A stretch of DNA of 64,000 nucleotides from Nageia nagi (lineage: Eukaryota; Plantae; Pinophyta), in the NCBI GenBank assembly GCA_050084985.1, contig JBITNC010000001.1:24366001-24430000 (forward strand), given 5' to 3'. The notes under the pieces were generated by a model that was not told where the DNA came from, ran no database searches, and saw only the letters and a program-made list of their open reading frames with translations. The translations under genes and the position numbers were made by a program. Below are positions 1 to 64,000 of this stretch, in pieces; the first letter of the stretch is position 1; each line of letters begins with the position of its first letter.

Positions 1-913
1 CTGGTACTCTGCTCCAGCAATGTTGACATGGACACTGTGGCTTGAGAGAAATAATCGTACTTTCAACAATCAATTTACTTCAATGGACAGACTATGGAAG
101 AAACTAGATCAACAACTCATGCTCATATTGGATTCTGCTATCTCAATTCAGTCCCTGCCCACTGCTGACCTATCCGAGCTCTCTTCGTGGCACACTATTT
201 TGCAGATATGGCAATCCTCCCAGAAAATTGATCCACCATGCAGATACTCAGACATCGATCTTCAGCAGGTAAGGTTGCTCACCTACCTAAACGCCAAGCT
301 CCAATAGACAGAGAGGACATTTCTCCTATGCCTAAACACCCACGGCTCACCTAGCATAGTCAGCATAGTCCGAGCTCCGTTTTGTCGTCCATCTCCGACT
401 CCAAGTTTTCAGTTTTTCTCTTGCTTTCTACATGGAACGCATTGTAATGAAAAGCCAGATTAACTTCAGACGAGTTCCAGAAACAAACGTCAGATGAGCT
501 CCAGAAAGGGCCTAGCACCAGAAAGCGTTTAGCTCCAGAAAGCGTCTAGCACCAGAAAGTCTAGCACCAGGAAGTCTAGCACCAGAAACGAGCTCCAGAA
601 GTGAGCTCCAGAGGCGAGCTCTAGAAGTGAGCTCTAGAAGTGAGATTCACAGACGAGCTCCAGAAACGAGCTCCAGAGACGAGCTCCAGAGACAAGCTTA
701 CTGTATATGCTCCAGGGGGGGCCCTATCAGCTACCTTAGTGTCCATACTGGTAGTCATAGTAATCTTAGAGGTTTGATTCAGTGTTTTGTACAGCATGTC
801 TAACTGTGCTCACTGTAGCTCCCATAAGCTTGACATGTCTTTCAGATCCCATTATGTAACTTTGTCGAACTAGTCAATCAATAGAATTTATTTACTTACC
901 AAAAAAAAAAAAA
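1..913 (+). mobile_element. 3' end of an L1-type plant LINE (ORF2 C-terminus, repeat-rich 3' UTR, poly-A tail)
   Basis: ORF 20-307 contains WTLWLERNNRTFN, the W-x-x-W-x-E-R-N-x-R-x-F motif of plant L1 ORF2 C-termini. A 3' UTR follows and ends in A13 at 901-913. Confidence 0.8.
465..700 (+). repeat. Degenerate tandem array of ~13-17 bp GAGCTCCAGAAA / TAGCACCAGAAA units in the LINE 3' UTR
   Basis: Many consecutive copies are visible directly (gagctccagaaac, tagcaccagaaag, gagctctagaagt). Confidence 0.85.
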
Positions 914-2950
914 GAGCTCTGGATGGCATATTTGTAGACTATTTACACAAAATATTACTTCATTAAAATGAGTTCATACCTTCCCATGCTTAGTTTTGAT
1001 GATCACAAAGGTTTTGGATAGCTAGAAAGTGATTCATGGGAAATCCTACCAGGATACAACTCATATTATGGTACACTTATTACCATTATTCACACTACAT
1101 GAGGCCTATGCAAAGCATTTGGAAACATAGAAAACATTCAATACATGGTCAAATTGTGTGGAGAAGTATTAACATCAACCTGGAGAAATTATTTTACTAT
1201 TGATTATGCATGTTTTCAACTGAGAGATGTTGCATACATAATTTGGAGACAATTTTAGAAGACATCTATGGTGCAACATGGTTACTTCATGATATTTTTG
1301 GACATCCTTACATGTCATCAGGGAATTGGAATTGTATTGATGTCATTATTTGCACACATATATGTCTTTAACATTGGAATAGCACCATGGAAGTAAGAAG
1401 AATTTTTGTTGAAACTAAAATGGAATGTTATACTTGATTTCAAATTGAGGAATTTTTTGAATTACTTGGGGATAAGCAATTTGGGGAGGGTGGATTTGTA
1501 ATGCCCCCAATTGTTAGGTGTTTTTTCCATTTCATCTCTGATAAATGGGAACATTGGTTTAAGTGTGATTTTGTATAATTTGGTAGAAATCAACCAAAAA
1601 GATGTAAATTACACTTAGAGACTTAGAAAAGCTCTAATTATAGAATAAATGGCCTTTTATTTATTTTAATAAATGCCAATAATAATGTATTTGTAATACC
1701 AAGGTGATTATATTTGTAAATGCAATATTAGTCATCTTAAAAGAGGCATTGCATGTTTTAACCTTGATGAATGTAATATTGGCATTTAATGTATCTCTAG
1801 TCATTAGTGCTCCTCTTCGAGGTAGAGCATCCCCCTATGTGATTGCATTGACTACAAGATCATTTGGAGCTCCAAGGTTGGATGTGGCTCTTTGAATTAG
1901 GCTTTGGAAATATCGAGGCAAGTGGATGGGTCCCTATCATGGACGTTAGGCATATGAGAATCCCAAGATCCCATTTCGGCCCTCCTTGGAACTTGGATCT
2001 ATGGTATTGATCCTAAGGCACTCTAACATCACCCCCTCTTGTACGTTGGTATTCTTGGCCCTTAGATGTGATTTCATTCATCCTAAGGCTCTTTATCTTG
2101 TATGTTTCAAGCATGACCATACATATCACATCTCTCTTCTATTAAATCATTTCAATGGAATATTAGAAGATGATCACCCTCACCTATAAAAGGAGGACTT
2201 TTAGTCATTATGATATATGTTGATTTTTATTATTAAACCCCTTTTTTAGATTGAGTGGAAGCTCTATCTTTTCCAATTGTAGCTAATCTACATTTGAGGT
2301 ATTGAGGTGAGAGGAGGCTAACCTCAACTTATTCAAGCCATATTGAGAGGAACACTACTGGTTCCATCATAATTGTTATAGAGGAGACCTAGCATATGCC
2401 TCACTGCTTATAGGACTAGTGAGGCCCTGGAGCCATCCAACATAACCCAATTGGAGAAAGTTTTGGTACAAGCTCCTTAGGTAGAACTAGATATTTGTAA
2501 TTACGCTTCCACCATTATCTTATCAATACAATTACATTATGTTTTCAATATCTAGTTATTAATCTCTCTATGCTTGGACATTGGGTTGTGGAGTAGTTTT
2601 TGCATTACTTAAAATATAAGTTTTCTCCTTAAGTGTGATATTGGATCTAGATGTGTATTTTCATAGCATAAAACCTATATCTAATTCCTATTTGTAACTT
2701 TGGGCATTCTATAAGTCGAAATCATATTTTGCTTCTCTAGCTAGATGTTAGGTTTGTGTGAGAATTTCAAATTATCATTGCTAAATCTATCAATCATAGC
2801 TATATGTTGGAGTACTTGAGCAATTTTAAATTTTTATGGATAGTTTTGGATCTTGAAACCAAACATCCCTCTCCTAGGGCATGTTTGAGGAGTGAACCCT
2901 AGAATGACTCATCACAAATGTTGTGAGCATTATGACCTAGCATAATATCA
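914..2950 (+). mobile_element. 3' part of a gypsy-type LTR element: internal remnant, PPT and LTR
   Basis: Polypurine tract GGGGAGGG (1483-1490) precedes TGTAATGCCCCC at 1497. A TATA-like CTATAAAAG lies near 2184. The LTR 3' end is uncertain (~2916-2961). Confidence 0.6.
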
Positions 2951-3179
2951 CAATGAGTCTCCTTTGGCTTCTTCAATTCCTTCATCGACAACTCCTCAAA
3001 TCTTACCCAACAATAAGGGGAAGATCTCCAACTTCACTCAACAAATATTTTGTGTGTGATACCACTTTGATGTGGGTATCCCAAAATCTTGAACTTCAAC
3101 TCAAACCCTTTGTGAATGATGCCCTTAATTCTAGTAGGATGGCATAATCAAGGCTCTGATAGCACTATTATGAGACTCT

Positions 3180-4079
3180 TTTTTCAATCATTTTTACATG
3201 TTACATGACATGGTTTCATCAAGAAATGAGGGAGATATTGCATTTTAAAATTTTCCAATCAAGCCAATCTTCGAACATTGCATGCATTGGAATCGACCAA
3301 GGAAATTTGGCTAGAAGAAAGATATTTTATTTCAAGGTATGCTAGGATCATAATTATTGGTATTTTTAAGGTATAATCACCTATATAAGGAATATTAGGG
3401 CATCACTTGAATACATCTTCTTATGCATTCGATATTTGATCATTCGGATCTTAAATATGCTTCCCTTCTCTACCTTCTAGGGCTTAAGGTTGCTCTCTAG
3501 CCTAGAAGTGGCTCATCTACACTTTTACACTTATTGAGAGCTTACATTCATCATTGTTACCATTTGGGAGCTTGCGCCAACCATTGAAATCCATTTAGAG
3601 ACTTGCACCTAGCTTGATAGCTACCTTGGGACTTACGCTAGTATTGTGGAGTCTATTTTGAGCAATTTTGAGTCTTGGGCTTTGCTTAGAAGTTGTTACA
3701 TGCTTTTATAGCCTTATACTTATTCTTGGTCATTATTATTAATATTTAGCTCTTATATTGCTTTCATATTATGTCTCAAATATGAATTAATGTTTCTACA
3801 TATTTCTACTATGCTTCTATCTTCATTATGCATAGGAATGCATGCAAATTGAGTACTTTTAGAGCTATATTTTTATTACATAATAGATCTTATTTGTGCG
3901 CTAGTTTTTTTCATATACACATATTATAAAAGATTCATACCAATTTTGGTTACCATTGTTACATCTTAGTTTGAGAGCATATTTTGGATGCTTTATGAGT
4001 ATATTCTTTGATGCTCTATTTTATGGATTAAAGTGGAATTAAGTGCTAATTTGGATTAAAACTAGAAAGGTACATTACA
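3180..4079 (+). repeat. 5' LTR (5'-truncated) of gypsy-type element A
   Basis: Ends GGTACATTACA, followed by PBS TGGTATCAGA (4081-4090, tRNA-iMet type). Homologous to the reverse complement of 12621-13510. Confidence 0.85.
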
Positions 4080-4080
4080 A

Positions 4081-7000
4081 TGGTATCAGATCTCTAAATC
4101 CTACCAGCTTGTGAGGGTTCAAAAGAGATGGAAATTCCTCAAGAATAGTTGAATTCCATGGTCGATTTGCTAGCTCAATTGGTGAACAAGTTTGATGGAC
4201 TCTCTCAACCCCATCAAAGGATCTTAAGTTCAACAAACCATACACAATGAATGGCCCCTCACTTTTCACCCATGTTCTTGCAAGGAAAAGAAAAAAAAAA
4301 GAATCAAGAGAATGAGATGTATGATCTTTTTGCACAATACCAAGAAAAAAGTGATGAATTTAGACAAGCGGTTTCATTTGAAGGGTATTTGAAGTTCTAT
4401 TTAAAGAAGATTGACCAAGAAAGAAAATACTACAAGCAACTACAAGTGCCCATGCTCAATGGGAATAATATCTCCATTGAAGCTTCGTTATATAAGGTAA
4501 GAACATACTGCAGCCTTTGTCCAATGAATGAGAAATATGCCATCCATTTTGCTTCATTTCACCTTGAATATATTGTGCATGAATGGTGGCACAATGACCA
4601 CACCATTTTGTGTCATGGAAATATCATCACTTTCCAAGAGTTTAGTCAGAGGATTTATGATAGATTCATGGAAATGAAAGAAGAGGAACTTCTAAGGGAC
4701 TTGACCCTTCTATAGAAAACTTCAACAACAGCTACCTATGCAGAAGATTTCCAAACAATATTAGTAAAAGTATCCAACCTTATGGACAAAAGGAAGATGG
4801 AAATCTTCATGGAAGGATTAAAGGAACATCTCAAAGGCTTAGTCAAATATTTTGGCCCTATCACTTTGCAAGATACAGTTAAGAGAGACATTGCCCTCAA
4901 TAATTATCAAGGAAGAATAAGGAACTATGTAAGTTTGGTACAACCAAACGCAAAGACCCAAACAAAGTGGAAATGAAGATGAAGAGCCAAACAAAGTGGA
5001 AATGAATATGAAGAACAAAACAAAGTGAAAATGAATATGAAGAGCCAAACAAAGTGGAAATGAAGATGAAGAGCCAAACAAAGTGGAAATGAAGATGAAG
5101 AGCCAAGAATTAGTCACAAACTCATCTCAAGATTTAGCCCCAAATTCAAAAAACATTGGAAACCATGACAAGCAAAGAATACATCATCTTACCAAAGGAA
5201 GAATCATACCAAGAAGTTTTTTTAAGGGCAATCAATATTAGTTTTTGAGAAAAAACATAGTGTCAAGGAAGATGAAGGTGATCCATTTTCACATGAGATA
5301 TGTTTGGAACCCAAAAATATTTTCTTTGAATTGCATACACCTACACATGTTGATGATAAGACTATAGTAAAAAAGCTTAACATAGATGTGAGAATTGAAG
5401 TTTTCAAATCAGCTTGTAAAAGCATATACACTAGTTCCATCCCTTTTATTTTGAAGAATGATGTGAGGAAGTAATTTATCTCTCATGGGGACCCCAATAC
5501 TCTTTCATATCAGCACTTAGTTCCTTGTGATTAAGGTGCTTTGATAACAAGGTATGAGGAAGGCATGGAGTTCATTGGAGGATTCTGTTTTTCAAATTCA
5601 ACCCTTGGAAAAGAACTTTCATATATGCCAATTTTATTCACAATTAAGGAGGGTCACTATTTTCCAAATCAGCCTTTCTTATATTAAGCCTTGGGAGGAT
5701 TTGAGAGCACATATTCAATTTTGGGGTGTTTAAAGAAGAACTTACGCCACTTGGAGTCATCTCTACATCCATTAAGATCATGGATTAGTCATGATATTAC
5801 TCACAAAAGATATGAAATTCATAATGATTTTTATAACAACAATTAGGGAGGTTTCAACATTCATACATTGATAACATTAGTAAGTTGTGTGAAGATGGCG
5901 GTGAGTGGATATAGTGGGATTGTTGCACATCACGTTTCTACAATGATAAGAATCATGTGGGATGTATATTTATGGATAGTTGGAGCACATAATGAGATTA
6001 CATCAACACTAACAGTTGGAGATGACATGGTAGTTAAGATTGATCATTGGATAAAACTTTTGAACTATCATAGTAGTGACATTTGGTATTCATAAAACTT
6101 ATTGCTTTCCTAACTCAAAGACTAGTAAGTACAAATTAGGAGATAAAGGTATAATGGAAGAAGCAAATTATTCTCTTTCCCCATGCTCAAGTTTTGGACA
6201 AAAAGGTATGATGTTTCCAGGGTATGATAGTTCTTTTCATCCTTATACCAACAATGCCTTTTGTTTCATTCCTTTTGTTTGGTTTGACATAGTAAGAGGT
6301 AATAGGTTGATAAAGTTAGGAGTTAGCATACCCATATTACTTGGAACAATCAGGGTCACTTATAACGATTCCCTCCATGTCCCACTTGGAAAAATTGATA
6401 GCATGATTGGAAAGAAAAAATTGATCTTGTTATCACACTTAGTTTATGGACAACAGTAAGAGACAATTATGATGAAGTTCATGGATGGGCCCTTGCTTAA
6501 CCCAAACATTGAATTTAATGATAACTCAAACTTACACTTAGGTTTGCTCCAATAGTTTAACCCCACGAATGAAGATATAACAACCAATGAAAGAAGAGAT
6601 GGAACCCCTTAACATCAATTTTCTAATCCTCAAAAATATTTGTTTAAGACTATGTCTTATGAGTGGCTCAAAAATACAAAACTCTATAATATTCAAAATG
6701 CTAGTATTATTCTCAATGTTCACTATGGGTACAATTAAGAAGACTCCTTGATTATGAATCAAGCCTCAATAGATCATGGCCTATTTCGAACAATGCATTT
6801 TCATACATGGGAGACCCAACTATTTCACTCCATTTATGGGCAACAAAGCTTGATAATATTAGGGAGGTATGTCCATATTTTAAGTTTTTATAACAACAAC
6901 TCCAATTTCTTTCTTTCTTTGGCAATGATGGGGAGTCATAAGTTGTTGGTTTGTATTTCAATATGTCTAGGCACAATGAGGGTTTTTTGTAGACACACAT

Positions 7001-7123
7001 TCTATGTTTTGTTTGAAAAGATTTGTATCATAATTGAAAAAAGAAATCAGTCCTTGATATTGCATTCAATACATGGAATTCACAATAGTAGTATTCTCAA
7101 TTTTGGAAACATTCTAAGGCATC
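4081..7123 (+). mobile_element. Element A internal region, left part (decayed gag plus unidentified sequence); it continues as the reverse complement of 14830-13712
   Basis: PBS at 4081. Gag remnant AIHFASFHLEYIVHEWWHND...IFMEGLK (4251-4950). No RT or integrase motifs seen. Confidence 0.7.
4957..5106 (+). repeat. ~5 tandem copies of a ~29-bp unit (CCAAACAAAGTGGAAATGAAGATGAAGAG)
   Basis: Directly visible minisatellite. Confidence 0.9.
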
Positions 7124-9076
7124 GGCAGCGTGGGGTGATTAGCCAATGGTATTCTCTCATCACGTATTTTGATGAGTTTGTCAGACGATTGGTCAAGTGG
7201 TTCAATAGGAAGAGGGAAAATGACTACTTTCGAGATCTTACATCGTTGAGGTAGCTAGGTATGGTGGATGATTATGTGATAGAGTTTCAAAGGATTGCCA
7301 CTATGATCCACCATATTCTGAAGGAAAGATTGATATTCCTATTCATTGAGGGGTTGATGGAGCCATTACTGGGAATGCTTAAGGTATCTTCCCCTAAGAG
7401 CCTTGATGACACTATTCGGGCAACATACATCCTTGAGGCCATAGTGAAATCCCTCAATGTAGGGCAGACATATAGGGGGCCTATCAATTGGAAGTTGATT
7501 ACAAACAAATAAGGGCCTAACAAGTCCAAACCCTTCCCACTGTCTAGAAAAAATTAGTTAGACATAGCCACACGGTCTACAAGAAGGATTGGGAGCCAAG
7601 ACACCATTGCTAAAGCAAAGGGCAAGTGCATTATATAGAGGTGTTTTTGGAAGGTGAATCAAATGATTTGGATATGGAGATTGGGGTAGATACCCTAGAT
7701 CAGGATTCACCTCATGTTGAGGGTACATTGGGAAGCATGATTGCTTTGCTGCATGGAGTAAAGAAGTATCTACTCTGAAAATCATGGGGCAAGTAGGAGG
7801 ACAAGATGTGATGGTCTTGATTGATCCAGGAGCATCCCAAAACTTCATTAATGCAAGTTTTGATAAGAAGAAGAACCTGAAGATAAAATAATCGAGGGAT
7901 TCATGGTTTCCAACACCAACGAGAAGCTCACATTTTTGGACCACATAGGTGAGAGGTTTGGTGTGAGATTGCAGAGTTGTACAGTGAGTGAAGACTTTTA
8001 CATTTATCCTTTGAAGGGACATCCTGATATCATCTTAGGAGTGCAGTGGCTATTTGACTTGGGTGATATCCACACCAATTATTAGAAACTTACAATGAGT
8101 TTGAAATTGATGGGAAGAGACATACTTTGCAAGAAATCAAAGATGATTATCCATAGGTGGACAATAAGAGACTGGAGGTGATAGAGTGGTGTCAAGAGAA
8201 GGAGGAAGTAGAAGATGCATCCATGTTTAAAAAGCCAAAGAGTCAGCAAGAGTTGGAGGGTATTAGGGAGCTCCCACACCCCATGTTGTAGTCTAAACAG
8301 CTTAAGGGGTTGACATTGATGCATAAGGAGGATGGATACCCCATGTCTGGCATCTGGGAGGCATGTTACCTAACGTTGAGACTCAGGGAGGTGGGACACC
8401 CCACAGTAGACATTTGAAGAGCTAGGAATACCACATCAGGTCATTGGGAGCCTAGGCACCCTACGTTGAGTCTTTGGGAGGATGAGCTTGCTATGTTGAG
8501 CAATGATGATGGTTACCCAACGTTGGGCACAAGGAAGGTTGCATTCCCCTTGCAGGACATTCTTAAGATATGTGGTGACACATTGGACCTAGGAAGGTCT
8601 ATCACCTTAATAATGACCCAGCTGGTAGTTGGATATCCTACATTGGGGGATGAGATGAATCCTTGCTCCACACTAGCCATGGGGAGATTGTGGGAACCCA
8701 TGTTGAGCTCTGAGGAGTATTGGCTGCACATATGGAGCATAGGATCTACCTATTTTCACTTACATATGATTTTCTTAAGGTTTTTGTAGGTACACCTTCG
8801 CTCTGATATACATGCATTCTCATAAGTATGGAGGATAGCCATGGAACATCTAGTAAGGAGTAATAGTTATAGCAAACTAGAGTGTTTGCAAGATGCACTG
8901 ATACATGAGCATGGAGTTTCAGCAATGTACTGCATGTTGCTACCCTAGATGAGGAATATTGAAGTTACATTCCATTGCCATGAATTCCAACTCCCAAGAC
9001 TGAAGGATTCTTGGAAGATAATATGTTGTAGTCTTCTATCATTACTTGAGGGTAAGCAATTCAAGAGAGGAGGCTT
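7124..9076 (+). mobile_element. Element B internal region, 3' part (gag C-terminal half, aspartic protease, PPT), inside the inversion
   Basis: Gag QRGVISQWYSLITYFDEF...FIEGLMEPL, protease VLIDPGASQNFI and DIILGVQWL, PPT AAGAGAGGAGG before the LTR. No RT or integrase, so non-autonomous. Confidence 0.8.
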
Positions 9077-10391
9077 TGTGACATCCCCCTTGTTCAATTG
9101 TAATTAAGTGTGGGGTCCGAAAGATTCCTCTTTATAATATACTTTATTCATGTATTGCACTTTCATAATTGTTACTTAGGATAGGAGACTTAATGGATCA
9201 ATGGATCCCATTGTGAGCCCCAAGTGGGATGTCTCTGTCCTAAGGTTAGATTAGGTGTATTTGTAATACTTGGAGATCTTGAAACATGATTATGGGAATC
9301 CCAAGGTCTATTTAGCATTTATTGGATGAATGAGCACTTTATGACCCAACGTTGAGATTGGGAGCATGTAGACACCTACGCCAGCTTGGGGAAGGCTTCT
9401 AGACCCCCACGTTGGCCCTTAAGACTCACATTTCCCCCTAGGTGTCCACACATGCCTCCTAGACCCACACATGCCTCCTAGACCTACACATGCATTCCTA
9501 GGTCCATGTGGAGCATAGAGGAGGCCCACATACCCAGATTGAGCTTGGATTGATCCCTAAGTGCCAATGTTGGACCATGAGGGGATTGGGTGATGAATTT
9601 GAGGTGTAATCCGGACCAAGAAAGGCTATATTAATCCTTGGAGTCTCATTACTGTATATACATTGATTATTATAACTTCTACATAGTCCAAAGGACACCA
9701 AATTTTAGCGACGCTAATCAACCTTTCTTAAGCGCAGCGTCTAGAGGGTTTTCAAGCTGAAGGATCCTATCTATATATGGTATTGGTGTAGCACCTTTTC
9801 CCATCCAGTGTTATTCCAAGGTATTGCTTCTACCTTCGTTGGTTATCTAGGATATGAGGAGGGCTCCTTTAGTGTGGAGGATTCTTATTTTGAGGAGGTG
9901 TATTGTCCCATGGTTCCAAAGTATTTCTAGAGAGAGAGTAGATATTATGTTGTGCCCTAATTTGCTCTTGAGAGGCCAACGTCAGCCCTCTTGGGCTTGG
10001 TATTGTATTTGTTGAGCATTTTATATTCAATATACCACCAAGGGCATTAGATCTCATATTTTGTATTATCTATACCTTTCTTGTGCATGGGTAGAAATGC
10101 TATTACTGTGTATACTTGTATTGGCTAGATGTTGGCATTATGGAGCATTATTTATTATTTATTACATGTACTGGCTAGAAGTTGGAGATTAGATGTTGTG
10201 AATGCTTAATATTGTAACCCTAGCTCTGATGTTGGCTTGTTTGCATTATGTCAGCTTGATTTGGATGCCCTAACCCTAATGTTGCCATCTTGAGGATTTA
10301 TATGCTTGTGTTTGACACATTAGGCTTGATGTCAGGGATTGATGGTTTGAATTTGTTAGTTTGAGCTTGAGTTGCATTTTGGATCATAACA
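9077..10391 (+). repeat. 3' LTR of element B (now inverted relative to its 5' LTR)
   Basis: TGTGACATCC...GGATCATAACA, preceded by a PPT and followed by TSD CATTT. Homologous to the reverse complement of 15987-17204. Confidence 0.9.
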
Positions 10392-10989
10392 CATTTGTTG
10401 CCAACACCTATCATTGGAAACTAGTGCCCTTTTTTGGAAGTTTGCGCATCTTAGAAACCCTAGTCCAACCTACTGGAAGTTTTGTTCATTGTGTATTGGT
10501 GTTCTTGCAGTATTTTTTGGTGAAGACCTACGTGGAGATTCCACCCATTCCTTGTGTGTGGTGATTGTTCTATGTATTGTGCATGTTCATATACCTACTG
10601 ACACATTGAAAACTCAATGCAAGCCTCTTATCTGATGTGGAGCTCTCCTCTATGGCTGACATGACTTGTAATTTGTGTCTTTTACCATACAAGTGCTCTA
10701 CCATCATACCCTCATTGCAAGCCATTTCATTTCCTGCACCACTCGCACACCCTCTAATGGGCCCTTTCAATGTATTGGAGTGCCAGCTCAGTCTTATCCA
10801 CCTACCACATCCCTACCTTGCCACCAGCCTAATCATTTATTTGGTAATCGTTTACAATATTTAAATTTAAAGGTTTCTAATATTTAAATATTTAAACTTT
10901 TAATATTTAATATTGTTACCAATCATTTAAATCTTTTGGAGGCACGTCTTATTATTTCTTGCTTAATCCCTTTCGGATTAAAGGGGGAG

Positions 10990-11285
10990 GTTGAAAACCT
11001 AATCCTTAGGGATTAAGGTTGAATGTAAGTAATTAGATTTACATGTTATAAGTGTGTAGGTATGAGAAAGCATTTTATATTTATTTATTTTCAGATTTGT
11101 GTTGTAAGAATTTCAAAGGTCATAGTAAGATGAAGTTGTAGAGTCTTTAGGTAGGTAAAGAGTCTCTTGAGGAAGGTGAAGTGATAAGCCACTTTTTCAT
11201 CTATTTATGAATGTTGTATTGATATAATACATGAATTTTGGAGTTAATAGAATTTGGTTTTGCAAACCTAACAGTGGGCCTTAAA
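10990..11285 (+). repeat. 3' LTR of small non-autonomous element C (inside the inversion)
   Basis: PPT AAAGGGGGAG immediately upstream. About 290 bp homologous to the reverse complement of 18011-18303. Confidence 0.8.
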
Positions 11286-12620
11286 GTGAGCTATTTGTTT
11301 ACATACACTCGTATGTATGAGTTATCCTTTGACCGTTCTTCATCCCTTGAAACCTTCTTAAATTAAGAAAAAAATCTTCACCTTGGAAAGTAAAGTAATT
11401 GCATTTCTTGAATAGAGTAAAAAAAAAAAACACTAAACAAAATTGAAAGAAAATGGAAATCCTTCCACTTTCATAATAAAATTTAGAAAAATGTTAGCAC
11501 TCATTTTTTGGATTGGCACATGTTATTGAAGAATAATTGCTAGTTGATACAATTGATAGTTTACTTAAATTTATGAGCATATTATCGAATGATGACAAGT
11601 TAACTATGTTTTGTAAACTATTTTTAATTTCCAATGATGTATATCATATTGTAAAATATTTTAAATAGATGAATGCTTCATTAGATTACAACAAAGTTGG
11701 TTAAAGTTTTCTTTTTTAATAGGATAAAAACAACGGTTTTAGAAGGATTCATTATTTTTTACATCAATCAAAGATATTCAAGATAATTCTATAGGAATAT
11801 CACAAAATCTAGATCCAATAGAGAATTCTAGGATCCCCAAGAACATTATGTTTAAATAAAACTAACATAAATTCGCTAATACAAAATCTAATAGGGTTTG
11901 GAATATATCAAAGGAATACCTTGATGGAAAAAAACCAACACCATTTAAAAAAAAAAAACTTAACATCTTTTTCTCTCCTACTTTTGGTGTTTTTGTTTGG
12001 GGTTTCTACCCTCTGGTTTCGCTTGACTACTTCCTTAAATTTATTCTTCCAAAAAACATGATGGTTCTTGTCCTTTTTTTGGAATGCCATGGTCTCTTAT
12101 TTAGTAAGGCCTTTATCCAACAATATTTCAATAGTAAAATAATATTTATGGAGGGGGTGGGGGGGAAGGTTTTGGTCCTTCCCTTTCCTTTTATAGTTTT
12201 CTTTTTGCCTTTTCTCTGGCTTGTTGAGTTAGTTTGATTCGACATTTATCCATTAAAGCCTTCCTTATTATTTTTGATGGATTAATTCCCAAAAGTTGTT
12301 CCAGGTTTGCAACATGTTCAAGTACCTCCTCATTGCTTACCATGTACATTGCATCCACATTGCTCACCATGTACATGGACTTCTCTTCTCCTCAAAGTTT
12401 TCCTTCACTACCTACCTATCAACTTGGGAAACTACCTTCTAGACTAAAGTTTCTCTTTGGATTACAAGATCCTCCCTTGGAGATTTGGAATTTCCTTCAT
12501 TCACTTAAATATGTGGATGTTCCACTGTGTTTCCTAGATGATCTCCATACTCTAGGCATCCCCCCTTATCATATTTGAAGAAGATCCAGTGCCGGGTAAG
12601 GGTTGGATCTCTAGAATCTT

Positions 12621-13711
12621 TGTAATGTACCTTTCTAGGTTTAATCCAAATTTAGGATTCAATTCCACTTTAATCCACAAATTAGGGCATCAAAGAACAT
12701 GCTCATAAATCATCTAAAACATGTGCTCAAAATGAGATGTAACAACAATAACCAAAATTGGAAAGCTCTTATAATATGCGCATATGACCAAAACTAGGGC
12801 ACAAATCAGATTTGTTATGTAATAGAAATATAGCTTCAAAAGTATTCAATTTGCATACATTCCCATGCATAATGAAGATATAAGCATAATAGAAATATGT
12901 AGCAACATTCATTCACATTCGATACATAATATGAGAGCAATATAAGAGCCAAATATAAATAATAGTGACCAAAAATAAGTATAGGGCTATAATAAGCTTG
13001 TAACAAGTTTTAGGGCAAAGCCCAAGACTCAAAAATGCTCAAACTAGACTTCACAAGGTTGATGCAAGTTCCAAAGCAACTCTCAAGCTAGGCACAAGTA
13101 TCCAAATGGCTTCCAATGGTTGGCGCAATCTTCCAAATGACAAGAATGATGAATTTAAGCTCTCAAGAAATGTAGAAGTATAGATAAGCCACTTTTAGGC
13201 TAGGGAGCAACCCTAAACCCTAGAAGGTAGAGAAGGGAAGCATTCCTTATCTTTGAATCATCAAAGATTGAATGCACAAGATGATATCTTCAAGTGATGC
13301 TCTAATATTCCTTATATAAGTGATAATAATTTGAAAATACCAATAATTATGATCCTATCCGACCTTGAAATAAAATATCTTTCTTATAGCCAACTTTCCC
13401 TAGCTGATTTTGACATGTGCGATGTTTAGAGATTGGCTTGACTAGTGAATTTCAAAATGCAATCTCCCTCATTTCTTTACGAAACCATATCGTGTAACTG
13501 TCAAAATAATTACTAAAATATTCTCCATCCATTCTAGAAGATAAATCGAAAATCTTGAACTTGTGATGAAAGTTATGCCTTTGACAAGGTTTCTCAAAGT
13601 TGGGGACATTACATAATTCAAAAAATAAAGTACTCCTAATCTAAGTACTAAATATCACAATTAATAGGCATGAGGGATGATGTCTAGATGTCCTAAATTG
13701 GGGACATTACA
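12621..13711 (-). repeat. 3' LTR of element A (inside the inversion), with a duplicated LTR start
   Basis: On the minus strand, PPT GAGGAGGGAGGA (13714-13725) is followed by TGTAATGTCCCCAA at 13711 and again at 13613. Ends GGTACATTACA at 12621. Homologous to 3180-4079. Confidence 0.8.
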
Positions 13712-14830
13712 AATCCTCCCTCCTCAAATAGCTTTCCCTCAAGGAATTCCAAATGAATCCAAAAGTGGCATTGGTATTCTTGCATGGTCTTCAAGTGTAC
13801 AAAGTTTTCCACATACTCTTCAAAATAATCCTTTTATGATATCAAGAGGATACAGTCTTGTAGGTGGTTGTTCCAAGAAATAAAGGCAAGAAATATTGTT
13901 GATGGTGCATGTCTTCTCAACATCCAACTGTTCTTAGGAGAGTTTGTCTCAACCCAAGCTAAGCGTAAATCAATCAATTGTGAACTAATTTTTAAGTCCA
14001 CAAACTCTTATCTTCTCAAACGTGGCAATTTTCAAACCAAATCTTTTGAGATTCTTTCAAATTGAATGGTACTTGCTCATGCATAAGGAATAAAGAAGCA
14101 ATGCACATTTGGTGTCCATAAACCCTTGATAATACATACCTTGGTTTCCACAATTATGAGGCTGTAGTGACATGTGTATTTCTTGAAACAATGTACTTGG
14201 ATGCCCCACACTTGAGTGTACTTCAACCACAAATCTGTCCCTTACTTTCACAATCCCAAGGGAAGAAATGAAATAATATGTAGGGTTGTTATATTAATCA
14301 AAAGGATTTTTAGAATCCTTTGAAAATGCCATACCTTGTTGTTCAAAATTGGAGTATGCATTAGTCTCAAATATGTCTCTTGATGATATGTGAAACATTC
14401 TTTTTAGGATGGAAAAGTGATTGAATTCAACCCTCTCATGTGTCCCATGTTCCACTCCTAGCAATGACATATAGTTGTACTCCTGCTATAGTCCCATAGA
14501 TTGCTCTTGGTCTCTTGTGGACATTAATAAATTTTCTTTCTTTCTTCATCTTTCGTAAGATTTTCATATAATTTTGAGATGTTTGCTTGAACTATCCCAT
14601 TTATTGGTAATATTTTTTTTCCTTTTCCCATCTTGTAATCACTATTGTATACCCCAAGAGTATTGTTGTCCCGATTTTTTGTTGCATAGAGCATTCTTTT
14701 GGAAAATTATTCCAACTTCACGCATCCCAAATTAGGTATAGATCCAAAGGATGGAAAAATACTTGATATACAATTATGTAACCCATTTGCATTATCTTCC
14801 CATATGGTGTGAATGTTGGACCTATTCTTT

Positions 14831-17204
14831 ACCACTCCTAGACATCTCCCTCAAAATGGAATGATGCAAAATGAATCGCATCCTCCTCCACCATGTTAGG
14901 GCTTAGGGTGGAATAGATTTGCAACTAATGTAACCATGCCCTAGTTATCATCTTCTTTCCATAAAACATATGCACCTGCATCTTACTAATCTTATGCTAC
15001 AAGTCCTTGTCATTCCTTGAGGTGCTGAAATTGCATGGGCCGTGTAAACTACTTCCCTTCAACCCTAAGATCTCCAGGTAGCCATTGAAATTCACATCTC
15101 TCCTCAACCCTAAATCTAACATGGAATATTCCCTGAAGATCTAATTCAAATCCAAAGGGCCAAGAACTCTACTCTTCCTCACCTCCCCAAACTTTTGCAC
15201 AAACATGGGCTTAAATGATTTTGTAATAACCGATGGCTCCTTTATCCTGCCAACGTCCTCCTCCAGGTATATCCCTAGGAGAGGGTTTGTACCTTGGGAT
15301 GCTCGGTGTGAGTGGGACCTCAAGAATGTGGCCTCTGGATGTCCCATCGACCCATGGTGGATTGACTTCCGATCCCTCAAACTCTAAGATCTCCTCATGC
15401 CTGGCTCCTAATCTTCCTAATCCTCCTCATATGGCTCCTCTATATCATCTCTGGTATGACGTGGGGCCTCTTTGTCTCCCCTAGTATGATGTGGGGTCTC
15501 TCTCTCATCCCTGATGTGTCGTGGGACCTCAATATCATCCCTGATGTGATATGGTACCTCTCGATCATCCCTAGCATGACATGGGGGGTATGCTGCCCCT
15601 CAAGCTCTTCGCAAACACCCAAATGCTTGTTCAATTATCGTTGCATGAAAGTCATCACTTCATTCATGTTGTGGACAGCTGAAATGAGCTCATCAAACTT
15701 CCATTCGGTGGTGGATACTCGAACCGAAGTCAAAATCCTCCTCCTAACATTTTGTGGTCTCTCTTTTTATACATCTTCCTCATTCTCAAATGCTTCTTCA
15801 TTCTGTATTTCATCCATCCAAGGCCTTCAATCCTCCTTTGGACAGCTCTAGAAGGCACCTCCTCAATGTGTGATCTTTTGTTTTTCCTAGCGGATGTCAT
15901 CTTTTTTCGATTGTTAGATTTGGTATAGTAATGATGTACTGCAGGTCTCATGCACAGGCTGACCAAATCCAAGCTCTAATACCACTTGTGATGATCCAAA
16001 ATGCAACTCAAGCTCAAACTAACAAATTCAGACCATTAATCTCTGACGCTAGGCTTAAAGTGTCAAACACAAGCATATAAACCCTCAAGATGGCAATGTT
16101 AGGGTTAGGACATCCAAATCAAGCTGACACAATGCAAACAAGCCAACGTCTGAGCTAGAGTTACAATATTAAGCATTCATAACATCCAATCTCCAACATT
16201 TAGCCAGTACATGCAATAAACAATAAATAATGCTTCATAATGCCAACATCTGATCAGTACAAGTATACACAGCAATAGCAATTCTACACATGCACAAGAA
16301 AGGTATAAACAATACAAAATATGAGATCCAATGCCCTTGGTGGTATATTGAATATACAATGCTCAACAAATATAATACCAAGCCCAAGAGAGCTGACGTT
16401 GGCCTCTCAAGAGCAAATTAGGGCACAACATAATATCTGCTCTCTCTCTGGAAATACTCTGGAACCATAGGACAATACACCTCAAAATAAGAATCCTCCC
16501 CACTAAGGGGCCCTCCTCATATCCTAGATAACCACCGAAGGTAGAAGCAATACCTTGAAATACCACTGGATGGAAAAAGATGCTACACCAATACCATAGA
16601 CAGACATGATCCCTCAGCCTGAAAACCTTCTAGATGTTGCACTTAGGAAAGATTGCTTAGCTTAGTAATGAGACTCTAAGGATTAATATAGCCTTCCTTG
16701 GTCTGGATTACACCTCAAAGTCATCACCCAATCCCCTCATGGCCCAACGTTAGCACTTAATGATCAATCCAGGCTCAATGAGGGTATGTGGGCCTTCCCT
16801 ATGCTCCATGTGGACCTAAGAATGCATGTGTGGGCACCTAGGGGGAAATGTGGGTCTCAAGGGCCAACGTGGGGTCTAGAAGCCTTTCCTAAGTTGGCGC
16901 AAGTGTCTACATGCTCCTAATCTCAACGTTGGGTCATAGAGTGCTCATTCGTCCAATAAATGCTAAATAGACCTTGGGATTCCCATAATCATGCTTTGAG
17001 ATCTTTAAGTATGACAAATACACCTAATCTAACCTTAAGAGGGAGACGTCCCACTTGGGGCTCACAATGTGGTCCATTGCCCTATTAAGTCTCTTACCTT
17101 AAGTTACAATTATGAAAGTGCAATCATACATGAATAAAGTATATTACAAAGAGGAACCTTTCAAAGCCCACACTTAATTAAAATTGAACAAGAGGAACGT
17201 CACA
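14831..17204 (-). mobile_element. Element B 5' part: 5' LTR (17204-15987), PBS (15984-15973) and N-terminal gag
   Basis: LTR TGTGACGTT...GGATCATCACA, PBS TGGTATTAGAGC. Gag MVEEDAIHFASFHFEGDV*EW breaks at 14831. Flank 17205-17209 reads CATTT on the minus strand (TSD). Confidence 0.85.
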
Positions 17205-18303
17205 AAATGCCAACCTCCACAACAAGCAAACCGAAACATCAACCTTCACATAAGGCAACACAAGTTTTGTATTTTGAATATATCATGCAACCTCATCTCA
17301 CTCGATAATTTCTCTAAAATAGTGGATGCCATGAAGAAAACGAGTCGATGGATAGCATCAAGCATCGTTGATGGGATTAAGTTCCGAGTAGTAGGAGGAA
17401 ATCATCAAACTAAAGGGTTAACAAGCATTGAATAGGGTTTTATGATTCCACACAATGTAAAAGAAGCCACCAGCAAAGGAATATTACATTATTTAGAAAA
17501 GTACAATCAATTACATATAGCTCTCACACATAGCTTTTACTTCCAACCACAATAGATTTGTCCTGAGCTTCTTTACAATCCAAGAATGAAACAACCACAT
17601 TAGTGCATGAAAATGAGGCAAATTTACAACTTGGATTGAGATGTATCATAACACGAGCCATAAAACAACCCAACATTCACCATCAAAAAAACCATACAGT
17701 AGGAAGAATAACAACAGTTTCACCTATGAAGAAAGAAGAGAAACGTTATTAATAGTAAATATATAAACTGTGACAGCTCTTAAAACCTTGACTATACAAA
17801 TTTAATGGAAATGGGTATCCAGAACTTTTCACAAAATAGAAAATGGATAACCTTATTGAAAGTTATGCACAGAAAATGAAAAAATTAAAGACTACTCGAA
17901 TTTGCAAGAAAAACTCAAAGAAAGAATCAAGAAATGTCCAAGTAAGATCTTAGCATGGTCTAGCAAATGTTGTTAGTCCTTTATTAGACATAATCAAACT
18001 CTGATACCAATGTAAGGCCCACTCTTAGGTTTGCAAATCAAAATTCTATAAACTCCAAAATTCATGTATTGCATCAATACAACATTCATAAATATAAGGA
18101 AAATTTACTTTATCACTTTACCTTCTTCAAGAGACTCTTTAAATGCTTAAAGACTGTACAAGTTTATTCTGATCTTTGGAATTCCTCCAACACAAATCCA
18201 AAAATATGTAAATATAAAATACTTTCTCATACCTACATACTTATAACATCTAAATCTAATTATTCAGATTCAACCTTAATCCCTAAGGATTAAGTTTCCA
18301 ACA
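17205..18303 (-). mobile_element. Element C 5' part: short 5' LTR (18303-18011), PBS and non-coding internal region (TRIM-like)
   Basis: LTR TGTTGGAAAC...GGGCCTTACA, PBS TGGTATCAGAG at 18009-17999. The internal region is interrupted by element B. Confidence 0.75.
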
Positions 18304-19401
18304 TTTTTCATCATCCTTGTATACATCATTTGAGTAGACCAGAAATCTTGTCAAGTTATTTATCTTGGTTAAAAAGAGCTTTGTATTTGTACAAACAGGT
18401 AGTACATGATAAAAGTTGTTTTCATGATTTAGAACTACAAAATCTAAGAGTTCAAGTATATAGTTCTGGAGCAAACCAGTTCCAAATTTAGTTTTTTAGA
18501 ACTCCAAATCCAAAGCTTTTATTTTCTGATGTAAACAACCAAAAGTTAAAATGTCAATATATCACTTTAATTCACGAAGCATATATGAATAATTTGTTTT
18601 CTTAAAATTAATAGTGTCACAATGACAATGCACTTTGTAGTATCCCAGCAGAAACATCTATCAAGGTTACCACAACTGAAAATTGTTTTTCTTGTTAAGA
18701 TTATGCAAATTTAACACAAAGGAGAAGCTATAGGAAAATCCTGTGCATCAAAAACTGCTATATTAATCAAGGAAGAGCACATGCAAATGCTTAAAATGAA
18801 AAACAAGAGCTCCACTAATTGAGAAGTACTAGTTGTCAGAAAAACAAGGTGTAGATCTGATAATGAAATCTTATACATCCAGCAACTGAAAAAGCACAAT
18901 TCAGTAACCCCCCCCCATAGAGCACATGATGTAAGCAACTAAAACATGAATACATGTAAAAGCAGCTGTCTAATCGGTTCTATTTTTCATTTATCTTGAA
19001 ATAAATGATTGCAATATGTTGTCTTTCTATTACTGCATTCTTTGTTAATTAACGATATCCTAACTATTGCATACATAAGTACATGATGTTTCAATGAAAT
19101 TGCTCCTGCATTAGAGTCTACGAGGATTTTCTGCAATTCAATATTGGACATTCTAGCATATGAGCATATGAAAAATCACCTGAGCATGAGAAAAGATGTG
19201 TGGCAAGCCACATTTAGAGAAAAATGTGCTACTGATTTTACCTGAGAGTTCCACTTTGATAATTTAACAACATATACAAAAATGCATTCTATCAAATTAC
19301 TCTACGATAAAAATAATGTGCATCCAAGAATATATTGATAAGGATCTGCCAAGGGAAAACTCATGGATATGAATATATTGTCGATTCAAACCAGATTCAA
19401 A

Positions 19402-20343
19402 TTATGTTTCACGCTGTGTGTGTGGAGGCACTTGCACGTTAGCTAGGCTTGCTGCCATTGCAGCTGCCAATTCAGAAACATTGGCATATCCAGAGTTGAT
19501 AGAAACTGGCTCTGGCATTGGAGGTGTGACCTGAGGCACCTGGCTAGTGATTGTATTATTCTGAGACAAGGAAAAGTTTTGTACGGTTGTTGTAGCCATT
19601 AAGGCCTGATCTTTCCCTTGGCTACTATTTTCCACTGTTGTGGGATCAGCAACACATTGGTCTTTAGATTTCCCACTAGGCGATGTAGAATCCTTCAGAC
19701 TGGCTGCAATAGCTGCCATCAATTCTTTATCTTCATCATCCGACATACAATGTCTAGAACTGAAGGGTCTTTCAAATGAATCTGGATCGTAAGTTTGAGC
19801 ACTTTCAGTTCCAGGCTGCGGAGAGGCATTGCCTAAACTAGCAGCAATTGCAGCCCTCAATTGAGGATCTTCATCACCACAGTTATCAGTGGTTACTGAC
19901 GTACTTCCTTGCATGTCAGCAGGTGAGTGAATAATCGATACTGGCTCTTGTGCAGGAGAAGCATTATGTATCACTGATGTGGACTTGATGATCCTCTGAG
20001 CATCGTCAGGGGTGAGCCATTGCCCATAACCATTACTACTTTCTGAACTTGTGACAGAGCACTCTCTTGGAAACTTACCCCTGACAAGAAAGATGCTCCA
20101 GCCAGAACCCTTCAATGTATCCAAATAGGCAGAGAGGTAGAACTTGGAAAGATGCTCAGGAGCAGGATAGAGACTATTAAAATTATACCACTCTCCATCC
20201 ACTTTCCTGATGCAGAACCAATGATTCTGGAGGTGACATATAAAACCCTCTTCATTCTGAGGATCTATCTGGGCTTGCCCTGCCAATGGTGAATCCAACG
20301 GGATCACATGAAGATCCCATATTTCTAGAGCTTTCTCTAAAAC
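19402..20343 (-). CDS. ATXN3: Ataxin-3 homolog (Josephin-domain deubiquitinase), coding exon 2
   Basis: VLEKALEIWDL...FICHLQNHWFCIRKVDGEWYNFNSL...GWSIFLVRG is the Josephin C-terminal half with catalytic His and Asn. Three UIM-like motifs (LRAAIAASL, LMAAIAASL, LAAAMAASL). Acceptor GCAG| at 20344, phase 0. Stop TAA at 19404-19402. Confidence 0.95.
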   Translation of the reverse strand, partial: VLEKALEIWDLHVIPLDSPLAGQAQIDPQNEEGFICHLQNHWFCIRKVDGEWYNFNSLYPAPEHLSKFYLSAYLDTLKGSGWSIFLVRGKFPRECSVTSSESSNGYGQWLTPDDAQRIIKSTSVIHNASPAQEPVSIIHSPADMQGSTSVTTDNCGDEDPQLRAAIAASLGNASPQPGTESAQTYDPDSFERPFSSRHCMSDDEDKELMAAIAASLKDSTSPSGKSKDQCVADPTTVENSSQGKDQALMATTTVQNFSLSQNNTITSQVPQVTPPMPEPVSINSGYANVSELAAAMAASLANVQVPPHTQRET

Positions 20344-23111
20344 CTGCGAGTAATTCAAAGAGATTTAGAAAAAGTATGAGACTCCAGTGTCCAATAAATG
20401 CATCAGACCACCTAGTCAATCCTCAATAAATATAGAATAAACATGTTCTACACTTACGCAACAAGAAATGTATACAATTATCTACGAAACCAGACAACTA
20501 TAAAAACCATTCACCAGCAAAGTACAACAGAATCATGTATGCATTTATAAAATTCAAGACGGTGGAAAACATTCGCTTGAACAAAGTCATCCAGTAATGG
20601 GATTTTAAATCTCAATCAAATTTTATTTCCAAATATGAAATCAGAAAATCCTCCTTATTCCATCTGTGATGAGAGAATATTGTATTATAACAGATGAATA
20701 AAGACAATATTCCTGATGTGATCTGCTTACTGCACTAAATCTGAGAACAATTCACCAAATAAAGATCAACAAGTGAGGTATTGTATTGTTAATTATTGAC
20801 TACTAGGAGAACTCCGCTCTCAGATGTCCATACATTTGAGTAAACAAATTGTCCAAACATGCGATTACTAAGATACATTCAACATGGAATAGAAAATAAA
20901 TTAGTTTTCACAGACAAATAACAGAGTTCACATGTAGAAGCCCTCATAGGCATGGACTACTCAGAATTAACAGAAATTGCTATTATAGCACCAGAAAAGA
21001 ATAGGAAGTACAAAGGCTTTGCCATGAACTAACATTATGGTCCACTAATCTTCAATTGCTCCTTTCCTGCCTGAACAAAATACCAATTCAAATAATTAAG
21101 CATGGAATTTGCCACTACCTTGTCTTTCAGCTTTCTCAAACTCTAACAACCCACCACCTAATTCCTTTCACGTGGAAGGATCTGATTTAGTGGAAGGATC
21201 TGATTTTATAGTGAAAGGATTGATTCCTGATGGGTTTTCTGTTCTTTTAGTAGTTCAATCTTCCAGCTTTCTCAAATTCTAACAACCCACCACCTAAATC
21301 ATAAAATCTTTGTGCATAATATAGTCACTCAACACAGAAGCTACCACAATCACAGGATAGTCGATACTGTTGCTGAACCTCAATGAGTTGGGTTGGAACA
21401 TTTAAAAGCGTTTGTTTATGCATCCAATTATGTCATCATAATAAAAATATTGCAGATGACTATTATTTAGTGTTATACTTAGTTTAGTATTTCATACACA
21501 TATCAAATCTGTATAAATACAGATCTTAATATCTTAGATCCATATATGATCCACAAATTGGATTAATATATTAATTTTCCTAATGTATGCTTAAAAATAA
21601 ATTTGGCATTTATATTTGGTTTCATAATTCAGAAGGAAGAGGACTGCCATCGGTTCATTTCTGTCACAAACAGACCACAAGCGGTCCGTTCCTCACATGG
21701 AAAAATGGAAGGTGAAACAGTTTGAGCATTTTGGAGTTACTTGGGAAGCTGACGAGTCAAGTGCAGATCAAGAGGCATCGAATTTCCTTCAAAAAAACTT
21801 CTTAGGGATTTCATTCTTGATCATTGAAGAATATAAAATGGAAATTAGGAGAATTTGGAAGATGGAAGTATCTTCTTGAGCTCTTAGAGGGAAAATTGAG
21901 GAAAAGCCATTGAAGAACTAGACCAAAATCTTCTTGAAGCATTTAGAGGGAGGTTTGAGAAGCTCAATCAAACTTCTTGAGTCAAGTTTGAACTCGAGAA
22001 GCATCTCGAAGAGTAGAGTGGAGGAGTTGAAGAAATGTTGCAGCATTCAATAAGGAGATTTGTGATTGTGAGAGACAGTGTTCTCTTCCATTGACTGTAT
22101 TGTAATGTTTCTTTTGGCCAAATCCATAAAAATGAGCTCTTTTAGTCTGGGTGTACTCTCACATTGAAGGGAACTAGTATTAACATTGGTATTCATGTGT
22201 GTATGCAATTTTCTGTTAGTTTTATGCTAGTAGCAATTTTGTTTTAGTAGACATAGTTTGCAAACCAAATTTGAGAACTTAATTTTGCAGAAAACAGACT
22301 GCCAACAATCTTTTTTTGGGCAATTTAAGCCACCAACGATCCTTTTCTGACAGTAAAAATTGATAAAATTTCTGCATTAGATTGTGTCATATTTGTATGT
22401 GATGATCTCATGAATGGCTTGGCTTACTAAGATTTACAGATCATGTGGTATTAGAGTGGTTACTATTTTTGATGGGGCAATTACTAATCCATTGCAAAAG
22501 AAGGTTGTGGTTGTCTTTTTATGCCTGTAACCAGGTCCAGGAGTGAAAGCAATTTCATGGAAGCAGACCCTGAAATTGGCTCTAGAATTTGGTTGAGAAA
22601 GCAAAGAGAAATGCCCATGGAGAATTATGAGTTGAAGAGGAGGCTCGAAAGCAAGGAAGCAATGCTCAAAGATTTGATCGCAAAATTTGCAAAGTTAAAC
22701 ATCATCAATGCAAGAAAGGAACCAGATGTGGAAGAGAGTTCGCAAGCAGCACAAAAGTTGTCTTTGAAACTAGAGGTGAAATTTGATCTTAAATCTTTTG
22801 GAGGTGAAATTAATGCCGAAAAGCTGAATCAATGGTTGAAGTAAATGGAGGTATTTTTTAGAGTGTAAAAGATTGAGGATGATAATGATAACATTCAAGT
22901 AGCTACTCTCAAATTGGAAGGACATGCTTTGGTTTGGTGGGAAGCATATTGTGATGCCATCAAAAATGGTGATGAATTTAGTGTTTCAAGTTGGAGGAGG
23001 TTCAAGGAGCTTCTACAAAATCAATTTTATCCTCTTGGCCATCAACAAAATCAGACCATAAGGTGGTTCCATTTCAAACAAGAGAGGGCAAAATATCCAA
23101 GAGTACACAAT

Positions 23112-25250
23112 TGTAATGAACCCAAATAGGAGAAACCAGAATTATTCAAAATAATTTTATATCCACACAATTTATGCCCTAGTTTCCAGATCTGAAATAA
23201 ATACTGAAAATAAATGCAAATTGACACAAGAAAAATCAGATCCAACTGAAATGCAGCTTTATTGACCAAGAGAATCCAACACAAATCTCAAATGAGCATA
23301 AACGATACCCTAGAGGGTGGACATCCCTCTATGAGGCCAAAATGTTTGGAACTGAATGCTCAAAAATTCCTCCTTGTCTCTCTAAGGCTGGACATCCCAC
23401 CTTGTGACATCCCTTTTGTATCATATAAAATATTTGTAATGGCCAAAAGGTCTATCTTAGTAATATTCTATTAGTAGTGTGTTATGTGTAACTTCGGATA
23501 GGAGTTTAATTGGTCACTAGACCCCACTACGAACCTCTAATGGGACGTCTCCCTCCCAAGTGTAGAATAGGATAAAATTAAGTGTACTTGGAGATCCCGA
23601 ACTTGATTGTGGGAATCCCAAGATCTTGTATGCTTAAATGACCAGGATGGAGGATTGCATGCTTGCACCAGCCTTTGGGAATCCCCTAGACCCCACATTG
23701 GCCCATCCCAGACTCCCAAGCTTCCACGCATGACACCTAGACCCACGTGGGCATGTGTGGCACCCCTAGACCCTGCGCTAGCATTTATGGCACCTAGGAC
23801 TCCCACGTTGGCATGCTTGATTCCTAGGCACCCACGTTGGGCATCCCGAGCCCTTTGTAGGCTAACATTGGGGCCTAAGAGCTTGGTGGTGATGTCGAGG
23901 TGAGATCCAAGACCAGGCAAGGAGTATAAAGAGACTTGGAGTCTCATTTGCTAGACAGAATTGATTATTATTATACTTACACTTCTACTTCGTCCGATGG
24001 ACACAACCTTAGTGCAGCGCTAAATGTATTCCTTAGGTGGAGCACCAAAGAGGGTTGTCAGGCTGAGGGATCTTGGCAATCTACGGCACTGGTGTAGCAC
24101 CTTTGCCCATCCGATGGTATTCCAAGGTGGAGTCTTTGCCATTCGCGTGGCTACCCAGATCTAAGGATGGCTCCTTCGATGGAGAGGAATCAGGTTGTGA
24201 GAAGGCACTATTGTCCCATCGTTCGTCCAACAACACAAGGAGAGTTCGTCCAACCCAGTTCAGCTCCCAAGAGGCTAACGTCAACCCTTTTGGGCTTGGT
24301 TTTGTATTGTTGAGCACTGTATATCATAAATATAAACCGTGGGCATTTGGATCTCAACATTTGCATTCATATTGTGGCATTGTTTAGTGTATTTGTGCTT
24401 ATGTAGGCCACACATTGGCTTTGTGAGCTTGTTGTGTTCATATAAATGTGTAATTGGCTATTCGTTGGCATTGTGTGATGTATAAGTGCTAGGGTGACCA
24501 TCGTTGGCATTATTTAGTGGTATTGTGTTTGTGGGAGTCCAACGTTGGCATACTAGGGTTTGTGTTGTATATTGTGGATGCCCTAGTTGGATATTTTGAA
24601 ATTGAATTTACAGATATTTGCTTGATATCTGTTTTGGATCGTTACACATCTAGAAGCTCCAAACTGAATGTTGAATGCACAAAAATGTCATTTAGGGCTG
24701 AGCATCTTACTTTGGGACTCCCAATTTCACATACCTGAATGTCAAAATGTTGATGAAGCTCAAATGTGAACCCTGGATAGATCCACCAATGGAAAATTTA
24801 AGGGTTTTTGTCCTCAATTCCTTGGAACCAAGAGGGTTTTCATCCACAAGGTTTACTCTTGCAGGTTTTCATCCATAGGAGGTGGAGAACAAGTTGATCC
24901 AGCCGCTCTCTCTAAAAGAAGAATCAAATTATCTTCAAGCATGATCCTCAAATAGGGCACTCCTTTCTTTTATAGTTGGGCTTCCCTCCTTGTGTGACTG
25001 GGCATCCCATCTAGATGCTTTTAATTCTTGCTTGGGATTACAAATTTCATGTCTTGGGATCTCAAATTACATTATTTCATCGGAGGACATTTAATAATGC
25101 CTGATTATTATTTTAAAATATCAAAAATACTCCTAATTACATTAAAACACTCCTATTTATCCCTATAAGAGGGTCGTCCCAATCCATGTGGCCAAATAAA
25201 CTCATTACAATGCAACAGTGAGTGAGACTTCCAAAATTGGGGATATTACA
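23112..25250 (-). mobile_element. Solo LTR F inserted in the gag of element E
   Basis: TGTAAT...ATATTACA termini, TSD ACAAT/ACAAC. Removing it restores the gag reading QEYTTEFKKR. Orientation inferred from the TGTAATATCCCC start. Confidence 0.8.
23403..24646 (+). mobile_element. Solo LTR G (element-B family) nested in solo LTR F
   Basis: TGTGACATCCC...GGATCGTTACA, TSD CACCT/CATCT. Shares blocks with LTR B, e.g. GGTGTAGCACCTTT and TATTCCAAGGT. Confidence 0.8.
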
Positions 25251-25819
25251 ACAACTGAATTCAAAAAGAGGGTTGCAATAATTGTTGTTTCCTTGAAAAG
25301 CCAAGAGACTTTGTTGAAGTATATTGGAGATTTGCATAGTTATTTTTGTCATACTATTTTTCTTTTTAATCCTAGTGATTTGGATCAGGTTTGTGTTCAA
25401 GCTCGACACTTGGAGGCTTGTAGGAAGTCCAAAAAGGAGGACAAAGATTTCAACAAGAAGCCATAAGGAGATGGGAAAATCAATGCCACATCAAATAAAA
25501 AAGGTGATGGTAAGAAACTTCATTGTAGTCATTGTAATAAAGATGGTCATGATGATGAAAAATGTTGTAAACTCCATCTAGAATTGTTTTCTTATAAGAA
25601 AAAGAAGGAAGACAAGAAGGATGATGAAAAGAAAAATGCATCACTAACACAAATGTTTAGTGAAAGTAACCTAGAAGGTTGTGAAGTTGTTGAAGATTTT
25701 TTCAGATGATGAAAGGAATATTTGGATCGCTATGAGAGGCAAATGTTCAAAGGATGAGGAGAAGAAAAAGGCTCAACTTTTCTACATAAAGGTTCAAGCA
25801 AAGAAGACCAAGATCAAGT

Positions 25820-28480
25820 TATAAAAAGGTTTGAAATTTTGAATACGTATGGTGATGAGGATAATCATGAACCCAAAGGTGATGTTGTTAACTATGCTTT
25901 GTTAACTCGTATAGAAATTGAACCATTTAACTATGATCAAGCTTGCACTAATGATTTGTGGTTGAAGGCTATGGAGGAAGATATTTCTTCCATCAGCAAG
26001 AATGATACTTGGGCTTGTGGAGCTTCCCAAAGGCAAGAAGCATGTTGGGTGCGAATGGGTCTACATGACCAAATACAATGCTAATAGCAAAGGGCTTCAC
26101 CAAACGCTATGGCATCAATTATAAAGATACATTTGCTCCAGTAGCAAGACAAGAGACAATCTGATTGGTTCTTTCCATGGCTGCCCACAAAGGTTGGCTA
26201 GTGAATCATATGGATGTCAAAAGTGCATTCCTTAATGGCTATTTGTATGAAGAGGTCTATGTGCAACAAACCTCAAGGCTTTAAGATAGAAGGGAGTGAA
26301 TATCTTGTGTATAAGTTAAAAAAGGCCTTGCATGGCCTCAAACAAGCTCCAAAAGCTTGGTATGCAAGGATTGATGGTTACTTCCATCAATATGGTTTCA
26401 CAAGGAGTAAGAGTGAACCCACTCTCTAAATCATGAAGAAAGATCTAGATATCCTACTTGTGTGCTTGTATGTTCATGATTTAATCTATATGGGCAGTTG
26501 TGCACAATTGAATGATGATTTCAAGGCCTCTACGATGCAAGAATTTGAGATGAAAGATCTTGAACTGATGCACTATTTTCTTGGCATGGATGTAACTCAA
26601 AGCAAAGGTGAGATTTTCATTTGTCAATCCAAATATGCTCATGACATGTTAAAGAAGTATGGTATGGATGAATGCCAATCACTTCCCACTCCAATAGCTC
26701 ATGGCAAGCAATTATGTAGAGATGATGGTGTAGTAGCTAAATAATGCAATTAATGCAAATGGAGTTGATTAATGCATTATTGCTCTACTTTGTAAATATT
26801 GATAAATATATGGCAATAACATGTAGCAGGAATGTAGTAGTGTTTACTTAGATTCTATATTAATTTCGTTAATCATTAAATGCACAAAAGACAGAGCATA
26901 CATTCATGAACAAGTACGTCGTCGACGTCCTAGAATTGGCATGCCATCGGCACCGTAATAAGTGAAATTACAAACGCGAACAAGAATGTAGCGATGAGCG
27001 AATTAGCGAATAATCGAATTATCAACATACAAGCGAACTTACAGAATAATAGATACGCAATGTAGATAGATAAAGCAAGTTGCAATCCTTCAAATGATCT
27101 TCAATTGATAATCCTTATCTTAGCTTGAAATGATTATTTGCCCATGATTCGCTCATGATCTATAGGTCATCAAATGATGTCTTTATATATGATACAAGTT
27201 TACATGAATTTGATATTTTCACCCTTTGTACAATCCACAAGGGTCAAATACATGGCCTACACCTCTTTTATACATTTTTAATCCCTTTTTACATAATAAT
27301 CTGTTAAGGGATTAAAATGATTTATTAAATACATAAAGGTTCATTTTGAGGCATCTACAGATGGAACAACCAAAGTTGATGTAAACTTGTTTAGAAGCCT
27401 AGTTGGGAGCTTGATCTTTCTCACCAACACTAGGTCGGATATTGCTCATGCTATCTCACTTGTGTCAAGGTACATGAGTGATCCTACTGAAGAACACATG
27501 AGGGCAACTAAGAGGATTTTGAGGTATGTCAAAGGCACATCAAACTTTGGCATACACTACTACAAGCATGATGAAGTAAAACTTCGCGGCTATCGTGACT
27601 GATTGGGGGAGTAACTTGGACAATAGAAAGGCTACATCTTGACATTGTTTTAGCCTTGGTTCTAGACTCATCTCATGGAGTTCAAAGAAGCAAACCACTG
27701 TTGCACTTTCATCTACTGAAGCGGAGTCTATTGCAATCACAAGTGCTAGTGCCCAAGCATTATGGTTACGAAAAGTTTTGGAGGAACTTAATGAAAGAGA
27801 AAGTGGTCCTACTGTTTTGTTCTATGACAACCAAAGTGCCATCCAATTGGCACATAATCCATTCCATCACAGCAAATCCAAACATTTTGACCTAAAGTAT
27901 CACTTCATCCGGGGATATGGTGAAGGACATCATCAAATTGCGACATTGTAACACCCTGGACAATATTGCGGATATCTTCACCCAAGGAGTTGTTAAAACT
28001 TAGTTTTTGAAGCTGGGGAGCCTGTTAGCGAGTCCCCTCAGCATCAAGGAGAAAAATGTTAGAAACTTAGCTCGCTTCCCAAGGTTCAGGATTGAGTTTC
28101 CTGAGTTTTCCAGCTTTCTATTCACAGGTGCAGTATGCCTAGCAAACTGTTCCCCAGACGCAGTGCACCTAGGAGCTTGTTCCCCATGCACAATGCACCC
28201 CGCACCAAGCACAATGCGCCTATAAACAAAGCCTAGCAGGCAAATTTTAGCATGCGCGGGACTATGTTTTTTGTCTTCGTTTTTTAGACTAGATGTTGTT
28301 TTGGGTTGATATTTTGCCCAATTGTATCCTAGTATGATAGAATATATTTAGCCTATATTAGTTTACTTTTGGATGGGGTTGTAACAAGTTGTAATCATGC
28401 AACTTGAGTTTATATTTAGCACAATCTATTTTTGGGCTTGTCCAAAACCTATATATATAATGATTTTGTTTTTTAAATCA
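25820..28480 (+). mobile_element. 5'-truncated Ty1/copia element (RT-RNaseH pseudogene, PPT, 3' LTR ~28057-28480) nested in element E
   Basis: Copia RT motifs [57 protein letters not shown], and RNaseH SSTEAE, with frameshifts. Confidence 0.9.
26729..27359. mobile_element. Solo LTR H (631 bp) inserted in the copia RT
   Basis: TGTAG...CTACA termini with a perfect 5-bp TSD GATGG (26724-26728 and 27360-27364). Confidence 0.9.
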
Positions 28481-31136
28481 ATGAAAGTAGAATACTTCTC
28501 AGTTGTACCTCTTGATGTTGTCGGAATAGTGTTGGGAAGTTCATATTTGTTTGATAGGAATGCTATTTATCATAGCAAGAGAAAATAAATATCAGCTTGT
28601 AAAAGATGGTAAGCACTTTGTTGTGAAGCCTCATCAAAGCAAGAAAAAAACTCCTTTTGAGACAATGGGAGATAAGACCGTGATAAATACTTCAAGAAAG
28701 CTCACACTTGTGTCAACAAAACATCAAGAAAGAGACCAATTTAATCAGAATCTAGCAACAACATCAGAACTAAAGAAACGATAGATGGGGAGTGTAAGGT
28801 TCCATGGGATCTCACTCATCATTTGTACCTTTTGGAGGATCTCAATTATCATTCATTCCTGTTGGAGAGATTGTATCATGGAGTTCATGGATTGTTACAG
28901 CTTATCATCCATGAGGAGAAGAGTGGTATGGATCTTCATGGGGAATTATTGTTCCTTATCCTAATTATCTCTAAGCATTTGGAGACGAAATGCCTCTGCA
29001 TTGGGAAGGTGTGATCGAAAATTGGATTACTATATTAATTTTCCTAATGTATCCCTAAAAATAAAGTTGACATTTAAATTTGGTGTCATAATTCGGCAAG
29101 AAGAGGAACACCAACGGTCCATTTCTATCACAAATAGGCTGTCGTCCATTCCTAACATAGGAAAATGGAAGGTGAAACGGTTTTGTGCATTTTGGAGTTA
29201 CTTGGGAAGCTAAAGACTCAAGTGCAAATCAAGAGGCATCGGATTTCATTCAATAAAACTTCCTAGGGACTACATTCTTGATCATTGAACAAAATAGAAT
29301 GGAAATTGGGGAAATCTAGGAGATGGTAGTATGTTCTTGAGCTCTTGGAGGGAAATTGAGGAGAAGCCATTGAAGAACCAAACCAAAATCTTCTTGAGCC
29401 ACTTAGCGAGAGGTTTGAGAAGCCAAATCAAACTTCTTCAATCAAGTTCGAACTTGAGAAGCATCTTGAGGAGTATAGTGGAGGTATTGAAGAAGTGTTA
29501 CAGCAATTTAATAGGGAGATTTATGACTATAGGAGACAGTGTTCTCTTCCATTGACTTTATTGTAATGTTTCTTTTGGCCGAATTTATAAAAATGAGCTA
29601 TTTTAGACTGGATGTACTCTTGAATTGAGGGGAACCAATATAAACATTCGTGTTCATGTGTGCAATTTTCTGTTAATTTTATGCTAGTAGCAATCTTGTT
29701 TCAATAGTCAGAATTTGCAAACCAAATTTGAGCACTTAATTTTGCAAAAAACAAACTGCGAATAGTCCTTTACTAGGCAATTTAGGCCACCAATGGTCCT
29801 TTTCTGTCAGTAAAAATTAATAAAATTTCCACATTAAATTGTCATATATGTATGTGATGATCTCGTGAATAGCTTGACTTATTGAGATTTACATATCATG
29901 AATGTATGAATGCAAATCACCAAAAAGGTGCCACTCTAAATGCCTTGTCATCCACATTATGTCAAGACCCAAATGTACATGGGTATGAGGCAATTTAAGT
30001 AGTGTGTGTACCAGACTTAGGTTTCTTACCCAATTGAGACAGCAAAGCCTGCTAAAAAAAGACCATAAACATTGGATAGGTTGCAATTCTAGTGTTATGT
30101 TTTTGTGCTATTATCTTATGTATTGTTTTTTTATGAATATCATGGGTATGTGTCCCCCACCCTGTGGAAACTATCCCCGTCCCCTTGGTGTCCCTGATCC
30201 AAGGGAGCAACAAGGGAGATCTCTCCCTACCATCCATGGCCAGGCCCACCTAGACTCCACCGTTTTTGGACGGCCAAGGGATGCCAAGAGTTGTACCCAA
30301 GACAACTAGTCATACCTAGCAACAGTCTTTTTTTAGTTCAATCATGAGGCAAATTATTCTAGTAACCCCCTCATAGTTGCAAGTAAGATAATCTTTTAAA
30401 GTCTCTACTATCCACCTATTGGCTATGAAAAATTAGCTCGACTGTAACCAGACTATGACATGTTAGAACAACCATTATGATTTGAACCTCCCAAAGAGGA
30501 GCCAAAACTTAAACCATTGTGTTGTCCCCTTCTATCCCCACCTTGAAAAAGTTGTATAACCTTGATAAATATCTATCTTTCTTTTTTTTATGAAATCGCA
30601 CTTTTATATTACTTTAAAAAGAAGAAATGTAATACAAATATACAAAAAAAAGGTGGATGGGAAATCACACCCTCAAGAGTCTACACAATAGTAAAAAAAC
30701 CAAAACACTTAAGCAATATGCATGTAATCACAACATACCACGTGCAACAATATAAAGACAAGAGTTAACTAAGCAGCAGCAATGACAGAGCCAGAGGGAG
30801 GAGGTGGGTCATAGTGTGTGGGGCCTCCCCAACCAACCAATAGGAACATCCAAGGTGTTTGAGGGAGAATCCATCTCATGTTGGCACCATATCCAACAGA
30901 GTTAGCCTACTAGGTTTGGTTGTCATCCCATCTTGGAGAGATAGCAAGATTGAGGCAAGGGAACTTACCATTATTCTACCCACCCTATGACCCCAATCAA
31001 GAGGCTAGGGAAGGCAAGGTAGCGAGCCGTTCCAATGCCCATGTTGTCACTGAGGGTTAGAGCAAGGGGTTCATAATGCCTAGTTATAACGACGATAGCA
31101 CCCTTGGGACCAACTCCAACAAGCTGCCATTAACTT

Positions 31137-34100
31137 CTTTGATCTTATACCTGTCATCAACAAGCTGCCCATCAAATATATTAGTAGCAAAAACATTCTT
31201 AACATATTCAACCATTATTTGGGCCTTCCAATCAACATCAATGTTTGTAACAAAATGGAAAAAAGGGGTCCTAAAGAGTGCATCAATTGTTGTATTTTTC
31301 TTCCTCTTGACATACTCTATTTCAAAATCATATGCTTGTAATTTAGTGATCCATTTTTGTTGTCTATCACTCAATCACATTGTCCAAGAAAGTATTTAAA
31401 ACTGTTATGATAAGTTTTAACAATGAATTTGTTGTATATTAAATACTATCTGAATTTAGATAATGCATGTATTACTGCAAGCATTTCTTTATCATAAATG
31501 AAAAATATTCTTTCAACGGGACTGAGTTTTCTACGCTCAAATGATATGGACTGCCCTGTTTGCATCAAAACTGCACCTATCCCAAAACTAGTTGCATCAC
31601 ACTCTACCACAAAAGGTTTAGAAAAATCTAGAATGGCCAATATAAGACAAGAAATCATGACTGATTTTAATTTTCTGAACATTCATTTCTGATCATGCAA
31701 ACGCTCCCTTTTTTGTCAATTCAATCAAAGGAGCTGTTAATTGTGAAAACCCTTTCACAAATCTTCTATAAAAGCTACACAAACCCAAAAATCCCCTTGA
31801 TTCAGCCAATGAAGTGGGTGTGGGCCAATTCTGATTGGTTGCAATTTTTTCCTCATCTACATGTACACCCTTGCTGCTGATTTTATTTCCTAAATACAAA
31901 ATTTCTGACATTCCAAATTCACACTTAGACATTTTTGCAAAAAATTGTTGTTCCAAAATTGTTAAAACGGAATCTAAGTGTTCATTCCATGAATTGCTAT
32001 AAACAATTTATATCATCAAAAAAAACCAGCACATACCTCTTCAATTGAATCCTGAAAATATGGTTCATAACAGACTGAAAAGTGACAGTTGCATTTGTTA
32101 AACCAAATGGCATCACCAAAAATTCAAAGTTGCCAAAATGACATCTAAAAGCAGTCTTATGAACATCTTCATCTCTAACCTTAATATGATGATAACCTGA
32201 TCTCAAATCAATTTTTGAAAAGTAAATAGCTCCATGCAAATCATCAATCAACTCTAAATATAGGATATCTATTTTTGATAGTTTTCTTGTTCAACACCCT
32301 ATAATCTATACACATTCTTAGAGTTCCATCTTTTTTCTTTACTAGTACAACAGATGATGCAAAAGGAATAGAACATGGATGGATGTGTCCCATTTCAAGC
32401 AATTCCTTTTTTGTCTTTTCAATTTCATCTTTGTAAGCTCTAGGTGGTCAAATCCCCTATGGGGCGGCAAACCCTTAGGCAAGTCACCAAACACAATGCT
32501 ATGCCTATCCAAAATTGTCTGTATTTTAAGATGAAAAGTAACTCCATTTTTTGTAGAGGGTTTTGGCATACCTTTTAGCTTGAAAAATGTGGCTCCCCAT
32601 TGGACATCATGCATCTTGAGAATCTTTTCCATCTTATTGGCTGAAACTTGTTGTGGGTTATATTCTCTCATACCCTTCAAAGCAACCACTTGCCCATTGA
32701 CTTTGAATTTGAATTCCAAAGTCTTGTAATTGCAAAGAATATCACCCAAGGAATACAACCATTGCACGCCTAAAACAACATGGGGTATGCCTCCAATTGA
32801 AAAAACATAAAAATCATCAATTACAGAATATTTCCCAAAACTGATTTTTACCTTTCTTAGCACTTGCTCACAAATGGAAATCACACCATTAGCATTCTTC
32901 ACACCAAATCCAAAAAACGTTTATGCTATTAATCCTTTTTCCTTCACAAAATCAGCATCAATGAAGTTATGTGTGGCTCCTCCATCTATCAAAACTATAA
33001 CATTGGTATCTCCACGTTTACCTTGGACTTTGATGGTCATGAACTTAGACTCACCAGTGATGGTAACCAAAGTTTTATCATTTTCATCTTCCACAACATG
33101 AGATGGTTGATTTGAAAGCTGTCCTTCCTCACATTCAGCAAAATCAATCCCAAAATCAGAGTTATCAGCCTGAAAAATCAGAACCAGCAAAGGCAAAGGT
33201 TGGATGAGGCCATTAGGAGAGAATTGATGAGAAAGGGTTGAGCATATTTAGTCAACCTATCCACTACAACATAAATACAGTCTTTACCTTGGACTTTGGG
33301 CAAATTAGTGATAAGGTCCATGGACATGCTCTCTCACTTTTAATGCGAAACAGGCAAAGGCTGTAACAAACCAGCAAGATGAGTATGTTCAAATTTATTT
33401 TCTTGGCATGTCACACATTCTCTCACATGTTGCAGAACATCCTCCTTCAAACCTTTCCATGTGAACCTTTCCTTCAACAATCTTTAGGTCTTGTAGAAAT
33501 CAGGATAGCCAACCAAAGGTGCATCATGTAAAGTTGTCGTTAACTTCTTTTTCTTTTTTGAATCAGGAACTAAAAATATTCTATTTTTATAAAAAATCAG
33601 CCCATCCTTGATCTTATACATGTCATCAACAAGCTGCCCATCAAGTATGTTAGTAGCAAAAACATTTTTAACATATTCAGCCATCATTTGGGCCTTCCAA
33701 TCAACATTAATGATTGTAACAGAATGGAAAGAAGAGATCCTAGAGAGTGCATCAGCTGCTGTATTTTTCTTCCCCTTGACATACTCTATTTCAAAATCAT
33801 ATGCTTGTAATTTAGTGATCCATTTTTGTTGTCTGTCACTCAAATCACATTGTCCAAGAAAGTATTTAAGATTGTCATGATCAATCTTAACAATGAATTT
33901 GTTGCATACTAAATACTGTTTGAATTTAGATAATGAATGCATTACTGCAATCATTTCTTTATTATAAATGAAAAATATTCTTTCAATGGGACTAATTTTT
34001 CTACTCTCAAATGCTATGGGTTGCCCTTTTTGCATCAAAACTGCACCTATCCCAAAACCAGATGCATCACACTACCACAAAAGGTTTAGAAAAATCTAGA

Positions 34101-36324
34101 ATGGCCAATATAGGACAAGAAATCATGAATGATTTTAATTTTCTGAACGTTGATTCTACAATTTCTGACTATGCAAAAGCTCCCTTTTACATTGATGTGT
34201 AGCACTCCAAGGCTGTCTACAGAAAAAATGCAAACCCTTTCTCATCAATTCTCTCCTAGAGGCCTCATCCAACCTTTTCCTTTGCTGGTTCTAATTTTCA
34301 GAGGCTGATATCTCTGATGTTGGGATTGATTTTGCTGATTTTGGGGCTAGAACCTTTGATTTGGTTGCTGATTTGGCTTCCCCCATGATTGCCCACCTTG
34401 TTGGGGAACCCTAGATGATCAAGATTTGGTTTGTTGGCCAAATTTAGACTGTTGTCCCCATGTAAAAGATCTAGATCTGTTATTACTCATTGTTGGATCA
34501 AGATCTAATGCCTTATCTACAGCATCATTAAGTGTTGAGGATTTCAAAGCTCTCACCATACCTCTTAAAGGATCCATAAGACCATTTATAAAAAGATGGA
34601 CCACTCTATCATGTGCTAAATCAGGAACCATAAGAGAAAGTTTTTGAAACTCTTCAATATAATTCTCTACTGAATTTCTTTGCTTTAGTGCAGCCAACTC
34701 GCTAAAATAGCCATTATCTTCTTTCTTATCAAAACGCTCTAAAAGCCTTTTAGCAAACTCATCAAAAGAAGAAATGGTGCTATGACCTTTTGTGATAAGG
34801 CCATGATGCCACCAATCATAAGCTACACCATCTAAATGCAAAGATGCAAATTGAACTGCTGCTTCTTATACCATAGGGCTAAGTAAAAGATATGTTTGTA
34901 CCTTAAGTAACCAAGACCTAGTTGAAATTTTGTCATCTCCATCAACATAAGGAAGTTGCATCTTACCTAATTTGTGTAGCAAATCTCTTTTATGATCATT
35001 TCCATAAGAGCCACCATGAGATCTAGCTCCTCCATGCCTTTTTCCTATGATCTCCAAATACCATCAAAAGGAACAATGTCTTTGTATGCTTGAGGTTTGG
35101 CTGAATAACGCTGAAAAAGATGGTCAACTTCTTGATCAGTTACTTCTGAATCAACAACTTCAACCGATGGCTGAATAAACATGGGTTTTATTGGTTTCCA
35201 AAATCTAGAAACCCTAGCCATTACACTCCCATGAGTGTTACCTCCATAATTATTTCCACCATGTGTAAAACCTTCACCTTGAGTGACATTAGGGTTAGAA
35301 ACCACAATGTGGTGGGACTGTTGAAGATATTGAGGCCTTTGTGGGTGTAATGCCAAGTGCTCCAACCGCTCATTCATCAATTGTAGAGATTGATCCATTC
35401 TTGTCAAGATAGTTTTCAATGGACTTTTCTTCAATGCCACCACTAAAGAATCCTCCATGACTTTGGCAAATTTCTCCCCATCTGTAGGCTCTCTTGGCTG
35501 ATCCACTTCTTCATGGATCTCTACATGCTGATCTTCATGCCTATCGATGCCAAAAGGTGGAACTGAAGTCTCCTTCATAGGGTTAGGTTGTCTTTTCTTA
35601 TTCCGTAAATTATAATGATGTGTTGCTGCTCAACAACACCAACTCATAGGCTGGCAAAATCTTGTCTCTAATACCATAGAAATGTGACAACCAAGATATA
35701 TAGAAAATTTGCACAAAAAAAACCAACAAATATAGATCTGATTTTCTTATTTCATCCACAGAAAATTAACAAAACAGAATGCAACTGTTCTCAAATAGAG
35801 ATCTTACAAACCCAAATTCCGATTTGGTTATACACCAAAAAATCAGCAGATCTAATCCAAGTGTTGAATATGAATTATACAAAATATTTTCCAGCAATGC
35901 CCTAGCTGGATGTTGCCTACAAAAAAGCTAAAACAGCTGCCAAACTTAAGAAAAGGTCTTTTTAAGGCTGGACATTACACCTTGAGGGTGTAAACTCTCA
36001 GATCTAAACTCCAACAATGAATCTTCTTCAACAAATTGAGTACAAATGCAAACCCTGTGTGGATCTGCCTTAAGGAAACAAACTTAGGGTTTTAAGACTA
36101 AGTCTCCAAGAGGTTGGATCTCTTAGGGTTTCCCTCTTTGAAGGATTTTCAATCTTCAAAGGAATAGATTATTACTAGCCACAGCAATGATCTCAAAGAT
36201 AGAAAATCAAATATTATCCAAGCATGAGAGCAAATGAGCCTTTCTCTCATACATGTGATGTGTGTCTTATACAATAACTATGTATGTGATGTATACTAAA
36301 TTTGTAAGTGGTTGGATAGTTACA
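31137..36324 (-). mobile_element. Decayed, rearranged Ty3/gypsy element I (5' LTR ~36324-35683, PBS, gag, PR, RT, RNaseH, partial IN); 3' end lost
   Basis: PBS TGGTATTAGAG near 35676. Gag [40 protein letters not shown]...VMPFGLTNA...VFFDDI, RNaseH FVVECDA...YDKEMLA, integrase start VVVDRLTKYA. Confidence 0.9.
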
Positions 36325-39139
36325 TCAGTGGTAAACTAATTACAATTTAAAATGTCAATCATGTGCTTGTATCAAGGTGCAAATAAATAATCATTAGTAA
36401 AGCTCTCAGCACATCAAATTTGCAAGGCAATTCAACTTCTCAATTGAAAAGCATGTTTTTCCTTCGCCTTTCAACATTGATGGGAAAACATTATATTGCC
36501 CTCCAAATGACAGATTTATAAATAATTAAATTTCAAACAATAAAATTGCATTTTATGTATACATTTACAAACACAATATTAAGTTGTTTGAAGTACGAAA
36601 AAGAAAACGTATTTTAAAATTTCATGATGTGATACAATATCTATCCTAGAGGAAGTGGGCCTACATGCCAATGAATTGCATGCAAATATTGAGCCGCAAA
36701 AAGAGACCAAAACATTAATTATGTCCAAAGTATTTATAGATACTTCAAACTTATCATCATTCATATGTGATTCACCTTTGAAATCCTGTACTTTGCTGAA
36801 GTCAATGTTGATTTGCTAAGATGCTCCAAAGATTTGGTTTTTCTCCAAATAGACTACCTTTACCATCAAAGGATTCGAACTCAACAAACTCCACTTCAGA
36901 TTCTACTTTAGCAATTCGAAAGAGATGATCTATAGAGCCTTCATCCAGACCACTTGGGTTTCTCCGCCCCAATCATTGACACCCAAGTTAGATCACTATG
37001 CACAGCACTACCTTCAAATTGAGAGAGCATTGATCTCCCCTCCTAGTTACATCAACATATTGTCCCCCTTGGACAATTTCGAGTATGCTCTCACCAACTA
37101 AAGATTGAGTCTGACCACCACATAGCCTAGGATCTACGAGTTTGCCACCTCTACTTTCTTGAGACTGAATTCGAAGACCACTTTGCTTTCGATTCTCGGT
37201 TTACAAAGGGATTCATGGCCGATACCACTATCTATTCTAGGATTCTCACAATTCATTAGCTACATTCCTTCAATATACCCAAATCAACATTGCTTGGCTA
37301 TATACTTCTAAGAGATCTTCCTTCTTCGAAGGCGCCTTCTAACCCATGCCCAGCAACCAACAGAGGACCTACATATTACATCCTTCTTCCGACCCTCTTC
37401 TTCCAAGAGAGCTCATAGGAAACATCAAGATGAGCACTCACATCCCCTACATCGGAGCAAGAGACGTATCCAAGAACCTCAAGTTCCATTGAGGACTCAA
37501 CAAATCACATCCTTCTTTTCTTCCAGCAATGTTGCCACAGACACATCCCCCAGAGACCAACAGGATCCCTTCCCGAGATAGAGAGCATGATTCATGCTCC
37601 CAAGTACAGGATTGTTTCCCTCTAGCTAACTATGATATTGGTCCTCCCTCTCTTTAGGGTTTGGACCTTTTGTACGGATGCGTTTTCTTATATCACCTTT
37701 TTATGCTTTCTTTAGATGTTGCCTAGTAGGGGCTTTGCTGGCTTCACGAGCATGATTGTACTTATTAGTCCCATTGACCACTTTTGGTCACCGAGGACAT
37801 TAATATACTTTCTTTCACCTTCGTATTGATCTCATGTTGTTAACATATTTCTTATTTGATATCCTCTATGAAGCATAACAAAACAACCTCCCAGTTTCAC
37901 CTTGCATTATTCAATGTCATCAAGTGAAAAACCTCCGCAATAAAACTTTTCACGTATATATTCTAATCATTAACTCATTTCTAATTCTCTTCATCTTCAT
38001 AAGAATAACAATGAGAATCGAAAAGTTTTGTTGCATAAAATATTGCTAGATCCATAAACCCTTTGTTAAAACAATCAACCATTTTTTGAACAAATGTTTT
38101 ACTCAAGTTGATGCAATCATCTATCGTGCTCGATCAAGTGCAATATACTCAAATCTTAGCACATGCACATAAAACAAGTGAATTATCAACAAATACCACA
38201 TCTCCATATCTAGCATTTTTTAAAATGATGATATATGTCAACTCCTTGAACCAAAAACATTCTGAAAAATCTTTTATGAAATGATTAATCAGAATTTTCA
38301 TATATATTCCAAGTGATGTCAATATGATCTTCCTAAAACTTTACTTACAATTGATTAAGTTCAAATAAAACATTAAAAACTAGATTAATGCAAAATTGAA
38401 CTTGGATTATTGTTCCCATTCAATACATCTTGTTTCCATTTATGTCATAATGCTGGCATGATTTTAAAAAGTCTTTTCATGCCCTATCTTCTAGAAAGCC
38501 ATTGAAATGAATGAATCTCAAGTATTGCCAATTTATCCATTTAAAATAGATCCATTAAGCTTTTAATATCTCCATACCTTTTTGTTGATTTAACCAACTA
38601 TTCAGATTTCAAGTTTGCTAATCTTTCAATATAATGAAATTCTGCAAAACAATTTAAAACATTTGTTACAGCCAATGTCTCATGATGTGCGATACAATTG
38701 ATTGATGACAAATGAGACATATCACTAAGTATCTATGCACATAATCCAATATCAATATCTCTAATAACTGAAGTTCCATCTAAATCCCACCAACACACAA
38801 TCCATCATGAAATAATTGAAACTCCATCGGACCCAAATCTCACCATCTTTTATTTTGGTAACTCCATCTCCAATGGTAAATCATTTAATGAATCGCACAT
38901 AGATTGTTCTTTTCCATCATGAATTTTAATAATTATCAAAAATTTAATCAAAAAATTTAAAATATTGAGGAATGGAGATTTTTAAATTAATCTTATTTGC
39001 AACTTGATGTCAGGGACTTGATAGAAGTACAATATGTTGATGGAAAACCACACATAGATCTCCATTATCCGCTATATCAACCTCATGTAATATCTATCAT
39101 ATCTTTTGCTTAAAGTTGCAAATAAGATCACATGAAGAT

Positions 39140-40652
39140 TTTTTAATGGGACAACAATCGAGAAGGATTGGAGCAAGCTAAGTGGCTAACAAAGGTAGAG
39201 GGGGAGCTCTACAAGACAGTGACAGAGGAAAGCTTGTTTTGGCTATTGACGGAGGAAATTTGGGCATTTGTGAGGGATATGGATGTCGATGATGGTTGAC
39301 ATATGGATGGCAGGTCGTTGGGTCAAGGTACAAAAAGAGGCCCTTAAAAGGCTAATCCTAATGCAAATGGTAGCGGAAAGCCTACAGGGGGAACCATGAA
39401 GGTAGTCGGTGCTAGCGAACAACTAGTAGGCAATTCCCAATGCCATGGTGAAGGGGGGGGTGCCACTCTTTTGGGGTAGATCCGATTTCATGAACAATGA
39501 CCTAGAGTAAGTTGCAATCGTTTGTTGGTACAATGTGGATGGGATTTGTTGGGAACTTGGGTGGAGGACCAATGTTTGGAAGAGCAAGGGGATTTGTTGC
39601 GAACGTGGTAGTTGTGAGAATGAAACCAACTATGGGAGAATGCTCTATCTGTGTGTTGTTGGTGTTTTTCTTGGAATATACTGGTTGTGATTGGCAATCG
39701 TTGTACAACTGCTCTAGTGAAACTGTGCAGGGTTGAGGCCAAGACATATGGAAGGAATGATGAAAACAAAATAGCAAGGTTGCAATTTCATTCCATGGTT
39801 AGGGCTTGGAAGGATTAGGTACTGGTCAACTTTGTGCTCGAAATTGACTATAGGGAGGAAAACTTGGCGGAAATCATTTTTGTAGCAATGTCATGGGTCA
39901 TTCCAGAGTTTTCTCTAAGAGGTGCATGTTTACTTGTGGTAAGCCAAATTGTTGAACGAAGTTATGGTTTGGAGGCTGCAAATCCTAGGGCAGGGGCCTT
40001 GACAATGGTCGTCGTTGTGTTAGGAGGTACCTGCAAAAATGGACAAATTACTTTTGAAGTAATGTCTAGGGTTGTTTTGAAGGTTTCTACCAGAACTAAT
40101 GCTCACTAGCAATTAAACAAGACGAACGTTACTACGGCTTGGAGGCCACAATATGAGAGGATCCATTTTGGGAGTTTCAACTTTGCAATGAAGAGAGGCT
40201 CTAGGTGTCTTTCAGGAACTACATGGTGGAGATGGAAATCTTATTTTTCTTGCTATTGCAGAATGGATACACTCAAGGGATGCGCAATTGCTCAATCCTT
40301 GCTCATGAGCGAAAAACTTTTTGAATGATGTAACGACTATGGGCAAGCAGATGCAATTTGAATGTTGTGAGTCGTTTGATGTGATCTATGTAACAAACAA
40401 CGGTTTGTTATGTTGTTTGTTGTTTTGTTAGGTGGGGTCGTTAGTTCCCCTTCCATATTCAATTTTAACTTTTTCATTTTGAAGCTTATTGAATATCTAG
40501 AGGTCAATGTAAAAGGTTATAGGACCCTTTCAAAACGCTTGTTGTTCTTTCTATTAGCTGTTTTGCTTATGGGCTTTGTTGAATATTGTGCAGAATCGAT
40601 GTATAAGGTATCAAGTCCTTTCAAAACCCCTATTTTTACACTTATAAAAAGA
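39140..40652 (+). mobile_element. Truncated LINE-type retroposed insertion with a 16-bp TSD
   Basis: TSD AAGATCACATGAAGAT at 39124-39139 and 40653-40668. A-rich 3' end TATAAAAAGA. Confidence 0.75.
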
Positions 40653-41899
40653 AAGATCACATGAAGATCTCTATTACTCACTCAATAATTGCAATGATTA
40701 AATTTATTATACTCCTTAAAATTTAGAATAGAAAAGCATAATATATGTATGATTCACTAAATGATTTACTATTGAAGATCGAATTTATCAAAAGAGAAAA
40801 GAGTAGTGTTGGGGGCTTTTTCTTTCCTACCCTGCTGATAGGTAAATTAGCTTGCAAGGCTTATGGAAAACACCAACAGCTAGGTGGTAGGGCGTGACCC
40901 CTACCCACTATGAGGATTGATTACCTCAAAGGTCTCGTGACGGGATATGCAAGAGGTTACTCAAGAGACTGATTGAAATGTTTAAAGTTGTTTCCTACTC
41001 AAATAGAATTTGTTAATCAAGGACTCAAAGGGTCCCTATCTCCAAAAAATAGTTGTTTCTCAAAAGAAAAGCCAAAGTAAGGTTGCAAAAGTTGCGAGAA
41101 AAAAATGAAAAATAAAGAAAAGGTCGAGTAGACAGTGATATGTGAGTTCAACACAAAAGTTCAATGGTCTCATTGACTAATATAGGTTTCAAGAATTAAC
41201 TCTCATGGGCTTGTCATCGGTTCCACACACTCTAGATCCGACTTGCTAGTCAACAACACGACTGACCTAGCACGAGGAGCTTGAAGCTAAGGCGATGAGA
41301 ATAAGTGATGAGAGGTGGGTAGAGCTTAGATGAGGGAGTGAAATTCTTATGCTAAGCGAGATATGGGAGCCATCTCAAAGTGCACAAGTCTATAATGCAA
41401 ACTATGAATTATTACACAACCATGCACCTCTTAAAGTACTTCTAAAAATGTTCAAACACTATTTTGTCCACCTTAAGCAAGATTTACAAAATGCACCAAG
41501 TATTCATGACAGCACAAGATAGTAACATCCATTCATATTCATAGTTCCAAATAAGTTCACCATTCAATTACTTGAAATATATCACATTCACAAATTGCGG
41601 AAACTTGCAAGCTTGAAAGTATTAAGTAAGTTGTCCAATTTTCAAAAATGTCTAAACCCCTACAAATGAGCCCAAATGGGCTATAAATAGTTTTCTTGGC
41701 AACCCTAGTTGTTGCCCTAACCCTAATTCCAAAATACAAGAACATACACATGGTTCAATCACAAATTGCCACATGGTATTACAAGGTTTCTTCCAAACTT
41801 TTGGGAGTAAATCCTCATCCATCACAAGTTTGGGAATTAAATAATAAAGTATTTCATTAAAATAAATGTCATTTTCTTTGAAAATAAAAATAAACTTGA

Positions 41900-44800
41900 A
41901 AATTGTGACTAAGATGACGATGGGCCCAAAGCCGCAACTCGTTCCTCGAAATCCTCATCTAGGAATTTCGCAATGAGTTCCAATCCATGTACCATCTTTG
42001 CAATCTTTGATCAGTTCTCAGCGACACAGCATCCAACTTTCTCGATCAGTCTTTGCATCTCATTCTTCCAGGCATGGGCTCTAAACATGTGCCTAAGGTG
42101 ACTTCAAGACTGATAGGTGTTGACATCATCCGTCATGATTAAACTATGGAGGAAATGTCTAACCTTTGTCACTACCAGGTCCATTTCCCTGATGGTGTAT
42201 CATCATCTATGAACTTGACCTGGAGTTCCATCTATTCAAGGCTTGTGTTAGCCTTGTCGTTGAGTACTTCAACCTCCTTATGCACCTCCTGGAAGCGAGA
42301 GGCTATCTGATTGACAACACCTAAGTAGAACCAATAATCTTCACAAAACTTTACATCCTCAAGCCTCTGATCCTAAGTCATCTCAATCTCAATATCATTG
42401 GTTTCCGAGATTCTAGAATTCTGAGAAGGTTGATTCTTTCCACCACAATATCTTTCAATTTATGTTCTTCAACTGTGACCCTTTACAATGCAGCAATGAA
42501 TTGCTGCACCACTATCAAGACTTCGTTGATCACTTCTTGTTTCACTGCAATCATACCCTCCTTCAAGGGTTTTATCTTTTGAAGTTCCTTTGGGGGTACC
42601 TTTGCGGACTCCATCTCCCTAGTCAATCTCCTCTGAGCGGCTAACTCCTTCTTGAGGCTTTTTATCTCCTTTTCTTTTAGCATCCCATCCTTGGCGATTG
42701 CCTCAGTGTTATATATGATTGAATGTTTTTTGCCAGCCACATCAATAGGACCTGTATTGATAATTTGGTTTATTTTCCTGAGGTCTCCAGGTTGTTGTGG
42801 GTTGTTCTTGTCAACAATTATGGTCTTAATGTGAACTGCATTGTTAGCCAAATGCACATAAATCTTACTCTTACCCTAACAAGTGGAGCTTTCTCCAACT
42901 TGGTCATTAACTTCTCTACCTCCAAACTCCTCCCCGACATCCATGTTAACACCCCATTCATTAGTGGGTGATGGTAAGTATTGGTGGCATTTCTCTTCGC
43001 TTTTTTCAAGGGTCTTCTTCTTCAATATATATTCCTCAAAGGCTTCTGATGATCGAGACTAGGAAGTTCTCTTCACTTGTGCTCTTCTTTGTACTGACTT
43101 TGATGTTGGACCTTTACCCTTCCCTATTGAAGGTTCTGATGAAGTAGGCTTTTGAACTACCTTCAAAATCTCTAAAGATCTATCCTCTTGTTGGGTACCC
43201 TAAACATCATTACGTTGCATTGTACTCACTTCATGTTCATCTTTTGATTCACCTGCTTGTCCTTCCTCTTGACTTTCATCAAGTTCATACATGGGACTAG
43301 AGGATGAGGACTCAAATGGCGGAACAACTGGTGATGGATATGCAGTCGATTCTCTAGGTGGTTTTTGCGGTGGGGATGGATCCTTCTCTTTGTTCCTAAC
43401 ACATTTCACCATCTTATCAATGGCCACACGCTCCAACTCTCTCATGTCATGCTCATCAATGGTGTCCCTAACTTGTTGTACTACCTGCTCCATTAGATTC
43501 TTACCACGCATTGATGCATATTGTCTAACAAGTTCTTCAACTGTAAGGGGGAACTGGGTGACCCTGGAAGTGGACTCTTGTGGTCTTCTCCCCTTTTGTT
43601 GTGACAATCTCTTGTCGATAGTGGCTTCAACAGTTTGTTGTTACTCCTGAGCATCCTTATGCATCTTGTCACAGATCTTTCTCATCTCCACCTCATTGCT
43701 TATATTTCTGAAGGGCTCCTCTTCTATGGATAGCTTATGTTCATAAGGTCTTTTCCTTCATGTAGAATTGGTGAATTTTGTGTTGTGGATCATAGTGACT
43801 TGCAGCAGGCATCTCTTTGAAATTGAATCTTTCAAACTCCTCTTTCATTGTGTCAACATCTGCCCATGTCTTGCACTGGTATTCCCCCACTATGATTGCC
43901 AAGTTGGAGGTGGCCTATTTCTTTTGCCATACCTGCTCATGTAAGTAGGTCAACTGCCTCATCATCTCCATTAGGAGCAATTTGTTGCTCACATATTTGG
44001 GCAATTAATATGGTTCCACGGTTGGCCAATGAATTCGGATGTAGGAATAGTGTTGGTGATGGATAAAAAAGTCCCCATGCTTCCTCAACGCGTCTTGGGC
44101 TGAGTTAGAGATCCTAGCCACTGTGCTTTCTCCCTTAAGCTCCTTATAGATCTCATACTCGCATCCATCATTCTTCATGATGAAACTATCCCCTCTCCTC
44201 TCAAGCTTCCATTTGGGGTAGTACTTCCAAATAGCATATGTTCCTTTCTCAATCCATGCTACTTCCCCTTTAGTTGTGGCCATATACTTACCATGGAACA
44301 ATAAGTATACCAGGTAGGAGTTGAGGTAGAATTTGCATGTGGTGCCAATGGATGATAACTGATCTGCAATCATGTCACTCAACACCTTGTTCCACTTAAT
44401 ACTCTTTCCTCTAGCCATCTCCACGATGAAGCCAAAGAATTCCTTCTTGAACTTAGACACATCTTCTTTTCCCAAAATCTTGGATAACATCAAGATCATC
44501 AACTCAACGAAGGGGTAGAAGTTGAAGCGAGGGGCATTGATGAGAGCATTCCCTTTAAGTTTATGATGCTCATCTAGCATCCAATTCCTTATTGCAACGG
44601 CAGCCCTGTTAGTCTCTTGATAACATGCTAGTGACTCTGCTTCATTGTATTCAAAATTTCCCTCTAAGTTCCACTGGAATGCCGTTTTGATGGCTTTGGG
44701 GTTGAAATCCATAATGATTTCTCGGAGGACTCTCTCTCCCTTCTGCCAATGATGACCCACTTCGATGCACAATTCAGGAAAAGGAGCTATAAATGGGACG

Positions 44801-45061
44801 AAGGCACAAGTGTAGAGCTCGGAGAAGAATACAATGTCTTGTTTGAGATCACTGACTTGCAACCCATGTATTCTCTCTCATTTGCATAGGATCAACGTCT
44901 TGCCATTCTGTGTCTCCAATGGTAGCAAGACCATTCTTCGAGAATTTGGCCCCTTGGGGAAGGGGCTCTTGTCTTTCACAGATGGTGATGATGCAATATT
45001 GCCTCAGTCGTTCACGTTTCCTAGCAAAGTCTTTAGTCGAATTGCTCTTAGAAGTGGTCAT
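41900..45061 (-). pseudogene. Decayed ~1000-codon retrotransposon accessory ORF inside LTR J (plant-transposon/env-like globular domain, S/E/P-rich linker, coiled coil)
   Basis: Collinear minus-strand ORF pieces 45061-44849, 44862-44005, 43607-43200 and 42857-42483. Motifs IKWNKVLSDMIADQL..FYLNSYL and YIRIHWPTVEPY*LPKY. The 3' end is approximate. Confidence 0.7.
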
Positions 45062-45281
45062 GATGCTCAATCTTGCAACAAGGTCCTTCAAGGGTGATGT
45101 CTGGGTTTTCAAGTGGTGAGGGTACCCAACGTTGGATGTCTTGTCTCCCAATTCCTTGCGCAAGCCCCGAAATGCAATATGATGGATTTCAAACTCAAAA
45201 ATTGGCAATTTTTTGCAATTCTGGCACAAATGTAAAAGAGGAGTGTGATTTGAATTTGAGAAAATGAGGTCTCCAAGGTTG

Positions 45282-45289
45282 TATTTATA
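45282..45289 (-). promoter_or_regulatory. TATA box of LTR J
   Basis: GCTATAAATAC on the minus strand, followed by a pyrimidine-rich leader, ~220 bp upstream of the ATG at 45061. Confidence 0.65.
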
Positions 45290-45556
45290 GCTGAAACTAG
45301 CTTCCAACAAACCTTAGTCGGCTAGTTCATAATGAGAATGCATCCTGGTCATCCAGATGGCCAACCTCAAGATGTGTGCACGCCCGAATCATGCGCCAAC
45401 TCCAAGGATGGATGCTCTTTCTACGATGGTCTTCTTTGCTCCCTAGCTCATCCATCTTGACCTCGAGGTTCGTCCTGAGACCTGATTTTGCTCTTTCTAG
45501 GACCGAACCTCGCCGAATTTGATCATTAAACCCAACCTGGACACCCCTCAAGTCAA

Positions 45557-46306
45557 GCACATGATTCAAAAAGAAAAGATTTTGCCTTTTCGAAACATGC
45601 ACCCAACTCTTCAACTCTCCCAATTTGAGCGCATGATCCAAAAAGACAAGATTTTGTCTTTCTGGGGCATGCGTTGGGTTGCAGATGCCCAAATTTGCTT
45701 TGTTTAGAGATCTTGCTTCCATGACTTAGCCAAATTTTCTTGATTTCCTCCTCCTGAAGGCTCTCTAGGTCTAGCACATGGTTCAAAAAGTCAAGATCTT
45801 GTCTTTTGAAATCATGCACCAGCCCTTCTAGTGTTGCTAGAGCTGGTTTTGGGGTTCGAGGCTTCATGCCTTGGTCAAATTTTGCTTTTCAGACCAATTG
45901 GGTGCCTCTATGGCTTGAGCGCATGCTCCCAAAAGAAAAGATTTTGTCTTTTTGAGGCATGCACCAGCCTCCTGGATACTCGAGCTTGACCTTCTCATTC
46001 TCGAACTTGTCCTATGCTTGCTCCTGGCTTGAGCACATGGTTCAAAGAGACAAGATTTTGTCTTTTTGAGGCATGCGCCAGCATTACAATGTCTTCCACT
46101 TGCCTCTTCTCTGCTCCATCTTGTTCCGAAATGCTCCTCGACCCAAGCGCATGCTTCAAAAAGACAAAATTTTGTCTTTTAGAGGCATGAGCTAGGCCTA
46201 AAAGCAGTCCAGTTTGACTTTTTGAGACTTAACTCCAGTCTAGGCGGCTCCCTGACTCAGGCGTATGATTCAAAAAGACAAAATCTTGTCTTTTTGAGGC
46301 ATGCGC
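45557..46306. repeat. Array of seven 46-bp imperfect palindromes in the U3 region of LTR J
   Basis: Copies start at 45557, 45629, 45774, 45919, 46033, 46147 and 46261. Consensus ~GCGCATG(N)TTCAAAAAGACAAGATYTTGTCTTTTTGA(RG)CATGCGC. Confidence 0.9.
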
Positions 46307-47799
46307 CAGGCCTAAAAGAGGCCTAGTTCAATTTGACTCTGTCCCGACTCACCCTGGACTCTCCCGATTCATTTAAGATCGACTTTTGGTTTTCCAAACT
46401 TAGTCATTTTTTTGAGAAATTTCAGATTTTGGATTGATATGACTAAGCCTAGGCGAAGGATGAGACTTAAACCTGGAGAACTTGACATTGAGTTTGGGTC
46501 TTGCGAAATTACTTGGACTGGACGAGACAAAAACATGACAATGCATTCACACAAGTTGTTGAGGGTCCCCAAAATCGCAGGATTTTGGGCATGTTGTGTT
46601 TAGTCATAACAAGTAGGATTTTGGTTAGATGGAGCTTTAACTATGAGAGATATTTGTGATAAATTGTGTGCTAAGTTACTTAATGATTTTCCCATTATTA
46701 TTATATCGATGAGCAATTGGCTATCACAAATTATTTCTTTGAAATTTATTATATTAAAAAATTAGCAAATTTGACATATACATAGTTTGGAAAATCAACA
46801 AAAAGACAGATCTTAAAAACTTAATGGATCTATGTCTAATAAATGAATTGTTAGTGCTCCAATTTCATTCAATCTAAAATAGGTGATTGAAAAACTTGTT
46901 AGAATTATATCGGCATTATTACAAAAATGGAAACAAGATGAAACATTTGTTCAAAAATTGGTTGATTGCCTTAACGAAATATTTATGGACCTTCCAATAT
47001 TTCATGCAACAAACATTTTCCATTCTCGTTGTTATTCTATCAAGAAAATGAAACATAATTAAATACAACTCGATAATTAGAACACTTATGCAGCAAGTTT
47101 GACATCAAACATTGTCCACTTGATGATGTTGAACAATGCAAGTGAACTATAAAATTTTGTTGTGATGTTGTATGGATATTTAACAACAAATATGTTAACA
47201 TCATGAGAACAATGTGGAGGTGAATGTGAATGGTAGTCACTTCCAAACATAATGTGACTTTGGCAAGAGGTTCATATTAATGTTTTTGTCTTTTTCTGCT
47301 GCTCAAAACCTACATTCAATTCATTGGCACAAAGCTTTATAGCAATCGAAAAGTATAAAATCGAGTAGGTCTCCTCCTTTATGATAGAATTCAATGATTA
47401 TTGTATCACTTGATGATACTTTAACATTTTTTTTTACTTCCTATAAAAAATATATCCAATAATTTACTATTAACTACTTTTGTTTGTTATATATTTTTAA
47501 ACTTAATTTAATATTTATTTTCTTATTAAATATTTAAAGTACTTATTTACATATTTCAAAAAAAATTTATATTACTTTCACTAATGTATACATAAAATGC
47601 AATTTTATTTTTATATTTCTTTTTTAAATCTATCATATTCTTTACACGAAAAGGAAAACAATATCTTAGCTATCCAAGGAAGGTGAATTGGTATAATTGA
47701 TCATCTTTGTAGTGAAGGCCAAGGTCAAAACACATCCTTCTCATGGTTAAATGATTCTACACTACAAGTGCAAACTTAGTAATCGTAACTAAGATGAAG

Positions 47800-48680
47800 T
47801 TTATGATATGATATGATGTCTTTTAACGTCGTTTAGAACCAATTATTTCTAACAAAATTAATATTCATAGTAAAGCCATCAAGCTTGTTTTTATTATCTT
47901 GGTTTAACAATTCTTGAACTAGGTTGTGATTACAACGATTATTATAGGTTTGTCTAATGACTTTATAAAATGGGTAGCTAAGGAGAAAATGAATCTCGTC
48001 TTCTACAATATTTAGGTTACAAAACGTATAAATTATTTTATCACTTGGTGCTTTAGGTATCATCTATCTACTTGTTTCACCATGCAATTCATGTGAATTA
48101 GTTCTAGATTTTGCAATCATTTATTTCTTTCTAAAGTTGACAACCTTATATGGCTCGGATGGATGTTCAAGTTTTCGGTTCATTATGCTTTTATAATAGG
48201 CTAGCTTTTTTATTTTTGATATTATCTATCCAAAAAAATTAATTACTTTATTTGCAATTTGTAATTTTAAGTTATTATTATCTAAAGAGGTTATATTGTC
48301 GTGTATGCCCCAAAAATCAAGCCACTTATCAATATTTTAGTCAACTTTTTTTAAGATGCAGATAGGTTAGACAAGTTTGTTCGGCAATAACAGGGAACCT
48401 ATGATGATCCAACTTTGTTAGTTTATAATTGTATAATATATATTGTCTTAAAGCTTTGCTTTCAATAGGGAATAGACCAGCTTCGATGAGAAAAACAGGA
48501 TATAGTGTGTTACTCTCAATTTTGAAGTTATACATAATTAGTTATTTTTGAATTTGCTCAATTTTATTTCATGTTTCTCAAGAAATGCTTCCACCTAAAA
48601 CTTCATAATCATAGAGGATTACAGAAGTTATGAGGCAAGAGAAAAGAGTTTTTTGTTATCCAACTCCATGAAGAACTATG
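47800..48680 (-). mobile_element. 3' fragment of a non-L1-type LINE (ORF2 C-terminus)
   Basis: SRTNSHELHGETSR...FCNLNIVEDEIHFLLSYPFYKVIR. Short (ATATC)n-like tail near 47805-47820. Confidence 0.65.
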
Positions 48681-48687
48681 CAAGTGT

Positions 48688-49970
48688 TGTTGAAGGATCG
48701 AACACCATAAAATTTCCACATGAAGCAATTACTTCAAGCAAGCATCCTCAAAAATGAAGCAAAAGATATAGGTGGGTGGTTAAGCCACACAATAATGATT
48801 AAATTAATAATAGCACATAAAAGAGAACCATCAACATAGAGCGGTTAAGCCCAACATTGAGGTACCATGCATTCTTTGCTTCATACATAAAAAAATGAGG
48901 TAGGGGTGTCCTACAAATAGGCACACCAAGCTCTACCAATACATGTGAGATATCCTCCACCATAGATTACACAACAATATGTTTTAATCTTAAGGGCGGA
49001 TCTCATTTTATGCATTAATTAAATACATAGGAATTAAAGCAAAGGTATCCAAGTATTGAGAAATACTAATGTGTTAATAAACGCAAGTCATACAAAGTTT
49101 AGTTTAACCTCCAACACCCTCCCTTAAGGTAAATTTAGGGCGGCCAACAATGTCATTTGAAGAGGTGAAAGTGTCATCAACTGAACACCATCCCTTGATG
49201 ACAACTTTCCATGTAGTCTTATACACACTCCCCAAATGAACAAAAGCATTGTCTCATTCCACATGGGTATCCATTACCCCTTCCAAGAGCCAGGAGCAAT
49301 CTTCCCTCCCTTTATCCTCACCATGAGTGCAAAATTTACTCCATGTATTGGTCCACAAGTTTGCTTTTCACATTATCTGAATAATTCATAAAAACAATCA
49401 CGTTTGAAGGAGTAGTATGGCTACGACCATCCATCCACTCTCCAAGATGATCCATCCCAATGCCACCTTTTATGTGAAGATTACTATCAAGCTTCTCTCC
49501 ACCATTCTTGTGAGAATTGACATTCCCACCATCAACATTATCACCATGTCAATCATGATAGTAATTAAGATGAAGATTTTTATCAAGTTCCATGATGTCC
49601 ACCATAAAATCCAAAACCATGAGATCCATCCAATGAACTTATTGAGCTTATCCATATTACATCTTTCAATTCATTAGAGGAATCTTTCTAAAAAGAGTAG
49701 AATCTTCTCAAAAAAGAATCATTCCACAAATAAAGGAATCTTTCCTTACCAATAGAGAAATCTTTCCATATACAATGGAATTTGTCCTTATCAATCGAAA
49801 AATATTTCCATATACAATGGAATCTTTCCTCATCAACCAAAGTTTGTGATATCAAGGTACCATCTTCAAATTCTATCAGATCTGCCATGCTTCCAAAAAT
49901 GACCAACGAATCCAAAGCAACAAATTGCAACAATGCGTAAATCTCAAATAAATACCTTGGGATTCTCACA
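48688..49970 (-). mobile_element. 3' LTR (49116 to ~48688), PPT and internal remnant of an LTR element
   Basis: Minus-strand PPT AAGGGAGGG followed by TGTTGGAGG at 49116. Terminal ...TCAACA near 48688. Confidence 0.6.
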
Positions 49971-49974
49971 ATCA

Positions 49975-50150
49975 TGTATCGAGATCTCGAAGTACATTAA
50001 AACACCTAATCTACACTTGGAAGAGAGACGTCTCACTTGGGGCTCATAGTGGGATCCAATGACCCATTAAGTATTCTATCCCAAGTACTAACTAAAAAGG
50101 ACAATTAAATAATAAAATATATTACAAAAGGGGAATCCATTGGATTCCAT
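49975..50150 (-). repeat. Fragment of an element-B-family LTR
   Basis: GAGACGTCTCACTTGGGGCTCATAGTGGGATCC resembles 17043-17075. Confidence 0.6.
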
Positions 50151-51334
50151 AATTAAGTACAATGATGCAAGGGAGACATCACAACAAACAAGGTCAGCAA
50201 ATCTTCTACGAGCTAAATCAAAGAGGGAAAACCAGTTACAAGACTCTTCAATCGATTTTCACTCCAAGTTCAACTACATCCAGCAGGTGTTTTTTTACCA
50301 TTTTTTTAATTATTCTACTGTTACTTTTTCTTACTTATGCTTGCAGCTTGTACATTGTTTGTTTCTTATACTTCTTCTCGCAGCTTGTCTACTGTTTGTT
50401 TTTTTCTACTTTCACTTGCAGCTTGTACTCATAATCCAAGAACAGCTCTCTAGCATCTTATGTTTTATCTTGTAGAAATGCTGACTAGCATGAAGGCAAT
50501 AGATATGTTTAAAAAGTTTGTAAATGAATGTAGAATTTATTGTAGGTACATTTTTCAACTGTTTAACTTTTAACTATCAACCATGATCATAGTTGTTTGA
50601 TTCAACTTCAACTTTGTTTAATTCAACTTTAACTTGTAGAAGTATAGTTTATGTTTTATTTCTTACTACAAGATAAAAAGATGAAAATACATACATTTTT
50701 GAATAACATAAGTTTTTCATTTTGGCTTCTATTTGCATGGTTTATGTATCCTTGATTTAATGTAAATTCCAGTGTTTTTTGCATGCTTTATTTTTTATGA
50801 AAGCAAAATCCGTCTAATTTTGAATCTTTAAAATTTCAAAACTCGAAAATTTAAATTATATTATGTTATTTAACTTATTTGAAATAGATTGTTGTGTCAT
50901 TCGATATGGAATGTTGAAGGATAGCTTAAAAAAAGTTGTTTATAAGCCAAATATGTATATTATGCATTTTTCTCTTTTTGCCGAATTTTTGTGAATCAAA
51001 AGCCAAATTGCTCTTTTATTACATGCTAATAAATAACTTAGAATAAACATAGCCCATTTAACTAAAACTTTAGTGATTTCATAGTGAATATCCGTGACTG
51101 AGTTTCTTACACTAAATTACCCACGCAGGCTTCGGAAGTCCGTAAAATAAATAGATATGAACAACATGGCTGAGTATTTAAACTAAATCCATCCAGCTAC
51201 ATAATCCTTATCAATGTGCATATTTTTCAAATTCAATATATCCAGAAAAAGAATCCCTGCCTATTTTTAGACAACGACAAGAAAATTAAGTTCTGAATTC
51301 AGCAGATAATATTCTAAGCATAATTATTCAAAAC

Positions 51335-51583
51335 CTGTATGCTAAAATCTCCGTCCATGGCAACGTTGGCAGAATCCTCTAACATGAAGCGTAAGTAATC
51401 CGTGGAGTCTAGCCCTCCCTCCATCATCATCTGCTTCTCTTTTTGGTCCAAATCCGCTGCTATGGTCGCCAGATCGAACTCGGAGAAGAAAGGCCCCTGT
51501 AACACCGTATTTACGCAGTGTACCGCACAGAGCTTCGATTCCTGAACTTCATGGTACAATAATCCACCATTTGTAACCTCCAT
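51335..51583 (-). CDS. ATXN3: Ataxin-3 homolog, coding exon 1 (83 codons)
   Basis: MEVTNGGLLYHEVQESKLCAVHCVNTVLQGPFFSEFDL...GDFSIQ is the Josephin N-terminus with the oxyanion Gln and catalytic Cys19. Locally CpG-richer. GT donor at 51334. Confidence 0.95.
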
Positions 51584-51850
51584 GGCCGGAATTGCAATAG
51601 AAAACCCTAGATTGGCTTCCTATGGTTGCGGATTGGTCCTCCTTTATGACGTCGGTGCAGAAACGGAATGCATGAAAGTAATGAAGTAATACAAGGCGGA
51701 CTAATAAATAAATAAAGGCATTCATTTTACACGCAGCATGGCCAAATGGCTGAGAAAGCCAGCAATGGGAGCTTCGACGTGTCTAATTATTTAATTAATT
51801 ATAATCGAATGGCAATGAATCCTACACGTAAGTGTATTAACATTATCTCG
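51584..51850 (-). promoter_or_regulatory. Putative 5' UTR / proximal promoter of ataxin-3
   Basis: Lies upstream of the ATG and retains CpG. Telo-box-like AAACCCTAG (~51602), TGACGT (~51647) and ACGTGTC (~51777) motifs. Confidence 0.35.
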
Positions 51851-52800
51851 AAATTGATTGATTAATTGAATTCGTTAATTAATTTAATGATAAGTAAAGT
51901 AAATATATGTGAAGGTTAAGAATAAGAATGATGGTATTTACTGAATAATATTTTGATTATTGGATTTTGTTAACGTGGATGTATAATTTTATAGTAAAGG
52001 AAATAAAGATGAGAGAGCACTTTAAATTGGGTAAAGTATTTTGTGAGATTATTTTGATGATTGTAGTTTGAAATAAATGATCAAATTTTTAATTTTATGT
52101 ATGAATAAATTAAAATGAAAATTATAGAAATAAAAAGTATAAATAAAATTTGATATGAATTGATGGGTAGGCGAGTTGTAGATAGGTTGTTGAAATTTTC
52201 TAGAAATGAGAGATTTAAGTTTAAGTCTTCCCATTGTTTATTCAAACATACTAAAAATTCTATCGAGTTGATGGTAGGTGCGGACAAGGCTAGGATTATA
52301 CCTCAGGTGGATTTTGAAGGCGTGGATGCCCCTCGATCACAAAATCTAATTCCATGAATTTTTTCTCCCTACAAAAGGGGTGGCTTTCTCATTCAAAAAA
52401 AAAAAAAAATTGATATATGATGGAGAATTATAAAATTAAAAGTAACAAGGTAATAACTTAATAACTTAAAAATTGTTGTAATGATCATACAAAGCTTTTG
52501 TGATCATACAAAATATATGGTGGTTTCAAGAACACAATGATGGTTTCAAGAATATTGCACTGATCTCTACAAATTTATCAACAGTTGATTGCAACTTTTG
52601 AAATTTATGGATAAAAATATCAATGAATAGTTTGTATTTGATAAGTGCTCAACTAGTGGTTGGTTGAGCATGCATGTTAGAGATATTAACAAGTTAACAA
52701 AAATAATAATTATTTGATTGTATAAGGTTTTATTATTCTTCCATTTATGTTTACTTTTAAATAACATGCTTATGTTGATAAATTTTCAAGATGATAATTA

Positions 52801-55800
52801 TGTTAGAATTTATTATCTTAAGTTGTTACAAAGTAGCTAGGATATTTAGATATTTAGTTTCTAGGTATTTTGTTGTAGACTTACTTAAGAAGAAATGAAA
52901 CACTCCATTCTTCAGTCTTCCAACTATTCATTTAAGGCTTTAGTAGCATCAAATTCAAAGGGGAAAGGAAAGCTCAAGCCTAAGTTTAAACCCACTTCAT
53001 CTCTTTAACAATCAAATCCTAAGGCATAGGAATCTAAACCTAAAGATTCTTCCAATAAAAAAGATAGGTCTCATGTCACTTGTGACCATTATGGGAAGAG
53101 TGGTCATGCAACTACAAAATGTTGGAAGAAATTACAAGACTTGGAGGATGCTATGAAAAATATAAAATCAATATTTCACATGAGCATGGCAAGGCTTTAA
53201 ATATTTCAGAGAAATCTATTAGATCTTCTTTGCCTACTTGAATTTTGGATTCAAGTGCCACACATCATATGACTTCTTCCAAGGAGTCCTTGCCTCTCTT
53301 TGTTTGAGTTCCAACTCCAACATTGAAGTAAATGATTTAACTTTCATCCTTGTCAAAGGAAAAAGTGATATTTTGATTAATTATGGTTGCATTAGTGATG
53401 TTTTATTTTTATCCAACATTTCCACCAATCTACTTTTTATTTATCAAATCTGCAATTTTAGGAAAGAGAATTCAATTTTGTTCACATCTCAAGGAGCTAA
53501 AATTATGAGGATTGAAATATAACATAAACAACTCTATACTACCAAGATCACATGAAAGCTCTCAAATCACATCTAATTATCACACAAAGCAATCTCACAA
53601 AGATAACACAAGATATAAGTGGTTCCTCCAACTAGGAGTATATCCACTAACTAGATCTTTACTTCAATCACAAATACAACTCTCTTACAATCCTCCTAAT
53701 CTCAACTCCTAAACACTATCCTTTAGCACAACTTTACTCTGCAAATTGGTGTATAATCACAAAGAGAGAGCCTTCTATTTATAGGTCAAAATCCCTCTTT
53801 GGATCACACTTTTATCCAATGTACAATAGCATGGCATGCACATCCTTTTACCCAAGGGGCATGCTCATGACATGGAGTGTAGGACAAGTTATATTATCAT
53901 ATTCACTTAAATACTTAAGGTATCAAATGATACCCTTAAGTATTAATGAACTTACATAGAAGATAATTACAAAACCTTTACAATAATGTATTATACATTC
54001 CAACAAAAATTAAGAGTTTGTTGGATCCAAATTCCATTCTCACCCAAGGTATTGTTGATCATAGTGTCAACCTTTATCACTTTGAGAGATTTGATGATAC
54101 TTCTTCAGGCACATGTTTGTGTTTCTTATGCAAACTTTGTGAGCAAAATATGGCATGAGAAGTTTGAGTATCTTAACTACATATCTTTAAGGGATTTTAA
54201 TAATCATAACATAGTTGTTGGGTTACCCAAAGTCTCTTGCCTTGATGGCATTTATCTTGGTTGTGCACTTGAAAAATATCATAAAGATCTATTTTCAAAA
54301 ATAAAATCATATAGAGTATCCTCATTGTTGGAACTTTTTCACAATGATTTGATGACCTTCCCCCAACCTTATTTTGTTGGAGCTAAGAATGCACTTACTT
54401 TCATAGATGATTTTTCAAGACATACTTTGGTGTATTTTCTCAAGTACAAAAGTGATATATTTTCTCACTTTAAATTTTTAATTCCTTGGTTGAAAATCAA
54501 TCTTCATGTTGCATTAAGAAGCTTCATATAGATAATGAGTTGTAGTACTTCAACAATGAGTAATTTTCATAATTACTTTCTACCCATGATATTATTAATC
54601 AACATTGTAACCCTCACACACCATAGCAAAATGGTGTGTTAGAGAGGAAGAATCGCACTTTGAAGGAGATGGTCAATTGTATGATGTATTCTAGGGATTT
54701 ACCACCTATTTTTTGGGTTGAGGTAATTAATTGTGTGAATTATATTCAAAATTGCATACCCATAAAGCTCTTAATCATATGACCCCATAGGAGGCTTGGT
54801 GTGGAACCAAGCTCCATGTCTCATCTTTTTCAAAATTTTGGGAGTCATGCTTAGGCATATATTTCAAAAAGGAAAAGAAAGGCTTTATATATAAAGAAAA
54901 AATTGCTCATTTTTATTAGTTATTATGAGGATATGAAGGCTTACATACTTATTGATCATGATACTCACCTTTTTCATACATATATTTAGTCTGATGAGAG
55001 GCTTCTTCCTCTTGGATCTTCTACATATGATTATGCTTTTTCTTCTTCTACACTTGATTATTCTTATGATTCTTCTATTATTGATCTAATTAAGGAATAT
55101 TTTGTAGCAAAATATGTTGTTAAGGCTCATGCACCAACTAGCACCATGCTTAGATAGGCTTGCATCACAATACAAGATGCAACACCTTTTATGCAAGATC
55201 TTCCACCTTCCAAACATTCCCATCCTACTAGTTCTAGTCTATTTTACCAACCTTTTTTAGGTGATCCACAGGCCCATGGGATATAGGATTGGGATGATGT
55301 TATGGAAGAAGAGTATTCTTCTTTGATGAATAATCATACGTAGGATATTATTTCTCTTCCTAAGGGAAGAAAGTTGGTTTATTGTAAACATATATATAGA
55401 ACCAAGTATGAAACATATGGTTCTATTAACAAGTACAAAGCATGCTTGGTGGCTTAGGGATTTTACCATGTTGAAGGTATTTATTACATTGAGATATTTG
55501 ACACCATAACCAAGATGGATTCAATTAGGATTGTACTTGCAATTGTTGCATCACAAAGTTTATCTTTCATATGGATGTGAAGAGTGCCTTCTTGCATGGA
55601 GACTTGTAGGAAGAGATCTACATGTAAGAGCAACCCCTTGCTTTTGTTAATGATTCTTCTCTTGTTTCTATACTTCAAAGGTCACTATATGCTCTCAAAT
55701 AAGCTCCTCAAGCTTGGTATGAAAAGATGGAGTCCTTCCTTCTCTCTATTATATTTTCCAACAGTGATTTTGATACTACTATTTACATTTGATGAGATGG

Positions 55801-56166
55801 AAAGGATATCTTCATTTTGTTCTCTATGTTGATGATCTCCTTCTCATTGGTAGATCTCCCTCTAAAATTCATGATGTTTAACATGATCTTTTTGAGATAT
55901 TTCAAATGGTCGATTTAGGGTTGGACCACTACTTAGGTTTTAGATTATTTAAATATAATTTTAGATCTTATTTCAACATAAGGATACACTAGATCTTCTT
56001 CATCAGTTTAATATGGTTGATTACATATCATATCCTACACCATTTTAGTATGCGATTACTTTGACATATTCTTGCAATTTACCTCTTTTTGATGTTACTT
56101 TGTACAAACAAATCATATGAAGTTTATTGTACCTGACCCATTCTCATACTAATATTTCATATGTTG
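52801..56166 (+). mobile_element. Decayed Ty1/copia element (gag knuckle, PR, GAG-pre-integrase, IN, RT)
   Basis: [77 protein letters not shown], all with many stops and frameshifts. Confidence 0.88.
53504..54005. mobile_element. Solo LTR (~500 bp) nested in the copia element
   Basis: T(A)TGAGG...TCCAACA termini with TSD AAAAT on both sides. Confidence 0.7.
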
Positions 56167-59100
56167 TATTGGGAAGGAAATATTTCCTCTTACTCAGCGA
56201 TCACCTTGAGATGATCCAGATTGGGAAAGCAACCCAATTTTTAGGTGAGAATGCATTACTAAAATCTTATTGTAAGTATCGATACCCCAAGGTTTCTTAC
56301 GAAGCTTATATCATTAATACAAGCTTGAATTATGGAGGTCTTGTTTGGGAATCAACTAAGTGGTGTAGTAGAGGTAGTAATTTTTGACACATAGTTTTTA
56401 TAGGGATTGAGATGTTTGTTGTGCAATAGTTCAAAAGTTACTAAGTTTTAAAGAAAATGAAAAAGTAAAAAAAAAAAATGAGAATGAGGCAAAATATTGG
56501 TTAGATTTCAAAGAGATAGTCACAATGTAGCATTGTCTAAATTTCCTTTCTTTTGGATCAATTAAGAAATCTTGTTCAATTCAATCAAGTCTTTGAAATG
56601 AATGACTGTTGTCCAATCATTTCAAAAATGAGCAAAGAGCATAGTTGACTTTCAATACTCTGCAAGCAGGGCCAATGCAATCAAATGGACTAAGTATGAG
56701 TGAGGGTGAATGGTTTTGAACAAGAGGTATAGGAAGATGTATTGAGAGAAAAGCCAATTCATAACACAAAAATTTAAAATGCAAGCAATGGATTAGAAAC
56801 AATTCAAGATGATCCAAACATTTTTGAAAAGTTTCCAACAAACTCTCTTAAAACTTGAAAGTTTTCAAAGAGAATGCACGAAAATATTTGAATTATAGAA
56901 ATTATTCTTATAGGATCAATCCACCACTCCAATAGATGAAAACACACTTTGAATCAATTTTTAACCACTTGTATTATGTTCATAAAAGATTTATGCACAT
57001 GCACATAAGTTTTCTCCTCAATTACAGTTTTCATGAAAATTGGTCTTTGCTTAGACTTGAACATTTAACCCCAAAATGAGACCCCCTATGTCGTATTTAT
57101 AAACTTTTTGGAGCTCACTTTTAAGTGTTGCCCTAATTTTAACCTAATGAAATTGAAATACAAATGAAATTATGAAATTACATTTGAAGTGGTAGGAGAT
57201 ATCATTCATCCTTTCAACCACTTCTAGTGTATATATATGAAAATTGATCCTTTTACAAAGGATCTTATGGATATTGAGCCAATTTTGGATCTCCTTCACC
57301 ATCTTTGAGTACCCTTTTCATTTAAATATGGAATCCACCATTTATTTGAGTGATCTTGGCAAGCTTTTAAGCATTTGGTGAAGATTTTCTAAAATTTTGG
57401 ATTTTTTTTTTGTGTAAAGGTGGAAAATGATGGGGGCAGGGCAAAATTTATAAAAAAAAATTAAAAAGTGCCTGGATGGATCTTATATGGCCATGGATGG
57501 ATGGGAGATGGATCTTATAGCTTTTTAATATCGATTTGGAGGTTTTTGGATCTTGGGCTCAAAATTTGGAATTTTTATCATTTTAGAAAAAAATTGGCTT
57601 AAGTGACCAAATATGATGCTCAAATATGGATAAAAGCTCATGTTTGGTGCTTAAGTGCTCAAATTTGGTGCTCAAGTGCTTAACTTTTTTGTATTTTGCA
57701 TGCTTTGTAGTGTCACTTGATCATCCCAAAGGTGCATTTTACATGCTCCATTGAGTTTGATATCACCAAACCCCTCCATTCCTGCACTTAGCCTTCTTAT
57801 ATGCAAAAATTTATCATTTTTCAAAATCCTTTAGCCATTTGATATAGAATTTGGAGTGCAATCCTCTTATGCATTTGAGTAAAATTTTCAATTTTTGTCA
57901 AAAATGACATATGCACATGTGCTAGGTGCCAATTTCATGGTGTTTGATGTGTCAAAGGTCTCCATTCTTGTGCCTAGGATTTTTAGGCTCTATACTTGAT
58001 TATATTTAAAATTTTAAAGTTTAAATGTGCTCAAAATAACCCTTTCTATGCACCCATATGCTCAAAATTTAATGTTTATCAAAATTCGACTTCATGTTTG
58101 AGGGGTATGTACTAAAACTCAACCATTTGAAGGTGTTAAATATATGAAAATCAATGCCTAAGTTTTTGGGCCTCCAAATATGGTCAAATAAAAAAAATTC
58201 AAGTTAAAATGTGCTTAAAACAACCTCTTCCATGTATTCATGCAATCAAAAATCTATTTTCACTTTTGTCATCTTGAACTAGGCACCAATTTGGGGTGCT
58301 TTGGTGTGCCAAAGCCATGAAAATATGTGCCTAGGAATAGGAGAGCTTAAACTTGCTTAAAATTGAAAATTCTAAAGTTTAAACCTCCTTGAAATTAAAT
58401 GACCTTTCCCATGCATCCATGTGTTCAAAACTTGTTTTCCTTAAAAATTCAACTTGGCATCTTGAGGTAGGCACCAAAATGAGGTGCTTTGATGTGCCAA
58501 AGCCACAAGAATATGCACCTAGCTCTTGGAATGCTCAAACTTGGTCAATTATTAAAATCCTTTATCCAATGGGTGTGAAATTTGAAGTGTAATGCCCCCA
58601 TGCTCTCTAGAAAAGTTTTAATTTTTTGACAAATAGCCTTATACCTCCCCTAGGCACTAAAATTGAAGCTTTGAGATCACCAAAGGGATGAAAATGATGC
58701 CTAGATTGAAAAGGTACAAAATTTGATCATTTTTAGAAATTCAAAGCCCAATCTAGCTTATTTTTTGGTGCTCTCCAATACCCATGTGTTTGTTTTTTCA
58801 CTTGATCATATTGAAATTTCATAATTTTGGAGAATGAGCATGCTAGGCATCTATATTTTGACTTTGATGGCACCAAAGGGTTGCATTATTGTGACTACAT
58901 TTTGAGGATGATTTCTTAGTCTAATTGGGTGGAGGTAAGAGGAATTTTAATGTTTTTTTGTACCCTCCATCGATCTAGGCACCAATTTCTGCATCAAAGC
59001 ACCCTAAAACTGTACTTAGGTGTAAATGGCCTCTTTTGATGATTTTTCAAGAATTCCAAGCCTAAATTTATGCAATTTTATGCTCCACATCATACCCATA

Positions 59101-59690
59101 TGCTATATTTTTAAAAAAATACAAATTGTTGTGGAAAACATGCATTTTCCCAATCTAGGCACCAATTTCCTTGCTTTAATGGCCTCAAAGCACCCTAAAC
59201 CTGCACCTAGATGCAAATGGCCTCTTTTTGATAATTTTTCAAATTTACAAAGTTGAAATTTCATGATTTTTTAATTTGCATAGTTGAAATTTTTGAATTT
59301 GCAAAGTTGAAATTTCATGATTTTGAAGGCCTATGAGTTTAGGTAGCAAAAATATTGATTTGATGATGTCAAACCCTTTAAAACTTGTGCCTATGCACAC
59401 GAGACATAGATTTTAATTTTTTTAAAAAATTTCAGGCCCAAACTTGCTTGAAATTCAATCCTTCACAACTTGGCATCCTCAAAATTTGCTCGAAATTTGA
59501 TCTTGAAAATACCCATTTTGCCTTAGGTGCTAATTTATATCCTTTGATAGCATCAAAGCTTGGGAAATTATGCCTAGTTAGGAGAGGAAGCAAAATTGAT
59601 CGAATCTAAAAATTTTAAAGCCTAAACTTATCTAAAATGGGATCTTATACTAGCATGTGTCTTCTAATTCCAATTCTAGCAAACTTTGAA
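56167..59690 (-). mobile_element. Large LTR-like sequence with a TATA box and a degenerate repeat-rich U3
   Basis: Begins T(A)TTGGG where the copia RT breaks off. Minus-strand TATAAATA at 57101-57094. Degenerate repeats (TAGGCACCAA, GTGCCAAAGCC) at 57900-59620. Far end unresolved. Confidence 0.5.
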
Positions 59691-59699
59691 AAATGATCC

Positions 59700-61750
59700 C
59701 ATCTCCATCAATCTCATTTGAGATCCAAAAATCTTTTATATTGGTGAACTTTCTAGATTCTATCTCCTTAGTTACAAAACTAGTGACTGGATGATTTGAT
59801 ACTCTTCAAGGTATTTGTTGAATGATCTCCATAAATCTCTCCCTGGTATCATGTTTATACTCTTCATAATCAACTATCCATCGTCAAAATCCAATCTTAA
59901 GGTAATGCATCTCATTTTCATATTGAAAATAGAATCCTTAAAATATTGTATTTTGGGGTATGTTGTGCAGGCACAATAATAGAAAATAAAAATAAAAATA
60001 AAATTAGTATATAAAAATTTACACTATGATATGCATCTTTCATTGATATATGAGCCAATATCAACATTCATTAACGATTGTACCATCAATTTGCATTATA
60101 GGGAGTGAACTCTCTATTCTAATAACCATCGGGATACCTACATTGTAGTATAGGTTTTAAGGACATAATTATGATTTCAATTCACTTAAATGGATCAAAT
60201 GGTTTCATCACACCATTCCAAATATCTTCATATATCTCTTCACTTATCACATGTTGATAATAGCTTGAGGCTAAAGTCCTCTTTTTGAGCTTCATTAATA
60301 GCATGAGGTTTGTTGATTGTACTGTAGGTTAAATATTTTTATTTATCATCTAATACTCCAAAAAATATCTTGTTCTCAGGTTTGCACTTATTGGCAAGGT
60401 ACAATCTCTAGTTCCTATTTCATCAAATAATCATTAATATCACCTAAAGTGTTTGTTTCAACTATAGTCTCTACATTGGAACAAGTAGTTCTTGAGCTCA
60501 GTATGCTCTGATGAGTGTAGCTTATAATCAAATTTTCATATATTAGTAGCAAACCAATGTTAGTTGATGAGCTTAAATTGTTTGAGTATCCTGATGATTT
60601 CATTAAGATCCCTAAGTTAATTATATCCATGATTGAAAAACTGAAGCAAGAAAAGTTAATCTATTCACATTATGTATAATACTGCAATTTTGTTCAAGGT
60701 GTAAAGAAAGGTTTAGAATATCCACCATTACTTTGTAATGGTGAATCTTTACCCATGAAGCATTTGGATGCTTAATCATCGATCTTAAGTATCTATTATT
60801 TTATATTTGTAGTTCTTTGGGAATGCCATGCTTTAGATTTGGCTTTTGTAGGCCTGGTCATAAAGACTTTCTTCTTTGTTAGCTTCATATCAAGATGATG
60901 GACTTCATTTGACTCATATATGCGCATTCCCACTTCAAGGAATTGGACCTCATGCAAATTTTTATTTTGTAATCATTTGCTTGAGTATTAGTTTTCTCTC
61001 AACTCTTATTTGGTTTGCAATGCCTCTCCATGGGAGCCACATATATCCATTCATATCTCTTGACCAATTTCTACTGAGCAATATCCCATAGGTGTATGGT
61101 ATCTGCATTACTTAAATATATATTATTTGTTGTATAGATGGTTCTAATGCTATCTATACATGTACATCTCTCAACATTCCTAATACCTTTATCTCATATT
61201 GATCTAATTGAGTGACCTTTCTAGGGTTATCTAAAATTGGTATTTTTAATTTTTTCCACACTCCAATGGACATAATGTTTCCCTATGCTCCAAAATATAC
61301 CAGATAGTTATGTAAGTTCTTACCTACTATTCTAAAGGTTAGTAGAAATAGAGGGACATTAATCTCTTCTCCCTAATTCTGAATTGATATTGTCTATATA
61401 TCTGATATTTTTAGTATCCATTTTTGCTTCCTTTATTTTATTTCATTAAGCAATAGTTTTTGTTTGGCATCATAATCTAAGGAATTATACATCATTATAT
61501 TTGATCTTTGTTTCTTCATATCTTCGATGATATTGTATGATAGTGGTATTGATTATGTTCTTTCCTTAACTACCTTTTTGTATTTGAACAATTTCTCTCC
61601 TTCTTGACTTTGTGCTTGATGAGAAGTTTGATCAGGTGGTTGTACATGTTGAATAGGCACTTTCTCTTGTGTTTGTTTGGAGGAGAACTGTTTTGTTTGT
61701 TATGGTATTAATGGCAATATAATGCATTTTTTTTATCTATACTAACCTCT
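59700..61750 (-). mobile_element. Heavily decayed gypsy (Tat/Ogre-like) gag-pol remnant
   Basis: Minus-strand remnant SYNIIEDMKKQRSNI (~61500-61540). Only short degenerate pieces remain. Confidence 0.4.
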
Positions 61751-63040
61751 TATGTTAGTAGCCTTTTTTTTCTTATTTAAGAGGATAGTATACAAAAATT
61801 GCATTTTGTCTAAAAATTATATATATATATCTTTTTATAAAGACATGTTTTAAGATAGTATAAAGAGATTTTATTCTTTATAGTGTAAGTTTTATTTTCT
61901 TATACTAATCACATTTTTTTTACAAGTAATATTAGTTACAAATTGCTACAATTTTTTTTTTTTTTTTAAAAGGGGTTTGTATATAAGATTTGTGTAAGTA
62001 TTATTACAATTTTTTTCTATTCAATATAAAAAGAAAAGGTAAATTTTTACAATTTATTATATTTGTAATAAATAATACTTTTTTTTAAAGGATTGGTTTT
62101 TCATTTGCTTGACCGTCACCCTTCCATCCTTATTTCATGTGGCCCTTTCTTATATACATGCAACAGACTGAACTTTGGTGTTTCGTGTAGCCCTCTTCCA
62201 GGACCTCATGACCCCTTTTGTTGCTGGCGATGGTGCTGGCACTGGTGATGGAAGCTTTGATCATAGCTCAAACATCTCCTCCTCCTTATGGCCTCTCCCT
62301 ACTCCTCACTATCTCCTCTACACTCCTCGTAGTCTACTCCTCACAATCTACTCCTCGTTGTTTGCTCCTCATAGTTTGCTCTTCGTTGACTCCTCCACAC
62401 TAGCAGTGACTACCCTTCTATCTACCATTTCTTTATATTTCAAAGTAGTATGATTGACTAGTCAACCACTTCACTGATATAAAAAAAAAATAAGGCCCAC
62501 TTAGACCATCATGCTCCCCTCATGGCCTGTTTCTCCACCAACTATCATCTTAAATTTTATTTGAAGGGCCCTTGTAGCCTCACATCCTTTTACACTCCAA
62601 GGGCATTTCAATGGTGTGACTACCATTTTAGATGCCTTCTAAAAGGCTCATGTGCTCCTATGGCCTCACATTTTTTCTTTGCTTTTCATTCTCTAATTTT
62701 TTTATTATTATTCTCTCAAATCTTGACCTCCCCAAACTTAATAGTTGTTGGGCATTTAATTCTTTTTCCTTTGCTTGCAAGCTTTCTAGAAGCAATTGTA
62801 TACTTCTTTGGTAGGCATTTATTTCTTTACTTGCAAGTCATCTCTTTTATGCACTTATACTTTAAATTTAATGTATTATCATGATTCCATTACTTTAGAG
62901 TAAATATATGCATCATTACTCTTACAAGCTATCCCACTTTTTTGGAAAAATGTAGCACATGAAGTAATCTTAATTAGGAGTATAATTTTATTATTTGCCT
63001 TAATAAATACTTCTAAGTATGGTAATTTACTTAGACAAAA

Positions 63041-63100
63041 TTATAAACTTAACACTTTAAGGTAATTTATTATAAACTTAACACTTTAAGGTAATTTATT
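63041..63100 (+). repeat. Perfect 29-bp tandem duplication (TTATAAACTTAACACTTTAAGGTAATTTA x2)
   Basis: Directly visible. Confidence 0.9.
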
Positions 63101-63339
63101 ACCTAAGTATCTTTTGTTGTTATGTTGCCTAATGGGAGGAATGCCATTTTATATTAGCAATTTTTTAAGAAAAATGAGGAATTGTTAGTATGCAATTTTT
63201 TTCTCTACTCAAAAATTGCTAAGGTAAACTAGTATGCTATGTTTAAGGGATAAATATTTAATTCAAATAAGGAGGGATTTTATATAAATTTTTACTTAAA
63301 TTTTATCTATGCATACTAAATCCTTTTACTTTAATCATT

Positions 63340-63730
63340 CATACTTCTTATGTTAAGATTAATGATGCATTCTTAGAACTTAAATTTTTTAAGTTGAAAT
63401 AATGCATGCTTATTACTTAAGTTATGATGCTTTTTTATGCAAGTTATGGGAATGATGCATGGTATATATTTGATGGAATATCTTCAAGTTATGAAAATAA
63501 TGCATGTTTATGCTTGAGTATTTAGTTTATGCTTAAGTATTATTCTCCTATAGAAAGTTAATAAATAAACTTGTGCAAATTATAGGAATGATGCATATCT
63601 TTTTTAAGTTATGAATGGTGCATATTTATTACTTAAGTTATGGAATGATGCATGCTTATAACTTGAATCATTGTTGCCTCATTTTTTTTGTAAAGTATAG
63701 AATGGACTTGTGAAAAAATAGGAATGATGT
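63340..63730 (+). repeat. Degenerate AT-rich tandem repeat (AATGATGCAT / TAAGTTATG units)
   Basis: About 8 recurring ATGATGCAT/AATGCAT motifs, interleaved with AAGTTATG. Confidence 0.6.
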
Positions 63731-64000
63731 AAAGATGTCCTCTAGGGGTTCGTAAACAAAACCCATTAGATATTTAGGTTCAAATTTTGAATGGATGATC
63801 TTTTTTTCTTATGCTCTTTTACTTCATATTTCGCACTTTGATTTATTTGCTTATGAAATAAAAAATGCAAACATTGATATGAGCAACCCCCTAAAATGAA
63901 CACATTCACATGTACATTTCATAATATGACTTATTTGGGGAGCCATGAGGTGAGGACATGCGGACTACAACCTTTAAGTCCAATGATTCAAATGGTGAAA

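Follow-up and report, generated by a model that had tools for sequence, protein, structure and literature searches.

A discrete, high-copy unit with fixed, family-wide ends was shown to occupy positions 40807 to 46611 (5,805 bp) of the window analysed here, a 64,000-nucleotide stretch of the Nageia nagi genome. There is solid evidence for the accessory gene within this unit, for selection on the gene and for its constant position there. The whole element is probably plus oriented. The best explanation, held tentatively and with slightly less than even confidence as a whole, is a solo LTR of a Tat/Ogre-type Ty3/gypsy retrotransposon, in which the accessory gene probably lies antisense in U5 and the N-terminal domain of its product, predicted to be VANC21/PMD-like, would bind the neighbouring palindrome array. 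The element is contained in a 31-kb intron (20344..51334, minus strand) of a Josephin/ataxin-3 gene; an intron of such size, filled with transposons, is suggestive of a gymnosperm. Pfam lent no support to reading the flank as copia RT, and this reading was rejected.

The termini of the element are TGTT at 40807 and AACA at 46611, flanked on the plus strand by the target-site duplication (TSD) AGTAG at 40802..40806 and 46612..46616. By itself, the duplication was rejected as significant evidence because it lies at chance level: among 1216 TG/CA pairs within approximately 300 bp of both ends, one showed a 5-bp duplication, and about 1.2 were expected. The ends are instead fixed by two independent lines of evidence. 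Once joined, the flanks match an inverted paralog at 38426-38982 as a single continuous sequence (64%, 558 columns, E 7e-50; short indels at the join), and the summed contig depth of four public runs, representing at most three samples, was 0-3 outside and 8-8,000 inside the element. The depth falls at the bins holding both ends, and at the 40807 edge the drop is exact. No direct repeat was detected between the ends of the element (best E 0.3), no gag/pol family matched within it, and Rfam searches yielded 0 matches. Of the features expected of a solo LTR, TG..CA termini with a TSD of 4-6 bp at a true insertion site and the lack of an internal LTR pair and of gag/pol were found, as the original prediction had stated. 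A VANDAL/MULE identity is ruled out by the 5-bp TSD (approximately 9 bp in VANDAL/MULE elements), the TG..CA ends and the lack of a transposase family.

A single metagenome contig, L001, was the sole locus obtained among 33 pattern-matched stretches. It begins at a TG equal to the 46611 end of the element, next to an unrelated flank, and is collinear with the element from this right end onward over 3.1 kb with 79-82% identity. The collinear part spans the palindrome array, the minus-strand TATA box, the ATG and 1.55 kb of the ORF, within which the contig ends. Since the right end, array, promoter and ORF are shared in the same order, the unit is not a one-off deletion. At the 40807 end, the flanks of the other copies are mutually unrelated. 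Their agreement was 0.45-0.56 (six rows of 5-11 contigs, among 48 rows), whereas in a simulation unrelated flanks gave 0.44-0.51 and flanks of which 45% had one continuation in common gave 0.55-0.59, the 95% ranges of the two overlapping. The exact left end in many copies and the unrelated flanks indicate that the unit has transposed repeatedly while its ends stayed constant. Beyond the 40807 end, the contig flanks did not show a common continuation into a PBS or PPT. This counts against abundant full elements because conifers mostly have 4-7.5 complete elements per solo LTR (PMC5751070), although the case is weakened because contigs collapse identical copies. Neither a full element nor a PBS or PPT was found in viral contigs (searched by the protein and both end motifs) or in bacterial genome contigs.

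The accessory ORF is located on the minus strand (41909..45061, approximately 1,050 codons), with an ATG at 45061, a stop at 41909 and a putative reading path in its distal part. As predicted, it is decayed, with at least seven in-frame stops and frameshifts near 44877, near 43757 and within the last 500 bp. The copy at 40807..46611 is dead and thus not itself an expression cassette, contrary to the suggestion that each solo LTR remains a self-contained one. The ORF is nevertheless a real accessory gene under purifying selection. This selection, which had been named beforehand as a check, was found in the first half of the ORF (dN/dS over 45061-43510, the range to which the test was restricted; the homologous proteins span 45112-43566 only). 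The deduced protein comprises an N-terminal globular domain, a low-complexity acidic/Ser/Pro linker and a likely coiled-coil C-terminus.

Within the ORF, a 290-codon open stretch (44008..44877, minus strand) has 70 homologs at E<=0.001. Its predicted fold matches the DNA-bound domain of VANC21 (9lnk), as obtained both from a model of the element's own stretch and from a model of the homolog P0036, at a sequence identity to VANC21 of 7-10%. The core domain is therefore quite likely, judging from these models, to have a PMD/VANC fold; it is described as PMD-like because VANC21 has been linked to PMD, which resembles the VANC domain DUF1985 (10.1101/2024.09.27.615353; PMC13547354). Sequence-based searches gave no such assignment: none of the 44 members of the alignment matched PMD (PF10536) at E<=0.1, no DUF1985/DUF287 Pfam match was obtained for the ORF, and 9lnk was not among the matches of the PDB profile searches. 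The Pfam, PDB profile, Foldseek (PDB and BFVD), pdb_via and ESM Atlas searches did not assign the protein, and cluster look-ups returned no names for 10/10 proteins. Longer or fused homologs were not found among 1,043 and 5,414 candidates, which is weak evidence. The original prediction did not name the protein; the predicted fold points to the PMD/DUF1985 (VANC) kind.

The palindrome array anticipated at 46306-45557 was confirmed as seven dyad-symmetric units of 44-46 bp (45557..46306, no strand), which are candidate binding sites. Their dyad symmetry is 0.70-0.87; only 0.05% of the other 44-mers in the window reach 0.6. Counterparts of the array are present in L001. The non-coding divergence between the element and L001 (0.22) is well below dS (0.56), which suggests that the array region is constrained. 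The array also folds strongly as RNA (z −17.2, 20 shuffles).

Four CTATAAATA motifs occur in the window, two of them in the element and in convergent orientation (41681 plus, 45290 minus; shuffle P 0.0085). The minus-strand motif is the ORF's own TATA box (45282..45290), which, like the ATG at 45061, had been recognized before and is conserved in L001. The plus-strand TATA box (41681-41689) would belong to a U3 region at 40807..41710 and is followed by two AACCCTA motifs and four plus-strand AATAAA signals (41807-42056), with no minus-strand AATAAA in that interval. The AACCCTA motifs and the AATAAA cluster mark a putative R region (41711..41915, plus strand). The 1.1-kb tail described originally as AT-rich is so (GC 35-42%), but these plus-strand signals in it had been overlooked. 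At the motif level, the plus strand thus has the order of a promoter and then polyadenylation signals. The bin 41662-41888 showed the highest depth outside the palindrome array in 4/4 runs, and the depth was 517-4,682 at the plus-strand TATA box versus 8-348 near the minus-strand one. Provided that the element is an LTR, the plus orientation is rather likely. With both the core of TATA and AATAAA and the peak of depth on the plus strand, the ORF would be antisense, and the orientation given originally is probably wrong. We infer that U3 extends over 40807-41710 and R to approximately 41915, followed by a long U5 holding the antisense gene, which ends at the edge of R.

A solo LTR could also be read on the minus strand, with the array as a U3 enhancer as in Sirevirus LTRs, the ORF in sense orientation in R/U5, comparable to an Ogre ORF1 that has become part of the LTR, and the plus-strand TATA box as an antisense promoter. 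Array, TATA box and ATG would then stand in normal promoter order, conserved in L001. Palindrome-rich cis regions are known from Sirevirus LTRs (PMC4728375), the 5' end of lineage IV Tat/Ogre elements carries a PMD-coiled-coil ORF in sense orientation (PMC4408406), and the end CCAACA fits the 3'-end motif [CT][CT]AACA, which the plus-orientation end ATAACA fits less well (PMC11656987). We regard this orientation as unlikely, since no minus-strand AATAAA follows the ORF whereas four plus-strand signals follow the plus-strand TATA box, the depth at the minus-strand TATA box is low, and R would measure approximately 3.4 kb. TG..CA ends with a 5-bp TSD are the product of an integrase, and copying requires two LTRs. 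This speaks against a stand-alone non-autonomous unit other than an LTR, for instance an old Tat III derivative with outer ends and an internal antisense extra ORF that lost its repeat pair and spread otherwise (e.g., by integrase acting on single-unit DNA). The exact left end common to many separate insertions, the exact right end in L001 at approximately 80% identity and the lack of a remnant repeat between the ends likewise make such a unit quite unlikely. It would agree with the lack of a common internal continuation at the left end and of a full element in the metagenome, viral and bacterial contigs. Moreover, 5.8 kb is at or above the upper LTR size of approximately 5 kb in the REXdb survey (PMC6317226), and on the plus strand the promoter core, antisense ORF, repeat array and end follow one another much as in a Tat III/Retand 3' region in compressed form (PMC4408406, PMC11963269). 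By exclusion, a solo-LTR origin is probable.

In a plus-oriented solo LTR, transcription of the genomic RNA would begin from the promoter at 41681 and end by polyadenylation near 41900, and the accessory mRNA would arise from the minus-strand promoter at 45290. The accessory protein would dimerise via its coiled coil and bind the dyad units upstream of its gene's own promoter. Bound protein might keep the LTRs of the family demethylated or active, a sequence-specific feedback loop like that of VANC for VANDAL transposons, and recombination between two such LTRs would leave the gene and its target sites together in each solo copy. Binding of the predicted protein to the array and a role in anti-silencing, argued by analogy, are possible but doubtful. 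That a whole anti-silencing module of the VANC type, consisting of the protein gene and its palindromic target array, is contained in the LTR of a gymnosperm retrotransposon is rather unlikely. The same structure might instead encode a protein unlinked to the array, either a chromatin or transcription factor of the common PMD type or a helper of particles or nuclear import, with the palindromes acting as host transcription-factor sites or as sources of hairpins or siRNAs. A common fold shows no function, and the PMD proteins of hosts, for which direct DNA binding is not yet established, function in silencing or counteract Polycomb (PMC5418596; 10.1101/2024.09.27.615353). The RNA folding of the array recalls the siRNA-attracting palindromes of Sireviruses (PMC4728375). 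However, the only solved structure matching the fold is a sequence-specific, DNA-bound anti-silencing protein, VANC likewise has its gene and an array of repeated motifs together in one element (PMC5735166), and the low non-coding divergence suggests constraint on the array region; an unlinked protein thus seems improbable.

If the module exists as proposed, each full element would carry two copies of it and each solo LTR would keep one, so that the principal way in which the host removes such elements would spare factors that de-silence the family in trans. The VANC/PMD fold would then occur in retrotransposons outside flowering plants. In the literature consulted, sequence-specific anti-silencing was demonstrated for Arabidopsis DNA transposons, and retrotransposon anti-silencing that survives solo-LTR formation would bear on the persistence of elements in giant genomes. 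The function of the extra ORFs of Tat/Ogre/Retand elements is an open question (PMC7264820, PMC4408406), and a predicted VANC21-like core beside a candidate array makes a direct binding or methylation test possible. For annotation, the element is a warning that genes of kb scale may be concealed in LTRs whose size is close to the 6-kb limit of LTR finding (PMC6317226). Full-text searches of the mainly open literature yielded no description of a plant LTR containing a PMD/VANC-type gene.

A complete protein gene inside a retroelement LTR is known from MMTV sag, which, unlike the gene described here, is short, sense and located in U3, belongs to an animal retrovirus and encodes an unrelated protein. 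In gymnosperm Tat III elements, an extra ORF for PMD lies antisense at the 3' end, whereas PMD is combined with a coiled coil in lineages IV-V (PMC4408406). PMD was reported in 57% of Ogre elements, with LTRs of up to approximately 5 kb (PMC6317226), and PMD-A is Gypsy-encoded (PMC5418596). The element shares with the PMD ORFs of Tat III-V/Ogre a long non-gag/pol ORF with a PMD-like predicted N-terminal fold and a likely coiled coil, and with Tat III also the likely antisense orientation and the gymnosperm host; very long LTRs and repeat arrays occur in those lineages as well. In contrast, their ORFs are described as lying 5' or 3' of the polyprotein region and not in the LTR, and the element has neither a PF10536 match nor an RT and hence no lineage placement. 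Antisense aORFs with their own promoters are located between pol and the 3' LTR (PMC7264820, PMC11963269). Among them, aORF-3R of Grande, RIRE2 and Retand resembles the present gene in being accessory and antisense, in having its own promoter and in lying next to repeat arrays, but differs in this location, in encoding mostly Transposase_28 and in LTRs of 315-1,194 bp (Retand survey). A palindrome-rich, hairpin-forming block inside the LTR is shared with Sireviruses, which are Ty1/copia elements and for which the available text describes no gene in the LTR (PMC4728375). VANC binds motifs repeated in tandem and removes methylation from its own family (PMC5735166); both systems have in common the predicted core fold, the likely coiled coil and an array of repeated motifs within non-coding DNA of the element itself (9lnk; PMC5735166). 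The VANC motifs measure 8-9 bp versus the 44-46 bp of the dyads, and VANC further differs by the low sequence identity, the missing DUF1985 Pfam match and its residence in a DNA transposon with transposase rather than in an LTR-type unit. By analogy, the gene of the element may act as extra ORFs of the Tat type do, and possibly as VANC does.

Several contigs assembled from the four public runs that cover the 5.8-kb element match it only inward from positions 40817-40819, as compared with its left end at 40807. Two of these contigs have a different upstream sequence in common (agreement 0.87). Taken together, these sequence comparisons suggest a subfamily with another left terminus. Between 45521 and 46428, many skips, back-jumps, and strand switches among the palindrome units (44-46 bp, dyad-symmetric) were detected in the public contigs, indicating that the number and order of the units differ between copies.

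The element is inserted into a decayed repeat, of which the window contains two inverted copies (36507-38982 and 40664-47636) separated by 1.7 kb; the insertion site lies inside the right copy. The two copies are 68-83% identical in a piecewise manner and may represent a long-TIR or fold-back element. The surrounding host gene encodes a Josephin/ataxin-3 protein on the minus strand, and its two exons (51583-51335 and 20343-19405) are separated by a transposon-filled intron of 31 kb.

At 31136-35629, the minus strand carries ORFs for gag and RNase H of the Ty3/gypsy type, both decayed, together with a 586-bp direct repeat (31136-31712 and 33605-34188, 90%). This remnant is unrelated to the element at 40807-46611. 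A direct repeat pair of 900 bp with 84% identity (21547-22445 and 29012-29900) probably corresponds to the LTRs of an old element, and short tandem-like repeats with a period of approximately 180-190 bp are found at 57806-59242. The window also comprises long nested inverted repeats of 83-90% identity (3172-4080/12620-13525 and 9075-11283/15987-18302). Pieces of these are matched by L001, a metagenome contig carrying a partial relative of the element, upstream of its own element copy.
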